Shown: piece by piece, positions 1-64,000 of the stretch
Layout: every line of letters begins with the position of its first letter
Position numbering within the stretch: the first letter of the stretch is position 1
From: an uncultured delta proteobacterium
Lineage (GTDB): Bacteria; Myxococcota_A; UBA9160; JAFDET01
Assembly (NCBI GenBank): GCA_947259215.1
Contig: CAMYLJ010000001.1
Location: 84,505-148,504, forward strand
Length of the DNA: 64,000 nucleotides
Direction: 5' to 3'
Program-made: the position numbers and the translations under genes
Notes under the pieces: generated by a model
Told to the model about the DNA's origin: nothing
The model's input: only the letters and a program-made list of their open reading frames with translations
Database searches by the model: none

Positions 1-530
1 GCCGGCGCCAGCAGCAGGGGAATCGAGGGAAAGCGCCGGCCGCTGACCTGCACGACGTCGCGCAGGGCGGCGGCGCGCGGCGAGGTGACGATCCCAACGC
101 AGCCCGGGCGCGCGGGGGGCGGCCGCTTGCGGGACGGGTCGAAGAGGCCCTCGGTCTCGAGCCGACGGCGCAGCTGCTCGAAGGCCAGCTGCAATGCGCC
201 CTGCCCGCGCGGCTCGAGCGCCTGCACCACGAGCTGGAGCTCGCCGCGGGTCTCGTAGACCGTGAGGTCGCCCCAGGCCAGCACTTCGAGCCCGTCCTCG
301 GGCTCGAAGGCCACCCGACGCGCGTTGCCGCGGAAGAGCACGGCCCGCAGCTGCGCGCCGGAATCCTTCAGGGTGAAGTAGGTGTGGCCGGAAGGGTAGC
401 GGCGCAGGTTGCTGATCTCGCCGGCGACCCACAGGCGGCCGACGCGGTCCTCCAGCATCCCGCGCAAGCCCGCGAGCACTTCGCTGACCGAGTAGACGTG
501 GGGCGCAGCGTCGGGCGAGCCGTCGGTCAC
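1..530 (-). CDS. xseA: Exodeoxyribonuclease VII large subunit, N-terminal part (gene continues beyond the left edge)
   Basis: My own minus-strand translation from GTG at 530 gives VTDGSPDAAPHVYSVSEVLAGLRGMLEDRVGRLWVAGEISNLRRYPSGHTYFTLKDSGAQLRAVLFRG...GCVGIVTSPRAAALRDV. This is the typical XseA OB-fold N-terminus. It is absent from the ORF track because no stop lies inside the window. Confidence 0.8.
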   Translation of the reverse strand, partial: MTDGSPDAAPHVYSVSEVLAGLRGMLEDRVGRLWVAGEISNLRRYPSGHTYFTLKDSGAQLRAVLFRGNARRVAFEPEDGLEVLAWGDLTVYETRGELQLVVQALEPRGQGALQLAFEQLRRRLETEGLFDPSRKRPPPARPGCVGIVTSPRAAALRDVVQVSGRRFPSIPLLLAP

Positions 531-541
531 GGACCGAGTCT

Positions 542-715
542 AGGCGGGGCCCGCCCGCCGGCAAAGCTACTCGACGGCGGCGGCCTGCTGCGGCTCGCTG
601 GCCGCGCGCGCCGCTCGTCCGGCGAGCCTTCAGTGGCGGGTCCGGGTCAGGCGGGGCCCGCCGGCACCGTCACTCGACGGCGGCGGCCTGCTGCGGCTCG
701 CTGGCCGCGCGCGCC
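542..715. repeat. Local tandem duplication (about 105 bp period) of the ctpA 3' end plus its downstream GC hairpin
   Basis: An identical 44-nt block (actcgacggcggcggcctgctgcggctcgctggccgcgcgcgcc) occurs at 569-612 and 672-715. The string aggcggggcccgcc occurs at 542-555 and 649-662. The right copy is the real ctpA terminus (stop tca at 670-672). The left copy is an orphan with its own stop (cta at 567-569). Confidence 0.85.
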
Positions 716-2085
716 TGGTTCAGGCGCTCGAAGTACGTCCAGCTCTTCAGGACGTCGAGCGCGCGGGCGAGCTGGAGGTCCTGTTCGGCTTCGCTCTCGG
801 CGTCCCCTGCCTCGTCCGGTGTCGCGTCGCCGCCGGGCGCCTCCGCGTCGGGCGCGGCCTCGGGCTCCGCGTCCTGCTGGCGGAAGTGGCCCTCGAGATC
901 GCGCTCGCGGATGCGCCGCGCCCGCGACTCGTCGGCCTCGAGAATCGCCGCCGCGACCTCGATGTCCGGCTCGATGCCGACCTCCTGGATCGAGCGGTCG
1001 CCGGGCGTGTAGTAGAGCGCCGTCGTGAGCCGCAGCCCCGAGCCGTCGTTCAGCGGGATGATGGTCTGCACGGAGCCCTTGCCGAAGGTCTGGGTGCCGA
1101 GGATCAGCGCGCGGTGGTGGTCCTGGAGCGCGCCGGCCACGATCTCCGAGGCGCTCGCCGTGCCGCCGTTCACCAGGATGACGATCGGGTAGCCGGTCTC
1201 GGCGCCGCCGTCGTCGGCCCGGAACTCCTGGCGCTGGCTCTCGTGACGCCCGCGGGTGTAGACGATGAGCCCTTCCTCGAGCCAGACGTCCGCCACCTTC
1301 ACGGCCTGGTCGAGCAGACCGCCCGGGTTGTCCCGCAGGTCGAGGACCAGGCCGCGGAAGTCGTCACCGGCCTCGCTGTGGAGGGCGTCCAGGGTCTTGC
1401 TCAGGTCCGATCCGGTCCGCTCCTGGAAGGCGCGCAGCCGCACGTACGCGTAGCCCGGCTCGAGGAGACGTCCTTCCACCGAACGGATCTTCACGATGTC
1501 GCGCACGATCGTGTAGGGCTGGGGCCGATCGAAGCCTTCGCGGAAGATGCGGATGGTGATCTGCGTGCCCTTCGGACCGCGCATGAGTCGGACCGCCTCG
1601 ACCAGACTCATGTTCTTGGTACCGCGGCACTCCTCGTCGGCCTCCCAGTCCTCGGGCTGCTCGGTGGGACAGATGCCGACGATCTGGTCGCGCGCCTTGA
1701 TCCCCGCCTTGGAAGCGGGGGTGCCCTCGATGGGCGACACCACCTCCACGAAGCCGTCGCGGCGCTTGGCGATCTCGATCCCCAGGCCGGCGAACTCGCC
1801 GCGCGTATCGATCTGCATCTCCTTGTAGACGTCGGGATCGAGGTACGAGGAGTGCGGGTCCAGCTCCTGGAGCATGCCCTTCACCGCACCCTGGATGAGG
1901 TCGCGTTCGCCCACCGGCTCGACGTAGTTCTTGCGCACCAGGTTCAGGACCTCGGTGAAGAGCGAGAGGTCCTCGTAGCGGGTGGCGGCGAACGTGCTCT
2001 GCGGCCCCGGCCAGCCGAGGGCGATCAGGGCCGCGGCCACGCCGGCAGCGAAGGTCACGAGAAAGCGAAGGTTGAACCTGGGCAT
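670..2085 (-). CDS. ctpA: Carboxy-terminal processing protease (peptidase S41, PDZ-containing)
   Basis: 471 aa with an N-terminal TM/signal segment, a PDZ-like region (GLGIEI...VVSPIEGTPASKAGIKARDQIV) and an S41 core (NGGTASASEIVAGALQDHHRALILGTQTFGKGSVQT). Confidence 0.9.
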   Translation of the reverse strand: MPRFNLRFLVTFAAGVAAALIALGWPGPQSTFAATRYEDLSLFTEVLNLVRKNYVEPVGERDLIQGAVKGMLQELDPHSSYLDPDVYKEMQIDTRGEFAGLGIEIAKRRDGFVEVVSPIEGTPASKAGIKARDQIVGICPTEQPEDWEADEECRGTKNMSLVEAVRLMRGPKGTQITIRIFREGFDRPQPYTIVRDIVKIRSVEGRLLEPGYAYVRLRAFQERTGSDLSKTLDALHSEAGDDFRGLVLDLRDNPGGLLDQAVKVADVWLEEGLIVYTRGRHESQRQEFRADDGGAETGYPIVILVNGGTASASEIVAGALQDHHRALILGTQTFGKGSVQTIIPLNDGSGLRLTTALYYTPGDRSIQEVGIEPDIEVAAAILEADESRARRIRERDLEGHFRQQDAEPEAAPDAEAPGGDATPDEAGDAESEAEQDLQLARALDVLKSWTYFERLNQARAASEPQQAAAVE

Positions 2086-2154
2086 CGGGTTGTCGGGGCT
2101 CCTGGGGTGGGCTTCGGCGGGCCGAGGTTTCCCCTTGATTTACCCGATGTTGCC

Positions 2155-3318
2155 TTACCGATCGAGCTCCAGCCAGCGGGCCGGGTCCCGGGGCTCGGAC
2201 CCCTCCCGGATCTCGAAGTAGAGCCGGGGACCGCTGAGCGAGCCGGTCTCGCCCACCGTGCCGAGGACGCCGCCCTCCTCGACCCCCTCCCCGACGTCCA
2301 CGCGCAGCTCGTCCAGATGGCCGCTGACGGTGAAGTAGCCACCGCCGTGGTCGAGGATCACGATCCGCCCGTAGCCCCGGAACCAGCCCGCGAAGCGCAC
2401 CTCGCCCGGGGCGACGGCGTGCACCGGGGCACCCGCCTCGGCGGCGAAATCCACGCCCTTGCGGAAGACCTCGGTCCGGAACTCGGCGTCCACGACCCGG
2501 CCGAAGCCGCGGGCCACGGGGGCCTCCACGGGGGGCGGCAGCTGGCCCTGGAGAGCCGCGAAATCCACGCTGGGAGGGATTGCTGCCGGGTCCGTACGGG
2601 CCCTCCCACGCAGCCGGGCGAGGGTCTCCTCCAGCGCCACGGCGGCCGCCTCGAGCTCCTGGAGGGCGGCCCGCTCCGCGGCCCGATCCTGCCGCACGTC
2701 CGAGGCCAGGGCGCGCTTGGCCCGCCGCTGCTCGGCCAGCTCGCGACCCTGGGCGAAGGCCAGGCGCAGGGCGTGCTCGTTCTCCCGGGCGGCCTCGGTG
2801 GCCCGGGCGCGGGTCTGCTCCAGGTCCCGCCCGTCCGCCTCGAAACGCTCCAGCAGCGCCAGATCGTGCTCCAGCAGCAGACGCAGCACCCGGCTGCGCG
2901 CCAGCAGCTCCTGCAGGCTTCCAGCGCTGAAGACGGCGGCCACGGGGCCGCTCTCGCCGGCCTTGTAGAGCGCCACCGCCCGCAGCGACATGGCGGCCCG
3001 GGTCCGCTCCCGGCGCTCGGCCAGGGCCGCGGCGAGCGCCTCGGCCTCCACCAGCTCTCGGCGGGCCGCCTCGGCCCGGGAGCGCGCCCGCTCCCCGTCC
3101 GAAGACAGGCGCGCCGCCGCACGGTCCATCTCCTCCAGCGTCTCGAGCAGACCGCGCTCCCGCCGCTCGAAGGCCTCCAGCCGCTCGCGCCGCTGCTCGA
3201 TCTCGCGGCGCACCGACCCCAGCTCGCGCTCCCGCTCCGCGTCACTGACGGCCCCGGCCGCCGGGACTGCGGCCACCAGCAGCACGGCCGCGAGGCGCCC
3301 GAGGGACCGTGCCCTCAC
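2155..3318 (-). CDS. envC: EnvC-like murein hydrolase activator (coiled coil plus degenerate LytM/M23 domain)
   Basis: I trimmed the 711-aa track ORF to GTG at 3318, which overlaps the ftsX stop (GTGA). It has a signal-like N-terminus (VRARSLGRLAAVLLVAAVPAAGA), long E/R/A/L coiled coils and a C-terminal M23 fold (GYGRIVILDHGGGYFTVSGHL...GPRLYFEIR). The catalytic His positions appear substituted (RKGVDF, PRLYFE), as in the E. coli EnvC dLytM domain. Confidence 0.8.
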   Translation of the reverse strand: MRARSLGRLAAVLLVAAVPAAGAVSDAERERELGSVRREIEQRRERLEAFERRERGLLETLEEMDRAAARLSSDGERARSRAEAARRELVEAEALAAALAERRERTRAAMSLRAVALYKAGESGPVAAVFSAGSLQELLARSRVLRLLLEHDLALLERFEADGRDLEQTRARATEAARENEHALRLAFAQGRELAEQRRAKRALASDVRQDRAAERAALQELEAAAVALEETLARLRGRARTDPAAIPPSVDFAALQGQLPPPVEAPVARGFGRVVDAEFRTEVFRKGVDFAAEAGAPVHAVAPGEVRFAGWFRGYGRIVILDHGGGYFTVSGHLDELRVDVGEGVEEGGVLGTVGETGSLSGPRLYFEIREGSEPRDPARWLELDR

Positions 3319-4216
3319 GAACGCCACCCGCTCAGCAGCGCCGCCGCGGACCCCAGGGCTCCGAGCGCGGCGCCGGCGACCACGAGCGCGAGCGCGCTGC
3401 CGGGCGCGAAGAAGGCCGGCTCGGCGAAGCCCAGCAGCAGGGAGAACCCGGACTCGATCTCGGGCAGCGTCGCTCGGAAGAGCGCGTAGAGCCCGACGAG
3501 CGCGAGCACGCCGCCCGCCGCGCCCTGCAGGCAACCCTCGATCAGGAACGGCCACGCCACGAACGTGCGGCTCGCCCCGACCAGGGCCAGGATCTCGATC
3601 TCGTCGCGGCGCGCGAAGATGGCCAGCCGGATGGTGTTGGCCACGATCAGCAACGCCGCTACCGCCAGCACGGCCCCGGCGCCGATCGTCACACCCCGCG
3701 CCAGCCGCACCGCGCGCGCGTAGCCCTCGACCCATTCCTGGCCGAAGGCCAGGTCGGCGACCCCGGGCAGCCCGTCGAGGGCCTCCACCACCCGGCGCAG
3801 GCCTTCGGGTCCGCGTTGCGCCTCGTGGAGGGTGATCTCCAGGGAGGCCGGCAGGGGGTTCTCCTCCAGGGCGTCGAGCAGTCCGCTCTGGGCGCCGACC
3901 CCTTCGCGGAAGCGGCGCAGCGCCTCCTCGCGGCTGATGACGGCCACCTCCGCCACGCCCTCGATCGTGGCCACGCGCGCGGCCAGGCTCGTGCGGGCGT
4001 CGGCGTCGAGGTCGGGCTCCAGGTAGGCGGTCACGCCGAGATCGTCCCCCACCCGGTCGAGCAGCCCCTGCATGTTCTGGACGAGCAGCCCGAAGGCACC
4101 CACCAGCAGCAGCGCCACGGCGATGGTGGCGACGCAGACGGCGCTCGTCGTCGGACTGCCCACCAGCCCGCGCAGGGACGTGCGCGCCACGTAGCGCAGG
4201 TCCGCGGCCAGCCGGG

Positions 4217-4220
<4 letters not shown>
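3315..4220 (-). CDS. ftsX: Cell division ABC transporter permease FtsX
   Basis: 301 aa with FtsX topology: a TM segment, a periplasmic loop, then three C-terminal TM segments. It sits immediately downstream of ftsE with a 4-nt overlap. Confidence 0.9.
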
Positions 4221-4936
<716 letters not shown>

Positions 4937-4943
4937 CGCCGAC

Positions 4944-5423
4944 TCACTTCCCGCCGCTCTTCCGCTTGCGCGCGTGGTCCACCAGGTACTCGAGCACCAC
5001 CTCGTCGAGGGGCTTCTCGGACACGATGTTCTGGCCGAAGGGGCGCGACGGCTCGGACGGGCCGGCGGCAGCGGCAGCGGGCTCGGACTCCGGGGGCCGG
5101 GTCGGCGTCTCCGGCTGGGTGGTGGACCCGGTGACGTCGGTCGAGGCCCCCGCGCCCAGGCGCTGGTCGATCAGCCCGTCGAAGGCCCCCGCCCGCAGGC
5201 GCTTCAGCATCGACTTGTGCTGGGCCTCCATCCGCTTCTTCACCTCCCCCTCCAGATCGAGCGAGTCGAGCACGTCGTCGTACTTGCTCTTCTCCGAAGA
5301 GAGGATCGTCCCGTGGTGGTAGAGGTGCGTGATGATGTGGGGATTGCGGACGCCGCTGTCCTCGGTCTGGACGTGGAACAGCACACCGCGATGACGAATG
5401 TTCGTGTTGAATCCGGACAGCAT
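4944..5423 (-). CDS. Conserved-looking small protein of unknown function, first gene of the ftsEX operon
   Basis: Trimmed from the 813-aa track ORF to ATG at 5423. The 159-aa product reads MLSGFNTNIRHRGVLFHVQTEDSGVRNPHIITHLYHHGTILSSEKSKYDD..., followed by a P/T/E/A-rich linker and a basic tail. High-GC3 coding-like codons. Its stop lies 7 nt before the ftsE start. Confidence 0.7.
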   Translation of the reverse strand: MLSGFNTNIRHRGVLFHVQTEDSGVRNPHIITHLYHHGTILSSEKSKYDDVLDSLDLEGEVKKRMEAQHKSMLKRLRAGAFDGLIDQRLGAGASTDVTGSTTQPETPTRPPESEPAAAAAGPSEPSRPFGQNIVSEKPLDEVVLEYLVDHARKRKSGGK

Positions 5424-5686
5424 CCCCGGTCCGTCCCCCCGAGCGGAGAGCGGCCCAATGTGCGCGACGGGGCCGGCGCGCGCAAGCAACTCGCGCGGCA
5501 GGCACCGGAGCACACGTCGGGTTTCGCCGATTCCGCCGGCCCGGCGAGCGTATCGGCCAGCCGGCCGCGGCCCTGAACGCGCAAGGCCGGGAGGGGGCCC
5601 CGGCCGTGAATGCGGGGGCCGGGGAGCGGACCCCGGCCCGCGGATCGCGAGCCGGGGCCCCAAGGCGGCGGCGCGGAGGGCCCGCG

Positions 5687-6337
5687 CTAGGGCGCCCGGC
5701 GCAGGGCGCCGGGGGCTGCCGCCAGGCCCGCGAGACCCGCGAGCGCGAGGAGCCCCCCGGCCGGCTCCGGCACCGAGACCGGGGCGCTGCCCGGGGTCGG
5801 CGTGGCCAGGACGGCGAAGTCGGCGGCGTTGTCGTCCGTGTCCAGGTCCGCGAAGGCACGGGCCAGGCTGGAGCCCGCCGGCGGGTCGGGCGCGGCGGCG
5901 CCCTCGCCGGCGAAGACCTCGCCGGCGCCGAAGACGCCATAGCCGACGGCGTCGATCACGCTCGAGGCGTCGCGCAGCACCACGGAGTCCGGGCCGTTCT
6001 GGAAGTCGAAGTTGGCGACCAGGTCCGCGCCCAGTACCGAGGTGCCGCCGCCGGAGGTGCCGTCCGCCACCACGAACAGGCCGTCGGCGGGGATCACCCC
6101 GGACAGGGCGACAGTCGGTCCCGCCTGGCCGTTGGCGCCGTTCACGCCCTCGAGGAAGAGCCCCGTCAGCGACGTCCCCGGCGCGCCGTAGAGCTCGACG
6201 AACGAGAGCCCGTCGTCCGAGCCCACGGCGTCGTAGAGCAGCTCGGAGATCAGGGGCAGGCTGCGGGCCGGACCCGCCGCGCACAGCGTGAGCGCGGCGA
6301 CCAGGCCCAGGGTCGGAAGATGGAGCGGCCGAAACAT
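5687..6337 (-). CDS. Secreted lamin-tail-domain (LTD) protein with a PEP-CTERM sorting signal
   Basis: Signal peptide, then an LTD-like start (LISELLYDAVGSDDGLSFVELYG). The C-terminus VPEPAGGLLALAGLAGLAAAPGALRRAP has the PEP motif, a hydrophobic helix and a basic tail. Confidence 0.75.
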   Translation of the reverse strand: MFRPLHLPTLGLVAALTLCAAGPARSLPLISELLYDAVGSDDGLSFVELYGAPGTSLTGLFLEGVNGANGQAGPTVALSGVIPADGLFVVADGTSGGGTSVLGADLVANFDFQNGPDSVVLRDASSVIDAVGYGVFGAGEVFAGEGAAAPDPPAGSSLARAFADLDTDDNAADFAVLATPTPGSAPVSVPEPAGGLLALAGLAGLAAAPGALRRAP

Positions 6338-6367
6338 GGCGTTCCTCCGGGACCGGCGGGGCGAAGA

Positions 6368-7900
6368 TCAAGGCGAGAGCGACGCCGCGCGCCGGCCGAA
6401 CCAGCCGCCGGTCCAGGCGTCGAGCCCCGCCGCGAGCTCGTCGGCTCGCAGGCGCAGCCGCGCCGCCTCCTCGCGGGTGGAGCCGGGCCCGGAGGCCAGC
6501 GCCAGCAGCACGCGGCGTCGCTCGAAGTAGAGTCGGGTCACCTCGTCCAGCACGTCGTCCCGCAGCTCGATCAGCGCGCGCCCCTCGCGGGAGACGTCCA
6601 GGGCGTCCGGGTGGAAGACCGTGTCGCCCAGGTCCCAGCTGAAGACGAGGCTCACGCCGACGTCGGTTCCACGATCGAACTCCTCGTCGAAGAGGTCCCT
6701 CAGCCCGCCGGACAGGAAGGCCTGGTCGAAGTCCCGCCGGCGGTCCCGGGAGAGATCCCCGCCGGCGCGCAGGTCCACCGTCGGGAGCCAGCCGCGGCGG
6801 TCCACGCCGCGGCGCAGGGCGCGCAGGCGCCCGGGGTCGAGGTCCAGGTAGGCCAGCGCCGCGCGCTGAACGCTGCGGACGTCGGGCTCGGCGCTCCGAG
6901 GCGGAAGGGCCGGTCGCTCGGCGCTGTGCGACGGGGCCGGCTCGGAGGGGGAAGCGGCCGCGGCGCCACGCACGAGGCCGCGCACACCCGCCGCCACGAG
7001 CCCGCTTCCGCTGCGCGTGAGGGCGTGCATGGCGACGTCCGCCGGCGCCCCGACGCGCGTCCAGGGCCCCCCGGGCTCGCCGGACACCAGCAGCCCCCGG
7101 TCGCTGGCGAGCCAGGTGCGGCCCGCGTGCACGGCCCCCCGGCGCGCGCGGGCGCCTGCCGGGAGCTCCAGGGGCAGACTCGCCGCGGTCTCCTGGCCCG
7201 CGGCGACGACGGCGACCCAGTCGGCACCGATGGCCAGCACCGCGCGGCCCAGGGGCACGAGATCGAGCGCATCGGAGCGGGCGCCCCGCCCGCGGAGGGC
7301 GACGCGTTCGGCGGGATCCAGCCGGAGCTCCGCTCCCTCCCGCCTGCCCGGCACGCGATACAGGCGCCCTCCCGCGCTCAGCCAAAGCTCGAATAGGGGG
7401 GTGTCAACACCCTGAACCAGAAGGAGAACCGAATTCACCGCACCCGTGGGAAGCCCTTCGCGCGCGCGACTCCAGCGGTGACCGTCGGGCGACACGAACA
7501 CGCCTCCCTCGCCGGCCACGGCCAGGATCCCCGACGCGATCGAGATCCGGGCGAGCCGCCGGTCCCGCTCTCCCACGCCCGGTGAGCGGTCCTCGAGCTG
7601 CCCCCCTGGCGCCAATCGCGCGAGCCCGGCGCTGCCGGCGATCCAGAGCACACCGCGGGCGTCGAAGGCCAGGTCCGCCGCGTCCCCACGCAGCGCATGG
7701 CGCTGCCAGCCCTCGGCGGTCTGCACCAGCGCGCCGCGGGCGTCCGCCACCGCCAGCTCGCCCGCGGGACCGCTCGCGACCGCCACGAGCTCCGTGGAAG
7801 CCCCGGGAACCCGCTGCCGCTCCCAGCGCAGGGGCGGCTCGGCGGCCAGGGCCACGCTGGCCTGAAGCGTCAGCAGCGGGATCAGGAGGAAGAGGCGCAC
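6368..7900 (-). CDS. Secreted hypothetical protein, N-terminal beta-propeller-like region
   Basis: 510 aa with signal peptide MRLFLLIPLLTLQASVALAAE. It has repetitive G/A/V-rich strands and one BNR-like motif (SPDGHRW). The C-terminal ~170 aa is an unknown domain. Codon pattern is coding-like. Confidence 0.6.
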   Translation of the reverse strand: MRLFLLIPLLTLQASVALAAEPPLRWERQRVPGASTELVAVASGPAGELAVADARGALVQTAEGWQRHALRGDAADLAFDARGVLWIAGSAGLARLAPGGQLEDRSPGVGERDRRLARISIASGILAVAGEGGVFVSPDGHRWSRAREGLPTGAVNSVLLLVQGVDTPLFELWLSAGGRLYRVPGRREGAELRLDPAERVALRGRGARSDALDLVPLGRAVLAIGADWVAVVAAGQETAASLPLELPAGARARRGAVHAGRTWLASDRGLLVSGEPGGPWTRVGAPADVAMHALTRSGSGLVAAGVRGLVRGAAAASPSEPAPSHSAERPALPPRSAEPDVRSVQRAALAYLDLDPGRLRALRRGVDRRGWLPTVDLRAGGDLSRDRRRDFDQAFLSGGLRDLFDEEFDRGTDVGVSLVFSWDLGDTVFHPDALDVSREGRALIELRDDVLDEVTRLYFERRRVLLALASGPGSTREEAARLRLRADELAAGLDAWTGGWFGRRAASLSP

Positions 7901-8048
7901 GGGCGAAAGCCTTGAGCAAGCCGCGTGCCAGCGTCGACGGGCCGCGACGGGCCCCCTTGCACACCCTTCGTAGCGTGACGATCACACGCGCGGACGAACG
8001 CGCGTACACGTGCTTGACGGCCCCGGACCCCTTCTCGACACTCCGCCC

Positions 8049-8705
8049 ATGCGGCGCGCCGCGTTCGTACTCCCCGTCCTGGCCGCAGCCCTGCTCGGAT
8101 CCCCGCTCGCAGCCGACGAGCTCGATCCCGAGCGACCGACCATCTACAAGTGGGTGGACGAGAACGGCATCGCCCACTACACGACCGACCGCAAGCGCAT
8201 CCCCTCCAATCTGCGCAACCGGATCCGGGACACGGACAGCATCCGCGCCGAGCAGGCCGCACCTGCGGCGGCATCCCGGGCGCGGGCTCAGGACGCCGCT
8301 CGCGCGAACGAGGGGCTCGCGCGTCCCGCGCCGAAGAGCGACGAGGTCTGGGCCGTGCGCGACGAGGACACCGCTGCGGAGGGCGAGTCGGTGGCCCGCG
8401 GCGGCTTCACGGAGTCCGGCGACCCCGAGGGCAGCGCCGCACCCATCGTCGAAGACCCGGCGACGCGCGCCGAGCGCGCGGACCTGGACAACCGCATCGC
8501 GACCCTGGAGCAGGAGCTGGCCCGCGACGAGGAGCGACTGAAGCAGCTCATCAGCGAGGCCCGGCCCGAAGCCGCGCAGCCGGTGCCCCTGTACCGCGAC
8601 CCGGAGCTCGAGGAGATCGCCCAGCGCTTCCCCCAGATCCAGGCGGACCTGGCAGCGCTGCGGGCACGGCGCCGCAGCCTCGACCTGCCGACGGGCACCA
8701 ACTAG
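8049..8705 (+). CDS. DUF4124-like secreted protein
   Basis: I prefer ATG at 8049 (MRRAAFVLPVLAAALLGSPLAA signal). The motif IYKWVDENGIAHYTTD is typical of DUF4124. The rest is a charged coiled-coil-like tail. Confidence 0.65.
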   Translation: MRRAAFVLPVLAAALLGSPLAADELDPERPTIYKWVDENGIAHYTTDRKRIPSNLRNRIRDTDSIRAEQAAPAAASRARAQDAARANEGLARPAPKSDEVWAVRDEDTAAEGESVARGGFTESGDPEGSAAPIVEDPATRAERADLDNRIATLEQELARDEERLKQLISEARPEAAQPVPLYRDPELEEIAQRFPQIQADLAALRARRRSLDLPTGTN

Positions 8706-8711
8706 ATCGCC

Positions 8712-9668
8712 GTGGCGCCCACCCACGCGCGACCCATCGTGGCGCTGGCCGGCGGCGTGGGGGCGGCGCGCTTCCTGCGCGGGCTGGTGGAGGCCGTTCC
8801 GGCCGAGCAGGTGGCCGCGGTCGTGAACACCGGGGACGACGCGGAGTTCTACGGCGTCCACGTCTCGCCGGACCTCGACATCGTCACCTACACGCTGGCG
8901 GACCGCGTGAACCGGGAGCGGGGCTACGGCATCGAGGGCGACTCCTTCGGCGTGGTGGACGCCCTCGGCGCGCTGGGGCACGAGACCTGGTTCCGCCTGG
9001 GAGATCGGGACTTCGCGACCTGCCTGCACCGCACGGGGCGCCTGCGGGCGGGCGCAGGCCTGGCCGCCGTGACGGACGAGATCCGGCGGGCCTTCGGCGT
9101 CGCCGTGCGCATCGTGCCCATGTCCGAGGATCCCTGTCCCACGTACGTGGAGTTCGAGGGCGGGCGCCGCGTGCACTTCGAAGAGTACCTGGCGCGCGAC
9201 GGGGCGCCGGGCGACGTGCGCGGCGTCGATCTGGCCGCCGCCCGTGCCGCCCGGCCGGCACCCGGGGTGACGGAGCTCCTGCGCGCCGCGGAGACGATCC
9301 TCGTCTGCCCGAGCAACCCGGTGGTCTCGATCGGGCCCATCCTCGCGCTGCCCGGCCTGCGCGAGGCCATCGCCGCATCCGGCGCGCCCGTGGTCGGGGT
9401 CTCGCCCATCGTCGGCGGCGCCCCGGTGAAGGGGCCCGCGGATCGCCTGCTGCGCGGGGTCGGCATCGAGGTCTCCGCCCGCGGCGTCGCGGGCCTCTAC
9501 CGCGACTGGCTGCACGGCTTCGTGATCGACGCCCGGGACAGCGAGCAGGCGGCCGAGGTGGGAGCCCTGGGCCTGCGCGCCGTCGTGACCGACACCATCA
9601 TGCGCGACCGCGGCGCCGCGGCGGCCCTGGCCCGCACGGCCCTGGAGCTGGCTGCGCAGCTGCGATGA
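8712..9668 (+). CDS. cofD: 2-phospho-L-lactate transferase (F420 biosynthesis)
   Basis: N-terminus IVALAGGVGAARFLRGL...VVNTGDD matches the CofD/FbiA signature. 318 aa, GTG start. Confidence 0.85.
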   Translation: MAPTHARPIVALAGGVGAARFLRGLVEAVPAEQVAAVVNTGDDAEFYGVHVSPDLDIVTYTLADRVNRERGYGIEGDSFGVVDALGALGHETWFRLGDRDFATCLHRTGRLRAGAGLAAVTDEIRRAFGVAVRIVPMSEDPCPTYVEFEGGRRVHFEEYLARDGAPGDVRGVDLAAARAARPAPGVTELLRAAETILVCPSNPVVSIGPILALPGLREAIAASGAPVVGVSPIVGGAPVKGPADRLLRGVGIEVSARGVAGLYRDWLHGFVIDARDSEQAAEVGALGLRAVVTDTIMRDRGAAAALARTALELAAQLR

Positions 9669-10309
9669 TCGCCGCCCTCGTGCCCGTCAAGCGCCTGGGC
9701 GCGGGGAAGTCGCGCCTGCCCCTGGACCGGGATGCCAGCGCCGCGCTGGCACAAGCCATGTTGGAGGACGTGCTGGCCGCGCTGCGGGCGTTGCCCGAAC
9801 TCGACCCGGTGGCCGTCGTGACCGGCGACCCCGGCGTGGCGGAAGCGGCCGCAGCCGCGGGCGCCCGCGTGCTGCGCCACCCGGAAGAGGGACTGAACGC
9901 GTCCATCGACGCCGCCTCCGCTGCCCTCTCCGCCGAGGGCGCCACGGGCGTGCTGGTGGTGCTGGGAGACGTGGCCGGGGTGGTGCCGGAGGACCTGCGC
10001 CGCCTGCTGGCCGAGCTCGACGCCGTCGGCGGCAGCGGCGCCGTGCTGGCGCCGTCGGCCGACGGCGGCACGGCGGCCCTGCTGCGCGCGCCCGCCGACG
10101 CCATCGCATCGGGCTTCGGTCCGGAGAGCGCGGCGCGGCATCGGGAGCTGGCGCGCGAGGCGGGCGTGCCCCTGCGCGAGCTCGCCCTCCCCTCGCTGGC
10201 CGTGGACATCGACGCCGAGGAGGACTTGTCTGCATTCCTGGCCCGGCCCGACGGGGGCGCGCGCACGCGGGCGGCCCTGGCGCGGATCGGCTGGCGGGCG
10301 CCGCAGTGA
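9665..10309 (+). CDS. cofC: 2-phospho-L-lactate (or PEP) guanylyltransferase
   Basis: ATG at 9665 overlaps the cofD stop (ATGA). The sequence MIAALVPVKRLGAGKSRL...VVLGDVAGV matches the CofC/FbiD pattern. Trimmed from the 719-aa track ORF. Confidence 0.8.
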   Translation: MIAALVPVKRLGAGKSRLPLDRDASAALAQAMLEDVLAALRALPELDPVAVVTGDPGVAEAAAAAGARVLRHPEEGLNASIDAASAALSAEGATGVLVVLGDVAGVVPEDLRRLLAELDAVGGSGAVLAPSADGGTAALLRAPADAIASGFGPESAARHRELAREAGVPLRELALPSLAVDIDAEEDLSAFLARPDGGARTRAALARIGWRAPQ

Positions 10310-11061
10310 CGGCGCCCCCCGCGCCCGTGCGCCTGGTGCCGATCCCCGGCGTACCGGCCGTCGCGCCGGGCGACGACCTGGCGGCGCTCGTCGCCGACGC
10401 CGCGGCGCAGGCCGGTATCACGCTGCGCGACGGGGTGCTGGTCGTGTGCCAGAAGGTCGTGTCCAAGGCGGAGGGCCGGCTCGCGCGGCTGGCCGAGGTG
10501 GAGCCCTCCCCGGAGGCGCGGAAGATCGCTCGCGAGGAGGACAGGGATCCGCGCCAGGTGGAGCTCGTGTTGCGGGAGAGCCGGCGCATCGTGCGCCGCG
10601 GCCACGGGGTGCTCATCGCCGAGACCCACCACGGCTTCGTCTGCGCCAACGCCGGCGTCGATCTCTCGAACGCGCCGGAGGACGGAGTCGCGGTGCTGCT
10701 GCCGCTGGATCCGGACGCTTCGGCGCGCCGGCTGCGCGACGCCCTGGCGCCGCCGGAGGCGCGCCTCGGCATCATCGTCTCCGACACCTTCGGGCGCCCC
10801 TGGCGCGAGGGCCTGGTGGACGTGGCCATCGGCTGCGCGGGGATGTCGCCGCTGCGCGACGACCGGGGCAGCCACGACCTCGCCGGCCGCGAGCTCCAGG
10901 TCACCGCGCTCGCGACCGCAGATCAGCTGGCGGCGGCGGCCGGGCTGCTCATGCCCAAGGCGGCCGGGATCGCCGCGGTCTGGATCGAGGGCGTGGCGAT
11001 CGAGGGCGACGCCCCGCTGCGCTCGCTCCTGCGCGACCCGGCCGGCGATCTCTTCCGCTGA
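10306..11061 (+). CDS. cofE: Coenzyme F420-0:L-glutamate ligase
   Basis: GTG at 10306 overlaps the cofC stop (GTGA). The motifs VLVVCQKVVSKAEGR...HGFVCANAGVDLSN...SDTFGRPWREG are CofE / FbiB N-domain motifs. Confidence 0.85.
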   Translation: MTAPPAPVRLVPIPGVPAVAPGDDLAALVADAAAQAGITLRDGVLVVCQKVVSKAEGRLARLAEVEPSPEARKIAREEDRDPRQVELVLRESRRIVRRGHGVLIAETHHGFVCANAGVDLSNAPEDGVAVLLPLDPDASARRLRDALAPPEARLGIIVSDTFGRPWREGLVDVAIGCAGMSPLRDDRGSHDLAGRELQVTALATADQLAAAAGLLMPKAAGIAAVWIEGVAIEGDAPLRSLLRDPAGDLFR

Positions 11062-11074
11062 GCGCGAAGCCGGA

Positions 11075-11677
11075 TCAGGCCAGCTCGCGGGCGAGGGCCG
11101 ACCACAGGGTGTCGATGCCGAGCCCGCTCTGGGCGGAGGTGGCCACCACGCGCTCCGCCGGCAACTCGAAGGCCCGCACCAGCTCCCGCACCCGGGCGGC
11201 GCGGCGACCGGGCTTCAGCTTGTCGCACTTGGTGAGGGCCACCAGCACCGGGATCCGGCGCTCCGCCAGCCAGGCCAGGAGGTCGAGCTCGTCATCCGAG
11301 ACGTCGCGTCGCAGGTCCTGGAGCAGCACCGCCACCCGCAGGCTGCCCCGCGCCTCCAGGTAGCCCTCCACCAGGACCTGCCAGCGCTGGCGCTCGGCCT
11401 TCGAGACCCGCGCCCAGCCGTAGCCCGGCAGGTCCACCAGCAGGAGCTCGCGATTCGCACCGCCGCCGCGACCCGTGAGCCGGTAGAAGTGAAGCAGCCG
11501 GGTCTTCCCCGGCGTGGAGCTCGTCTGCGCCAGCCGCTTCCGCCCGGCCAGGCGGTTCAGCAGGCTCGACTTGCCCACGTTCGAGCGCCCCAGGAACGCC
11601 AGCTCCGGCAGCCCCTCGGCCGGGAGCGTGGCCGGCGAGGCGGCGCTCGCCACCCGCTCGGCGCTCGCCACTTTCAC
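11075..11677 (-). CDS. engB: Ribosome biogenesis GTPase YsxC/EngB
   Basis: GTG at 11677 overlaps the aminotransferase stop (GTGA). It has G1 GRSNVGKSS, G3 DLPGYG and G4 TKCDK. Confidence 0.85.
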   Translation of the reverse strand: MKVASAERVASAASPATLPAEGLPELAFLGRSNVGKSSLLNRLAGRKRLAQTSSTPGKTRLLHFYRLTGRGGGANRELLLVDLPGYGWARVSKAERQRWQVLVEGYLEARGSLRVAVLLQDLRRDVSDDELDLLAWLAERRIPVLVALTKCDKLKPGRRAARVRELVRAFELPAERVVATSAQSGLGIDTLWSALARELA

Positions 11678-12828
11678 GCTGCGCCCGGCAGCGCCCGCGC
11701 CAGCCGCTCGAGCGCCTCCTCCAGGGTCTCCTTGGACACCGCGTAGGAGAAGCGCAGGAAGCCCTCCCCCGCCGCGCCGAAGTCGACGCCCGGGGTGACG
11801 GCCACGTGCGCGCGCTCGAGCAGGTCGAAGGCCAGGGCCATGGAGTCGCGCCCGAAGGCCCGCGCGTCGGCGAACACGTAGAAGGCCCCGGCGGGCGGAG
11901 CCGCCACGCCGAAGCCGAGGCGCCGCAGCCCTTCGACCAGCACGTCGCGGCGCTCGGCGAAGGCGTCGCGCATGGCGCGCACCGGGGCCTCGCCCTCGGC
12001 GAGGGCCGCCACACCCGCCCACTGCACGAAGCGGTTGGCCGAGATGAAGAGACTCTGCTGCATCACCTGGAGCGGCCGCAGGGCGTCCGGCGGGGCCACG
12101 ACGTAGCCGAGGCGGAAGCCGGTCATGGCGTAGCGCTTCGAGAAGCCGTCGAAGACGAAGACGTCGTCGCCACGCCCCAGGGCGCTCGGCGCGTCGCGCC
12201 CGTCGTAGGTGAGTCCCGCGTAGATCTCGTCGGAGAGCAGGGGCACGCCCAGCGCCGCCAGCCCGTCGAGAGTCTCCGCCGCCTGCACGGCGCCGGTGGG
12301 ATTCGCCGGCGACGCCACCACCACGGCCCGGGTCCGCGGCGTGATCGCCTCGCGCACGCGCTCCGGGTCGAGCCGCCAGCCGTCGGCGGGCTGCGTCGGC
12401 ACCAGCACGGGCCGCCCGCCGCAGAAGCGGATGAAGTTGGGATAGCAGGGGTAGTGCGGGGTCCCGAGGACCACTTCGTCCCCGGGCGTCACGAGCAGCG
12501 AGAAGACCAGCAGCATCGCGGGCGAGGTTCCGCTCGTCACCAGCACCCGTTCGGAATCGACCGCGACGCCGCTGCGCTCCGCGTGGTGGCGGGCGACGGC
12601 CTCGCGCAGCTCGGCCAGCCCGCGGCTGTCCGTGTAGTGGGTCTCGCCGCCGCGCACCGCATCGGCACAGGCTTCCACCGCCGCGCGCGGCGGCGGGAAG
12701 TCCGGCTCGCCGATCTCCAGGTGCAGCACCCGCGCGCCCGCGCGCTCCATCGCGAAGGCGCGCTCCATCACCTCCATCGCCAGGAAGGGCTCGAGCTCGA
12801 GCACGCGCGGGTTCGGACGGATGCTCAT
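11674..12828 (-). CDS. Pyridoxal-phosphate-dependent aminotransferase, class I/II
   Basis: Trimmed to ATG at 12828 (MSIRPNPRVLELEPF...). It has SPANPTG, the FSKRYAMTGFRLGY lysine motif and a C-terminal R..S pattern. Confidence 0.85.
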   Translation of the reverse strand: MSIRPNPRVLELEPFLAMEVMERAFAMERAGARVLHLEIGEPDFPPPRAAVEACADAVRGGETHYTDSRGLAELREAVARHHAERSGVAVDSERVLVTSGTSPAMLLVFSLLVTPGDEVVLGTPHYPCYPNFIRFCGGRPVLVPTQPADGWRLDPERVREAITPRTRAVVVASPANPTGAVQAAETLDGLAALGVPLLSDEIYAGLTYDGRDAPSALGRGDDVFVFDGFSKRYAMTGFRLGYVVAPPDALRPLQVMQQSLFISANRFVQWAGVAALAEGEAPVRAMRDAFAERRDVLVEGLRRLGFGVAAPPAGAFYVFADARAFGRDSMALAFDLLERAHVAVTPGVDFGAAGEGFLRFSYAVSKETLEEALERLARALPGAA

Positions 12829-12903
12829 CGCCGCTTCGGGGTAGCCGGCGGCGCTGCCGACGTCAAGCCGCCCCTCGGGCGCAACTCCTCGGTTTTCGTC
12901 GGC

Positions 12904-12931
12904 TTTCCAGCTGAGCGGCGTTTGATACATT
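12904..12931 (+). promoter_or_regulatory. Candidate sigma70-type promoter for the ccm operon
   Basis: TTTCCA-N16-TACATT lies in the only AT-richer patch of the divergent intergenic region, about 60 nt upstream of the ccmE GTG. It is followed by the hairpin GGCGTCC(12945-51)/GGACGCC(12958-64). Confidence 0.3.
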
Positions 12932-12993
12932 CCTGTCCGCGCCAGGCGTCCGCAACGGGACGCCGTCCCCTGTGGGACGCGCCGGGAGATTCC

Positions 12994-13434
12994 GTGTCCA
13001 AGGGCCTCCAGATCGCCGTCGGCGGGCTCACCGTCGCCGCCCTCCTCGGGTGGTACGGCTGGAGCGCCCTCGAGGACGCGGGCACCTACCGCTACTTCCA
13101 GACCCTGGATGAGTTCCGTGCGGTGGGCGCCGAGGCGGGTCCCTCGCGGGTGCACGGCTACGTGGCCGAGGGCTCGATCCAGCGCGACGTAGCCAGCAAG
13201 AGCGTCCGCTTCGTCGTGCAGTCGACGCCACCCCACGCCGGGACCGCGAGCGGCGCGCCGCTCGTCGTGCGCTACGCGAGCCTCGAGACGCCGGACCTCT
13301 TCAAGGACGGCGCCGAGGTGGTGGTGGAGGGCGAGCTCGCCGCCTCGGGCGGGGAGCCCGTATTCCACGCCACCAAGGTGCTGGCCAAGTGTCCGTCGAA
13401 GTTCGAGGCAGAGGGCGCCCAGGCGTCGTTCTGA
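12994..13434 (+). CDS. ccmE: Cytochrome c maturation heme chaperone CcmE, Cys-type variant
   Basis: GTG at 12994 is preceded by gggag. TM anchor, then an OB fold (TPDLFKDGAEVVVEGEL). The heme-binding position reads VLAKCPSKF rather than the canonical LAKHDENY. Confidence 0.85.
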   Translation: MSKGLQIAVGGLTVAALLGWYGWSALEDAGTYRYFQTLDEFRAVGAEAGPSRVHGYVAEGSIQRDVASKSVRFVVQSTPPHAGTASGAPLVVRYASLETPDLFKDGAEVVVEGELAASGGEPVFHATKVLAKCPSKFEAEGAQASF

Positions 13435-13457
13435 GCGCTCCGGCGCAGCGGGAGACC

Positions 13458-15437
13458 ATGGCCGAGATCGGATCCATCGCCCAGCAGCTGGCGCTCTTCG
13501 TCGCGCTCGCGGGCGTCGTCTTCGGCGTGTTCGCAGGCGTGACGCGCAGCGCGGCCTGGGCCCGGGTCTCCGAGCGGTCGGTCTTCGCCGCCTGCGCGGC
13601 CGCGACCCTGGCCATCGGCTGCCTCTTTCTCTCCTTCGGCCGCGGCGACTTCGGGATCATGTACGTGGCCGAGACCTCGGCGCGCGCCATGCCCATGCGC
13701 TACCGGCTGGCGGCGCTCTGGGGCGGACAGGACGGCTCGCTGCTGCTCTGGCTGTGGATGCTCAGCATCTACTCCAGCGTGGCCGTCTTCAGCCTGCGCG
13801 ACCGCGCGCGCAGCCTGCTGCCGTGGGCGTGCGCCATGCTGCTCGCCAACCAGGTCTTTTTCCTGGTGCTCGTGAACTTCTTCACGAACCCCTTCGAGCT
13901 CTTCCCTCCCGGTGAGGCGCCGTCGGACGGCCGCGGCCTGAACCCGCTGCTCCAGCACCCGCTGATGACGATCCACCCGCTGCTGCTGTACGCGGGCTTC
14001 GTCGGCTTCGCCGTCCCCTTCGCCTTCGGGTTCGCCGCGCTGATGTCGGGGGAACTCGGCACGGCCTGGTTCCGGGCCACCCGGCGCTGGGCGATCTTCG
14101 CCTGGGCGATGCTCGGCGTGGGCATCCTGCTGGGCGGCCGCTGGGCCTACGAGGTGCTCGGCTGGGGCGGCTACTGGGCCTGGGATCCGGTGGAGAACGC
14201 CTCGTTCATGCCCTGGCTCGTGGCCACCGCCTACCTGCACTCGGTCATGATCCAGGAGAAGCGCGACATGCTGCGCATCTGGAACCTGGTCCTGATCGGG
14301 CTGACCTACGTCCTGTGCCTCTTCGGGACCTTCCTGACCCGCAGCGGGATCGTGCAGTCGGTCCACGCCTTCGCGCAGACGGACTGGTTCGGGCGCGTCT
14401 TCCTGTCCTACGTGGTGGTCTCTGCCGGACTCTTCTTCGTGCCGCTCTTCCTGCGGCGGCACGAGCTGCGCAGTCCGAACCGGCTGGAGTCCGTGGTCTC
14501 CCGCGAAGCGAGCTTCCTGATCAACAACTGGATCTTCCTGGGGATCCTGCTGGTGGTGCTGTGGGGCACCCTCTTCCCCGTGCTGTCCGAGGCGGTGAGC
14601 GGAACCAAGATCGCCGTGCACCACACCTTCTTCAACCGCATGAACGCGCCGCTGGCCATGCTGCTGCTGCTGCTGACCGGCGTGGGCCCGCTGATCGCCT
14701 GGCGCCGCGCCTCGCCGGCCAGCTTGAAGCGCCAGTTCGTGGTGCCGGTCTCGGTGGGCGCTGCAACCGCTGCGGTGCTGCTGGCGACCCTCGGCACGCG
14801 CGTCGGCTTCTTCCCGCTCGTCACCTGGAGCCTGTCCGCCTTCGTGGTGGCGACCGTCGCGCAGGAGTACGGGCGCGCCATCCGCGCGCGGGTGCGCGGC
14901 GGCGAGACGCCGTGGGGCGCCCTGGCCACCCTGCTGCGCAAGAACCAGCGACGCTACGGCGGCTACGTGGTGCACCTGGGGATCGTCTTCGTGCTGGTCG
15001 GCGCAGCCGGCGCGGCCTTCAACGAAGAGCGGCTGGAGAACGTGCGTCCCGGAGACTCCGTGACGATGAACGGCTACACGCTGCGCTACCTGACGGCGCA
15101 CCCGCTGCCGGCGCAGCACTACGGCGGTGCCCAGGCCCGGATCGCTCTCTTCCGCGGCGACGAGCCCCTGGCCACCCTGGTGCCCGAGAAGCGGGTCTAC
15201 TGGCTGGAGGAGCAGCCGACGTCGATCCCGGCCATCCGCTCCAGCCTGCGCGAGGACCTCTACGTGCTGCTCACCGCCGTGGAGGCGGACGGATCCGCCA
15301 CCCTCAAGATCCACCGCAATCCGCTGGTGGCCTGGATCTGGCTGGGCGGGGCGACCTTCGTGCTCGGCACGATCCTCGTGATGTGGCCCCACGCGCCGCG
15401 CCCCGAGCGCGGACGCCCCGAGCCGCCTTCGGCATGA
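13458..15437 (+). CDS. ccmF: Cytochrome c-type biogenesis protein CcmF (heme lyase)
   Basis: ATG at 13458. Polytopic membrane protein with the WWD region (WGGYWAWDPVENASFMPWL). Confidence 0.9.
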   Translation: MAEIGSIAQQLALFVALAGVVFGVFAGVTRSAAWARVSERSVFAACAAATLAIGCLFLSFGRGDFGIMYVAETSARAMPMRYRLAALWGGQDGSLLLWLWMLSIYSSVAVFSLRDRARSLLPWACAMLLANQVFFLVLVNFFTNPFELFPPGEAPSDGRGLNPLLQHPLMTIHPLLLYAGFVGFAVPFAFGFAALMSGELGTAWFRATRRWAIFAWAMLGVGILLGGRWAYEVLGWGGYWAWDPVENASFMPWLVATAYLHSVMIQEKRDMLRIWNLVLIGLTYVLCLFGTFLTRSGIVQSVHAFAQTDWFGRVFLSYVVVSAGLFFVPLFLRRHELRSPNRLESVVSREASFLINNWIFLGILLVVLWGTLFPVLSEAVSGTKIAVHHTFFNRMNAPLAMLLLLLTGVGPLIAWRRASPASLKRQFVVPVSVGAATAAVLLATLGTRVGFFPLVTWSLSAFVVATVAQEYGRAIRARVRGGETPWGALATLLRKNQRRYGGYVVHLGIVFVLVGAAGAAFNEERLENVRPGDSVTMNGYTLRYLTAHPLPAQHYGGAQARIALFRGDEPLATLVPEKRVYWLEEQPTSIPAIRSSLREDLYVLLTAVEADGSATLKIHRNPLVAWIWLGGATFVLGTILVMWPHAPRPERGRPEPPSA

Positions 15438-17239
15438 TGCGACGTGCGGCGGTGCTCGCGGCCGGCCTGGCGCTGGCTGGTGGTGCCGTCGCCCAGGAGA
15501 CGCCGGCCGGGGACGACGTGCCCGTCGGCGACGGCGCCATCGTGGGTCGCGTCGTCCACGGGGGAACCGGCGCGGGCGTCGCGGGCGCCGACGTGGTGAT
15601 CTACGCCATCGCGCCCGACGGTCGCCCGGGCGTGCGCCGCGGGCAGAGCGGCGCGGAGGGCGCGTTCCGCTTCGAGGGCGTCAGCACCGATCCGGGCACG
15701 GCCTATCTGTTCGGAGCGCGCTACCAGGAAGTTCCCTTCGTGGGCGAACGCCTGGCCTTCGAGCCCGGCCAGACCGAGCGCAGCACCACCCTGACCGTGC
15801 ACGAGCGCACCCGCGACCCGTCCGCGGTCGAGGTCGCCGAGGTCACGCTGCGCCTGGCGCGGATCGGGCAGGAGCTCGCCGTGGCCGAGATCTACCGCCT
15901 GCGAAACCCGAGCGACCGCGTCTTCTTCCTGCGCGACGACGAGCGCGGCGCGGGCACGCGTCCGGCGCTGCACGCGCTGCTGCCCGAAGGCGTGCTGCGC
16001 TTCGCCCTGCCCTACGCCGCGGTGCCCGAGGGCCTCCTGCGAGACGGCCGCGACGTGCGCTTCTACGGTCCCGTCTACCCCGGGGAGCAGGAGCTCGGCT
16101 TCACCTACACCTTGCCCGCACGCGAGGGCGACCAGGCCCTCGCGAAACGCTGGCCGACCGGCGCCACGCGGGCCGTCCTGTTGATCCCCGACGGCCTGGA
16201 GGCCTCCGCGCCCGACTTCCGCGCCGGCGAGGATCGCCAGGTGGACGGTCAGCGGCACCGCACCCTCGAGCTCGCCGGGCTGGCGCCGGGCAGCCGGACG
16301 CGGCTCGCGCTCCAGCTGCCGGCGACCGTGCGCGACCCGGACGCCGTCGCGCTCGCGCACGTGCGGAGCTTCCTCGAGCTGGACGACGCCGCACTCCAGG
16401 TGAGCGAGGAGTACCACCTCGAGGTCGCCGGCGGACAGCCGGTGGTCGGCTCCGAGACGGAGCCGCTCTTGCGGATCCCCATCCCTCCGGAAGCGCGCGA
16501 CGTGCGCTACGGGGCCGCCTCCTTCCCCAGCGGCATCGCCAGCGCCGGCGGCGACCTGGTGGTGGCGGGGCCGGTCCCGCCCGGCGCCTCGCGGGTGGAC
16601 GTGCGCTACCGGCTTCCCGCCGACGCGACCCCCGTGCACTTCGAGCGCCGCTACGGGCGACCGGTGCCGACGGTCTCGCTCTACGTCGCCGACACGGGAC
16701 TCGAGCTGCGCTCCGAGCGACTGCACCGGCGGCGGCCGGTGAAGGCGCAGGAGCGGCTCTACATGCATTTCGAGGCCTTCCACGTGGCCGCGGACGAACG
16801 GGTGGACGCCACGCTCGCGCCGCTGGCCCGGACCCGGTCCCTGGGGCGCGGCGCGCGCGTGGCGTTCGTGCTGGCGGCGGCCGCCGCCCTGGCGCTCTTC
16901 CTGGCGGCCCCGCTCCGCCCGGGCGTGCGCGTCACGGAGCGCTCCCCGGCCGATGACACGGCGCGCGACGAACGCAATGCGCTCTACGCCGCGCTCCGCG
17001 ATCTCGAGCACGACTTCGAGACCGGGAAGCTCTCCCAGGAGGACTTCGCGCGCATGCGCGACGAGCTGCGCGGCCGGGCGGCCTCGCTCCTGCGCGCCGA
17101 GCGCTCTGCCGAGGCGTCGCCGCCGGCGGAGCCGGCCGCGACGCCGTGCGGCGCCTGCGGCGCCGAGCCTCCGCCGAGCGCGCGCTTCTGCTCCCACTGC
17201 GGGGCGCCCCTTGCCGACGGACCGGGAGCCACCGCGTGA
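15434..17239 (+). CDS. Uncharacterised ccm-embedded protein: signal peptide, CarboxypepD_reg-like fold, large periplasmic region, TM segment, CcmI-N-like helix and a C-terminal zinc ribbon
   Basis: ATG at 15434 overlaps the ccmF stop (ATGA), and its stop overlaps the ccmA GTG (GTGA). Sequence elements: MMRRAAVLAAGLALAGGAVAQ signal; GRVVHGGTGAGVAGADVVIY...GAFRFEGV; TM VAFVLAAAAALALFLAAPL; NALYAALRDLEHDFETGKLSQEDFARMRDEL; CGACGAEPPPSARFCSHCGAPL. Confidence 0.7.
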   Translation: MMRRAAVLAAGLALAGGAVAQETPAGDDVPVGDGAIVGRVVHGGTGAGVAGADVVIYAIAPDGRPGVRRGQSGAEGAFRFEGVSTDPGTAYLFGARYQEVPFVGERLAFEPGQTERSTTLTVHERTRDPSAVEVAEVTLRLARIGQELAVAEIYRLRNPSDRVFFLRDDERGAGTRPALHALLPEGVLRFALPYAAVPEGLLRDGRDVRFYGPVYPGEQELGFTYTLPAREGDQALAKRWPTGATRAVLLIPDGLEASAPDFRAGEDRQVDGQRHRTLELAGLAPGSRTRLALQLPATVRDPDAVALAHVRSFLELDDAALQVSEEYHLEVAGGQPVVGSETEPLLRIPIPPEARDVRYGAASFPSGIASAGGDLVVAGPVPPGASRVDVRYRLPADATPVHFERRYGRPVPTVSLYVADTGLELRSERLHRRRPVKAQERLYMHFEAFHVAADERVDATLAPLARTRSLGRGARVAFVLAAAAALALFLAAPLRPGVRVTERSPADDTARDERNALYAALRDLEHDFETGKLSQEDFARMRDELRGRAASLLRAERSAEASPPAEPAATPCGACGAEPPPSARFCSHCGAPLADGPGATA

Positions 17240-17955
17240 GCGAGCCGGTGGTGGAGGCCACCGGTCTCAGCAAGCGGTTCGGACCGGTGGTCGCCCTGCG
17301 CGGCATCGACCTGCAGGTTCCGCGCGGGAGCCTGCTCGCCGTGCTCGGTCCCAACGGTGCCGGCAAGTCCACCCTGCTGCGGCTGCTGGCGGGCCTCGCG
17401 CGCCCGAGCGCGGGAACCCTGCGGGTCGGCGACGCCGCCGGCGACCGGCGTGCGGCCCGGCGCGAGATCGGCTTCATCGGCCACCAGACCTTCCTCTACC
17501 CGGCGCTGACGGCGCGCGAGAACCTGCGCTTCGCCGCCCGGCTCTACGGCGTCGCTGGAGCCGAGGGCCGGATCGCCCGGCTGCTGGCGGAGCAGGACCT
17601 GGAGCCGCTGGCGGATCGCGCGGCGGGAACCCTGTCTCGCGGGCAGGCCCAGCGGCTGGCCATCGCCCGCGGCCTGGTCCACGACCCCGCCGTCGTGCTC
17701 CTCGACGAGCCCATGAGCGGGCTCGACCGGGCGGCGGCGGGTCGCCTGGCTGCGCGCCTCGGACGCCTGCGCGACGACGGGCGCACCCTCGTGCTCGTGA
17801 CCCACGACCTGGCGCGGGCCGCCGAGCTGGCCGACGCCGCGCTGGTGCTGGTGGCCGGCCGCGTCGCCCAGCGTGCCGAAGGCGCCGCGCTCGCGCCGGA
17901 GGAGCTGGAGCGCGCCTACCTCGCGGCCCTGGAGAGCGGCGGAGGTGCGGCGTGA
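17236..17955 (+). CDS. ccmA: Heme exporter ATP-binding protein CcmA
   Basis: GTG at 17236. Walker A GPNGAGKST, signature LSRGQAQRLAIARG and Walker B VLLDEP. Confidence 0.85.
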   Translation: MSEPVVEATGLSKRFGPVVALRGIDLQVPRGSLLAVLGPNGAGKSTLLRLLAGLARPSAGTLRVGDAAGDRRAARREIGFIGHQTFLYPALTARENLRFAARLYGVAGAEGRIARLLAEQDLEPLADRAAGTLSRGQAQRLAIARGLVHDPAVVLLDEPMSGLDRAAAGRLAARLGRLRDDGRTLVLVTHDLARAAELADAALVLVAGRVAQRAEGAALAPEELERAYLAALESGGGAA

Positions 17956-18617
17956 ACGCGCTCTGGGCGCTGCTCTGGAAGGACCTGGTCTCCGAGTGGC
18001 GCAGCCGCGACCGCGCGATCGCCATGGGGGTGTTCGCGCTGCTGGTGGTGCTGGTGTTCGAGTTCGCGCTGCCGCGCGAAGGTCCCGAGCAGGCGCGCGC
18101 GCTGGCGCCCGGCGTGCTCTGGGTCACCTGGCTCTTCGCGGCGCTGCTGGGGCTGAACCGCGCCTTCGCGCTCGAGCTGGAGAACGAGGCGCTCGCGGGG
18201 CTCGCGCTCACGCCCGCCGACCGCGGCTGGATCTTCCTCGGCAAGGCCGCGGCGAACTTCGTGCTGCTGGGGGCCGTGCAGGCCGTGACCGGCGTCGTCT
18301 TCGCCGCCGTCGCGGGCCTCGATCTCGGCCCGGTGGCGCTGCCCCTGGCCGGGGTCGCGGCGCTCGGCGCGCTGGGGATCTGCTCGGTGGGAACGCTCTT
18401 CGGCGCCATGGCGGTGCGCACCAGCTACCGCGAGGTGATGCTTCCGCTGCTGCTGCTGCCGCTGTTGCTGCCGGTACTGGTGGGCGCGGTGCAGGCGAGC
18501 GCGGGATTGATCGACGCGGGCAGCGTCCCGCCTGCGTCGCTGCGCCTGCTGGTCGCCGCCGACGGCGTCTATCTGATAGTCTCGTTTCTCGTCTTCGAGT
18601 ACGTCCTCGACGAGTGA
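17952..18617 (+). CDS. ccmB: Heme exporter permease CcmB
   Basis: GTG at 17952 overlaps the ccmA stop. Six-TM protein reading VNALWALLWKDLVSEWRSRD...; its position is between ccmA and ccmC. Confidence 0.8.
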   Translation: MNALWALLWKDLVSEWRSRDRAIAMGVFALLVVLVFEFALPREGPEQARALAPGVLWVTWLFAALLGLNRAFALELENEALAGLALTPADRGWIFLGKAAANFVLLGAVQAVTGVVFAAVAGLDLGPVALPLAGVAALGALGICSVGTLFGAMAVRTSYREVMLPLLLLPLLLPVLVGAVQASAGLIDAGSVPPASLRLLVAADGVYLIVSFLVFEYVLDE

Positions 18618-18634
18618 GTCGGAGGCCCCCCGGC

Positions 18635-19312
18635 ATGCCCGACACCCCTGCCCTGCGCCGCGGCGCCGGCGTGACCCTGGCGCTGGCCGCCGGTGTCTAC
18701 GCGCTGCTGGTGGTGCGGGCGCCGGTCGACAGCGTGCAGGGCGTGATCCAGAAGATCCTGTACGTCCATCCCGCCTGCGCGTTCGCCGCCTACGCGGGCT
18801 TCCTGCTCACGGCCGTGGCCAGCGCCCTCTACCTCTGGCGCGGCGACGAGGCCTGGGACCGGCGCGCCGCAGCCGCGGCCGAGGTGGGCGTGGTGTTCTG
18901 CACGCTCAACATCCTGACCGGTCCGATCTGGGCCAAGGGCACCTGGGGACATTGGTGGTCCTGGGACCCGCGCCTGATCGTGACCCTGGTGTTGTGGTTC
19001 ATCTACCTCGCCTACATGCTGCTGCGCAGCTTCACCGAGGGCAGCGAGCGGGCCGCCCGCTTCGCCGCGGTCTACGCCATCGTGGGATTCCTGGCCGTCC
19101 CGCTGAACTACGCGGCCATCGAGCTCTTCGAAGGTCGCGCGATCCATCCCGACAACCTGGAGCGCGACAGCCTCGGCGCGGGCATGGGGGCCCCCTTCGG
19201 CTTCGGCGCGCTCACCATCCTGCTGGCGTTCGCCTACCTGTTCCTGCTGCGCCTGGAGGTGGGGGGACTGCGGGCGCAGCTCGCCCGACGAACGGCCGAC
19301 TCGGAGGCCTGA
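18635..19312 (+). CDS. ccmC: Heme exporter protein CcmC
   Basis: ATG at 18635. Tryptophan-rich motif WAKGTWGHWWSWDPRL. Confidence 0.9.
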   Translation: MPDTPALRRGAGVTLALAAGVYALLVVRAPVDSVQGVIQKILYVHPACAFAAYAGFLLTAVASALYLWRGDEAWDRRAAAAAEVGVVFCTLNILTGPIWAKGTWGHWWSWDPRLIVTLVLWFIYLAYMLLRSFTEGSERAARFAAVYAIVGFLAVPLNYAAIELFEGRAIHPDNLERDSLGAGMGAPFGFGALTILLAFAYLFLLRLEVGGLRAQLARRTADSEA

Positions 19313-19315
19313 AGC

Positions 19316-19444
19316 ATGGCCTACGTAGTGGCCGCCTATGGCCTCGTGGCAGCGGCGCTTCTCGGGTACGGCCTGGGGCTGGCGCGGGAGCGCCGCCGGC
19401 TCCGGCAGAGCCTCGACGACCGCCCTCGGGCCGAACGATCTTGA
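19316..19444 (+). CDS. ccmD: Small membrane protein, CcmD-like
   Basis: 42-codon ORF not in the track: MAYVVAAYGLVAAALLGYGLGLARERRRLRQSLDDRPRAERS. It has a single TM segment plus a basic tail and starts 4 nt after the ccmC stop. Confidence 0.6.
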   Translation: MAYVVAAYGLVAAALLGYGLGLARERRRLRQSLDDRPRAERS

Positions 19445-19470
19445 CAAACAGGGGCTTCCGGAAGTACAAA
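19441..19470 (+). promoter_or_regulatory. Candidate sigma70-type promoter with a palindromic operator in the spacer
   Basis: TTGACA (19441-46), an 18-nt spacer, then TACAAA (19465-70). The spacer contains the perfect 10-bp palindrome CTTCCGGAAG (19455-64). Confidence 0.35.
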
Positions 19471-19785
19471 CCGGTAACCCCTCGGTTTCGGAAGCCGTTC
19501 CGGCCTCCGGTTTCAGGAGAGAATTTGCGCCCCACCCCCCCCGGGCTCGAACTGCGCGCTGTGGCTGGGCTTTCCATGCGACTGCCGCTGTCCTTCGACC
19601 CTCCGGCGGACGGGTGTGCAATCGCTTGCGGTGGGACCCGCCGGGGAGGGAAGCGCACTACACAAAAGGGGACGGTGGGGAGCGTCCCCCTCGGGCCGCG
19701 CAGCGTTCTTCGCAGTGCAGGGCGGGCGCAGATCCGGGTACAACATCGCGAATCGCCTGGCGCGGAGGCCCCCCTGGCCGACGCT

Positions 19786-19800
19786 TGGCACGGGGCTTGA
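19786..19800 (+). promoter_or_regulatory. Candidate sigma54 (-24/-12) promoter
   Basis: TGGCACGGGGCTTGA matches the consensus TGGCACG-N4-TTGC with one mismatch (A for the -12 C). It lies about 80-90 nt upstream of the zinc-ribbon ORF start candidates. Confidence 0.4.
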
Positions 19801-19869
19801 ACCTCGTACTTCCGCGGATGGGAAGCGCGGAAGCAACCCCGTGTCGACCCGCGTAGGCACGAACCTGGA

Positions 19870-20382
19870 GTGGCAACGAGGATGGCCAGCATGAAACGCG
19901 GAGTCGGGTACTGCGAGAACACGGACTGCGAGGATTACGCCAAGGGCGTCTTCCTGTTGAACCATGGCGACACGTTCTACTGCCCGCGCTGTCGTCAGCT
20001 CGGCAAGGTGGAGAAGGAGCGCGGCTTCTACACGGGGAACTCGGACATCTTCAAGGAGGTCCGGGTCGAGTACAACTTCGATCCGATCAACGGAATCTAC
20101 CGGGAGATCGCGATCGTCCGCGACGAGAGCTTGTGGGGCCGCAACAACGTCTACACGCTGCAGTCGCCCCTGATCAAGACCGAGAAGCGCGCCCTCAAGG
20201 TGGCCGAGGCGATCCTGGCCAACTTGAACCGCTACCGCGGGTTGCTCAACGGCGACGACATCCCCCGCACCACCGAGATCATCCTCTCCTTCGACGAGCC
20301 CTTCGAGGAGTTCCAGAAGAAGCTCCAGCAGCTCAGCAAGGAGTGGGAGGCCAGCGGGTTGCGCGAGCAGGCCAGCCGCTAG
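19870..20382 (+). CDS. Orphan zinc-ribbon protein of unknown function
   Basis: The track ORF starts at GTG 19870. More likely starts are ATG 19882 or ATG 19891 (GAGG lies 9 nt upstream of 19891). It has C-x4-C...C-x2-C (CENTDCEDY...YCPRCRQ). The residue mix is K/N/E/I/F/Y-rich, unlike its neighbours, but GC3 is still high. A clean intrinsic terminator follows. Confidence 0.7.
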   Translation: MATRMASMKRGVGYCENTDCEDYAKGVFLLNHGDTFYCPRCRQLGKVEKERGFYTGNSDIFKEVRVEYNFDPINGIYREIAIVRDESLWGRNNVYTLQSPLIKTEKRALKVAEAILANLNRYRGLLNGDDIPRTTEIILSFDEPFEEFQKKLQQLSKEWEASGLREQASR

Positions 20383-20411
20383 CTCGCGACACGAACCGAC
20401 GCGAAGAAGCA

Positions 20412-20446
20412 CCGCCCGGGCCTGACCTCCCGGGCGGTTTTCGTTT
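20412..20446 (+). terminator. Rho-independent terminator of the zinc-ribbon gene
   Basis: Stem CCGCCCGGG (20412-20) with CCCGGGCGG (20429-37), followed by TTTTCGTTT. Confidence 0.8.
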
Positions 20447-20630
20447 GGGCCGGTGCCGGGGGGGGGCGCGTTGGTCCTGCAGGCGGGGCGGGGGCGAAGC
20501 GGGGGCTCGCTGCGCTCCTCCGGTTCGCGCGCCGCGGCCTCACGACGCGAGAGCCGGGTCCGTCAACGCGCTCACAGGCCGCGCTCCGCGAGTGCCCGCT
20601 CCGCCCTCGCGACGCCCTACCGGCGCGCAA

Positions 20631-20773
20631 CGCTTCCGACACCGCGCTGCGAAGAAAGACCGTCACTCGCCGCACCCGGGCGAACACGTCTCCGGAGGTC
20701 GGGGCCGCAAGCGCCGCCTCGGGCGGCGCGCGCAGCGAGCCGAAGGCGAGCGAAGTCACGATAAATGAGAGCC
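20631..20773 (+). repeat. Copy A of a ~144-nt hairpin-bearing intergenic repeat family
   Basis: By hand alignment it is roughly 85-90% identical to 33015-33158. It contains hairpins TCGCC-N7-GGCGA and GCGCCGCC-N3-GGCGGCGC, and the AT-rich tail GAAGTCACGATAAATGA. Confidence 0.85.
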
Positions 20774-20822
20774 ACCCGCGCCCCCGCGAACCCACCGGAG
20801 CCCGCGGCCAACCCAAGCCGCC

Positions 20823-21374
20823 CTACCCCCGCCAGCGCGCAGCCAGGTCGATACACAGCCCCGCCCAGATCGCCCCGGGTCCGTTGTGTTCGTGGCGTTC
20901 GACCGGCTCCGGGTGCTCCGCCAACGCGTCCGCCAGCGGCGCGCGATACCAGGGGAAGAGTCCCGGCGGCGGCGCCTCGGGCGCGAACCAGGCCACGCGG
21001 GGCGTCTCGTCGCTCGCCGTCAGGTTCCCGCCCAGCGGGCGACAGCGCCAGATCCGGGCCCGATGGGGCCGGAACCCGGTCCGGACGTAGTCCCCCACCC
21101 GCCCTTCCAGGGCGATCGCGATTCCCGTCTCCTCCCGCACCTCACGCACGAGCGCGGCCTCCAGTGACTCCCCGGGCTCCGGGTTTCCGCCGGGCAGCTC
21201 CCAGCCCTGGAGGTCCGAGCGCTGACACAGCAGCAGCCCGGCATCGCCCAACACGACGGCCTGCACCACGAGCAGCGGCGCGGCCTCCACCCGCGGCTGC
21301 GCCAAGCCCCACCAGGCGAGCCGGGCGTAGGTGGGCAGCGCGCCGGCGAGCCGCCGCATTGCCCCACTCCCCAC
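20823..21374 (-). CDS. NUDIX hydrolase
   Basis: Nudix box GGNPEPGESLEAALVREVREETG. The start may be the internal ATG at 21356. Confidence 0.8.
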   Translation of the reverse strand: MGSGAMRRLAGALPTYARLAWWGLAQPRVEAAPLLVVQAVVLGDAGLLLCQRSDLQGWELPGGNPEPGESLEAALVREVREETGIAIALEGRVGDYVRTGFRPHRARIWRCRPLGGNLTASDETPRVAWFAPEAPPPGLFPWYRAPLADALAEHPEPVERHEHNGPGAIWAGLCIDLAARWRG

Positions 21375-21413
21375 GTCCGCTCCTCCACCCGCCGGCGGAG
21401 GCTCCGCCGGCGT

Positions 21414-22310
21414 TCAGTCGATGATCTTGTTGAGAGGGTACTCGACGATGCCCTGGGCACCCGCCTCGGCCAGCTGCGGCAGCAACTCCCGCACCAGACG
21501 CTCCTCGATCACGGTGTTCACCGCGATCCAGCGCTCGTCGGCAAGCTGGGAAATGGTGGGCGTCGCCAGCGCCGGCAGGATCTCGATCACCTTCTGCAAG
21601 CGCTCCCGCGGCACGTTCAGCATCAGGCCCACCCGATCCGCGGCGCGGATCGCACCCTGGAGCAGCAGGAGCAGGCGCTCCATCCTGCGCCGCTTCCAGG
21701 GGTCCGCGTACGCCTGCTTGTGGGCGATGAAGCGCGGCGTGCTCTCCAGCACCGTGTCGATGACCCGCAGGTTGTTGGCCCGCAGGCTCGAGCCCGTTTC
21801 CGAGACGTCGACGATCGCGTCGGCCAGGACCGGAGGCTTCACCTCGGTGGCGCCCCACGAGAACTCCACGTGGGCCTTGACGCCGTGCTGCTTCAGGTAG
21901 CCCTGAGTGAGCCCCACGGCCTCGGTGGCGATGTGCTTGCCCTCGAGGTCCTTGGGGCCGCGCAGGGGCGAGCCCTCCTTGACCGCCAGCACCCAGCGCA
22001 CTGGACGGTAGTTCGGCCACGGCGCCCGCAGGTCCGCCAGCTCCTTCACCTTGGCCTTGTTCTCGAGCACCCAGTCGACCCCGGTGATGCCGACGTCCAT
22101 CACGCCCTGCTCGACGTAGCGCGCCATCTCCTGGGCCCGGATCAGGATGCACTCCAGCTCCGGGTCGTCGATCTCCGGGTAGTAGGAGCGATCGGAGACG
22201 GACACCTGGTAGCCGGCCAGCGAGAACAGCCGCACCGTGGTCTGCTGCAGGCTGCCCTTGGGCAGACCGATCCGCAGCGTGCGACGGGCGTCGCCCCGCT
22301 TGGGACTCAT
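21414..22310 (-). CDS. hisG: ATP phosphoribosyltransferase (long form)
   Basis: Trimmed to ATG at 22310, which overlaps the hisI stop (ATGA). Sequence: LRIGLPKGSLQ...DVGITGVDWV...VDVSETGSSLRAN, plus a C-terminal regulatory domain. Confidence 0.9.
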   Translation of the reverse strand: MSPKRGDARRTLRIGLPKGSLQQTTVRLFSLAGYQVSVSDRSYYPEIDDPELECILIRAQEMARYVEQGVMDVGITGVDWVLENKAKVKELADLRAPWPNYRPVRWVLAVKEGSPLRGPKDLEGKHIATEAVGLTQGYLKQHGVKAHVEFSWGATEVKPPVLADAIVDVSETGSSLRANNLRVIDTVLESTPRFIAHKQAYADPWKRRRMERLLLLLQGAIRAADRVGLMLNVPRERLQKVIEILPALATPTISQLADERWIAVNTVIEERLVRELLPQLAEAGAQGIVEYPLNKIID

Positions 22311-22696
22311 CGCTTGTAGACCTGCTCGGGATCGAAGACCTGCACGCCCACGTCCTCCAGGCCCTCGCCGGACAGCTTGCGGAAGAAGCAGCTGCGCCTG
22401 CCCGTGTGGCAGGCGGCTCCGCCGATCTGCTCGACACGCAGCAGCACCACGTCGCCGTCGCAGTCGATCTGCACGGAGCGCACGTTCTGCACGTGTCCGC
22501 TCTCCTCGCCCTTGTGCCACAGGCGCCCCCGGCTGCGGCTCCAGTACACCGCCTGGCCGGACTCCAGGGTCTTGCGCAGGGAAGCCTCGTTCATGTGCGC
22601 CACCATCAGCACCTCGCCCGTGTCGTCGTCGACGGCCAGGGCCGTGACGAGGCCGTCGCCCTTGGCGAAGTCCAGCTCGGCGAGGATGCGGTCCAT
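22307..22696 (-). CDS. hisI: Phosphoribosyl-AMP cyclohydrolase
   Basis: MVAHMNEASLRKTLESGQAVYWSRSRGRLWHKGEESGH...DCDGD...GAACHTGRRSCF. Confidence 0.9.
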   Translation of the reverse strand: MDRILAELDFAKGDGLVTALAVDDDTGEVLMVAHMNEASLRKTLESGQAVYWSRSRGRLWHKGEESGHVQNVRSVQIDCDGDVVLLRVEQIGGAACHTGRRSCFFRKLSGEGLEDVGVQVFDPEQVYKR

Positions 22697-22723
22697 GGGG
22701 CCCCCGGGGGTCGGCGGAGGACG

Positions 22724-25372
22724 TTACCCGGCGGCGAGGGCCACCGCCAGCCGCTCGCGCAGCGACACGAGCTCGTCGAACGCGGGACCGCGCGCGTAGG
22801 TCACCTCGCGGCGACGCTCCCGGCTGGCCTCACTCGTGCCACGCACCAGCAGCTCGCGCCGCACCAGCAGCTCGAGCGCGTTGTGGAAGGTCACCGGGTT
22901 CGAGCCCTCCGGACGCTCCACCTCACCGAGCAGCTCGCCGCGCTGGTACTGCTCCTGGATCTTCTTCTCCAGGGCACGCCGGCGGAGGGGCGCCTCGCCC
23001 AGCTCGAGCGCCGCCGTGCAGGTGGCGTAGTACGCCTCCAGCACGCCGCGCGTCTGCATCGCCAGGAAGCGGAAGTAGCTGCGACCCTTCTCGCTGACGC
23101 GCACTCCGGCGTCGCCGCGCTCCACCATGCCGAAACGCTCGAAGTAGTCCAGGAAGCCGTCCACGTAGGCGGCCACCAGCTCTCCGGTCGGCGCGAAGAA
23201 CTCGCCGTAGAAGAGCCGGAGCCACGACGTCACGCCGTCCAGCAGGCGGTCCGTCGGAAGCCCTGCGAGGAGCTCGCGGGCCAGGAAGCTCGGCGTGGCC
23301 AGGTAGTGGATGATGGTGTTGCGGTAGAGGTCGAGGGCTCGCCGGCGCGATTCCTCGAAGTAGAGGATCTCGCCACGCGGGTCCTCGACCGACTTCACCA
23401 GGTCGCTGCGCAGCAGGAAGGCGATCGACTCCCCGAACTCGCCCTCGTCGGCCTCCAGGGCCGGGGTCAGGCGCACGTCCTGGATGCGCAGCAGGTCGAC
23501 GACCTGCTGCATGCGGGCCGTCAGCTCGTGGCGCAGCAGCCCCCGCCGCGGCTCGCCCAGGAGCCCGCAGGCGGCCACCGAGGTGGCGTTGGCCACCGCC
23601 GCCCAGTTGATGCGCTCCACCAGGCGATGGCCCAGGCCCTGCACGAAGCGCCGCTTCTCCTCGACCACGGCTTCGTCGGCTTCGCGCGCGAAACGGCGGC
23701 GCCGGTCGCCCAGCGCGTCGCCCAGGGAGATCGGCTCGCCGAAGTTCACGAAGATGGTCCCGAAGCGACGCTGCAAAAACTTCCGCGCCCGCACCAGGCC
23801 GAGCACGCTCTCGTCCTTCTTCGCGCCGCCCTCCAGCTCGGCGATCATGGCGCCCTCTTCGACCAGGCGCTCGTAGGTGATGGCGGTGGGAATGAAGAAG
23901 AGGTCCCGGCGGCCGGTGGCCAGGAATCCCTCCACGTCCCAGGTGAGAAAGCCGAACTTGGGCGCCAGGGTCTTGCCCGTGCGCGAGCGCCCGCCTTCGA
24001 TGAAGAACTCCTGGGTGAAACCCTCCTTCACCAGGTACGCGACGTAGCGCCGGAAGACCTCTTTGTAGAGCGGGTCGTCCAGGTTGCGGCGCATGAAGAA
24101 GGCGCCGCAACGGCGGAAGATGAAGCCGAAGGGCCCGAACGCCATGTTCTCGCGCGCCAGGATGTGCGGCGGCACCAGGTGGTGGTTGTACAAGAGCCAG
24201 GAGAGGATCAGGAAGTCGAAGTAGGAGCGGTGGCTCGGCACCAGCACCACCGGATGCCGGCGTGCGTAGTCGGCCACCTTGTCCAGCCCGATCACCTCGA
24301 CGCCGCCGAACATCCGGCGCGCCACGGCGCTCATGGCGACGTTCAGGACCGCCAGCACGGTGGAGTTCATGCGTGCCGCGATCTCGCGCAGGATCTTCTC
24401 CGCCTGGGCGCGGGCGGCGTCGAGGCCGATGGACTTCTCGCGCGCGTACGCCGCCAGCGCCTCGCCAAAGGCCGGGTCCGCGAAGATCTCCTCCTGCACC
24501 CTGGTCACCGGCTGCACCGGCGGCCCCTGGGCGACCTTCTCCTCGCGGTAGAGGTGCAGCAGCAGCGCTCGCCGCACCTTGCGCACGACGGTTCCGGCCC
24601 CCTCGGCCCGCTGCTCCCGCGTGAAGCCGCGCAGGTCGATGGGCTCGGCGACCTTGATCTTGAGGTTGCGGTAGTTCAGCAGGAAGCCCGTCACCTTGGC
24701 CAGGTCCGTGGGACGGTGGGAGGCGCCGTAGGCGAGATTCAGGAAGCGGCGCGCGCCGCGCGGGCCCTTGCGCCAGAAGAGCGCCAGCGGCACGAGCCAC
24801 ACCGGGCGGTCGTCGTTCCAGACGCTGCCCACGATCTCGGACAGGAAGTCGAGCTCGTTCTCCATGCTGCGGACGGCGTGCCGCCGTCCCAGCAGCCAGG
24901 ACCCGACGCGGTCCGTGCGCAGGAAGAGGAAGAGCGACTCTCCCGCGCGCACGAGCTCGTGGACGTGCTCGCGGCCCAGCTCGTGCTCCGCGGCGCGCTC
25001 GCGGCCCCAGTGCAGGAAGCGCCGCGCGCGCAGGCGCTGGAAGAGCAGCGGGATGGACTGGTGGAGCGGCCGGTAGTAGTAGAACGACACCCCGTTCGCG
25101 AAGCCCGCCAGCCGGAGCTTGTCGCGCAGGAACAGCCAGTTGAACAAGAAGTAGTCCAGGCGGCTCGCGTAGCGCATCACGTACACGACCGACCCGCGGG
25201 ACTCGAGGCTACGCAAGGTGTCGACGGTGTCCGGCTCGAGCTCCAGGTGTCCGAAGAACCGGCGCGCGAACCAACGGAACAGGAACAGGAAGCGCGGCGA
25301 CATGGCCGAGAAACGGTCGTGAAGCGCCGTGCGATCGGCGGGCGGAACGGGAGTCGAGACGGCCGGCTCCAT
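22724..25372 (-). CDS. plsB: Glycerol-3-phosphate acyltransferase (PlsB-like)
   Basis: HX4D motif SHRSYFDFL, FFMRR and FIEGGRSRTGK. The ORF extends to 25456, but I prefer ATG at 25372 (MEPAVS...) because it avoids overlap with the divergent nhaA. Confidence 0.8.
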   Translation of the reverse strand: MEPAVSTPVPPADRTALHDRFSAMSPRFLFLFRWFARRFFGHLELEPDTVDTLRSLESRGSVVYVMRYASRLDYFLFNWLFLRDKLRLAGFANGVSFYYYRPLHQSIPLLFQRLRARRFLHWGRERAAEHELGREHVHELVRAGESLFLFLRTDRVGSWLLGRRHAVRSMENELDFLSEIVGSVWNDDRPVWLVPLALFWRKGPRGARRFLNLAYGASHRPTDLAKVTGFLLNYRNLKIKVAEPIDLRGFTREQRAEGAGTVVRKVRRALLLHLYREEKVAQGPPVQPVTRVQEEIFADPAFGEALAAYAREKSIGLDAARAQAEKILREIAARMNSTVLAVLNVAMSAVARRMFGGVEVIGLDKVADYARRHPVVLVPSHRSYFDFLILSWLLYNHHLVPPHILARENMAFGPFGFIFRRCGAFFMRRNLDDPLYKEVFRRYVAYLVKEGFTQEFFIEGGRSRTGKTLAPKFGFLTWDVEGFLATGRRDLFFIPTAITYERLVEEGAMIAELEGGAKKDESVLGLVRARKFLQRRFGTIFVNFGEPISLGDALGDRRRRFAREADEAVVEEKRRFVQGLGHRLVERINWAAVANATSVAACGLLGEPRRGLLRHELTARMQQVVDLLRIQDVRLTPALEADEGEFGESIAFLLRSDLVKSVEDPRGEILYFEESRRRALDLYRNTIIHYLATPSFLARELLAGLPTDRLLDGVTSWLRLFYGEFFAPTGELVAAYVDGFLDYFERFGMVERGDAGVRVSEKGRSYFRFLAMQTRGVLEAYYATCTAALELGEAPLRRRALEKKIQEQYQRGELLGEVERPEGSNPVTFHNALELLVRRELLVRGTSEASRERRREVTYARGPAFDELVSLRERLAVALAAG

Positions 25373-25437
25373 CGTGGCCAGAGTGCCACGGGGGATGGGA
25401 GGCGGCAACGCCGGCTCGGCCTGTAGAATGCCGTCCC

Positions 25438-26784
25438 ATGGCCGACGACGAAGCACGCGACGAGCCGCTGGCGGACCTTCCGGACGCGCCGATCCGGCGC
25501 CTCACCGATCCGCTCGCCGCCTTCCTGCACGTGGAGGCCGCGGGAGGCGTGGTGCTGCTGGGATTCACGGCCCTGGCGCTGCTGCTCGCCAACTCGGCCG
25601 CGTCCGAGGCCTTCCTGAGCTTCTGGAAGACCCCCGTGAGCCTGGGCGTCGGCTCCTTCGAGCTGCGCCACTCCCTGCACCACTGGATCAACGACGGCCT
25701 GATGGGGATCTTCTTCTTCGTCGTCGGGCTGGAGGTGAAGCGCGAGCTCGTGCTGGGCGAGCTGCGCGACCCGCAGCGCGCCGCGCTGCCGGTCGCAGCA
25801 GCACTGGGCGGAATGATCGTTCCGGCTGGCGTCTACCTGGCGCTCCAGTGGGGCGAGCCCACCGCACGCGGCTGGGGCATCCCCATGGCCACGGACATCG
25901 CCTTCGTGGTGGGCTGCATGGCGATCCTCGGCCCCCGCATCCCGAACGGCCTGCGGGTGATGCTGCTCTCCCTGGCCATCGTGGACGACATCGGGGCCAT
26001 CCTGGTGATCGCCGTCGGCTACACCCGGGAGCTCGACTGGGACTGGCTCGGGCTGGCGCTGGCGGCCCTGGCGCTGGTGATCGTCCTGGGCCGGGTGGGC
26101 GTGCGCAGCATCGGCATCTACGTGGCCGTGGGCGCCGTCGCCTGGCTCGGCTTTCACGAGTCCGGCGTGCACGCCACCATCGCGGGCGTGCTGCTGGGGC
26201 TGATGACGCCGGCCGAGAGCTGGGTCGGCGCCGGCACCCTGCGCGCGGGCGTCGCCCGCGCCCACGCCTTCCTGCACGGCGACGAGGCCGGGGACTACGA
26301 CCCGACGCCGGCGGACGTGGCTGCGCTCCAGACCGTGGCGCGGGAGTCGGTCTCGCCGCTGCGCCGCCTGGAGTATGCGCTCCACCCGTACTCGGCCTTC
26401 GCGATCATGCCGCTCTTCGCCTTCGCGAACGCCGGGGTTCCCATCGATCCGGCGGGCTTCCTCGACCCGGTGGCGATCGCGGTGGGGGCCGGGCTGCTGC
26501 TGGGGAAGCCCCTGGGCATCGTGGGCTTCTCCTTCCTGGCCGTGAAGCTCGGGCTGGCGCGGCTGCCCGACGGCGTGGGCTGGGGGGCCATCGCCGGCGC
26601 CGGCTTCCTGGCCGGCATCGGCTTCACCATGGCGATCTTCATCGCCGGCCTGGCCCTGGACGGGGGCAGCCTCGACCACGCCAAGCTGGGCGTGCTGGCC
26701 GCCTCCGCGCTGGCCGCCGTGGCAGGGATGAGCCTGCTGGTGTCCAGCCTGCCGAAGCCGGAAGACAAGCCCGGCGGCGCCTGA
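25438..26784 (+). CDS. nhaA: Na+/H+ antiporter NhaA
   Basis: HHWINDGLMGIFFFVVGLEVKRE...GWGIPMATDIAF. Polytopic membrane protein of 448 aa. Confidence 0.9.
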   Translation: MADDEARDEPLADLPDAPIRRLTDPLAAFLHVEAAGGVVLLGFTALALLLANSAASEAFLSFWKTPVSLGVGSFELRHSLHHWINDGLMGIFFFVVGLEVKRELVLGELRDPQRAALPVAAALGGMIVPAGVYLALQWGEPTARGWGIPMATDIAFVVGCMAILGPRIPNGLRVMLLSLAIVDDIGAILVIAVGYTRELDWDWLGLALAALALVIVLGRVGVRSIGIYVAVGAVAWLGFHESGVHATIAGVLLGLMTPAESWVGAGTLRAGVARAHAFLHGDEAGDYDPTPADVAALQTVARESVSPLRRLEYALHPYSAFAIMPLFAFANAGVPIDPAGFLDPVAIAVGAGLLLGKPLGIVGFSFLAVKLGLARLPDGVGWGAIAGAGFLAGIGFTMAIFIAGLALDGGSLDHAKLGVLAASALAAVAGMSLLVSSLPKPEDKPGGA

Positions 26785-26799
26785 GGTCGGGACCGACCG

Positions 26800-27666
26800 C
26801 TACACCAGGATCTCGTCCAGGTGGGCCGCGATCTCGTCCGGCTGCCAGAGGCCGCCGTCCTCGGTCTTGGTGACGCCCTTCGTGCGCGCGATGTACATCT
26901 CCTGGATGCGCCCGCCGCCCACGAAGAAGATCCGCTTGCTGATGTCCTTGGCGAGATCGCTGGCCAGGAACACGATCATCGGCGAGACGAGTCCCGGCGC
27001 CATCTGGTCCTTGACCCCGTCCTGCTGGAACATCACCAGGTCCTCGGTCATGCGCGTCAGGGCCACCGGCGCGATGGCGTTGACGCGGACCCCGGACTTC
27101 TGGCCCTCGAGCGCCAGACAGCGGGTGAAGCCGGCGATGCCGGCCTTGGCGGCGCCGTAGTTGCTCTGGCCGAAGTTCCCGTCGAGACCCGACGTCGACG
27201 ACGTGTTGATGATGGAGCCGCCCTCGCCGCGCTCCTTCATGTGAATGAAGACGGGCTTGGTGACGCAGAAGGTGCCCTTCAGGTGGACCGCGATGACCGA
27301 GTCCCACAGGCCCTCGTCCATCTTGCCCAGGGTCTTGTCGCGCAGGATGCCGGCGTTGTTGACCAGCACGTCCACCTTGCCGAAGGCGTCGAGGGCCGCC
27401 TGCAGGATCGCCTCTCCACCCTCGATCGTGGCGACGTTGTCGTAGCTCGAGGCGGCCTCGCCGCCGGCGGCGCGGATCTCATCCGCCACCGTGTCCGCCA
27501 TCGCCTGGCCTTCCCCGCTGCCGTCGCGGGCGCCGCCCAGGTCGTTCACCAGCACCTTCGCGCCCTCGGCGGCCAGCGCCAGCGCGTGCTCGCGCCCGAT
27601 GCCGCCTCCGGCGCCGGTGACGATCGCAACCTTGCCGTCCAGCAGACCCATGCCGTCGTCCTCCAT
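26800..27666 (-). CDS. Short-chain dehydrogenase/reductase (MFE-2 / hydroxyacyl-CoA dehydrogenase-like)
   Basis: TGAGGGIG cofactor motif, NNAG and the catalytic YGAAK. Confidence 0.85.
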   Translation of the reverse strand: MEDDGMGLLDGKVAIVTGAGGGIGREHALALAAEGAKVLVNDLGGARDGSGEGQAMADTVADEIRAAGGEAASSYDNVATIEGGEAILQAALDAFGKVDVLVNNAGILRDKTLGKMDEGLWDSVIAVHLKGTFCVTKPVFIHMKERGEGGSIINTSSTSGLDGNFGQSNYGAAKAGIAGFTRCLALEGQKSGVRVNAIAPVALTRMTEDLVMFQQDGVKDQMAPGLVSPMIVFLASDLAKDISKRIFFVGGGRIQEMYIARTKGVTKTEDGGLWQPDEIAAHLDEILV

Positions 27667-27690
27667 CCAACCCCGTCGGAGGGCGGGAGC

Positions 27691-28563
27691 TTAGCCGAAA
27701 AGGATGGTGCGCAGGCGCGCGAAGGGCTTGAAGCCGAGCTTGGCGTAGAGGCGCTCCGCGGGTGCGTTTCCGTCCACCACCGCCAGCTGGGCGTGGTCGG
27801 CGCCCGCCTCGAAGGCGGCGCGGCACAGGGCCGAGACGCCGACGGCGGCCAGCCCACGGCGCCGCAGCTCGGGCCACGTGTACACCCCCTGGAGCAGCCA
27901 GCCTTCGGGACGCTGCACGTCGGCGTAGCCCACGAAGCCGATGCGCCCGCTGATGTCGACGACCGTGGCCCGCGGCACGCGCCCCCGCACCCAGCGCCGG
28001 AAGCCGTCCGGGTCTCCGGTGAAGGGATCGGGCCGGCCCTCCTCGCGCAGGCTGGCCCGCGCCGCGTGCACGAGCTCGGGAAGGTCGCCAGCCGCGGCGG
28101 GGCGCACCCGCACCTCATCCGGCGGTCCGATCAGGGACGCGCTGGCGGGCTCCACCGCGCAGGCGGTCTCCGTGCGGTCCACCAGGGGCCGGCGCCCGCG
28201 AGCGGCCAGGCGCGGCCAGCAGGCCCCGACCACCGCCTCCGCGCTCTTGATCAGACCGGCCTCGAGCCGCTGGAGCCAGGGCGCGAGCGCCTCCACCGCC
28301 GCGGGCGACGCCGCGGCGTCGATCAGCACGCTCGGCCGCACCGAAGCCACGGCGGCGAGCGCGTCGCCGTCCCACACGCCCACCAGATCCGCGCGCCCTT
28401 CCCCGGGCGCCGGGGGCAACCCGATGTGGGCCGTCAGGTCGAGCAGCAGCAGGTTGTCGCGCGGCGACCGGGCCAGGCGCGCGAAGGCTACCTCGCGGTC
28501 GCGGCGATCCAGGCGTCGGGTACGCAGCCCGCCCGGTTCAGTCGAGGACGACCAGGACGTCAC
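27691..28563 (-). CDS. GNAT-family N-acetyltransferase
   Basis: The C-terminal GNAT core reads VYTWPELRRRGLAAVGVSALC...ERLYAKLGF. The annotated ATG overlaps the upstream gene by 26 nt, so the start is uncertain. Confidence 0.65.
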   Translation of the reverse strand: MTSWSSSTEPGGLRTRRLDRRDREVAFARLARSPRDNLLLLDLTAHIGLPPAPGEGRADLVGVWDGDALAAVASVRPSVLIDAAASPAAVEALAPWLQRLEAGLIKSAEAVVGACWPRLAARGRRPLVDRTETACAVEPASASLIGPPDEVRVRPAAAGDLPELVHAARASLREEGRPDPFTGDPDGFRRWVRGRVPRATVVDISGRIGFVGYADVQRPEGWLLQGVYTWPELRRRGLAAVGVSALCRAAFEAGADHAQLAVVDGNAPAERLYAKLGFKPFARLRTILFG

Positions 28564-28753
28564 CCTCTTCCACGCTGTCGCCCTCCTGCACGCGGATCGC
28601 CTGGATCCTGCCGGCGCAGGGCGCTTCCACGGGGATTTCCATCTTCATCGACTCGAGGATCAGGATCACCTCGTCGGCCTCCACCGCATCCCCGACTGAC
28701 TTCTCGATCTTCCACACGTTACCCGTGATCTGGGCCTCGACCTCCGTGGCCAC
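28538..28753 (-). CDS. Stand-alone biotinyl/lipoyl carrier domain protein
   Basis: 71 aa with GDAVEADEVILILESMKMEIPVEAPCAGRI (the EXMKM biotinylation motif). Confidence 0.8.
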   Translation of the reverse strand: MATEVEAQITGNVWKIEKSVGDAVEADEVILILESMKMEIPVEAPCAGRIQAIRVQEGDSVEEGDVLVVLD

Positions 28754-28858
28754 GCATCCCCTCCGGCTGGCTCCGCGACCCGCCGGCCGTCGCCTGGACG
28801 CGTCCGGGAGCGCGGCGATTCTACCCGATCGCTATGCTTCCGCCGCTTTGGAGGACCC

Positions 28859-30361
28859 ATGCTCGAGACCCTGACCCAGGGCTTCAGCGCCGCCCGCGAG
28901 AAGCTGGCCGGCGTACGCGTGCTGAGCGAGGAGAACATCGACGGCGCCCTGCGCGACGTGCGCATGTCGCTGCTCGAGGCCGACGTGGACCTCGCCGTGG
29001 TGCGGGACTTCCTCGGCCGCGTGAAGGAGCGCGCGCTCGGCGAGAAGGTCCAGACCCGGGTGAGCGACGCCTCGGGGCGCACCGTCAAGGCCACCCCGGG
29101 CCAGCACTTCATCGCGATCTGCGAGCAGGAGCTCGCCCAGCTGATGGGCCCGGTGGACGCGTCGCTCGCGCGCAAGCGCGGCGCCGTATCGATCATGCTG
29201 GTGGGGCTCCAGGGCGTCGGCAAGACGACCGTCGCCGCCAAGCTGGCGCGGCACCTCCAGCGCCAGCAGCGCAAGCCCCTGCTGGTGGCGGCGGACGTCT
29301 ACCGCCCCGCGGCGGTGCTCCAGCTCCAGCGCCTGGGCGAGAGCATCGAGGTACCCGTGCAGGCCGGGGCCGAAGGCGACGCGCCCGCGGCCATCTGCGC
29401 GGCCGCCGCGGAGCGCGCCCGCCGCGAAGGCTTCGACGCCATCGTCTACGACACGGCGGGCCGGCTGGCCATCGACGACGCGCTGATGACGGAGCTCGAC
29501 GAGATCAACGCGGCCGTGGAGCCGGCCAACACCCTGCTGGTGTGCGACGCCCTGATGGGCCGGGACGCCGTGAACGTCGCCCAGGCCTTCGCCGAGCGGC
29601 TGACTCTGGACGGCGTCGTGATGACCAAGCTCGACGGCGACGCGCGCGGCGGCGCGGCCCTGGCGGTGAAGGCCGTGACCGGGGTTCCCATCAAGTTCCT
29701 CGGCACCGGCGAGACCGTGGACCGGCTCGAGCCCTTCCGCCCCGAAGGCCTGGCCTCGCGCATCCTGGGCATGGGCGACGTGGTCGGGCTGGTCCAGGAC
29801 TTCGAGGCGGTGGTCGACGAGCGCGAGGCCGAGCAGGCGGAGCAGGACGCCGAGCGCATGCTCGAGGGGAAGCTCAGCCTGGACGACTTCCTGTCCCAGC
29901 TGAAGCTGATCCGGCGCATGGGCCCGCTCAAGGAGATCTTCGCCAAGCTTCCGGGGATGGGGGGCTTCGCGGACCAGGTGGAAGGCGACGAGCTGACCAA
30001 GGTGGAGTCCATGGTCCATTCCATGACCCGCCAGGAGCGCGGGGACCCCGACCTGATCGACAAGAGCCGCGCGGCGCGGATCGCCCGCGGCAGCGGCCGC
30101 AAGCAGAAGGAGGTGCGCGACCTGGTGGGCCGCTTCCTCCAGATGCGCGAGATGATGGGGCAGCTCGGATCGGGCGGGATGCTGGGCAAGATTCCCGGCA
30201 TGGGCCGCCTGGCCGGCGCGGGCGGCCCGGAGCTGGACCCCGCCGCCCTGCTGGGCGGGGGCGGTGGAGGCGGCGGCGCCCGCCAGGGCAAGCGTTCCAC
30301 CCAGCAGCGCCGCAAGAAGCGCAAGGCGGCCCGCAAGGCCCGGAAGAAGGGCCGCCGCTAG
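28859..30361 (+). CDS. ffh: Signal recognition particle protein Ffh
   Basis: N domain; G domain (GLQGVGKTT, DTAGR, TKLDGD); Met-rich M domain; basic tail. GGAGGA lies upstream of the ATG. Confidence 0.95.
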   Translation: MLETLTQGFSAAREKLAGVRVLSEENIDGALRDVRMSLLEADVDLAVVRDFLGRVKERALGEKVQTRVSDASGRTVKATPGQHFIAICEQELAQLMGPVDASLARKRGAVSIMLVGLQGVGKTTVAAKLARHLQRQQRKPLLVAADVYRPAAVLQLQRLGESIEVPVQAGAEGDAPAAICAAAAERARREGFDAIVYDTAGRLAIDDALMTELDEINAAVEPANTLLVCDALMGRDAVNVAQAFAERLTLDGVVMTKLDGDARGGAALAVKAVTGVPIKFLGTGETVDRLEPFRPEGLASRILGMGDVVGLVQDFEAVVDEREAEQAEQDAERMLEGKLSLDDFLSQLKLIRRMGPLKEIFAKLPGMGGFADQVEGDELTKVESMVHSMTRQERGDPDLIDKSRAARIARGSGRKQKEVRDLVGRFLQMREMMGQLGSGGMLGKIPGMGRLAGAGGPELDPAALLGGGGGGGGARQGKRSTQQRRKKRKAARKARKKGRR

Positions 30362-30435
30362 CGCGCCAGGCCGGGGGCCGCCCCCCACGAACCTGAAGCC
30401 CCCGTGAATGCCGGCCGGGCGTCGCGCCCCCGCCG

Positions 30436-30465
30436 TTGGTAACCCCCCGCCCTGCCGCGTAGAAT
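30436..30465 (+). promoter_or_regulatory. Candidate sigma70 promoter of the LysM/SLT gene
   Basis: TTGGTA-N18-TAGAAT. The 9-mer GTAGAATGC also occurs upstream of nhaA. Confidence 0.45.
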
Positions 30466-30587
30466 GCTGGATGGACGGACGAGCGGAGCCCCCCCGAAGG
30501 CCGCGCCGCGAGCGCATCGCGCAGCGCTGGATTCGACTTTCGTTCGCCGTTCGGTCAGGTTCAGACGCGGAACTGCCGATCCAAGCG

Positions 30588-33014
30588 ATGCCGATGAAGC
30601 GCCTTCTCGCCGTCCTCCTGCTGTGTCTGCTGACCGCGCCTGCGGCGGCACCGGCGGAGCCCCTCCCGCGTCCGCCCGGACTGGCGGCGCAGGTCGAGCT
30701 GTGGCGCCGCGTGTACGCAGAAGTGGACAGCGACGCGGGCCTGATCCACGACGACCGCCAGATGGACGTCATCTACGAGGAGCTGCGGGCTCCCCGGAGC
30801 CTCTCGCGCCGCGCCTCGGACCGCCGCGTGAAGGCCGCCAAGAAGAAGTACGCCGACGCCCTGAAGCGGCTGGCAACAGGCAAGCGCAGCGGGCTCAGCG
30901 AGACCGAGAAGCACGTGCTGGCGCTCTGGCCCCCGGACGTCTCCAACGCCACGCTGCGCTCGGCCGCCCGCCGGGTGCGCTTCCAGCGCGGCCTGGCCGA
31001 TCGCTTCCGCGACGGCGTGATCCGGGCCGGCCGCTGGCAGCCCTTCATCGAAGAGGTCTTCCACGAGGCCGGACTGCCGGCCGAGATCGCCGCCCTGCCC
31101 CACGTGGAGTCGTCCTTCAATCCCCACGCCTACTCCAGCGCCGGTGCGGCCGGGCTGTGGCAGTTCACCCGCTCCACGGGCCGGCTCTACATGCACATCG
31201 ACTACACCGTGGACGAGCGCATGGACCCGTACAAGGCCACCGAGGCGGCCGCCCGGCTGCTGCTCGACAACCACGCCGAATTGAAGAGCTGGCCCCTGGC
31301 CATCACTGCCTACAACCACGGGCGCGCGGGCATGCAGCGGGCCGTGCGCACCGTAGGCAGCCGCGACATCACCCGGATCGTCGAGCGCTACAAGGGCCGC
31401 GCCTTCAAGTTCGCGTCGCGGAACTTCTACAGCGAGCTGCTGGCCGCGATCGAGGTGTCGAGCAACGCCGAGCGCTACTTCGGGCCGCTCGAGGTCGAGC
31501 ACGCGCTCGACTACGAGGTGGTGGAGCTCCAGCACTACTACAAGGCAACGAGCCTCGAGCGCGCGCTCGGCATCCCGGCCAAGGTGCTGCGCGAGCACAA
31601 CCTGTCGCTGCGCTCCCCGGTCTGGCGCGGCCAGAAGTACGTGCCGAAGGGCTTCGGCCTGCGCGTCCCGCGCGACCCGGGCGGCGCGCCGGCGGCGGGC
31701 GCCATCGCCGCCATCGCCTCCGCCGAGCGCTTCACGCGCCAGAAGCGCGACACCGTCTACACCGTGCGCCGCGGCGACACCCTCTCCCAGATCGCCAGCC
31801 GCTACGGCACCACCATGTCGGAGCTGGTCGCGCTGAACGGCCTGCGCAGCCGCCATCGCATCCGCATCGGCCAGCGCCTGCGGCTGCCCACGGAAGCCGC
31901 ACCGAGCCTGGCCTCGCTCGAGGACTTCGACGGCAGCTACCGGGTGCGCCGCGGCGACAGCGTGTCGGAGATCGCCCGCCGCTTCGGCGTCGCCGAAGCC
32001 GAGCTGGTCGCCGCCAACGGCCTCCGCAACAAGAACCGCCTCTACGTCGGCCAGACCCTTCAGGTCCCCGTCGCCGGCGACAAGGCCAGCGAGCCGAAGC
32101 CGACCGAAGTCGCCAGTGCCGCGAAGAAGCCCGCTGCGACGAAGCCTGCCGAGACCCCGAAGGCGACCGACGAGTCACCGGAGAAGCCGGTCGAAGTCGC
32201 CGCCGTCGCGCCGAAGCCCGAAGCCACGGCGCCCGCCGCGGACGAAGCGAAGCCGGCCCCCGAGGAACGCGAGCCGCCGAAACCCACCCCGGCCACGAAG
32301 GAAGCCCGCACCGCGGAACCCGAGAAGCCCGTAGAGGTCGCAAAGGCCAACCCCGACACCGAGGCCTCCGCGCCCGCCGAGCCCACCAGTGCGAGCGGCC
32401 CCGCAAGCCCGGCGCCCCGCAGCTCGGACGACCCGGAAGCCCCGACGCCGGGCGCGCAGCTCGCCGAAGGCGAGCGAAGTCACGATAAATCGGAGCCGAC
32501 CGAGCCCCGCGAACCCTCCCACGCCCGCGGCCCCAGCGAGATCGCCTCCAGCCCCGGCGCCTCCCCTCCCGTGAGCCGCCCGCCGCCCGTGTCGATCGGA
32601 GTCGGCGCCGACGACCGCATCGTGGTCGAGGCCGGCGAGACCCTCGGCCACTACGCCGATTGGCTCGAGCTGGCCACCGAGCGCCTGCGCCGCACCAACG
32701 GCATGCGCCGACGCTCGGACATCGTGATCGGGCAGCGCGTGCTCCTGGACTTCTCGCGCGTCTCACGCAGCGAGTTCGAAGCGCGCCGCCTCCGCTACCA
32801 CGAGTCGATCCAGGCGGCCTTCTTCGCCGATCACCGGGTCGCCGGCACCCGCTCCCACGTCCTGCGCCGGGGCGACACCCTCTGGAGCCTCTCCCGCCGC
32901 CACCGCTCGGTACCCCTCTGGCTCCTCCGCCAGTACAACCCCCAGCTCGACCTGACCGACCTGCAACCCGGCGTCACGATCACGATCCCCCGCGTCCAGA
33001 AACGAAGCACCTGA
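30588..33014 (+). CDS. Membrane-bound lytic murein transglycosylase (MltD-like): SLT domain plus LysM repeats
   Basis: I prefer ATG at 30588 (MPMKRLLAVLLLCLL signal). SLT active site ALPHVESSFNPHAYSSAGAAGLWQF. LysM repeats: YTVRRGDTLSQIASRYG and YRVRRGDSVSEIARRFG, plus a C-terminal LysM-like copy HVLRRGDTLWSLSRRH. A long P/E/A/K-rich linker separates them. Confidence 0.85.
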   Translation: MPMKRLLAVLLLCLLTAPAAAPAEPLPRPPGLAAQVELWRRVYAEVDSDAGLIHDDRQMDVIYEELRAPRSLSRRASDRRVKAAKKKYADALKRLATGKRSGLSETEKHVLALWPPDVSNATLRSAARRVRFQRGLADRFRDGVIRAGRWQPFIEEVFHEAGLPAEIAALPHVESSFNPHAYSSAGAAGLWQFTRSTGRLYMHIDYTVDERMDPYKATEAAARLLLDNHAELKSWPLAITAYNHGRAGMQRAVRTVGSRDITRIVERYKGRAFKFASRNFYSELLAAIEVSSNAERYFGPLEVEHALDYEVVELQHYYKATSLERALGIPAKVLREHNLSLRSPVWRGQKYVPKGFGLRVPRDPGGAPAAGAIAAIASAERFTRQKRDTVYTVRRGDTLSQIASRYGTTMSELVALNGLRSRHRIRIGQRLRLPTEAAPSLASLEDFDGSYRVRRGDSVSEIARRFGVAEAELVAANGLRNKNRLYVGQTLQVPVAGDKASEPKPTEVASAAKKPAATKPAETPKATDESPEKPVEVAAVAPKPEATAPAADEAKPAPEEREPPKPTPATKEARTAEPEKPVEVAKANPDTEASAPAEPTSASGPASPAPRSSDDPEAPTPGAQLAEGERSHDKSEPTEPREPSHARGPSEIASSPGASPPVSRPPPVSIGVGADDRIVVEAGETLGHYADWLELATERLRRTNGMRRRSDIVIGQRVLLDFSRVSRSEFEARRLRYHESIQAAFFADHRVAGTRSHVLRRGDTLWSLSRRHRSVPLWLLRQYNPQLDLTDLQPGVTITIPRVQKRST
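32448..32531 (+). repeat. Copy B (partial, 3' half) of the repeat family, embedded in frame in the LysM/SLT coding region
   Basis: gggcgcgcagctcgccgaaggcgagcgaagtcacgataaatcggagcc... aligns to copy A 20720-20812. It is translated as AEGERSHDKSEPTEPREP. Confidence 0.75.
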
Positions 33015-33158
33015 CGCCTCCGACACCGCGCTCCGAAGAAGGACCGCCACTCGCCCCTCCGCGGCGAACACGCCTCCGGAGGCCGAGGCCGCAAGCGCCG
33101 CCGCAGGCGGCGCGCGCAGCGAGCCAAAGGCGAGCGAAGTCACGCTAAATGAAGAGCC
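33015..33158 (+). repeat. Copy C of the ~144-nt repeat family
   Basis: It starts 1 nt after the LysM/SLT stop codon. Same two hairpin stems as copy A but with different loops, and a GAAGTCACGCTAAATGA tail. Confidence 0.85.
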
Positions 33159-33200
33159 GGAGGAGCCACGCGAGCGCTGCGGCGCCGCGCGGCGAGGAAG

Positions 33201-33872
33201 TCACCGCACCTGAAACAGCGTCTCGTCCGGCAGCCGGATCGCCGTCAACGGCCCCCCGTAACAGGCCCCCGTGTCGATGCCGATGCTGAAGGGCGTGTTC
33301 CAGCGCACCTCCAGGTCCGGCGCCGGCGTGTGGCCGTAGATCACGGTCACCCCGAGGCGATGGGGCAGGTCGCCGCTGCTGCGCGACCAGAGCAGGTCCT
33401 CCGGGCGCGACCGCCGCAGCACGTACGCCACGTCACTCTGCTGGATGTGCCGCTCGTGAATGCCCGCGTGCACGAACAGGTAGTCGCCTTCCTGATGGTA
33501 CAGCCGCAGCTCCTGGTAGAACTTCTCGTGGGACTGGGGCAGGCGGAAGCGCGCCTCGCGGTCCTCGAAGTAGCCGTAGCTCGCCAGGGTGCGGTCGCCG
33601 CCGTTCAGCAGGAAGGCGTCGCCCCCGAAGTGCTCCTGCCCCGCCCAGCCCAGGAAGTCCAGGAACATGGCCTCGTGGTTCCCGATCAGGAAGACGCAGT
33701 CGATCTCCCGGGAGAGCTCGATCAGCCGCTCCACCACGCCGTGCGCGTCGGGGCCGCGGTCGACGTAGTCCCCGAGAAACACCAGACGGTCGTCGGGCTC
33801 GAGCGGCATGCGCTCGAGCAACGCGTCCAGCTTCTCCCGCTCCCCGTGGATGTCCCCCACCGCGTACAGCAC
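33201..33872 (-). CDS. Metallophosphoesterase (PPP-family Ser/Thr phosphatase / ApaH-like)
   Basis: GDIHG, GDYVDRG and GNHE motifs. Confidence 0.85.
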   Translation of the reverse strand: MLYAVGDIHGEREKLDALLERMPLEPDDRLVFLGDYVDRGPDAHGVVERLIELSREIDCVFLIGNHEAMFLDFLGWAGQEHFGGDAFLLNGGDRTLASYGYFEDREARFRLPQSHEKFYQELRLYHQEGDYLFVHAGIHERHIQQSDVAYVLRRSRPEDLLWSRSSGDLPHRLGVTVIYGHTPAPDLEVRWNTPFSIGIDTGACYGGPLTAIRLPDETLFQVR

Positions 33873-33878
33873 CGCCGG

Positions 33879-34973
33879 CTAGCACCCTCCAGGGGCGTCT
33901 TCGGCCGCCGGAAGCGCCGGCTTGACGGGTCCCGGGCGCGCGCCCTGGGCCGCCAGCTGGCCGCAGGCGGCGGCGATATCGTCGCCCCGGCTGCGGCGCA
34001 GGGTCACCGCCAGGCGGCGCCGCGCCAGCTCGGCCAGGAAGCCCTCGATCGCGGCCGGGCCCGGCGCCGCGTACTCCGAGCCGGGGTGGGGGTTGAACGG
34101 AATCAGGTTCACCTTGGCGTGCAGCCCGTGCAGCCAGCGCGCCAGGCGGCGCGCGTCCTCGGGCGCGTCGTTGACCCCCGCCAGCAGCGTGTACTCCACG
34201 AAGATCGGGTGCCGGGGCCCGATCCGCGGCAGGTCCTCCAGCGCCTCGCGCAGGACGGCGAGCGGGAAGCGCCGGTTGAGCGGCACCAGCACGTCGCGCA
34301 CCGCGTCGCTGGTCGCGTGCAGCGAGAGCGCCAGGTTCACGGGCACGGCCTCGAGCAGGTCGCGGATGCGCGGGACGACACCCGCCGTCGACACCGTGAC
34401 GCGCCGCGGTGCCAGCCCGAAGGCGCGCGGGTGGAGCAGCAGCCGCACCGCCTCCACCACCGCCGCGAGGTTCAGCAGCGGCTCGCCCATGCCCATGAAG
34501 ACCACGTTGGTCAGGGCGCTGCCGGGCGCCAGCAGCTCGCGCATGCGCAGCACCTGATCGACGATCTCCGCGGTGGAGAGGTTGCGGCGCAGCCCGAGCT
34601 TGCCGGTGGCGCAGAACGAGCAGGCCAGCGGGCAGCCCACCTGGGTGGAGACGCACAGGGTGGTGCGTCGCTCCTCGGGGATCAGGACCGCCTCCAGGAT
34701 CTCGCCGTCCCGGGCCACGAGCCGGGCCTTGGTGGTGCCGTCGCGGGAGCGCTCGACCGCCTCCACCTCGAGGGCGCGCCAGCGCCACTCCCGCGCGAGA
34801 TCCTCGCGCAGGTCCCGCGGCAGGTTCGTCATGGCGGCCGGATCCTCCACCCCCCGCCCGTAGACCCACTCCGCCACCTGTTCCGCGCGGTAGGGCTTGA
34901 CGCCGCGCTCGCCGAAGCGCGCGCGCAGCGCTTCGACCGAGAGGTCCTTCAACCAGGGGCGGGTGTCGCTCAC
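33879..34973 (-). CDS. rlmN: 23S rRNA/tRNA adenine-C2 methyltransferase RlmN (radical SAM)
   Basis: GTG at 34973 overlaps the trmB stop (GTGA). It has CPLACSFCATG, MGMGEPL and a C-terminal GDDIAAACGQL. Confidence 0.9.
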   Translation of the reverse strand: MSDTRPWLKDLSVEALRARFGERGVKPYRAEQVAEWVYGRGVEDPAAMTNLPRDLREDLAREWRWRALEVEAVERSRDGTTKARLVARDGEILEAVLIPEERRTTLCVSTQVGCPLACSFCATGKLGLRRNLSTAEIVDQVLRMRELLAPGSALTNVVFMGMGEPLLNLAAVVEAVRLLLHPRAFGLAPRRVTVSTAGVVPRIRDLLEAVPVNLALSLHATSDAVRDVLVPLNRRFPLAVLREALEDLPRIGPRHPIFVEYTLLAGVNDAPEDARRLARWLHGLHAKVNLIPFNPHPGSEYAAPGPAAIEGFLAELARRRLAVTLRRSRGDDIAAACGQLAAQGARPGPVKPALPAAEDAPGGC

Positions 34974-35626
34974 GGAGCCTCCGGACCCGCGCGGCGCCGG
35001 TAGCGCCAGAAGTGCAGCGGCCGACCCTCGGCCCGCCACTCGAGCTCGTAGGCGGTGGGCAGGCGATCCGGCACCTCGCGCAGGAAGCGCGCCGGGGCGT
35101 AGGCGTTCTCGAGCGCGGGCTCAGCGGCCAACACGGCATCGATCTGCTCCGCGTAGTCGAGGTGGTCCGTGGCCGCTTCGAGGATCCCGCCCGGAACGAG
35201 CCGGTCCGCCAGCAGCGCCACCTGCGCGGGCTGGATCAGCCGGCGGCGCAGGTGCCGCTTCTTGGGCCAGGGATCGGGAAAGTTGACCCAGAACATCTGG
35301 ACGCTGCCGGACGCCAGCAGCTCCGAGACCACCTGCTCGGCGCGGGCGTTTACGAGGCGCACGTTGCAGAGCTCCATGCGCGCGATCCGGCGGGCGAGCT
35401 TGAGCACCCGCTTGTGCGAGTACTCGACCCCGACGTGGGCCACATCGGGTGCGCGGGTCGCCAGGTCCAGCAGGAACTCGCCGCGCCCGAAGCCGAGCTC
35501 CACCACCAGCGGAAACACCCGCTCCACGTCGCCGGCGAACACCGCCTCCCAGCCCTTCTCGCCGATCTCGTCGGGGGGAACCCGCCGATCGATTCCGGGG
35601 ATGTCCCGTTTCAGGGTGCGGCCCAC
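34970..35626 (-). CDS. trmB: tRNA (guanine-N7)-methyltransferase
   Basis: ELGFGRGEF SAM motif, and FPDPWPKKRHLRRR. Confidence 0.9.
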   Translation of the reverse strand: MGRTLKRDIPGIDRRVPPDEIGEKGWEAVFAGDVERVFPLVVELGFGRGEFLLDLATRAPDVAHVGVEYSHKRVLKLARRIARMELCNVRLVNARAEQVVSELLASGSVQMFWVNFPDPWPKKRHLRRRLIQPAQVALLADRLVPGGILEAATDHLDYAEQIDAVLAAEPALENAYAPARFLREVPDRLPTAYELEWRAEGRPLHFWRYRRRAGPEAP

Positions 35627-35632
35627 GCGGCA

Positions 35633-37252
35633 TCACCTCTGCGGGGCGCCGGCGAGTCCGGAGAGGAGGCGCAGGCCCCCGAAGCGCGGGCGCCGCGGGT
35701 GCAGCTCCAGCACGACCCGTTCCGCCTCGCCGATGCCCGCGCGCCGGCGCGCCTCCCGGAGCGCCTCCAGGGGCCCGCCCAGGGCGTCCACCAGCCCGAG
35801 TTCCCGGGCGCGCGCACCGCTCCAGACGCGCCCGCGCGCCGAGCGCTCGACCACGCCCGGATCGAGGCCGCGGCCCTCGGCCACGCGCTCGACGAAGCTC
35901 CGGTAGACCGCTTCCATCTCGTCGCGCACCACGGCGCGCTCGTCGGCGGTGAAGCCGCGCGAGTCGGACAGCAGGCCCGCCCGGGCGCCCCGCTCGACCC
36001 CGTCGCGGCCCACTCCGAGCCGCTCGTAGAGCCGCTCGAGATGGACCTTGCCTCCCACCACCCCGATCGAGCCCGTGATGCTGCTCTCCTCGGCCAGCAC
36101 CGCGTCGGCGGCGGCGGCCAGGTAGTAGCCGCCCGACGCGGCCACGTCACCCATGGAGACCACGACCGGCTTGTCGCGCTGCGCGACGCGCAGCGCCCGC
36201 CACAGCAGATCCGAGGCCAGGCTGTCGCCGCCCGGGCTCTCGATCCGCAGCACGATCCCGCGCACCCCGGCGTCGCGGCGCAGGCGCTCGAAGAGCTCGC
36301 GGAAGGAATCGCTGGCGATGCCGTAGCCCGCGCGCCCGCCGTGGATGGTCCCCGCCGCCACCACGTAGGCCAGCCGCGGCAGCTCGCCCAGCAGGCGGAA
36401 GCCCCCGTCGCGCGCGCGCAGCGTCCCGTAGAGCGCCGCGTCCACCAGGCGGATGCGGCGCGGCCCGGGACGCTCGTCGGGGGGCGCGAGCGCAACCTGC
36501 TCCAGGGCCTCCTCCAGCTCGTCCGGGTAGAGACAGGCGTCGATCAGCCCGGCCTCCAGCGCGGCCGGGGCGGTGTAGGGCCCGGCGTCGATGCGGTCGC
36601 GCACCTCGGCCGGTGTGAGCCCTCGCCCGCGCGCCAGGCCGTCGACCAGCGCGCCGTAGAGGTCGTCCAGCAGCGCCTCGCTCTGCTCGCGCTGCTCCGG
36701 GGACATGGAATCGCGCACGAAGGTCTCACCGGCCGTCTTGTAGCCGCCGACCCGCACCACGTCGGGCGTCACCCCGACCCGCTCCAACAACTCGCGCAGG
36801 AAGACGCCCTCGGCGCGCAGGCCCACCAGGAAGACCGAGCCGCTGGGCGGCAGCCAGATCCGGCTGGCCGCGCTCGCCACCAGCAGGTCCTCGGGCGCCA
36901 GCCGCTCGCCGTACGCCACCACCGGGATGCCGCGCTCGCGCAGCCGCTCGAGCGCGCGGCGCAGCGACATCACCTTGCTCCAGCCGCGCGGCGCCCCGGC
37001 CAGGCGCACCAGCACGCCCTCCACCTGCGGGTCCTCGGCCGCCGCGTACAGGGTCTGGAGCACGTCCAGCAGGCTGGTCGAGGGCTCGCGCCCGAAGGGC
37101 AGGCTCGGTAGGCGCTGCTCGGCCAGGGGCGGCGCCAATCGCAGCAGCAGCCAGAAGCCGCGTTCCCGGGGCAACGCCAGGCGGGCCCCGACGCGCCGGG
37201 CGGCCAGCGCCACGTCGTGGCCCAGGCGTCGCGCGAGATCGGCGACCGCCAC
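35633..37252 (-). CDS. sppA: Signal peptide peptidase SppA (67K type, two S49 domains)
   Basis: Trimmed to the in-frame GTG at 37252, which shares one base with the upstream TAG. Second S49 domain reads VVSMGDVAASGGYYLAAAAD...GSIGV. Confidence 0.8.
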   Translation of the reverse strand: MAVADLARRLGHDVALAARRVGARLALPRERGFWLLLRLAPPLAEQRLPSLPFGREPSTSLLDVLQTLYAAAEDPQVEGVLVRLAGAPRGWSKVMSLRRALERLRERGIPVVAYGERLAPEDLLVASAASRIWLPPSGSVFLVGLRAEGVFLRELLERVGVTPDVVRVGGYKTAGETFVRDSMSPEQREQSEALLDDLYGALVDGLARGRGLTPAEVRDRIDAGPYTAPAALEAGLIDACLYPDELEEALEQVALAPPDERPGPRRIRLVDAALYGTLRARDGGFRLLGELPRLAYVVAAGTIHGGRAGYGIASDSFRELFERLRRDAGVRGIVLRIESPGGDSLASDLLWRALRVAQRDKPVVVSMGDVAASGGYYLAAAADAVLAEESSITGSIGVVGGKVHLERLYERLGVGRDGVERGARAGLLSDSRGFTADERAVVRDEMEAVYRSFVERVAEGRGLDPGVVERSARGRVWSGARARELGLVDALGGPLEALREARRRAGIGEAERVVLELHPRRPRFGGLRLLSGLAGAPQR

Positions 37253-38877
37253 TAGCGCCAGCGCTTCGTGCGCCGCGACAGGTAGTCGACCATCAGGTAG
37301 GAGCCGAGCTGTCGCGGGTGGGTGAAGAAGGCGCGGCCCTTGTTGATCTGCGTCAGGCGCTCCACGAAGGAGACGAGCTCCGGCGAGTCGTCCAGCATGA
37401 AGGTGTTGATCGTGGCGCCGCGGCGCGTGACGCGGCGCACCTGCTTGAGGGTCTCCTCGGCGGCGCGCGGAGAGATGCCGCCGAAGCCCATGGGCCACTC
37501 CACGCGCAGCTCGCGGTCCACGAAGTAGGCCGTGGGCTGACCGTCCGTGATGACCAGGATCTGCGACTGGGGCGACGGGTGCTTCGCGATCAGGCGCTCG
37601 GCGACCATCAACCCCTCCTGGAGGTTGGTGAAGGGATCGCCCATGTTCCAGGTGGCCTCGGGCAGATCGCGGATCGAGAGCTCGACCGCCCGGGTGTAGA
37701 AGCCGACCACGAAGAAGTGGTCGCGCGGATAGCGGCTGCGGATCAGGTGATCCAGCGCCAGCGCCACCCGCTTGGCGGCGCCGAAGCGCCCGGCCCAGGA
37801 CATGGACCAGCTCATGTCGAGCAGCAGCACGGTCGTGGTCTGGGTCGTGTAGTCCATCTCGTGGACGCGGAAGTCCTCCACCTGCAATGGGATCGGCGTC
37901 TCCAGGGCGCGGCCGGGATTCGCGCGCGCCCGGCGCAGGACGCTCTCGAGCAGCGTGCGGACCACGGCCACGTCGCCGCCGTCGCCGAATTCCCAGGGTC
38001 GGGTCTCGTCGGGCCGCGGCAGGCCGACGCCGGTCCGGGCGGTCTCGTGGGCACCGGGACGCCCCTTGCGCAGGGCGCCGTACACCTGGGCCAGGGCGCT
38101 GGCGCCGAGGCGCCGGATGGCTTTGGGCGTCAGCTCCTCCGCGCCTTCGCGGAGATAGCCGGCCTGTTCGAGACGCGGCCTCAGGTCGCGCAGGAACACC
38201 AGGGAGCGCGCGGCACCCTCGTCCAGCAGCTCCTGCAGCGCCTCCGGCGAGATCCCCTCGAAGTTGCCCTCCGCCAGGTCGCGGCCCATCTGCTCCAGGG
38301 CCTCGATGCGCTGGCGGATCTCCTGGGCGGTCTCGTAGTCCGCCGCCTCCCCGCCCCGGAAGCGCTCGCCCTGCTCGCGCTGGAACTGCTCCAACGCCCG
38401 CAGGCGCTCGAGCTCCTCCAGCAGCTCGCGGTAGTCCGTCTCCGCCTCCTCGTCCTCGAAGGCGTGGTCCTGGAAGCGCTCGACGGCGTCGGCCAGATCC
38501 CCGGAGCCGTCGTGGCGCCGCTCCAGGAAGTCGTTCATGCGCTGCGACTCGTGCCCGTGGGCGTCGCGCAGGGCCGCCTGCTCGCGGTCCAGCAGCTCCT
38601 CCAGGCGCCGCCGCAGCACGTCCGTCGCCTGGGACAGGTCGTAGCGGTCGTAGAGGGACTGGGCCCCGTCGCGCAGCTCGCGCAGGAGCTCCTCGACACC
38701 CATCACCCGCATCTCCATCCCGCCCAGCTCGAAGCCCGTCCGGCGCATCCAGTCCAGGGCCTCGTCCAGCGACAGCCCCTCCATCAGCAGCTCGGAGAGC
38801 GCGTCGAGCGCCTCCTCGGCGTCGAGGGAGAACTCGGCGAGGGAGCCGTCCCAGCGGCTGTACCGGAAGACCTTCAC
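37252..38877 (-). CDS. vWA-domain protein (partner of the upstream AAA+ ATPase)
   Basis: GTG at 38877 overlaps the ATPase stop (GTGA). N-terminus VKVFRYSRWDGSLAEFSLDAEE..., then a long acidic helical region, then a C-terminal vWA domain with the MIDAS-like motif LLLDMSWSMS...ITDGQPT. Confidence 0.8.
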   Translation of the reverse strand: MKVFRYSRWDGSLAEFSLDAEEALDALSELLMEGLSLDEALDWMRRTGFELGGMEMRVMGVEELLRELRDGAQSLYDRYDLSQATDVLRRRLEELLDREQAALRDAHGHESQRMNDFLERRHDGSGDLADAVERFQDHAFEDEEAETDYRELLEELERLRALEQFQREQGERFRGGEAADYETAQEIRQRIEALEQMGRDLAEGNFEGISPEALQELLDEGAARSLVFLRDLRPRLEQAGYLREGAEELTPKAIRRLGASALAQVYGALRKGRPGAHETARTGVGLPRPDETRPWEFGDGGDVAVVRTLLESVLRRARANPGRALETPIPLQVEDFRVHEMDYTTQTTTVLLLDMSWSMSWAGRFGAAKRVALALDHLIRSRYPRDHFFVVGFYTRAVELSIRDLPEATWNMGDPFTNLQEGLMVAERLIAKHPSPQSQILVITDGQPTAYFVDRELRVEWPMGFGGISPRAAEETLKQVRRVTRRGATINTFMLDDSPELVSFVERLTQINKGRAFFTHPRQLGSYLMVDYLSRRTKRWR

Positions 38878-40286
38878 GGCTGCCCGTACACCGCGCGGTC
38901 GTCGCGCGCGGACTTGTTGAGGCGGTTCTCCAGGTGCAGGCCCTCCAGCAGGAACTCGATGGCGCTGGCGAGGTGGCCCGGGCTCGTGCCCCCGGCCAGG
39001 CGCGCCGCCGCCTCCCGCAGCCCGGGGATGGCGTCGAGGCCCTCCAGGTACTCGCGCGCCGGCATGTCGCCGGAGACCTCGACGTTCCAGCCCTGGTTGA
39101 ACGCCTCCACCACCGTGGCCAGGCCTTCTCCGAGGCCGAAGCCGTCGAAGACCTGCTTGACGGCGCGGCGGCGCAGCTCGTCGATCACGTCGCTCTCGCT
39201 CTTGTCCGCTCCGGCGTACTCCAGCTCGAGCTTGCCCGTGCTGGACGCCTCGAGCGCCGCCAGGTCCGAGATGCGCGGCACGGCCTCGGCCTCGCCGTGT
39301 CGCAGCGCCCGGCGTGCGGCGTTGGCGGCCAGGGTCTCGTAGTTGGCGATGGTCATGCGGACCGAGACACCCGAGGTCTGGTTCACGTCCGGGCTCTGAC
39401 GGGCCTGGAAGGTCATCTCCGCCACGATGTCCTGCATGAAGCCGGGCAGCGCAACCTCGACCCCGTCGATGCGGGGCAGCACGGCCTCCTGCCGCACGAT
39501 CGCCAGCTCGAGCTCGCGGGTCTCGGGGTAGTGGGTGCGGATCTGGGCCGCGTAGCGGTCCTTCAAGGGCGTGATGATGCGACCCCGGCTGGTGTAGTCC
39601 TCGGGATTGGCGCTGGCCACCACCAGCACGTCCAGCGGCAGCCGAACCCGGTAGCCCCTCACCTGGAAGTCGCGCTCCTCCAGCACGTTGAAGAGCGCGA
39701 CCTGCACCTTCTCCGTCAGGTCCGGCAGCTCGTTGATGCAGAAGATCCCGCGGTTCGTGCGCGGAAGCAGACCGAAATGGATCGTGCGCTCGTCGCCCAG
39801 GGTGCGCCCCTCGGCCACCTTGACCGGGTCCACGTCGCCGATCAGGTCGGCCACCGAGGTGTCGGGAGTCGCGAGCTTCTCGCCGTAGCGCTGGTCGCGG
39901 TGCACCCAGACCACCGGGGTCGCGTCTCCCTCCTCGGCCACCCGCCGCCGGGCGAAGGCGGACACGGGCGCCAGCGGGTCGTCGCAGATCTCGCTGCCCG
40001 CCACGGCGGGGACCCACTCGTCCAGCAGTCCCACCAGCGCGCGGATCAGGCGCGACTTCGCCTGACCGCGCTCGCCCAGGAAGATCAGGTCGTGGCCGCA
40101 CAGGAGCGCGTTCTCCAGCGCCGGAACCACGCTCTCGTCGTAGCCCAGGATGCCCTCGAACAAGGGCCGCCCGGCGCGCAGGGCCTCGAGCAGGTTTGCG
40201 CGCAGCTCCTCGCGCAGGCTGCGGGGCCCGACGCCCGAGGCGCGCAGGGCGCCGAGGTGGGTGTCTTCGGGGCGGGGGGCGGTCAT
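38874..40286 (-). CDS. AAA+ ATPase, Mg-chelatase subunit I-like (COG1239-like)
   Basis: ATG at 40286 is preceded by GGAGGA. Walker A-like GERGQAKS, Walker B-like FCINELPDL and VALFNVLEERDFQVRGY. Trimmed from the 735-aa track ORF. Confidence 0.8.
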   Translation of the reverse strand: MTAPRPEDTHLGALRASGVGPRSLREELRANLLEALRAGRPLFEGILGYDESVVPALENALLCGHDLIFLGERGQAKSRLIRALVGLLDEWVPAVAGSEICDDPLAPVSAFARRRVAEEGDATPVVWVHRDQRYGEKLATPDTSVADLIGDVDPVKVAEGRTLGDERTIHFGLLPRTNRGIFCINELPDLTEKVQVALFNVLEERDFQVRGYRVRLPLDVLVVASANPEDYTSRGRIITPLKDRYAAQIRTHYPETRELELAIVRQEAVLPRIDGVEVALPGFMQDIVAEMTFQARQSPDVNQTSGVSVRMTIANYETLAANAARRALRHGEAEAVPRISDLAALEASSTGKLELEYAGADKSESDVIDELRRRAVKQVFDGFGLGEGLATVVEAFNQGWNVEVSGDMPAREYLEGLDAIPGLREAAARLAGGTSPGHLASAIEFLLEGLHLENRLNKSARDDRAVYGQP

Positions 40287-40297
40287 GGGTCCTCCGC

Positions 40298-41107
40298 TCA
40301 ACGTTCGCCGTACAGCAGGCGGATCCGCTTCTGGATGATCTCGAGCTTGCCGCCGTCGCGCACCACCAGCCCCCGCGGAAGCGACTCGGCCCGGATGGCG
40401 GCGCGGGTGTTGGCGATGCGCTCGTCGGTCGCAGGGTGGCTCGAGAGCCAGCTCGGCCCTCCCGCGCCGCCCGTCTCCCGCCGCAACGTCTCGAAGAAGG
40501 TCACGAGGCCGTCCGGATCGTAGCCCGCACGGGGCAGCACCTCGACCGCGAACAGGTCGGCCTCGCGCTCCGCGTCCCGACCGTAGGAATTGAGGTAGGC
40601 GCTGCCCGCCAGCCCGCCGCCCAGACTGGCCGCCCGGGCCGCTGCGCCGCCGCCGACCAGCCCGGCGGTCAACACACCCAGCTGGTGCGCGATCCCGACG
40701 CCCCGGGAGCGGTTGTAGTTCTGCGCCACGTGCCGATTCGCCACGTGTCCGACCTCGTGGCCCATCACCCCCGCGAGCTCGCTCACGTTGCGGGACTGGA
40801 GGATCGTGCCCGTGTTCACGTAGATGTACCCGCCGGGCAGCGCGAAGGCGTTGATCGGCTCGGCGTCCACCACGTAGAAGCGGTAGGGGAAGGGCTGGTT
40901 GCCGGAAGCGTGCACGATGCGTCGCCCGATGTCGCGCACGTAGGCCACCACCCGCCCGTCCCGGACCAGCTTCACGTCGCGCCGGACCTGCTCGTTCACC
41001 TGCTCGCCGAGCGAGCGCTCTTCCGGAATGCTCAAGGTGCCGCAGGCCAGGACGCCCGCGGCCAGCAGCGCCGCAACCCACGCCGGCCTACCCCGCCCGC
41101 GGCGCAT
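40298..41107 (-). CDS. M48-family zinc metalloprotease, lipoprotein
   Basis: Lipobox LAAGVLAC. HEXXH motif (MGHEVGHV) plus a downstream E (EREAD). Confidence 0.85.
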   Translation of the reverse strand: MRRGRGRPAWVAALLAAGVLACGTLSIPEERSLGEQVNEQVRRDVKLVRDGRVVAYVRDIGRRIVHASGNQPFPYRFYVVDAEPINAFALPGGYIYVNTGTILQSRNVSELAGVMGHEVGHVANRHVAQNYNRSRGVGIAHQLGVLTAGLVGGGAAARAASLGGGLAGSAYLNSYGRDAEREADLFAVEVLPRAGYDPDGLVTFFETLRRETGGAGGPSWLSSHPATDERIANTRAAIRAESLPRGLVVRDGGKLEIIQKRIRLLYGER

Positions 41108-42287
41108 CCGCCTCTTCCGCCTTGGCGACGCTCTCCGTGACGTAGCGGATGATCGAGAGGACGGATCGGTCGAAGGACACGTTCTCTACGATCGGCACGC
41201 CGTGGGTTTCGGCGAGCTCGAGGATGTAGTCCTGGATGCGCAGGATCTCGGACAGGTGGCCCAGATACCGGTGCGGCGGCCGATCGGCGGCGCCCTCGCC
41301 CCGCCTGGCGAAGCGCGCGCGGAAGGCGTCCTCGTCGAAGGTGGCGACCACCAGGAAGATGACGTGGGCGCGGCCGGCGTAGGCCTCCAGACCGAGGCGT
41401 CCGGGCAGCAGGGAGATCCCGTCGAGAACCAGGCTGCTGTTCTCCTCGATGGCGCGATCGATCATGGCCTGGGCCCCCACCGAGATCACCGAGGCCTGGG
41501 CCGCGAAGGCCTCCACCACCGGGTCCGCGCCCGGCGTCGGCTCGAAGCCCTCCTGACGGTGCGCCTGGTAGGAGGACGAATGGATGGCTGGCATCAGCTC
41601 CGGCGACAGCATGATGCGCATCACTTGGCGGATGGCGTCCGTCGAGAGCACGCGGCCGATGCCCAGACGATGGGCCACCTCGAGCGCGAGAGAGGTCTTG
41701 CCCACGCCCGTGGCGCCGCCCAGCAGCAGGATCACGGGCCGGTCGGGATCCTGGAAACGCCGCCAGACCAGATAGCGTCTGGCGACGCGCTCGCCGGAGG
41801 CGCTGCGCAGCGCGTCGTAGACCAGCTTCCGCAGCGCGGACCGCTCGACCCGCCGCAGGCCGTCCCGCACCAGGCGCTCCTCGATCCGGCGCGCCACGTC
41901 GAACGCCTCGTTGGGCTCGAGCGCGGCGGCCAGCAGGGACTGGGACAGGATCCCCTTGGAGAAGGGCACCTCCTTGCCCCGCGCCACCACGGCGATGTCG
42001 GGCGGAAGCAGGGGTGCCGCGGGCTCGACGCTCAGCCCGGCGGCGGCCAGCACGTCGTCCACCACCTTGGTCAGCTCGAGCGGGGTCAGCACCTGCTGCT
42101 CGCGGATGCGCTCCCGCACCTCGTTGGCGGTCGCGTAGGCGTCTTCGAACGCCAGGCCGCGAGCCATCAGGGAGTGGACCAGGATGCCGCGCATGAAGGG
42201 CCGCCGGCCGCCGACATCCTCCACCTGGATGCGCGTCCGGGTCCCGGCCTTCTCGGGCCCACCGTCTCCGGCCGGTCGCTGCGCCAT
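41088..42287 (-). CDS. ATP-cone plus P-loop kinase, 2-phosphoglycerate kinase-like (COG2074-like)
   Basis: 399 aa. The N-terminal region has an ATP-cone flavour (PFMRGILVHSLMARGLAFEDAYATANEVRERI). P-loop GGATGVGKTS. Confidence 0.6.
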   Translation of the reverse strand: MAQRPAGDGGPEKAGTRTRIQVEDVGGRRPFMRGILVHSLMARGLAFEDAYATANEVRERIREQQVLTPLELTKVVDDVLAAAGLSVEPAAPLLPPDIAVVARGKEVPFSKGILSQSLLAAALEPNEAFDVARRIEERLVRDGLRRVERSALRKLVYDALRSASGERVARRYLVWRRFQDPDRPVILLLGGATGVGKTSLALEVAHRLGIGRVLSTDAIRQVMRIMLSPELMPAIHSSSYQAHRQEGFEPTPGADPVVEAFAAQASVISVGAQAMIDRAIEENSSLVLDGISLLPGRLGLEAYAGRAHVIFLVVATFDEDAFRARFARRGEGAADRPPHRYLGHLSEILRIQDYILELAETHGVPIVENVSFDRSVLSIIRYVTESVAKAEEADAPRAG

Positions 42288-42377
42288 GGGCGCACCCTAC
42301 CCTAGGGATTCGAGCGCGGCGACCGAGGACCCCCTGCAAGGCGCCTTCCGATCACGACATTTCCGCACGATTTTGGC

Positions 42378-42405
42378 TTGACTCCGAGCCCGGAACGAAT
42401 ATAAC
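42378..42405 (+). promoter_or_regulatory. Candidate sigma70 promoter of the merR-parA module
   Basis: TTGACT-N16-TATAAC lies in a locally AT-rich patch about 40 nt upstream of the merR ATG. Confidence 0.5.
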
Positions 42406-42442
42406 GTCGTTCTGCCGCTTCCGGCGGACAGGGAGGGCCTGG

Positions 42443-42949
42443 ATGCCCCAGTCATCGCAGGGCGAGTCCGGCTCTGCGGAGCGCTCGACGCAACGCGACC
42501 TCTTCCGCACGGGAGAAGTCGTCGAGGTCGTCGGCGTCTCGCGGCGACAGCTGCAGTACTGGGCCCAGACCGACCTCGTCCGTCCGTCGGCGCGCACAGG
42601 GGGGGGACACCACCGCTACACGTTCGAAGACCTCGTGGCCTTGAAGGCTGCGAAGCGTCTCATCGACGCCGGCGTCTCGGTCCAACGGATCCGCAAGAGC
42701 ATCGAGCAGCTGAGAGGGGTCCTACCGACCGTGCGTCGACCGCTGGCGGAGCTGGTGCTGGTGGCAACGGGTGACGTAGTTCTCGTGTTCCGGGAGGGCG
42801 CGGTCTTCGAGGCCGTGACCGGTCAGGAGTGGGTACTCGAGGTCGCGGAGTTCCAACGCGAAGTCGAGGCCTGGCGCCGGAACGTCCGCAACGAGCGCCG
42901 CGCACGCCCGGCCCGGTCCGGTTCCGCCCGATCCGAGCGCACGGCCTAA
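42443..42949 (+). CDS. MerR-family DNA-binding protein with a C-terminal extension
   Basis: The HTH reads FRTGEVVEVVGVSRRQLQYWAQTDLVRPS...GHHRYTFEDLVALKAAKRLIDAGVSVQRI. A beta-rich region and a basic tail follow. Confidence 0.8.
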   Translation: MPQSSQGESGSAERSTQRDLFRTGEVVEVVGVSRRQLQYWAQTDLVRPSARTGGGHHRYTFEDLVALKAAKRLIDAGVSVQRIRKSIEQLRGVLPTVRRPLAELVLVATGDVVLVFREGAVFEAVTGQEWVLEVAEFQREVEAWRRNVRNERRARPARSGSARSERTA

Positions 42950-43098
42950 CGCCGTCCGCAGGGCCCGGGATCTCGTGTCCGGGCCGCCTCGCTGGCGTCT
43001 GCCGGTCCCGATCGGGCTCGCACCCGATCCGGGGCGAGCCGCGCAACTCCACTGACCCGATGTCCGGTCAGCGGAAGCGCGGAGGGGGGAGATCGGCC

Positions 43099-44163
43099 AT
43101 GCGAAGCATCGCGATCGTCAATCAGAAGGGCGGGTGCGGAAAGACCACCACCGCCGTGAACCTGGCGGGAAGCCTGGCGCTCGACGGCGCTCAGGTCCTC
43201 GTCGTCGACATCGATCCCCAGGCGCACGCGACCTTGGCGCTGGGAATCGATCCCGAGGTCACGGAGGCCAACCTCTACGAGGTGCTGGCCGACGAGGAGG
43301 GGTCCGCGCTCGTCAACGAGATCCTGGTCGAGGTGGCCCCGGGGATCCATCTGGCGCCATCGGGCATCGTGCTCTCGGCGCTGGAGCAGAAGCTGGCCGC
43401 CGAGCGGGCGGAGGCCCGCACCGAGCGGCTGGCCGCGGCCCTGGCGCGCCTGGTCCGGCCCTACGATTACTGCCTGATCGACTGCCCACCGAACGTGGGC
43501 CTCCTGACCTTCAACGCCCTGCGCGCGGCCGGCGAGGTGATCGTGCCCCTGGAGACCAGCTACTTCGCCATCCACGGCGTGCAGAAGCTGCTCGAGACGA
43601 TCGCGCTGCTGTCGGAGCGCCTGGGTCACGAGCTGGAGGTGCGGATCCTGCCGACCCTCTACGACGGCCGCACCCGCTACGCCCGCGAGACCCTGGGCGA
43701 GATCCGCGAGCTCTTCCGGGACATGTGCTTCGACACGGTGATCCGCCAGAACGTGAAGCTGCGGGAGGCGGCCCGGCGCGGCGTCCCGGTGGGGCGCTAC
43801 GCGCCGTCGGCCAACGGGGCCCACGACTACGCGGCGCTCTCGCTGGAGATCGCCGCCGTGGCGCCGGCGGCGGACGAAGCGCTCGACAGCGCGGCCCGTC
43901 GCGTGGAGGTGCGCTTCCACGACCCCGCGGCGAGCGACGTGCGGATCGCCGGCGACTTCAACGGCTGGATTCCGGACAAGGGCGTCGAGACCCGCGTCGA
44001 GAGCGCGGGCAGCGATCGCGTGTGGACGAAGGTGCTGTCGCTGGCGCCCGGGACCTACCACTACCGCTACGTGGTCGACGGCCACTGGCGCGAGGACCCG
44101 GACAACCCGCGCTCCGAGGCGGGCCCCGTCGGCGAGCGCAACTCGGTCCTGGTGGTGCGCTAG
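43099..44163 (+). CDS. ParA/Soj-family ATPase fused to a C-terminal CBM48 / AMPK-beta-like glycan-binding domain
   Basis: ATG at 43099 is preceded by GGAGGGGGGA. Deviant Walker A KGGCGKTT, and DCPP. The C-terminal ~85 aa reads VEVRFHDPAASDVRIAGDFNGWIPDKG...WTKVLSLAPGTYHYRYVVDGHWREDPDNP. Confidence 0.8.
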   Translation: MRSIAIVNQKGGCGKTTTAVNLAGSLALDGAQVLVVDIDPQAHATLALGIDPEVTEANLYEVLADEEGSALVNEILVEVAPGIHLAPSGIVLSALEQKLAAERAEARTERLAAALARLVRPYDYCLIDCPPNVGLLTFNALRAAGEVIVPLETSYFAIHGVQKLLETIALLSERLGHELEVRILPTLYDGRTRYARETLGEIRELFRDMCFDTVIRQNVKLREAARRGVPVGRYAPSANGAHDYAALSLEIAAVAPAADEALDSAARRVEVRFHDPAASDVRIAGDFNGWIPDKGVETRVESAGSDRVWTKVLSLAPGTYHYRYVVDGHWREDPDNPRSEAGPVGERNSVLVVR

Positions 44164-44166
44164 CGC

Positions 44167-44928
44167 GTGGCCCGACGCCTCGTCGACGTCCTGCACCACT
44201 TCGATCCCGGGTTGGCCGAAGCGCCGGCGCCCGGGACGCCGGCGTCCGGCGAGCTGGAGCCCCAGGCGGCCGCCGGCGTGGCCGTGCCGCTCGAGGCCGG
44301 CGATCTGCTGCGGGCCGGCGCCCTGTGGAGCCTGGCTGTCGAAGTGGCCCGGAGCGGCGGCGCCGCCGAGGTGCTGGCGAGCGGGTGCGACGGCGCCTCG
44401 CCCTGGCCGCCGGCGGGCCCGGGCCCCCTCGGCGCCCACCTGACCCACCTGGAGGCGGGCGCGCCCGCGGACCTGGCCGCGGCGGTGGCCGCACGGGTCG
44501 CCGCCCTTTCGGGGCCGGGCCTGGTCTTCGGCTGCCTGCCGAGGACGTCGCTCGCCGCCGCCCTGACCGCGGGGCTGGGGCGTGCCCTGCTGCTGGTGCC
44601 CCCGGACCGGAGCGCCCTCGACGAGGCGGCCGACCTGGCGAGCGAGGCGCTGGGGGCGGTCCCGGACGCACGCCTGGGCGTCACCATCCACGGCGCCCGC
44701 AGTGTGGCCGAGGCGCGCCGTGCCTTCGAGGCCCTGGCCGCCCGCGTCGAAGGCCGCTGCGGCCGCCCGCTGGAGAGCTACGGACTCCTGGTCGACGACC
44801 TGGCCCTGTACCGCGGCATCCTGGAGCGCTGCCCCGTCGGCCTAGCGCGGCCCCAGTCGCTGGCGGCGCGCGCCCTCGCCGACGTGGCGCGCCTGCTCCT
44901 CGAACCGCCGCCCGAGACCGGCCCGTGA
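44167..44928 (+). CDS. Hypothetical protein, possibly a P-loop-less MinD/ParA-fold protein
   Basis: GTG start 3 nt after the parA stop, with coding-like high-GC3 codons. The C-terminal half (LLLVPPDRSALDEAADL...YGLLVDDLALYRGILERCPV...SLAARALADVARLL) resembles MinD/FlhG C-terminal regions. No Walker A seen. Confidence 0.5.
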   Translation: MARRLVDVLHHFDPGLAEAPAPGTPASGELEPQAAAGVAVPLEAGDLLRAGALWSLAVEVARSGGAAEVLASGCDGASPWPPAGPGPLGAHLTHLEAGAPADLAAAVAARVAALSGPGLVFGCLPRTSLAAALTAGLGRALLLVPPDRSALDEAADLASEALGAVPDARLGVTIHGARSVAEARRAFEALAARVEGRCGRPLESYGLLVDDLALYRGILERCPVGLARPQSLAARALADVARLLLEPPPETGP

Positions 44929-45479
44929 GCACGTTGCGCTCCGTCCCCTGGCCCCCGCGACCGGAGGTCCGCCTCGCGCTGCGCGACGCCCTGCCGCGGG
45001 CCGGGCGACCGCTGCGCATCCTGGCCGAGGACATCACCGGCCTGGAGCGCCCGCTGGACCTGGTGGCCGCCGACGGGGCCGGACGCGTCGTGCTGGTGCT
45101 GGTGGCCGGGAGCGCGTCCGAGAGCCTGGAGCTGGTGGCGGCCGGCCTGGCGGAGCGGGCCTGGCTCGCGCCCCGGCTCGGGGACTGGCGCAAGCTGGCC
45201 CCGGAGCTCGACCTGCGCCCGGGGCTCGGGATCGAGCTGCTGCTCGTGGCCCCGGAGTTCCCGCCTGCGGCCCAGGCCGCAGCCCGGGCCGCCGACCCCC
45301 GCAGCATCGCCCTGGCCTGCGCCCGCTTTGCGGCGCGCGGCCCCAGCGGCCGGCCGGAGATCCTGCTGGAGAGCCTCGGGGACACCGAGCCGCCGGTGGC
45401 AGAGACCCACGGCCGGCTCCGATCCGCCTTCCGCACGGGGCTCCGGGAAAGCGACCTGGCCGGCTCCGTCGCCAGCTGA
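44925..45479 (+). CDS. Hypothetical protein (weak PD-(D/E)XK / NucS-like flavour)
   Basis: GTG at 44925 overlaps the upstream stop (GTGA). The pattern LDLVAADGAGRVVLVLVAG is reminiscent of restriction-endonuclease-fold cores. Coding-like codon usage. Confidence 0.45.
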   Translation: MSTLRSVPWPPRPEVRLALRDALPRAGRPLRILAEDITGLERPLDLVAADGAGRVVLVLVAGSASESLELVAAGLAERAWLAPRLGDWRKLAPELDLRPGLGIELLLVAPEFPPAAQAAARAADPRSIALACARFAARGPSGRPEILLESLGDTEPPVAETHGRLRSAFRTGLRESDLAGSVAS

Positions 45480-45661
45480 CCAGCCACACGCAGCCTGATC
45501 CCCAGGGGGGCGCGGGACGCGCGGAAACACGGTCCCGCGGTGACAATTTTTGACACCTCCCCCCTTCCCGTGGGCACTTCCACAGCAGGGGTCCCCTGCC
45601 CTCGCACCAGCGCGGTGCCGGACCGGGGGCCGCGCTCGAGAACCTGGGACGAGGGCGACTC

Positions 45662-46249
45662 ATGGCTGCGTTGGACATCCCGGTACACCCCCCTGCTACC
45701 GGCGAGCCGGTTGCGGACGAGGCGCTGGTTGCGAGGGTCAGGCACGGCGACCAGGTCGCCTTCCAGTTGTTGTACGACCGCTACTTCCGGCGCGTGTACA
45801 ACTTCCTCGACCGGCGCTTACGCAACCGCGCGGACACCGAAGAGACGACGCAGGAGGTGTTCATCAACCTCTTCTCCTGCATCGACTCCTTCCGGGCAGA
45901 GGCGCCGTTCGCCGCCTGGGTCTTCGGCATCACGCGGCGCACCCTGGCCGCCCGCTTCAAGCGCAAGCAACACCCCACGATCCCGCTGGCCGACCTGGAG
46001 GGCGAGGGGCCCGACTGGGCCAGCCGCGACACGGGCGGCGATCCGCTGGCGGCCTACGAATACCGGGAGCGTCTCGAGCGAATGGACACCGCCATGCAAC
46101 GGGACCTGTCGGAGGAGCAGAAGCAGCTGGTCTGCTGGCACCATCTCCAGAGCCGCTCCATCCAGGAGATCGCGGCGTCGCTCGGCAAGAGCGAGGACGC
46201 GATCAAGTCGAATCTCTACCGGGCGCGCAAGCTTCTCCTCGCGCGGTAG
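45662..46249 (+). CDS. ECF-type RNA polymerase sigma factor
   Basis: Region 2 reads FQLLYDRYFRRVYNFLDRRLRNRADTEETTQEVFINLF. Region 4 HTH reads SIQEIAASLGKSEDAIKSNLYRARKLL. Confidence 0.85.
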   Translation: MAALDIPVHPPATGEPVADEALVARVRHGDQVAFQLLYDRYFRRVYNFLDRRLRNRADTEETTQEVFINLFSCIDSFRAEAPFAAWVFGITRRTLAARFKRKQHPTIPLADLEGEGPDWASRDTGGDPLAAYEYRERLERMDTAMQRDLSEEQKQLVCWHHLQSRSIQEIAASLGKSEDAIKSNLYRARKLLLAR

Positions 46250-46261
46250 ACTCGCGCCGCC

Positions 46262-47041
46262 ATGACCGAGGTCCCCACGGCGGGCTCCGCGTGGTCGCGA
46301 GAGCTGGCGCTGCCGTCTCATCTGGCCGATCTGCGCGGCCGGCGCCTCGAGTTCGCCAGCCGCGGAGATCGCGTGCCGGCCCGCCTGCTCCTGCCCCCGA
46401 CCGGCGACGGCCCTTTCCCCTGGGTCCTGCTCCAGCACGGCGCCGGCGGCTCCAAGGAGGCCGACTACCTGGACGCGACCGCGGGACCCTGGGCGCGGGG
46501 GGGCCTGGCAGTGCTGTCCATCGACTTTCCCCTCCATGGGGAGCGGCACAGCCCCAAGCTCTCCCAGCGGGTCGTCGAGTCGCTGGCGCGGCGCGAGCTG
46601 CGCGATCGCGACCGCAGCCTCTGGACCGGCTTCGCGCAGCAGGCGGTGGCCGACCTCCAGGCAGCGCTCGACACCGGCACCGGACTCGCACTGCTCGACG
46701 CGGAGCGCGTCGCCTACGCCGGCTTCAGCCTGGGCAGCATCCTCGGCGCCACGTTGCTCGGAAGCGACCCGCGCCCGCGGGCAGCCGCCCTGGCGATCGG
46801 AGGCGGCGGCTTCACTCCGGACGAGGTGGACCCGGTGCACCACATCGGGCGCTTCCGCGGACCGCTGCTCTTCGTGAACGCCAGCCGCGACGAGGCGATC
46901 CCGCGCGAAGCCACGGAGGCGCTCTACGCCGCCGCCGCCGAGCCCAAGCGCATCGAGTGGTTCGATTGCACCCACTCGGCGCTGCCCGGTCGCGCGCTGA
47001 AGGAAATGTGGCTTTTCTTGCGGGGCGAACTCGGGCTGTAG
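46262..47041 (+). CDS. Alpha/beta hydrolase (dienelactone hydrolase-like)
   Basis: Nucleophile elbow GFSLGS, LLQHGAGGSKE and a C-terminal H. Confidence 0.7.
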   Translation: MTEVPTAGSAWSRELALPSHLADLRGRRLEFASRGDRVPARLLLPPTGDGPFPWVLLQHGAGGSKEADYLDATAGPWARGGLAVLSIDFPLHGERHSPKLSQRVVESLARRELRDRDRSLWTGFAQQAVADLQAALDTGTGLALLDAERVAYAGFSLGSILGATLLGSDPRPRAAALAIGGGGFTPDEVDPVHHIGRFRGPLLFVNASRDEAIPREATEALYAAAAEPKRIEWFDCTHSALPGRALKEMWLFLRGELGL

Positions 47042-47077
47042 TCCGATGAACTCCGCTCGCCTTCCATCCCCAGCCTT

Positions 47078-47158
47078 CGCCGGGCTACGCCCGGCGGCTC
47101 GGCCTTCGCTCGCCTGCGGAAGAGGATGACTCGGAAGTCGGCCGCGGGGCCGACTTCC
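47078..47158. terminator. Two GC hairpins between convergent genes (probable bidirectional terminator region)
   Basis: CGCCGGGC-tac-GCCCGGCG (47078-96) and the perfect 11-bp stem GGAAGTCGGCC-gcgg-GGCCGACTTCC (47133-58). No U-tract. Confidence 0.5.
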
Positions 47159-47225
47159 CCGCCTGCTTGGCGCTGTCGCTGAGACCGCTGCGCGCCCCGC
47201 GATCGAGCTGGGAGGGCATGCGGCC

Positions 47226-48098
47226 TCAGGAGCGCGGGGCTTGCGGCGCGTCCGCCTCCGACGGCTCGCGCGGGCGCGGAGGCTCTAGCTCTCGTTCTGG
47301 CTCCGGGATTGGAGTGCGCAGGGCGAGCAGCGTTCCCGAGACGACGAGGCCCGGCATCGCGAGGAAGTTCAGGCCGGGGACGAGCAGGGTCGCGAAGGCG
47401 GCGCCGCCGAAGCCGAGCATGCGCGCGCGATGGGCGAGGATCCAGCGGCGACGCGCGCGGAAGGGTACGCGCCGGCGATCGTGGGTGTAGCCGGCGTAGT
47501 CGAGCGGCAGGAACAGCATCGCGAAGAGCAGCATCGCCGGTGGCGCCAGCAGCGCGCCGCCCGGCAGCAGGACGCCCGCCAGGAAGAGCCCCGCCTGCAC
47601 CGCCGCGAAGAAGGTCCCGCGCCGCAGCTCCAGCGCCACGGCGCGCAGCGCCTCCCGGGCCATGCCGCCCACACCCCCGTCGGAGCCGTCCTGCACCCCG
47701 CCCGTGGCCAGCGTCTCCACACGCCGCGAGAGCGCGTCCAGGAAGGGCGCGCCGAGGGCGCCCGCCAGGATCCACGCCGCCGCCAGGACGGCGCCGCAGG
47801 CCGCCGCGAAGAGCAGCGCCCCCGCCGCAGCCAGGACAGCCCGGGCGGGGCCGACCCACAGCCAGGCGTACCAGGCGCCGGCCTCCGGCCACGGCAGCCA
47901 GCCGGCGGTCCAGCCCCACAGCGCTCCGGCCTGGCTCGCGATGGCCAGGGCCGCCAGCCCGAGGGCCAGCATCCCCAGGACGAAGGGCACGGCCGCGGGC
48001 AGCCACAGGCGGCGCTCCCGCGCCAGCGTGCGCAGCCCCTCCCCGTGAAGCGCCATCCCCGCGGCGACCTCGCGCCCGACCGGCGCCGCGCCGCTCAA
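47226..48098 (-). CDS. EI24/CysZ-like (DUF540) integral membrane protein
   Basis: 290 aa, multi-TM, with LPLDYAGYTHDRR-type loop motifs. Confidence 0.6.
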   Translation of the reverse strand: MSGAAPVGREVAAGMALHGEGLRTLARERRLWLPAAVPFVLGMLALGLAALAIASQAGALWGWTAGWLPWPEAGAWYAWLWVGPARAVLAAAGALLFAAACGAVLAAAWILAGALGAPFLDALSRRVETLATGGVQDGSDGGVGGMAREALRAVALELRRGTFFAAVQAGLFLAGVLLPGGALLAPPAMLLFAMLFLPLDYAGYTHDRRRVPFRARRRWILAHRARMLGFGGAAFATLLVPGLNFLAMPGLVVSGTLLALRTPIPEPERELEPPRPREPSEADAPQAPRS

Positions 48099-48182
48099 CG
48101 CGGCGCCCCCGGCCGGCCGCCCCTATACTGCTGACCCGCCGAGCCGTTCGGGGGGCTCTCCGGCAACCCAAGAGGAAGACAC

Positions 48183-49247
48183 ATGCGCCGTTCGCTTCTC
48201 GGTCTCGCCCTGGCGGGACTCTGGTCACTCGCCTGCACGGGGACCCAATCTTCAGACGCGCCGGGTGCGCTCGACACCTCCGGCGACGCCGGCCGTGTCG
48301 TCGCGACGATCGACGACGATGCGATTACGATCGCCGAGCTCGACAGCTGGATCAAGGAGGACTGGTTCCGCGACCAGCTGGAGGACGAGAGCGCGGCCAA
48401 GGTGCACGAGTTCCGTTCGGAGCGCCTCAACCGCATGATCGACGAGCGCCTGCTCGAGGTCGAGGCACGCACGCGCGGCGTCGACCCCGATACGCTGCTC
48501 CAGGAGGCGGCCGACAGCGCCCCGGGCCCCAGCGAGGAGCAGGTCTCCGCCTTCTACACCGAGAACCAGGCACGCCTGCAGGGCAGCAGCCTGGAGCAGA
48601 TCGCTCCGCGCATCCGGGAGCATCTCCAGCAGCAGAACCAGCAGCAGGCGGTCGTGGCCTTCGTCGCGAGCCTGCGCGAGCGGTCGGCCGTGAAGGTGGA
48701 TTTCGAGCCGCCGCGGGTCGAAGTGGCCGCGATCGGGCCCGCCCTCGGTCCCGAGGCCGCGCCCGTGACGGTGGTGGAGTTCAGCGACTTCCAGTGCCCC
48801 TTCTGCTCGCGGGCTGCGCCCGTGCTGAAGCAGCTGCGGGAGCGCTATCCCGAGCAGGTGCGCGTGGTCTACCGCCACTTCCCGCTGGACTCGATCCATC
48901 CCCAGGCACGTCCCGCCGCCGAGGCGTCCATGTGCGCCGGCGAGCAGGATCGCTTCTGGGAGTTCCACGACCTGCTCTTCGCCAACCCCAAGGCGCTCTC
49001 CGACGAGCAGCTGGCGGGCTACGCGGAGCAGCTGGAGCTCGACGCCGAGGCGTTCCAGGCCTGTGTCGCGGAGGGCCGCTTCCGGGACGCCGTCCAGCTG
49101 GACCTCGACGACGGCCGCCGCGCCGGCGTCACGGGAACGCCGTCCTTCTTCGTGAACGGCCGCATGCTCGGCGGCGCGCTCCCGCTCGAGGAGTTCGTGA
49201 AGGTGATCGAGAGCGAGCTCCAGCGCGAAGGCGGCGCGGCGTCCTAG
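48183..49247 (+). CDS. DsbA-family thiol:disulfide oxidoreductase lipoprotein with an N-terminal SurA-N-like helical region
   Basis: Lipobox LWSLAC. Thioredoxin fold with FSDFQCPFCSR...GTPSFFVNG. Confidence 0.8.
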   Translation: MRRSLLGLALAGLWSLACTGTQSSDAPGALDTSGDAGRVVATIDDDAITIAELDSWIKEDWFRDQLEDESAAKVHEFRSERLNRMIDERLLEVEARTRGVDPDTLLQEAADSAPGPSEEQVSAFYTENQARLQGSSLEQIAPRIREHLQQQNQQQAVVAFVASLRERSAVKVDFEPPRVEVAAIGPALGPEAAPVTVVEFSDFQCPFCSRAAPVLKQLRERYPEQVRVVYRHFPLDSIHPQARPAAEASMCAGEQDRFWEFHDLLFANPKALSDEQLAGYAEQLELDAEAFQACVAEGRFRDAVQLDLDDGRRAGVTGTPSFFVNGRMLGGALPLEEFVKVIESELQREGGAAS

Positions 49248-50581
49248 CGGCCGGCCTCCATCCGCCCCACCAGCTCGTCGCGCCGGCGGATCATCGCGTC
49301 CTCGCTGTCCGCCTCCAGGTTGAGGCGCAGCACGGGCTCGGTGTTGGACGGCCGCAGGTTGAACCACCAGTCCGGGTAGCGCACGAGCAGCCCGTCGAGA
49401 TGGCTGATCTCGGCGCCGGCGTGCTCCGACTCGATCGCCGCCAGCAGGCCGGGGATGTCCTCGACCCGCCGCGAGATCTCGCCGCTGGCCCAGTAGCGGC
49501 GCAGCGGCGCGGCCAGCTCGGACAGCGGCTTTCCCGCGTCGGCCAGCACGTCGAGCATGGCCACCAGGGCGGCGAGCGCGTCGTCCGCCACCAGGGTGGG
49601 CGAGAAGCGGAAGTAGAAGTGGCCGGAGAGCTCGCCGCCGAACACGGCTCCCGTCTCGCGCATGCGCGCCTTGAAGAGCGAGTGACCGACCCGGCACATC
49701 TCGGCGACGCCGCCCGCGGCCTCCACCTCTTCCGCGGTGACCCGACTCGAACGCGGGTCGTAGAGCACGAGGCCGCCCGGCTCCCGCGCCAGCCGCGGTC
49801 GCGCCAGCAGCGCGGTCACCAGGTCCGACGCCACCGGCTCGCCGCAGTCGTCGACGAAGATCGCCCGATCGGCGTCCCCGTCGAACGCCACGCCGAAGTC
49901 CGCGCCCACCCGGCGCACCGCCTGCACCAGGTCCTCCAGGTTCTCGCGCTTCAGGGGATCGGCATCGTGATTGGGAAACGTGCCGTCGGGCTCGAAGTAG
50001 AGGCGCTCGACCTCCAGGGGCAGCGCCTCCAGCAGCGGCTCGAGCCCTACGGCGGCCATGCCGTTGCCGCAGTCGAACGCCACGCGCAGCTTCGGCCGCC
50101 CGGCGCCGACGGCGAGCAGGTGATCGCGGTAGGCGAGTCGAAGGTCCTCGCAGCGGTGGCCGCCCGGCGGGTCCGACGCGGGGCCGGGATCCGGAGCGGT
50201 CGCCAGCCGCTCGATCTCCGCCAGCCCGGTCTCGCCGCCGACGGGAATCGCGTGCTCGCGGCAGATCTTGAAGCCGTTGTAGCGGGCCGGGTTGTGGGAG
50301 GCGGTCACCATGATCCCGCCGCCGAGTCCCAGGCGCTCGACCGCGAAGTAGACCATGGGCGTGGTGCAGAGCCCTAGATCCACCACGTCCACGCCCTCCT
50401 CGCGGATTCCCCGCATCAGGGCGTCGCACAGCTCGGGAGAGTGGCTGCGCGCGTCGCGCCCGACCGCCAGGGCGCGCACCCCCAGATGGCGGGCGCTCGC
50501 GCGCCCGATGCGGTGTGCGGTCGTCGCGTCCAGCTGCCCGGGCACTTCGCCGCGGATGTCGTAGGCCTTGAAGATCGACAT
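49244..50581 (-). CDS. Phosphomannomutase/phosphoglucomutase
   Basis: Trimmed to ATG at 50581 (MSIFKAYDIRG). Active-site TASHNP and FDGDADR. Confidence 0.9.
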   Translation of the reverse strand: MSIFKAYDIRGEVPGQLDATTAHRIGRASARHLGVRALAVGRDARSHSPELCDALMRGIREEGVDVVDLGLCTTPMVYFAVERLGLGGGIMVTASHNPARYNGFKICREHAIPVGGETGLAEIERLATAPDPGPASDPPGGHRCEDLRLAYRDHLLAVGAGRPKLRVAFDCGNGMAAVGLEPLLEALPLEVERLYFEPDGTFPNHDADPLKRENLEDLVQAVRRVGADFGVAFDGDADRAIFVDDCGEPVASDLVTALLARPRLAREPGGLVLYDPRSSRVTAEEVEAAGGVAEMCRVGHSLFKARMRETGAVFGGELSGHFYFRFSPTLVADDALAALVAMLDVLADAGKPLSELAAPLRRYWASGEISRRVEDIPGLLAAIESEHAGAEISHLDGLLVRYPDWWFNLRPSNTEPVLRLNLEADSEDAMIRRRDELVGRMEAGR

Positions 50582-50695
50582 GGGCCCGGCATGGTATCCG
50601 CACTGCCTGCACACCGCTGGGGCGGGTCGGCTTGACCCGGGGGTCCGGGACCGGCACTGTTCTGGCACCTGCGGAGACCCGCTGGAGGCGACGCC

Positions 50696-50893
50696 ATGTT
50701 CGGACTCGGGATCCAGGAGCTGCTGGTCATCCTGGCCATCGTCGTGCTGATCTTCGGGGCGCGACGCCTGCCGGAGATCGGGTCCGGCCTGGGCAAGGCC
50801 ATCAAGAACTTCAAGGCCGGGGTGTCCGGCAAGGACGAGATCGACGTCACTCCTCAGAAGGAGGAGGTGTCGGAGGGGAAGCCGCAGGGCTGA
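50696..50893 (+). CDS. tatA: Twin-arginine translocase subunit TatA/E
   Basis: [45 protein letters not shown] lies 7 nt upstream. Confidence 0.9.
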
Positions 50894-52067
50894 CCCGCTC
50901 GCCCACCGCGAAGCGGAAGCCCCGGGCCTCGGCCGGGGGCAGCTCGAAGACCGCGGCCACCGCGAGGCCCTCCCCCGGAGCCAGGGGCAGCGCCGCCAGC
51001 TGCGAGGCACCGCTTGCCAGCCGCTCGTCGAGCTGCGCCACGGGCTCGCCGCGCAGCGCCGCCACGGGGGGAGCGGGGCCGAGCGGCGCCGCCTGCGCCA
51101 GCGCTCTGCCTTCGGCGTCGACGAGCTGCACGCGCAACGGTCCGCGCGGCAAGAGCGGCTCGCTTTCGGGATTGCGCAGGGTGGCCGTCACGACCAGCAG
51201 GTAGCCCGCGACCGCATTCTCAACGATGCGACCGCGCGCGTCCTCGACGCGCAGGCCCGCCACCTCGACCGCGCCGGGTCCGACGTCCGAGGTCTCGGCT
51301 CCCCCGAAGAAGCTGGTACCCACGGCCACGATCAGGGCGACACCCACCACCAGCCATGCAACGCCGGTGGCGACGCGTCCGAACGGGGTATCGGCGGGCT
51401 CGTCCAGGCGGCCCGGCTCCACGAGCGCCTCCTGGACGCGCGGTTCCCGCGCAGCGGCTGGACGGGCGTCGGCCTGACCGGCGGACGCCTGCGCAGCGGC
51501 CTTCTCCACGGGCGGCGGCTCGTCGTGGACGTCGGGGCTCGGGGCAAAGGCCTCGTCGGCCCCGGCCACGTCCTCGCTTTCCTCGCCGCCCAGGAGATTC
51601 CAATCCTCCGGGTTGCCCACGTCTTCGAGGGAAGGCGCCGGCTCCGGGGGCTCCCCACCGAAGAGCTCGTTCATCGGGTCAGCCGGCGGCGGCGGCGCCG
51701 GCTGCTGGGCGGACTCCGGCTCCGTGGCCACCGGGTCCTCGTTGAACTGCCAGTCGCTCTCCTCGTCGCCGTCCGCGGCGCCCACCGGCCTCGGTCCGAG
51801 CTCGCCGCCCGAATTTCCGAGCAGCGCCGTGCGGGTGTCGTCCAGGGCGCTCTCCAGGTTCTGGGTGGGCGTGTCGGGCGGCGGACCGCCGAGCGCCTCG
51901 CCGGCCAGGTCCGCGACGGCGCACTCGTCGCTGCCCTCGTCCAGGTCCGCGCGCTTCACGAAGAAGGCGTGCTTGCAGCGCGAGCAACGCACCTTGACGC
52001 CGTCGTCCGGGATCCGGGCGTCGTCCAGCTGGAACCGCGTATCGCACTTCTCGCAGGTGATGATCAC
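50847..52067 (-). CDS. MJ0042-type zinc-finger protein with a DUF3426-like C-terminal domain
   Basis: [37 protein letters not shown], then an acidic disordered region, a TM segment and a C-terminal beta domain. Its 3' end overlaps tatA by 47 nt (convergent). Confidence 0.8.
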
Positions 52068-52224
52068 CCGGCTCGCCCCTCCGGACCGCGGCGGCGGCGC
52101 CGCCGCAAGCGCCCCTCACCGGTGTGCTAGTGTCGCCAAAACCGGTGCACTCTCGGACGTTTCGGCCACGCCGGGGTGTCGCTTGAGGGCCCGCGGCCCC
52201 CACCCCGAACCCAGAGGAGCCCCC

Positions 52225-53205
52225 GTGTCGGGACCCGGGCAGACCCTGCTCGAGCGCCGGCTCGTGATCGTCACCGGGAAGGGCGGCACGGGAAAGAGCA
52301 GCGTGGTGGCGACCCTCGCCCTCGCCGGCGCCCAGCACGGCTTGCGGGTGGCGGTGGTGGAGGTGGGCCTGGAGGAGCAGATCCCCGGCCTCTTCGACCC
52401 GGCGGCGCCTCCGGTCGGCTATCCCGGCCGCGAGATCCACCCGGGGGTGACGGCCCTGAGGATCGACCCCTACGCCGCCCTGGCCGAGTACCTGGGCCTC
52501 CAGATCGGCGTGCGGGGCGTGGTGGACCTGGTCTTCCGCAACAGGGCCTTCCGGCAGCTGATGGACGCCACCCCCGGCTGGCGCGAGCTCATCACCCTGG
52601 GAAAGGTCTGGCACCTGGAGCAGATGCGCCGGGACGACGGGAGCCCGACCTACGACCTGGTCCTGGTGGACGCCCCCGCTACCGGGCACGGCCTCACGTT
52701 CCTCGACGTTCCGCGCGTGGCCGTCTCGGCCGTGCGCATGGGTCCCCTGCGCCGGCACTCGGGCTGGGTGGAGGAGATGATCCGGGACACGCAGCGCACG
52801 CTGCTGCTGCCGGTGGCCCTGGCCGAGGAGCTCCCGGCTCGCGAGACGGCCGAGCTGGTGGAGCGGGTGCGCGAAGAGACCGGCGTCGCGATCGACCGCG
52901 TGGTGGTGAACGCCGTCGCCCCGGCGCCCTTCCCGTCCGGTCTCGACGACCTGGATCGGCACCTCGCGGCGCTGCCGGCGGAAACGCCGCTGCCCGGGCT
53001 GCCCGGGCCGCCGGTACTGGCCGCCTGCGCCGCCCACATGCGCGCACGCCACGAGCTGAACCGGCACCACCTGGCGGAGATCGCGCGGGACACGGGGCTT
53101 CCGCTGCTGGTGCTTCCGCAGCTGCCGGAGGGCGTGCGCAACGTGGCGGACCTGGCCCGCCTGGCCGGGCCCCTGCTGGCCGCGCCGGAGGCGCGAGCGG
53201 CATGA
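52225..53205 (+). CDS. ArsA/GET3-family ATPase (first of a pair)
   Basis: GTG at 52225 is preceded by GAGGAG. P-loop GKGGTGKSS and DAPATGH. Confidence 0.8.
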   Translation: MSGPGQTLLERRLVIVTGKGGTGKSSVVATLALAGAQHGLRVAVVEVGLEEQIPGLFDPAAPPVGYPGREIHPGVTALRIDPYAALAEYLGLQIGVRGVVDLVFRNRAFRQLMDATPGWRELITLGKVWHLEQMRRDDGSPTYDLVLVDAPATGHGLTFLDVPRVAVSAVRMGPLRRHSGWVEEMIRDTQRTLLLPVALAEELPARETAELVERVREETGVAIDRVVVNAVAPAPFPSGLDDLDRHLAALPAETPLPGLPGPPVLAACAAHMRARHELNRHHLAEIARDTGLPLLVLPQLPEGVRNVADLARLAGPLLAAPEARAA

Positions 53206-54395
53206 ACTCCCTGCCCGCACTCGTGCGCGACCGACAGATCTGCGTGTGTGTGGGCGCGGGAGGAGTCGGCAAGACCACAGTGGCCGCCGCCCTGGCGCTG
53301 GAGGCGGCGCGGCGGGGCCGGCGCACCTGCGTGATCACCATCGACCCCGCCCGGCGGCTGGCCGACGCGCTGGGTGTGGCCACCCTCGACAACCAGCCGC
53401 GGCGCCTGGCCGGCGACCGCCAGAGCGAGCTCGGCATCGGGGACGCCGGCGGGCTGTGGGCCATGATGCTGGACATGAAGAGCACCTTCGACGACCTGGT
53501 GGAGCGCTTCGCGCCCGACGCCGAGGCGCGCGAGCGGATCCTGCACAACCCGATCTACCAGCACGTCTCCGACGCGCTGGCCGGGAGCGCCGAGTACTCC
53601 GCCATGGAGAAGGTCTACGAGCTGGCCGAAGGCAAGGAGTTCGACCTGATCGTGGTGGACACGCCCCCGAGCCAGCACGCGCTGGACTTCCTGGAGGCGC
53701 CGCAGCGGCTGATCGAGTTCCTCGACAGCCGCCTGGTGCGCATGCTGGTGCATCCCGCCTTCGCGGCCGGTCGCTTCGGCTTCCGCGTGTTCCAGCGCGG
53801 CGCCCAGCGCGTGCTCAAGCTGATCGAGCGGGTATCCGGGGTCGGCTTCCTGGAAGACGTGTCGGACTTCCTGTTGGCCATCGAGGGCATGAGCGAGGGC
53901 TTCCGCGAGCGCGCGACCCGGGTCCGCAGCCTGCTCCTCGGGTCCGGCTCCGCCTTCGTGCTGGTCTCCGGTCCCCAACGTCGCTCGCTCGACGACGCCG
54001 AGCGCTTCCTGGCGCGACTGGAGCAGACCGGCGTCCCGCTGGCCGGCGTGGTGGTGAACCGCGTGCGGGGCTGGCCCGACGGCGGGGCTCCCCCGCGCCA
54101 GGTGCCAGACGGCGCGTCCCGCCCCGAGGCCGAGGCCGCCCTGGCCCGGGCCCTGGCGGCTCGGGGGGGCGAGGGATTCCCCGCCGAAGACGCCGCCCGG
54201 GCTGCGGTGGACTGCGTCGACCGATACGCTTCGAGCGTGCGCCGCGACCTCGAAGTCACCGAGCCCCTCGTCGAGGGCAGCCGTCGCGCGGGCCGCTTCG
54301 CCGTGCGGGTGCCCGAGCTGGCGGGCGACGTCCACGACCTCGAGGGCCTGGTCGGCGTGGCGGCGCACCTGTTCCCGGACCCCGATGGCCGCTGA
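53202..54395 (+). CDS. ArsA/GET3-family ATPase (second of a pair)
   Basis: ATG at 53202 overlaps the upstream stop (ATGA). P-loop GAGGVGKTT and DTPPSQH. Confidence 0.8.
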   Translation: MNSLPALVRDRQICVCVGAGGVGKTTVAAALALEAARRGRRTCVITIDPARRLADALGVATLDNQPRRLAGDRQSELGIGDAGGLWAMMLDMKSTFDDLVERFAPDAEARERILHNPIYQHVSDALAGSAEYSAMEKVYELAEGKEFDLIVVDTPPSQHALDFLEAPQRLIEFLDSRLVRMLVHPAFAAGRFGFRVFQRGAQRVLKLIERVSGVGFLEDVSDFLLAIEGMSEGFRERATRVRSLLLGSGSAFVLVSGPQRRSLDDAERFLARLEQTGVPLAGVVVNRVRGWPDGGAPPRQVPDGASRPEAEAALARALAARGGEGFPAEDAARAAVDCVDRYASSVRRDLEVTEPLVEGSRRAGRFAVRVPELAGDVHDLEGLVGVAAHLFPDPDGR

Positions 54396-54918
54396 GTACG
54401 GCAACGGCGGAGCGCCGCCGGTCGGGCCGGAGATCCCGGACAGCGCCGCGGAGGCGCTGGGCCGGGCAGCCGCCCACGCGCGGCTGGCAGCGGCGGAGAC
54501 CCTGCGCGCGCTGCGCGCGCTGGCCGACGCGGGCGCACTGGCCGCCGGCGGGGGTCCGCTGGCCGAGGACACCACCCTGGGGCTGGTGGCCCGCTCCCTG
54601 GACGAGCTGGCGTCGACCCTGGCCGCCGGCGCCGACGGCGCGGGCTCCGGCGTGCTGCGGGCCGTGGCCGAGGCCCTGGACGCGGAGATCGCCCGCTGGG
54701 AGGAGCGCGCCCGGGAGGACTCCGACGCCCGGGCCGTGCTCCGCGCGTACCTGGGGCTGCGCGAGATCCTGTGGGAGCTCGGCGTGCGCCCGCGCCCCTC
54801 CGAGGACGAGCGCCGCCGGAGCCAGCCCCGGGGCGGCCGCGGCGGCGGACGGGGGCGCGTGCAGCGGGTGCCGGTCGAGGAGCGAGTGCTAGCTTCCGCC
54901 CGATGCCTTCCGTCCTGA
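54385..54918 (+). CDS. Hypothetical protein
   Basis: 177 aa, Ala/Leu-rich helical with an RGG-rich tail. Coding-like codons. It overlaps the arsA-like gene by 11 nt and phaR by 16 nt. Confidence 0.5.
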   Translation: MAAEYGNGGAPPVGPEIPDSAAEALGRAAAHARLAAAETLRALRALADAGALAAGGGPLAEDTTLGLVARSLDELASTLAAGADGAGSGVLRAVAEALDAEIARWEERAREDSDARAVLRAYLGLREILWELGVRPRPSEDERRRSQPRGGRGGGRGRVQRVPVEERVLASARCLPS

Positions 54919-55433
54919 TCAAGCGCTACGCCAACCGCAAGCTCTACAACACCGAAACGAGTCGGTACATCACCCTCAAGGGCATCGCGGAGCTCATCGA
55001 AGAGGGCCGCGAGGTCCGGGTGATCGACAACGAGACCGGCGAGGACATCACGTCGGTCGCGCTCTCCCAGATCCTGGTGGACAGCGAGCGGGCCAGCCGC
55101 AACGTTCCCGGCTCGGTGCTCACGGAGCTCATCTCCAAGGGCGGCGATGCGCTCTACACGGCGCTGCGCAAGCGCGTGGACGGTGCCCAGGAGGGCATGG
55201 ACGAGCTGCGGCGCAGCGTGCGCAAGGTGATCAGCCAGCGCGAGCGCGACATGAGCGGCTGGATCAACGAGTCGCGCACCGACGCGGAGAGCGCCGTCCA
55301 GCAGGCCGTGGAGCACGTCTTCCGGGCTCTCGACCTGCCCCGCCGCTCGGACATCGACGCCCTGAACGCCAATCTCGAGCGGCTGGCCAAAGCCCTCGAG
55401 AACCTGGAGTCGATGCCCCCCGAGTCCGACTGA
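54903..55433 (+). CDS. phaR: PHA synthesis repressor PhaR-like protein (N-terminal PHB/PHA regulator DNA-binding domain plus phasin-like tail)
   Basis: LIKRYANRKLYNTETSRYITLKGIAELIEEGREVRVIDNETGEDITSVALSQIL. Confidence 0.8.
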   Translation: MPSVLIKRYANRKLYNTETSRYITLKGIAELIEEGREVRVIDNETGEDITSVALSQILVDSERASRNVPGSVLTELISKGGDALYTALRKRVDGAQEGMDELRRSVRKVISQRERDMSGWINESRTDAESAVQQAVEHVFRALDLPRRSDIDALNANLERLAKALENLESMPPESD

Positions 55434-55436
55434 GGC

Positions 55437-56414
55437 TCAGCCCCAGACCCCCGGACGGGCGTGCAGCCCCTCTTCCAGCAGCCGCTGGATCTCTCCCCGC
55501 AGCTCCTCGGTCAGGCGCGACACCAGTAGCTCGTCGCGGGCGTCGTCGGGCGCCAGGCGGTCGATCGCCAGGGGCTCCCCGAAGCGGATCACCCACTTGC
55601 TCGGCAGCGGCACGGCACCGAGGGGGCCGAGCCAGGGGAAGGTGGGGGTCACGGGCAGGAACGGCAGGCCGACGGCGCGCGCCAGGGTCCCCACCTTGAA
55701 CAGGATCGGGTGCGCCTCCTCCGCGCCCACCACGCCCACCGGCACCAGCGGCGCCCCCGTCTCGAGCGCCACCCGCACGACGCCGCCGCGCCCGAAGCGC
55801 TGCAGGCGGTAGCGCTCGCGGAAGACCTTGGCGGCGCCCTTCTGGCCCTCGGGAAAGGCGATCACCCAGCCGCCGTCGGCGAGCAGCCGCTGCGCGTTCT
55901 CGCGACAGGCCCGCACGCCTCCGAGACGAGCCAGCGCCGGCTGCACGAACGGGAGGGTCATCAGCCAGTCCGCCACCAGGAAGCGCGGCCGCACCGCGTC
56001 GCCGCGCCAGCGAGCGACCGCGTGGGCGATCAGCAGCCCGTCGTAGGGGAGCAGGCCCGAGCGGTTGGCCACCAGCAGGCAGGGACCCGTCGGGGGCAGG
56101 TTTCCGAGCCCGCCGACGTCGGCCCTCCAGTAGCGGTCCTGCAGGAAGTCGAGCAGCGGGCGCGCCCGACGAACCGCCTCGGCGTCCATCCCGAACTCGT
56201 CCACCTCGCCCGAGTGCTCCGCCATGCCGAAGCGGCCCGCGCGGGCGCGCAGCTCGTCGAAGAGCTCGATCCAGTCGCGCGCCAGGTCCTCGGAGCCGCC
56301 CTCGCCGGGGCGGAAGCGGCGATCGATCTCGCCGCGCAGATCGTCCAGGGCCGTCCGGATCTCGTCTAAGCCGGCCTCGCGGGGCTCGGATCGCTCGCTG
56401 GGGGTGTCGCTCAC
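55437..56414 (-). CDS. Lysophospholipid acyltransferase (PlsC/LPLAT) family protein with an atypical motif I
   Basis: FPEGQKG (motif III-like) and VPVGVVG. Motif I reads LLVANRSGLLPYDG, with no His. Confidence 0.65.
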   Translation of the reverse strand: MSDTPSERSEPREAGLDEIRTALDDLRGEIDRRFRPGEGGSEDLARDWIELFDELRARAGRFGMAEHSGEVDEFGMDAEAVRRARPLLDFLQDRYWRADVGGLGNLPPTGPCLLVANRSGLLPYDGLLIAHAVARWRGDAVRPRFLVADWLMTLPFVQPALARLGGVRACRENAQRLLADGGWVIAFPEGQKGAAKVFRERYRLQRFGRGGVVRVALETGAPLVPVGVVGAEEAHPILFKVGTLARAVGLPFLPVTPTFPWLGPLGAVPLPSKWVIRFGEPLAIDRLAPDDARDELLVSRLTEELRGEIQRLLEEGLHARPGVWG

Positions 56415-56424
56415 GGCCGGCTCC

Positions 56425-57387
56425 TCAGCGGTAGCGGCGCATCCGACGCGCGGAAACGAAGGCCATCCAGGCCTCCCGAGTGGAGTAGACTGGCGGCCCG
56501 AACGCCGCCCAGCCGCGCGCGCCGTCGGCCACCCACAGGTAGCGCAGGTAGTCGTAGAAGCCGTCGGGCGGATCGCCCGTCTGCCCCTGGGACGGGTAGT
56601 AGCGGAGCCGGTAGAGCAGCGGTGCCGGCAGCGGCAGGGAGCGCTTGCCCGCCAGGCGCAGCAGCATGGAGAGCGGCAGCACGCCCCGGCCCACCACGTT
56701 GTAGACGCCCGGGTGCTCCTCGAGCGCCGCCTTCTCGAAGACGCGCAGGGCGTCGTCCTCGTGCACGAACTGGAGCAGCGGGTCGTAGCCCAGCAAGGTC
56801 GGCACCACCGGGCGCCCCAGGTAGCGGACCACGTGGTCCGAGTAGCTGGGTCCCATGATCCAGCACGTGCGCAGCACGGTCACGCGGGTGTCGGGATGAC
56901 GCGACGCCCAGTCCGCCAGCACCGCTTCGGCCTCGCGGCGGTTCTCCACGTTGTGCGCGTCCGGATGACCGCGCAGCGGGTGGTCCTCGGACAGGAAGTT
57001 GGGATTGTCCGGGCGCGGCCCGTAGGTCATGGTGCTGGAGGCCAGCACCAGGCGCTTCACCTTGGCCGCGGCGCAGGCGTTCACCAGGTGCAGCGTCCCG
57101 ATGGTCTCGAGCTCGTGGTCGTACTCCAGGTCGGGGTCGGGATCGCTTCGGAAGGCGGTGTGGACCACCGCCTCGACACGCTCGCGCTCGAAGATCTCGG
57201 CCAGGCGGCCGTCGGCCGTCGGGTCGGTCAGGTCCACGCGCTGGAAGCGCGAAGGAGTCGGCAGGCGGTGGGGGCGCCGGAGGTCGATGGCCACCAGCGC
57301 GCGCTCGGGCTGACGCTCGGCGATCCGCTGGAGCAGGCGCCCCCCCAGGAAGGTCCGGAGCCCCGTGATGGCAATCGAGCCGCGCAT
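56425..57387 (-). CDS. NAD-dependent epimerase/dehydratase family protein
   Basis: Trimmed to ATG at 57387 (MRGSIAITGLRTFLGGRL). Extended-SDR architecture. Confidence 0.75.
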   Translation of the reverse strand: MRGSIAITGLRTFLGGRLLQRIAERQPERALVAIDLRRPHRLPTPSRFQRVDLTDPTADGRLAEIFERERVEAVVHTAFRSDPDPDLEYDHELETIGTLHLVNACAAAKVKRLVLASSTMTYGPRPDNPNFLSEDHPLRGHPDAHNVENRREAEAVLADWASRHPDTRVTVLRTCWIMGPSYSDHVVRYLGRPVVPTLLGYDPLLQFVHEDDALRVFEKAALEEHPGVYNVVGRGVLPLSMLLRLAGKRSLPLPAPLLYRLRYYPSQGQTGDPPDGFYDYLRYLWVADGARGWAAFGPPVYSTREAWMAFVSARRMRRYR

Positions 57388-57413
57388 CCCGCTCTCAGAT
57401 ACCATCGTGCGCC

Positions 57414-58460
57414 GTGAACCGCATCGCCATCGTCGAGGATCCTCGCTACGCGGACCACCGCCCCCCGGCCGGCCACCCCGAGCGCCCGGAGCGCCTGGAG
57501 GCCGTGAGGCGCGCCATCCGCGAGCGGGAGGACCGGCTCCGCCGCCTGGCGCCACGCCCCGGCAGCGACGAGGAGATCCTGCGGATCCACGAGCGCGAGC
57601 ACCTGGCGCTCGTCGCCGAGGCCGCCCGCCGCGCGCCGGCGCGGCTCGACCCCGACACCTTCGCCTCGCCGGAGAGCCTGGACGTGGCGAGGCTCGCCGT
57701 CGGCGGCACGATCGAGGCCGCCCGCGCCGTGGCGCGGGGGGAGGCCGCCAGCGCCCTGGCCGCGGTGCGCCCGCCGGGACATCACGCCGAGGCCAGCCGC
57801 GCCATGGGGTTCTGCCTCTTCAACAACGTGGCCATCGCAGCCCGCGCGCTCCAGCGCGAGGACGGCCTGGAGCGCCTGCTGATCCTCGACTGGGACGTCC
57901 ACCACGGCAACGGAACCCAGCACAGCTTCGAGAACGACCCGTCGGTGCTCTACCTCTCGACCCACCAGTTCCCCTACTACCCGGGGACCGGAGACTTCTG
58001 CGAGGCGGGTCGCGGCCCCGGCGAAGGCGCCACCCTGAACGTCCCGATGCCACCCGGCTGCGGCGATGACGAGTACCTGGGCGCCTTCCAGCGCATCGTC
58101 GTGCCCGCGGTCCGGGCCTTCCGGCCCGAGATCATCCTGGTCTCGTGCGGCTTCGACGCGCATCGTGACGACCCGCTGGCCGCGATGGAGCTGAGCGGCG
58201 CGGGCTACGGCGCGCTCACCTCCATCGTGCGCGCCCTGGCGGAGGACCTGTGCGGCGGCCGGCTGGTCTTCGTGCTCGAGGGCGGGTACGCGGAGCGCGG
58301 CCTGCACGAGGGGACGGCCGCCGTGCTGGACGCCCTGCTCGCGCCGGAGGCCGAGACACCGCCCACGCCGGAGGCACCGGCCGGGAGCACCCTGCGCGGG
58401 CTCGTGGAGCGGGTCTGCGCCGTCCACGGGGCCCGAATCCCGGGCATCGTCGCGGCCTAG
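57414..58460 (+). CDS. Histone deacetylase-family (class II HDAC / acetylpolyamine amidohydrolase-like) enzyme
   Basis: RPPGHHA, DWDVHHGNGTQ and a YPGTG loop. Confidence 0.85.
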   Translation: MNRIAIVEDPRYADHRPPAGHPERPERLEAVRRAIREREDRLRRLAPRPGSDEEILRIHEREHLALVAEAARRAPARLDPDTFASPESLDVARLAVGGTIEAARAVARGEAASALAAVRPPGHHAEASRAMGFCLFNNVAIAARALQREDGLERLLILDWDVHHGNGTQHSFENDPSVLYLSTHQFPYYPGTGDFCEAGRGPGEGATLNVPMPPGCGDDEYLGAFQRIVVPAVRAFRPEIILVSCGFDAHRDDPLAAMELSGAGYGALTSIVRALAEDLCGGRLVFVLEGGYAERGLHEGTAAVLDALLAPEAETPPTPEAPAGSTLRGLVERVCAVHGARIPGIVAA

Positions 58461-58618
58461 GCGAAGAATCTCGCGCCCCGGTCCACGCCAGATGTAGTGG
58501 TGCGAAGTCACCACGAACCCAACATCTTGGGTGAAAAACCCATCCCACCAAAAAAAGTGCGTGCGGGCGGGAATTTATGTTGCCGGTTGCCGCTCGGCTG
58601 ATGTAAAAGAGGTTTCAG

Positions 58619-58645
58619 GTGGGATGAAGTGGGATCAAGTGGGAT
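58619..58645 (+). promoter_or_regulatory. Probable MraZ operator: three direct GTGGGAT repeats with 10-nt periodicity
   Basis: GTGGGATgaaGTGGGATcaaGTGGGAT. Related or inverted copies lie at 58542-48, 58650-56 and 58675-86. A candidate promoter TTGCCG-N16-TGTAAA sits at 58580-58607, with an A7 tract at 58550-56. Confidence 0.7.
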
Positions 58646-58691
58646 GCAGATCCCATCACCGACGCCACCGAGGGTTGGGATCCCATCAACG

Positions 58692-59135
58692 ATGTTTCGG
58701 GGCCGGGCTGTCCATACGATCGACCAGAAGGGTCGGCTGAGCATTCCGGCGGGATTTCGGATGGAACTGGAACGACGCAGCGAGCGGGCACCGATCCTCA
58801 CCAACCAGCTCCAGTGTCTGGCGCTCTACCCCTACGAGGGCTGGCGCGAGATCGAGCAGGAGCTGGAGGAGGCCTCCCCGCTCCAGCCCGAGGTCCAGGC
58901 CCTGGGCCGCTTCCTCATCTCGGGCGCCAGCGAGTGCCCCGTCGACAAGCAGGGGCGGATCTCGATTCCCCAGGTGCTGCGCGAGCACGCGGCCCTGGAC
59001 AAGGAAGTGATGGTCGCCGGCGTGGGGCGGCACGTGGAGATCTGGGACCGCACGCGGTTCGAGCAGGAGCTCGCCCGCACCCAGGCCCAGTTCAACGAGA
59101 TTTCCGCGACCGTGGCGCGGGAGCGCCGGTCGTGA
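58692..59135 (+). CDS. mraZ: Transcriptional regulator MraZ
   Basis: ATG at 58692 (MFRGRAVHTIDQKGRLSIPAGFR). The second SpoVT/AbrB-like repeat reads VDKQGRISIPQVLRE. Confidence 0.9.
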   Translation: MFRGRAVHTIDQKGRLSIPAGFRMELERRSERAPILTNQLQCLALYPYEGWREIEQELEEASPLQPEVQALGRFLISGASECPVDKQGRISIPQVLREHAALDKEVMVAGVGRHVEIWDRTRFEQELARTQAQFNEISATVARERRS

Positions 59136-59387
59136 CGCGCGGTGTTGGGGGGTTCGGAGGAGCTCGCTCCTCCGGGTGAGAGGTTGGGGTGTCCCCGGGG
59201 CGTTCCGTGGTGGCGGACTCGTCAAGGGGGGGACGGGCCGCTGGTGCGGCGTTCCGGGGCACCCCAGACCCCTCTCGGTTTTTCGGGAGCGGTCGGGTCG
59301 GGCGACGTGACGTACGGCGGGGCATCCCCGCCAGCCCAGCGCGGGCGCTCCAGGACGCACAGACGAGGATGGGCCGCGGAGGCCCGA

Positions 59388-60340
<953 letters not shown>

Positions 60341-60344
<4 letters not shown>

Positions 60345-60700
60345 CGTCCCTGGAACGGCACCCCACCCTGCTCGCCCGGCCCGCGAGCCAGCGGCCGGCC
60401 TGGTGGCCCGCTCGCGGCCTCGCGCTCGCGATCGTGGCCACGGCCCTGACCCTGGCACTCGGCCTCTCGAGCCTGCGCGGCCGCATCATCGAGCTCCGCT
60501 ATCGGGCCGCCGAGGTCCTGCGCGAAGAGCGCTCTCTCGAGGCCGAGCGCCGCGAGCTGGCCGCCCGGGTACAGCGGCTGCGCGATCCGAAGCGACTGGC
60601 CGCCCTGGCCCGGGAGCGCGGCTTCGCGCGGCCGGAGCGCCTCCAGAGCCTCGCACCCGCCAGCCGACCGGGCGGGGACGTGGAGCCCGCCGGGCGATGA
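60341..60700 (+). CDS. ftsL: Cell division protein FtsL
   Basis: GTGA overlap with rsmH. Single TM segment (GLALAIVATALTLALGL) plus a coiled coil. Position is canonical. Confidence 0.7.
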
Positions 60701-62676
60701 GGTCGCCCGCCCTTCGCATCTCGACGAGGCGGCTCGGGATCGCGAGGGCGGCTCTGCTGATCGCACTGATGGCCCTCTCTGCGCGCAGCGTCCAGCTCGC
60801 CTTCGACGGCCGCAGCCTGGAGCGCGCCCGGGTGCAGCAGGGCACCTGGCTGCGCATCGCCGCCGAGCGCGGAGCCCTGTTCGATCGCAACGGCGCCGAG
60901 CTCGCGGTCACCACCACGGCGCCATCGGTGTTCGCGCGCCCGCGGCTCGTCACGGACCCGGACGCGGCGGCCAGGCGCCTGGCGCGGACCCTCGGCATGG
61001 ATCGCCGCGGGCTGGCCGCGCGGCTGCGAAGGGACTCGAACTTCGTCTTCCTCGCGCGCTGGATCGACCCGAAGCGCGCCGGGCGGGTCCGCGCGCTCGA
61101 CATCCCGGGCATCGAGATCGCCGACGAGCCGCGCCGCGTCTACCCGCACGACGAGCTGGCCGCGTCCGTGATCGGGTTCGCCAACATCGACGGCGAGGGC
61201 GTGCGCGGGGTGGAGCAGCAGCAGGACGGCTGGCTGCGCGGTGCACCCCAGGTCTACCGCGTGGAGCGCGACGCGCGGGGGCGCCTGCTGGGGATGGCGG
61301 GCCTGCGCCGCGCGGCGGCGCGCGGCGGCGATGTGCGCCTCAGCCTCGACGCCGGCTTCCAGGCCGATGCGGAGGAGGCCCTGGCGGCGGCCGTGGGAAC
61401 GACCTCGGCGCGCGCCGGCAGCGTCGTCAGCCTGGACCCCCACTCGGGCGAGATCCTGGCCCTCGCCGAGTGGCCCAGCTTCGACCCCAACGCCTTCCGG
61501 CGCGTGCGCTACGCCGACACTGGCTCGCGCGCCTTCCAGTCGGCGCTCGAGCCGGGCTCGACCCTGAAGGCCTTCCTGGTGGCCGGGGCCCTGGAAGCCC
61601 AGGCCGTGCGGGTCGACCAGGTGATCGACCTCGAGGGCGGGTCGTACCGCGTCCCCGGCAAGACCATCCGCGACCTCCACCCGAAAGGGGACCTGCGGCC
61701 GGCCGGCGTGCTGCGTGTCTCGAGCAACGTCGGGGCCGTCAAGATCGCCCAGGCCCTGGGCCCCGAGCGGCACTTCGAGACCCTGCGGGCGTTCGGGTTC
61801 GGGGAACGCAGCGGAAGCGGATTCCCCTTCGAGTCCACCGGCCTCTTGCGCTCGTGGCGCCACTGGCGACCGGTGGACCATGCCACCGTGGCCTTCGGCC
61901 AGGGTCTCGGCGTCACGCCCGTCCAGCTCGCCGCCGCGACGGCGGTGCTGGCCAACGGCGGCACCCTGATGCGCCCGCGCCTGGTGGACGCCCGGCGTCG
62001 CCCCGGCGGCCCGTGGCGCCCCACGACGCCGGAGCGCGTGCGGCGGGTGCTGTCGCGGGAGACGGCGGCAGCCGTGCGCGAGATGCTGGAGGCGGTGGCC
62101 ACCCCCGAGGGCACCGCGCGTCGCGCCGCGCTCGTCGGGGTGCCGGTGGCCGGCAAGACCGGCACGGCCCAGAAGCTCGACCGCGACGCGGGAACGTACT
62201 CGGCGACCCGCTATCATGCCTGGTTCGTAGGCATCGTTCCTGCCGACGAGCCCCGGCTGGTGATCGTGGCCGAGCTCGACGAGCCGAGGGCGGGCCTGCA
62301 TCACGGTGGGGCGTCGGCGGCGCCGCTCTTTGCGGCGGTGGCCAGCGCCCAGCTTGCACGGCTCGGCATCGCGACCGAGCCGAAGTGGCGGCGGCCCACA
62401 GCCGTGGCCGTCGCCCGGGCGACCGCGCCCCCTGCCCCCGAGGCGCGGTCGGCGGAACTCGAACGGTTGACCCGAGTCGGTGACCGGCTGTTTCTGCCGG
62501 ACTTCCGCGGCCTGACCGTGGCGGAGGTGCGGGCGATCACGGCGGGGCAGGCCCTCGACCTCGAGATTGTCGGCGAGGGCCGCGCCATCGACCAGGACCC
62601 CGACCCGGGCACGATCCTGGCCGGCGCCCGGAAGCGGATCCGGGTCCATTTCGACCGGGACGGAAACGAGGGCTGA
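60697..62676 (+). CDS. ftsI: Peptidoglycan D,D-transpeptidase FtsI (PBP3) with a C-terminal PASTA-like domain
   Basis: ATGA overlap with ftsL. Motifs: SXXK (GSTLKAF), SSN (RVSSNVG) and KTGT (AGKTGTA). Confidence 0.9.
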   Translation: MRSPALRISTRRLGIARAALLIALMALSARSVQLAFDGRSLERARVQQGTWLRIAAERGALFDRNGAELAVTTTAPSVFARPRLVTDPDAAARRLARTLGMDRRGLAARLRRDSNFVFLARWIDPKRAGRVRALDIPGIEIADEPRRVYPHDELAASVIGFANIDGEGVRGVEQQQDGWLRGAPQVYRVERDARGRLLGMAGLRRAAARGGDVRLSLDAGFQADAEEALAAAVGTTSARAGSVVSLDPHSGEILALAEWPSFDPNAFRRVRYADTGSRAFQSALEPGSTLKAFLVAGALEAQAVRVDQVIDLEGGSYRVPGKTIRDLHPKGDLRPAGVLRVSSNVGAVKIAQALGPERHFETLRAFGFGERSGSGFPFESTGLLRSWRHWRPVDHATVAFGQGLGVTPVQLAAATAVLANGGTLMRPRLVDARRRPGGPWRPTTPERVRRVLSRETAAAVREMLEAVATPEGTARRAALVGVPVAGKTGTAQKLDRDAGTYSATRYHAWFVGIVPADEPRLVIVAELDEPRAGLHHGGASAAPLFAAVASAQLARLGIATEPKWRRPTAVAVARATAPPAPEARSAELERLTRVGDRLFLPDFRGLTVAEVRAITAGQALDLEIVGEGRAIDQDPDPGTILAGARKRIRVHFDRDGNEG

Positions 62677-64000
62677 TGCGTCTATCCGCGCTGCTCACAG
62701 GCCTGCCTCGAGATCTGGCGCCCCGCCACGCGGGGGGAACCGGGGATCCCGTGGTGCGCGGCATCGCCTACGACTCGCGGCGCGTCGCGCCGGGCGACCT
62801 GTTCGTGGCGCTGCGCGGCGAGCTGACGGACGGCCACGCCTACGCGGCCCAGGCCGTCGCGCTCGGCGCCGTGGCCCTGCTGGTCGAGGAGCCGCCCGCG
62901 GATGCGGGGGAAGAGGTCCCGGTGGTGTGCGTGCCGCAGACGCGGCGTGCGCTGGCACCCCTGGCGACCCGATTCTTTGGCAACCCGGCTGCGGAGCTCA
63001 GCCTGGTCGGCGTGACCGGGACGAACGGCAAGACCAGCGTCACCTACCTGCTGGAGTCGATCCTGCTGGCGGCCGCACGCCGCGTGGGCCTGATCGGCAC
63101 CGTCGAGCTGCGCTACGCGGGGCACCGGGAGCGCACCCTCAACACCACACCCGAGAGCCTCGATCTCCAGCGCACCCTGCGCGCGATGCGCACGGAGGAC
63201 GTGGACGCGGCGGTGATGGAAGTATCCTCCCACGGGATCGCGCTCGGGCGGATCGACGGTTGCCGCTTCGCCATCGGCGCCTTCACGAACCTCAGCCAGG
63301 ATCACCTGGATTTCCACGGCGACATGGAGTCCTACCGTTCCGCCAAGACGGCGTTCTTCGAGCGCTACCTGGCAGCCTCGGCCACGGCGGTGGTCAACCT
63401 GGACGATTCGGCGGCCGGCGCCTTCTCGGCGGCCGCACGCGCTGCGGGTGCCCGGGTGCTAGGCGTCTCGCGCCGCGCCGGGGCCGGCGCGGACCTGCAT
63501 CTCGAGGCGGCGACCGTGCGGCTGGAGGGAACCCGCGCGCGCCTGCGCCTGCCCGGCGGTCCGCTCGAGCTGGAGCTGCCCCTGGTGGGTGACTTCAACG
63601 TCGAGAACCTGCTCGTCGCGGCCGGCGCCGCCCACGCCCTGGGCGTCGACGCCGAGACGATCGCGCGCGGCGTCGCCGCCTGCCCGCAGGTGCCCGGACG
63701 CATGGAGCGGGTCGGGGCGGATCTGCCCGGCCCGACGGTGCTCGTCGACTACGCCCACACGCCGGACGCCATCGACAAGCTGCTGCGCGCGGTGCGGCCG
63801 CTGGCGCGCGGGCGGGTGATCACGCTCTTCGGCTGCGGCGGCGACCGCGACCGGGCCAAGCGTCCGTTGATGGCGGAGGCCGCGGCGCGAGCCAGCCACC
63901 GCCTCATCGCCACCAGCGACAACCCGCGCAGCGAAGATCCGCTCCAGATCCTGGAGGACGTGGAGCGCGGACTGAAGTCCCTGCGGCGGGTGGAGGCGGA
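62676..64000 (+). CDS. murE: UDP-N-acetylmuramoyl-L-alanyl-D-glutamate--2,6-diaminopimelate ligase (runs off the right edge)
   Basis: My own translation from ATG at 62676 (TGATG overlap) gives MRLSALLTGLPRDL...GIAYDSRRVAPGDLFVALRG...GVTGTNGKTS...DNPRSEDP. It is absent from the track because no stop lies in the window. Confidence 0.85.
   Translation, partial: MRLSALLTGLPRDLAPRHAGGTGDPVVRGIAYDSRRVAPGDLFVALRGELTDGHAYAAQAVALGAVALLVEEPPADAGEEVPVVCVPQTRRALAPLATRFFGNPAAELSLVGVTGTNGKTSVTYLLESILLAAARRVGLIGTVELRYAGHRERTLNTTPESLDLQRTLRAMRTEDVDAAVMEVSSHGIALGRIDGCRFAIGAFTNLSQDHLDFHGDMESYRSAKTAFFERYLAASATAVVNLDDSAAGAFSAAARAAGARVLGVSRRAGAGADLHLEAATVRLEGTRARLRLPGGPLELELPLVGDFNVENLLVAAGAAHALGVDAETIARGVAACPQVPGRMERVGADLPGPTVLVDYAHTPDAIDKLLRAVRPLARGRVITLFGCGGDRDRAKRPLMAEAAARASHRLIATSDNPRSEDPLQILEDVERGLKSLRRVEA

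Follow-up and report, generated by a model that had tools for sequence, protein, structure and literature searches.

A four-gene operon in the 64,000-nucleotide stretch of DNA that we analyzed (hereafter the window) encodes a ParA-type ATPase whose C-terminal module is, by sequence, a bona fide AMPK-β-type CBM48 with the residues on which AMPK depends to bind glycogen. Taken with the structural models of the neighboring proteins, the predicted products point to an undescribed machine that would organize or sense sugar-storage granules. As to function, we tentatively infer a ParA/partner-peptide positioning system in which the ATPase would bind cytoplasmic α-glucan directly. Granule positioning or segregation, the function originally predicted for this locus, is still a plausible hypothesis.

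Organization and conservation of the operon

Direct reading of the sequence identified four co-directional ORFs between 42443 and 45479 (Table 1). parA-CBM and gene 3 are 3 nt apart, and gene 3 runs into gene 4 with a GTGA overlap; this junction also overlaps in most of 80 relatives. Third-position GC is high in every ORF (merR, 0.83; parA-CBM, 0.95; gene 3, 0.93; gene 4, 0.95; window GC 73%), and we therefore consider all four to be coding. The gene calls on a 254,725-bp NCBI contig include the same four proteins with identical start codons, so that sequence and gene calls both bear out the predicted arrangement.

Table 1. Coordinates of the operon and its features in the window.
Feature	Position	Strand	Length or residues	Basis or remark
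Promoter region	42355..42405	+		direct sequence reading
CGACATTTCC upstream motif	42355-42364	+		promoter region element
TTTTGGC	42371-42377	+		promoter region element
-35 TTGACT	42378-42383	+		followed by 16-nt spacer
-10-like TATAAC	42400-42405	+		promoter region element
merR (MerR-family HTH protein)	42443-42949	+	168 aa	ORF call; Pfam MerR_1 1.7e-16, 60.5 bits
merR-parA intergenic region	42950..43098	+		repeat search
parA-CBM	43099-44163	+	354 aa	ATG start
ParA/Soj-type ATPase domain	43099..43860	+	1-254	Pfam AAA_31 2.7e-49, CbiA 9e-22
Deviant Walker A KGGCGKTT	43126-43149	+	10-17	sequence reading
Ala/Pro/Glu-rich linker	43861..43896	+	~255-266	variable alignment columns
AMPK-β-type CBM48, plus stop codon	43897..44163	+	267-354	Pfam
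gene 3	44167-44928	+	253 aa	GTG start
Gene 3 N-terminal conserved peptide	44167..44208	+	1-14	conservation and pLDDT
Gene 3 body, MinD/FlhG-like fold	44272..44928	+	36-245	AlphaFold, Foldseek
gene 4	44925-45479	+	184 aa	GTG start
Gene 4 core, NucS/EndoMS-like PD-(D/E)xK fold	44925..45377	+	1-151	AlphaFold, Foldseek
Gene 4 C-terminal motif (A/G)-F-R-(T/S)-G-L-R-(D/E), variable tail, stop	45426..45479	+		alignment
Weak terminator-like hairpin CGCGGGAC...GUCCCGCG, then GUGACAAUUUUUG	45512..45551	+		RNA fold

The promoter proposed upstream of merR, TTGACT-N16-TATAAC, is present, and its -35 and upstream motifs are kept in 61 of 71 related loci (CGACAAWTYC-N7-9-TTTTGGS-TTGACT-N17-TAnnnT). A consensus promoter scan missed it, since there is no final T in the -10 hexamer. 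The untranslated gap between merR and parA-CBM, 16-344 nt long among relatives, contains two adjoining imperfect palindromes found by repeat search (43015-43040 and 43048-43075), and within it the parA-CBM ATG is preceded by a G-rich ribosome-binding site; the stability of the gap's RNA fold was not significant against shuffles (z = -1.9). Beyond gene 4, a terminator scan found none at the operon end and the hairpin at 45512..45551 was not significant against shuffles (z = -0.8); we infer that this region is probably the end of the operon and the beginning of the next gene's promoter (TTGACA).

The predicted co-occurrence of the four genes was recovered in the 80 best-matching species-level genomes, all of them uncultured and labelled mostly Myxococcota or Deltaproteobacteria. 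ParA-CBM adjoins gene 3 in 80/80, the complete set of four with its gene order is kept in 67/80, and gene 4 is missing in 3/80. The operon is single-copy, with conserved flanking genes, and sits in the core chromosome alongside ffh, plsB, rlmN and the dcw cluster, a housekeeping context that is the same in distant relatives. The 69-83% identity of ParA across species suggests that the locus is vertically inherited under strong constraint. We found no glycogen-metabolism gene in the 64-kb window, with the exception of a PGM/PMM gene 4 kb downstream.

The first gene encodes a MerR-family protein, as its Pfam match confirms, with an HTH at residues 21-89, a conserved, unassigned C-terminal domain reaching approximately residue 145, and then a basic tail that varies (conservation profile of 70 orthologues). 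Its nearest solved structures are GlnR/TnrA, CarH and RacA, with the match confined to the HTH. The original prediction of a nucleoid-side role for this protein was not supported: the gene is truly missing in 8 of the 80 loci, all of which keep ParA-CBM and gene 3; an untranslated gap separates it from parA-CBM, in contrast to the tight coupling of parA-CBM, gene 3 and gene 4; and ParA itself keeps Soj-type residues for non-specific DNA binding. Because of these eight loci, we regard MerR as accessory rather than as a nucleoid anchor; it is probably the operon's transcriptional regulator. The eight loci also speak against DNA partition, in which MerR would be a centromere-binding protein (an analogue of RacA or of type Ib ParB) and ParA-CBM the motor that segregates a chromosomal locus or an integrated element. 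We consider this very unlikely. While merR and parA-CBM adjoin in 69/80 loci, a conserved motif lies upstream of merR, and the HTH weakly resembles that of RacA (NCBIfam, PDB), this resemblance does not exceed the likeness to GlnR/TnrA or CarH, and it is limited to the HTH; the repeat search found no array of centromere-like sites, the locus is single-copy and core-chromosomal, and the CBM would be left unexplained.

A ParA-type ATPase with a predicted glycan-binding domain

The ATPase domain of ParA-CBM is closest among solved structures to ParA 8ray (1e-44), Thermus thermophilus Soj (4e-42) and Helicobacter pylori Soj (5e-40), and it carries the predicted deviant Walker A near its N-terminus. 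In an alignment of 26 homologues, K10, K15, D37, D128, R191, R196, R216 and K220 do not vary, and conservation of D39 is at least 90%. When mapped onto H. pylori Soj, whose residues for DNA binding and catalysis have been described (PMC6393308), the catalytic D41 and D130 correspond to D39 and D128, K199 and K230 correspond to the invariant R196 and K220, and K227 corresponds to Q217, which adjoins the invariant R216. Judged by this alignment, the deviant Walker A of ParA-CBM is intact, its catalytic aspartates are in place, and the basic patch for non-specific DNA binding is largely kept. In these features, including the signature lysine, it resembles the ATPase of Soj/ParA-Spo0J/ParB systems. 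Unlike ParABS, however, the operon has no ParB, ParB/Srx domain or parS-like array (Pfam and repeat search), its ATPase bears a C-terminal CBM48, and the partner would be a P-loop-less MinD-fold protein.

The ATPase domain is joined to the C-terminal module by a poorly conserved linker that is 12-35 residues long in relatives. The proposal that this module is a CBM48 was upheld by HMM searches, with matches above cut-off to both AMPK1_CBM (residues 277-353, 5.1e-11, 43.1 bits; cut-off 26.8) and CBM_48 (23.1 bits; cut-off 22.4). It thus belongs to the same Pfam family as the β-subunit CBM of AMPK/SNF1/SnRK1, although its carrier here is a bacterial ParA ATPase and not a kinase scaffold. Alignment to AMPK β1/β2 CBM structures pairs W290 with W100, R323 with K126 (a Lys to Arg difference), W330 with W133, and G345 with G147, so that the tryptophans, basic residue and glycine at the glycogen-binding positions are kept. 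All four are invariant in 121 homologues. AMPK β1 no longer binds glycogen when it carries W100G or K126Q, and it binds glycogen more weakly with W133L or G147R (PMC6274970). The domain was present in all of the more than 120 ParA homologues recovered (69-98% identity), and, beyond the fusion, its closest relatives are tandem CBM48 arrays and α-glucan enzymes of GH13 and GH57. Our literature searches found neither a ParA linked to CBM48 or glycogen nor a precedent for a polysaccharide granule as ParA cargo.

Mean column identity in the CBM is 77%, compared with 69% for the whole ParA-CBM protein, and conservation of the CBM matches that of the ATPase domain. Because this identity exceeds what sugar binding alone would need, it hints at protein contacts. 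It could also mean that a CBM48-like E-set β-sandwich was recruited for protein-protein or other ligand binding, in which case the system would be an ordinary orphan ParA with an unusual C-terminal adaptor domain, and a non-glycan cargo would be positioned through genes 3 and 4. The very high conservation over the whole CBM surface, the neighborhood free of glycogen genes, and the partner-like layout of gene 3 (N-terminal tag, linker, cargo-binding body) are consistent with this explanation. We judge it unlikely, given that every residue whose mutation abolishes or weakens glycogen binding by AMPK β1 is invariant here and that the domain's nearest outside relatives belong to α-glucan enzymes.

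The gene 3 and gene 4 proteins

An HMM search of gene 3 for the expected CbiA/ParA fold gave no Pfam or NCBIfam match, but its AlphaFold model (pLDDT 87.6) recovered that fold without a P-loop. Foldseek placed FlhG first (4rz2/4rz3, E 1.5e-10, TM 0.66-0.70), followed by MinD, FleN, NifH and Soj, with E-values of 1.5e-10 to 1e-7 and TM of 0.65-0.71 against MinD/FlhG/FleN. The likeness to MinD/FlhG that had been read from the sequence therefore stands, although it extends over the whole fold instead of the C-terminal half only; the C-terminal helices resemble the C-terminal region of MinD/ParA. Sequence-profile comparison of gene 3 with the neighboring ParA showed no significant similarity (E 0.17). 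Unlike MinD, FlhG and FleN, gene 3 has no Walker A in either its sequence or its family alignment: the consensus G-x-R-D-V-V-R-A-A stands at the position of Q-K-G-G-C-G-K-T-T, which puts D-V-V-R in the glycine-rich loop. Because the P-loop is replaced, sequence and model identify gene 3 as a pseudo-ATPase in which a canonical P-loop is impossible. In further contrast to MinD, it has no visible C-terminal amphipathic membrane-targeting helix and carries an extra N-terminal tag.

This N-terminal peptide is the most conserved feature of gene 3 and survives in degenerate copies (L056, L074). Its family consensus is M-P/A-R-x-L-G-D-V-L-H-Y-F-L-P, with R3, L5, D7, V8 and P14 at least 90% conserved, and a disordered linker of variable length follows it; pLDDT is <55 over residues 1-30. 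The peptide is in the same register as the N-terminus of Bacillus subtilis Spo0J (MAKGLGKGINALF), in that a basic residue and one variable position lead into Leu-Gly and hydrophobic residues come next. Gene 3, however, has Asp where ParB has a critical Arg/Lys after the Leu-Gly pair, and by this comparison its peptide is ParB-like but not ParB-identical. A role for K3 and K7 of the Spo0J N-terminus has been described (PMC11229316), McdA-McdB-type partners have a short, charged, disordered N-terminal tag (PMC10241942), and ParA/MinD partners generally act through such a charged, disordered N-terminus (PMC10241942; PMC11229316). By analogy, the gene 3 peptide is a candidate tag for ParA interaction and ATPase stimulation. 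Since a ParB-like peptide is its most conserved part and persists in degenerate copies, gene 3 is a better candidate than MerR for the ParA partner.

Gene 4, whose sequence had suggested a weak nuclease-fold flavor, now has a stronger link to this fold. Its model (pLDDT 87.0) best matches the C-terminal nuclease domain of NucS/EndoMS (2vld, E 1.4e-4; 5gke, E 1.4e-3; probability 1.0; TM 0.40-0.48). In a 45-sequence alignment, E35 and D45 are conserved, with D45 an acidic residue in the second core strand. A conserved lysine is absent throughout this alignment and the (D/E)xK triad is therefore incomplete, unlike that of NucS; the protein is probably non-catalytic. It also differs from NucS in having no N-terminal DNA-binding domain and in its extra C-terminal F-R-T-G-L motif, in which F169, R170 and L173 do not vary and conservation of G172 is at least 90%; a disordered linker precedes the motif, and pLDDT is 44-63 over residues 151-184. 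Conservation of both ORFs, as predicted, is seen in their 120 (gene 3) and 44 (gene 4) homologues. Some defense systems combine a MerR HTH with a P-loop ATPase and a PD-(D/E)xK fold, and generic PADLOC matches were obtained to the HTH (mad1, 9.6e-8) and to the P-loop region. Nevertheless, it is highly improbable that the operon is a mobile or defense cassette built of ATPase, nuclease-fold protein and HTH regulator, as neither gene 3 nor gene 4 is matched in PADLOC or PHROG, the nuclease lysine is missing, the housekeeping context recurs in distant relatives, and ParA identity across species points to vertical inheritance.

Possible positioning or sensing of α-glucan

McdA-McdB, ParC-ParP, PpfA-TlpT, FlhG and PomXYZ share the logic that we propose, a nucleoid-bound ParA-type ATPase with an N-terminally tagged partner. 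In Myxococcus, PomX stimulates PomZ through an N-terminal peptide. Cargo binding in these systems resides in the partner, whereas here a recognized cargo-binding module, the CBM48, forms part of the ATPase protein. The cargo of a canonical ParA system bears the stimulator of the ATPase and not the ATPase, and permanent attachment of a cargo to ParA is at odds with the standard Brownian-ratchet scheme, which counts against positioning. This problem would be avoided if the CBM instead reported the glycogen store as part of a switch, with glycogen acting as signal rather than cargo by sequestering ParA or allosterically modulating its ATPase, while the ATPase, gene 3 and gene 4 positioned or regulated something else, for instance a protein complex, a region of the chromosome or the division site. 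Such a switch is possible, if rather unlikely. The CBM is of the AMPK-β type, and AMPK is inhibited by glycogen bound to this module (PMC6274970; see also PMC2642990); conservation beyond the sugar-binding residues suggests extra protein contacts, and gene 3 and gene 4 have no recognizable glycan-related feature. On the other hand, the operon shows no visible regulatory target, and the variable, flexible-looking linker would suit a tether better than an allosteric module.

We therefore retain, tentatively, the positioning system, which would be a chromosomal, vertically inherited module of the ParA/MinD type with cargo binding built into the ATPase. An ATP-bound ParA dimer would sit on the nucleoid while its two tethered CBMs grip cytoplasmic α-glucan (glycogen) particles; the gene 3 peptide, like the tags of ParB, McdB and PomX, would bind ParA and lead to ATP hydrolysis and release. 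Gene 4 and the pseudo-ATPase body of gene 3 may jointly form a regulatory or adaptor part, and MerR would control transcription of the operon. PhaM, a passive DNA- and granule-binding protein, ties PHB granules to the nucleoid without a ParA. The concept of a storage inclusion tied to the nucleoid for equal inheritance would be the same here, but the link would come from an ATP-cycling ParA, whose repeated binding and release would distribute glycogen granules, or partition them, along the nucleoid.

Organization and regulation of the four-gene operon

The operon comprises merR, parA-CBM, gene 3 and gene 4 (Table), with a spacing of 3 nt between parA-CBM and gene 3 and a GTGA stop/start overlap between gene 3 and gene 4. 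Third-position GC was 0.83 for merR, 0.95 for parA-CBM, 0.93 for gene 3 and 0.95 for gene 4, in a window with a GC content of 73%, and the switches in a frame plot fell exactly on the predicted junctions of the four ORFs. The identical four proteins, with identical start codons, are annotated as genes on a 254,725-bp NCBI contig.

Table. Features of the operon and its surroundings (positions in the window)
Feature	Position	Strand	Remarks
MoxR-like AAA ATPase gene and VWA-domain gene	37252-40400	-	Upstream of M48 peptidase gene
ATP-cone and P-loop kinase-like gene	41088-42287	-	2-phosphoglycerate-kinase-like architecture; divergent, directly upstream of operon
CGACAAWTYC-N7-9-TTTTGGS	42355-42377		Candidate operator or UP-like element
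-35 hexamer, TTGACT	42378-42383		
-10 hexamer, TATAAC	42400-42405		
merR	42443-42949	+	ORF, 168 aa
Two neighbouring imperfect palindromes	43015-43040 and 43048-43075		merR-parA spacer; common core CCCGAT(G)(T)CCGG
parA-CBM	43099-44163	+	ORF, 354 aa
Gene 3	44167-44928	+	ORF, 253 aa, GTG start
Gene 4	44925-45479	+	ORF, 184 aa, GTG start
GACAATTTTTGACA	45541-45554		Ahead of next gene; resembles motif upstream of -35
PGM/PMM gene	49244-50620		
Two ArsA/Get3-like P-loop ATPase ORFs	51613-54395	+	Overlapping frames; ~7 kb downstream; Pfam ArsA_ATPase (62.9 and 89.7 bits), CbiA and ParA
dcw cluster (mraZ, rsmH, ftsI, murE)	58602-63998	+	Starts ~13 kb downstream of operon; no functional link implied

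The original prediction had placed a promoter ahead of merR, and both hexamers, with a spacer of 16 nt, can be read in the sequence. A promoter and terminator consensus scan returned no match; it passes over this site because its rule demands a T at the final -10 position. We rejected this miss as an argument against the promoter, as phylogenetic footprinting revealed that the -35 hexamer and an upstream element are kept: the arrangement CGACAAWTYC, 7-9 nt, TTTTGGS, TTGACT, ~17 nt, TAnnnT precedes merR in 61 of 71 related loci. This footprint identifies the region as a conserved promoter that has an upstream element. The CGACAAWTYC/TTTTGGS motif of the window and of these 61 loci lies directly upstream of the -35 hexamer, and in several relatives it is palindromic (GCGACAA-N3-5-TTGTCGC); we regard it as a candidate operator, possibly for MerR, or as an UP-like element.

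The merR product contains an N-terminal winged helix-turn-helix (HTH) at residues 21-89 (Pfam MerR_1, 60.5 bits, cut-off 21.6; MerR, 30.1 bits, cut-off 28.2), then a conserved segment to about residue 145 that has no family assignment and a basic, variable tail. Its closest structures were GlnR/TnrA, CarH and RacA, which matched in the HTH alone. The over-long spacer of MerR-type promoters (19-20 bp, with a palindromic operator) was not found in the promoter of merR itself, where the spacer is 16-17 nt and the conserved motifs sit upstream of the -35 hexamer. In the spacer between merR and parA, the case for a structured RNA or an attenuator was rejected as not significant (z = -1.9; 5 of 200 shuffles were equally stable), and a hairpin 3' of gene 4, considered as a terminator (z = -0.8), was retained as a weak annotation only.

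A ParA ATPase fused to a carbohydrate-binding module

The deviant Walker A motif originally noted in the ParA ORF, KGGCGKTT, which includes the N-terminal signature lysine, occupies residues 10-17 of the parA-CBM product, of which K10, G11, G12, G14, K15, T16 and T17 are invariant among 26 homologues. Residues 1-231 matched the Pfam families AAA_31 (2.7e-49, 167.9 bits, cut-off 27) and CbiA (9e-22, 77.8 bits, cut-off 25.4), and the product also matched MipZ (48.7 bits, cut-off 20.7), while no equivalog cut-off was reached in NCBIfam. The structures closest to the ATPase domain were those of chromosomal Soj/ParA proteins (8ray, 1e-44; T. thermophilus Soj, 4e-42; H. pylori Soj, 5e-40).

In H. 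pylori Soj, residues D41 and D130 are catalytic, and K199, K227, K230 and K247 form a patch that binds DNA non-specifically (PMC6393308). Alignment to 8jmj placed the catalytic aspartates at D39 (at least 90% conserved among the 26 homologues) and D128 (invariant) of the parA-CBM product. Within the patch, K199 and K230 correspond to R196 and K220, both invariant, K227 corresponds to Q217, which adjoins an invariant R216, and K247 corresponds to S237, a non-basic residue like the Thr found at this position in Caulobacter ParA. The basic patch appears to be largely, but not fully, retained. On the evidence of the motif, the HMM matches and the aspartates, we assign this ATPase to the ParA family, and because the Walker A motif, the catalytic aspartates and most of the patch residues are present, the protein looks like a functional, nucleoid-binding ParA.

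An Ala/Pro/Glu-rich linker of variable length (12-35 residues) connects the ATPase to the C-terminal domain, which had been recognized by eye as CBM48. An HMM search confirmed this, as residues 277-353 matched Pfam AMPK1_CBM (5.1e-11, 43.1 bits, cut-off 26.8) and the C-terminus matched CBM_48 at 23.1 bits, barely over the cut-off of 22.4; in a phmmer search of the PDB, the carbohydrate-binding modules (CBMs) of AMPK beta1 and beta2 were matched (E 4e-6 to 3e-4). Alignment to the crystal structures of these CBMs equated W290 with W100, R323 with K126 (a conservative change relative to beta1), W330 with W133, G345 with G147 and N348 with N150, which we take to count among the sugar-contact residues of AMPK beta1. 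Across 121 homologues, conservation is 98% or higher for W290, R323, W330 and G345, and 70% or higher for N348. In AMPK beta1, glycogen binding is abolished by W100G and K126Q and weakened by W133L and G147R (PMC6274970).

A profile built from only this CBM was also run against 1.84 billion representative proteins; the closest relatives outside the fusion were tandem AMPK1_CBM/CBM48 arrays, a GH13 alpha-amylase and a GH57 enzyme. The few single-CBM proteins with other N-termini were rejected as alternative architectures, as these look like chimeric or frameshifted calls. Four public proteins with the same CBM subtype (P0355, P0363, P0404 and P0334) include fragments from the C-terminus of ParA, or N-termini unrelated to it, and look like assembly chimeras or frameshifts. 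In these proteins and in locus L084 (1947-3028) the CBM is joined to an unrelated N-terminus or parA and CBM are split, and an automated survey could mistake such calls for alternative domain architectures.

The products of gene 3 and gene 4

The gene 3 product has no match in Pfam or NCBIfam, ATPase families included, and its 120 homologues are 38-56% identical. It had originally been likened to the C-terminal half of MinD/FlhG. The relation held but the extent did not, as an AlphaFold model (42-sequence input, pLDDT 87.6, pTM 0.84) shows a complete MinD-type fold at residues 36-245. The best Foldseek match to this model was FlhG (4rz2/4rz3, E 1.5e-10, TM 0.66-0.70), followed by MinD (1hyq, 1.9e-9) and FleN (9e-9), with TM 0.61-0.71 over the matches to these three proteins, and then by NifH and Soj; the structure is closer to FlhG/MinD than to Soj. 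The Walker A motif is missing, as had been predicted: the family consensus at this position, A-V-P-x-G-x-R-D-V-V-R-A-A, has no GK[ST], and hhalign set it in register with N-Q-K-G-G-C-G-K-T-T of ParA. Because this defining motif is missing, we classify the product from its sequence as a pseudo-ATPase rather than as a MinD/FlhG protein, of which it is a fold relative only. A recent duplication of the neighbouring ParA was rejected as its source, as the profile similarity between the two was not significant (hhalign E 0.17). By inspection, we saw no C-terminal amphipathic membrane-targeting helix; the final helix (residues 232-245) is part of the fold, and the tail beyond it is short, variable and Pro/Glu/Ala-rich.

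The best-conserved element of the gene 3 product is residues 1-14 (consensus M-P/A-R-x-L-G-D-V-L-H-Y-F-L-P), with conservation of 90% or more at R3, L5, D7, V8 and P14; it is followed by a length-variable linker predicted to be disordered. This peptide lies in the same register as MAKGLGKGINALF, which we take to be the N-terminus of B. subtilis Spo0J: R3 replaces K3, L5 and G6 are identical, and an Asp stands in place of K7. Partners of ParA/MinD ATPases generally work via a charged, disordered N-terminal peptide (PMC10241942), and in ParB proteins the N-terminal Lys or Arg residues that surround a conserved Leu-Gly have a stimulating effect on Soj, the residues concerned being K3 and K7 of B. 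subtilis Spo0J, R10 of T. thermophilus Spo0J and L7 and R9 of H. pylori ParB (PMC11229316). Because the gene 3 peptide is in register with Spo0J and follows this general partner-peptide layout, we propose, by analogy, that the gene 3 product is the partner of ParA-CBM.

The gene 4 product likewise has no family match in Pfam or NCBIfam, and its 44 homologues are 40-91% identical. Its suspected nuclease-fold character was borne out by a structural model (pLDDT 87.0), which matches the C-terminal PD-(D/E)xK domain of NucS/EndoMS (Foldseek 2vld, E 1.4e-4; 5gke, 1.4e-3; probability 1.0) with modest TM-scores of 0.40-0.48; the next matches were SfsA, R2 endonuclease and MspJI. An alignment of 45 sequences shows conservation of E35 and D45 but contains no invariant or almost invariant lysine, and its third core strand is V-V-L-V-L-V. 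The catalytic triad D...(D/E)xK is incomplete because no lysine is conserved; the protein is a fold relative only of the PD-(D/E)xK nucleases and is probably non-catalytic. Past a disordered linker, its C-terminus carries an F-R-x-G-L motif, with F169, R170 and L173 invariant, which is a second candidate interaction tag.

Conservation, genomic context and proposed function

The CBM is present in all of at least 120 best ParA homologues (69-98% identity, full coverage), and the named hosts among the best 120 are Myxococcota, Myxococcales or Deltaproteobacteria MAGs. A scan for the patterns VRIAGDFN and YRYVVDGxW, with each GTDB species represented by a single genome, yielded 333 confirmed stretches, and the best 80 of these, all spanning the ParA C-terminus and the CBM, were used for synteny. 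All 80 loci come from uncultured MAGs, mostly labelled Myxococcota/Deltaproteobacteria, with a few evidently unreliable labels. In keeping with the original grouping of the genes, all four occur in the same order and on the same strand in 67 of these best 80 loci; gene 3 directly follows parA-CBM in every one of the 80, and gene 3 and gene 4 overlap in most. Gene 4 is truly absent from three of the 80 and merR from eight, where at least 960 nt of upstream sequence is available and a divergent ATP-cone gene stands directly upstream. The most distant gene 3 homologue found, the public protein P0240, belongs to the same operon, with parA and CBM separated there by a frameshift. One MAG, OFTM73, seemed to hold two ParA-CBM loci (L005 and L018), but these are not paralogues; contig ends and overlapping content point to one locus split by the assembly.

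Identity is far higher in ParA-CBM (69-83%) than in gene 3 (38-56%) or gene 4 (~40-63%, two closest relatives excluded). As flanking genes are conserved too, gene order partly reflects relatedness, and the informative signals are translational coupling and differential retention: ParA-CBM is retained throughout the loci examined, as is the gene 3 peptide, while MerR and gene 4 are sometimes lost. Loci L056, L074 and L058 (MAGs OFTM60, OFTM159 and TMED72) represent a sub-lineage from which both merR and gene 4 have been lost. The gene 3 body of L056 and L074 has decayed almost past recognition (HMM E 2e-8 and 6e-11), parA-CBM is intact, and the intact N-terminal peptide, ARKLGDVLHFFL or ARKLGDVLHLML, still lies directly 3' of it. 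These three loci form a series of natural reductions from which the minimal system could be defined.

This pattern bears on the idea of a DNA partition system centred on MerR, which we consider improbable given that MerR is dispensable in eight lineages among the best 80 loci. The operon also differs from ParABS, which relies on ParB or another centromere-binding protein and on repeated centromere sites. No ParB-type domain was detected in the four operon proteins or in neighbouring genes, and a search of 42250-43120 for centromere-like repeats gave only short two-copy matches typical of chance; the operon is not ParABS because it has neither ParB nor a centromere array.

The surrounding window is core chromosome, with ctpA-like, ccmF, plsB, nhaA, ffh, SLT/LysM transglycosylase, rlmN and trmB genes. 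Upstream, the window and relatives carry genes for an ATP-cone P-loop kinase-like protein and an M48 peptidase, and other relatives a MoxR/VWA pair or an S49 peptidase, TrmB and RlmN; the downstream flank encodes an ECF sigma factor, a hydrolase, DsbA, EI24, PGM/PMM, TatA and the ArsA-like ATPase pair. A counterpart of the MoxR/VWA pair in a related genome (locus L001, 2961-6016) is Rv0959-like in precomputed annotation. The ATP-cone gene was directly upstream in every relative inspected there and abuts parA-CBM where merR is missing; it could share the regulation of the operon or be merely syntenic. The adjacent ArsA/Get3-like pair is also conserved (L001, 16433-17089; locus L003, 15866-17077), and with gene 3 counted, the neighbourhood therefore has three further members of the ParA/ArsA superfamily besides the operon ParA. 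Gene 3 and gene 4 matched no PADLOC (defence-system) or PHROG (phage-family) entry, which argues against a defence system or prophage, and we consider a defence cassette very unlikely. The only glycogen-metabolism candidate within the 64-kb window was PGM/PMM, an enzyme that serves many other pathways.

Domain identities, retained functional residues, the loss of both P-loop and nuclease lysine, conserved terminal motifs and synteny were all computed here; every protein-protein and protein-ligand contact in the following model, and its cellular outcome, we infer. In the best-supported reading, the ATP-bound ParA-CBM dimer would bind the nucleoid non-specifically, its two tethered CBMs would hold cytoplasmic alpha-glucan particles, and the gene 3 N-terminal peptide would bind the ATPase and trigger hydrolysis and release. 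An adaptor or regulatory part would consist of the gene 3 body together with gene 4, and MerR would control transcription of the operon. The main difficulty is that the ATPase itself, not the stimulator, would ride on the cargo, whereas in canonical ParA systems the cargo carries the stimulator. For this reason, two other explanations of the CBM deserve substantial weight. The first is that it acts as a glycogen sensor, as in AMPK, which we consider doubtful but plausible; next in probability is that it serves as a protein-binding module for a non-glycan cargo.

We class the operon as a putative ParA/partner-peptide positioning module whose new features are the fusion of a cargo-binding domain to the motor and a pseudo-ATPase as presumed partner. 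ParA/MinD ATPases are a general bacterial device for placing chromosomes, plasmids, carboxysomes, chemoreceptor arrays, flagella and division sites. To our knowledge, a separate adaptor joins ATPase to cargo in all characterized cases, no polysaccharide storage granule is positioned in this way, and the distribution of glycogen between bacterial daughter cells is essentially unstudied. In the part of the journal literature that was searched, no paper links ParA to CBM48, to any glycogen-binding domain or to glycogen granules, and broader searches yielded irrelevant papers only. We tentatively suggest, as a possibility short of an even chance, that the operon encodes the first ATP-driven system dedicated to the positioning or partition of bacterial glycogen (alpha-glucan) granules. 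Its logic would be inverted: ParA would hold the cargo through its fused CBM48, the stimulating peptide, ParB-like in kind, would come from a P-loop-less MinD-fold pseudo-ATPase, and a dead nuclease-fold protein would be the remaining member of the complex.

The anatomy of the operon is clear and widely conserved, and its function, in a host lineage that is uncultured, we infer. The operon, which is conserved across 80 or more species-level genomes of this lineage, is a directly testable candidate that combines an ATPase carrying a recognizable glycogen-binding domain with one candidate stimulating peptide and a pair of small accessory proteins. If the CBM is a sensor and not a tether, the system would be a bacterial parallel to AMPK glycogen sensing. 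If the positioning reading is true, a polysaccharide inclusion would join the cargos of ParA and a pseudo-ATPase its partners, a ParA-family pseudo-ATPase would be seen to act as a regulator, and the fusion would be a clean natural case of a "luggage tag" attached to the motor, useful for synthetic positioning systems.
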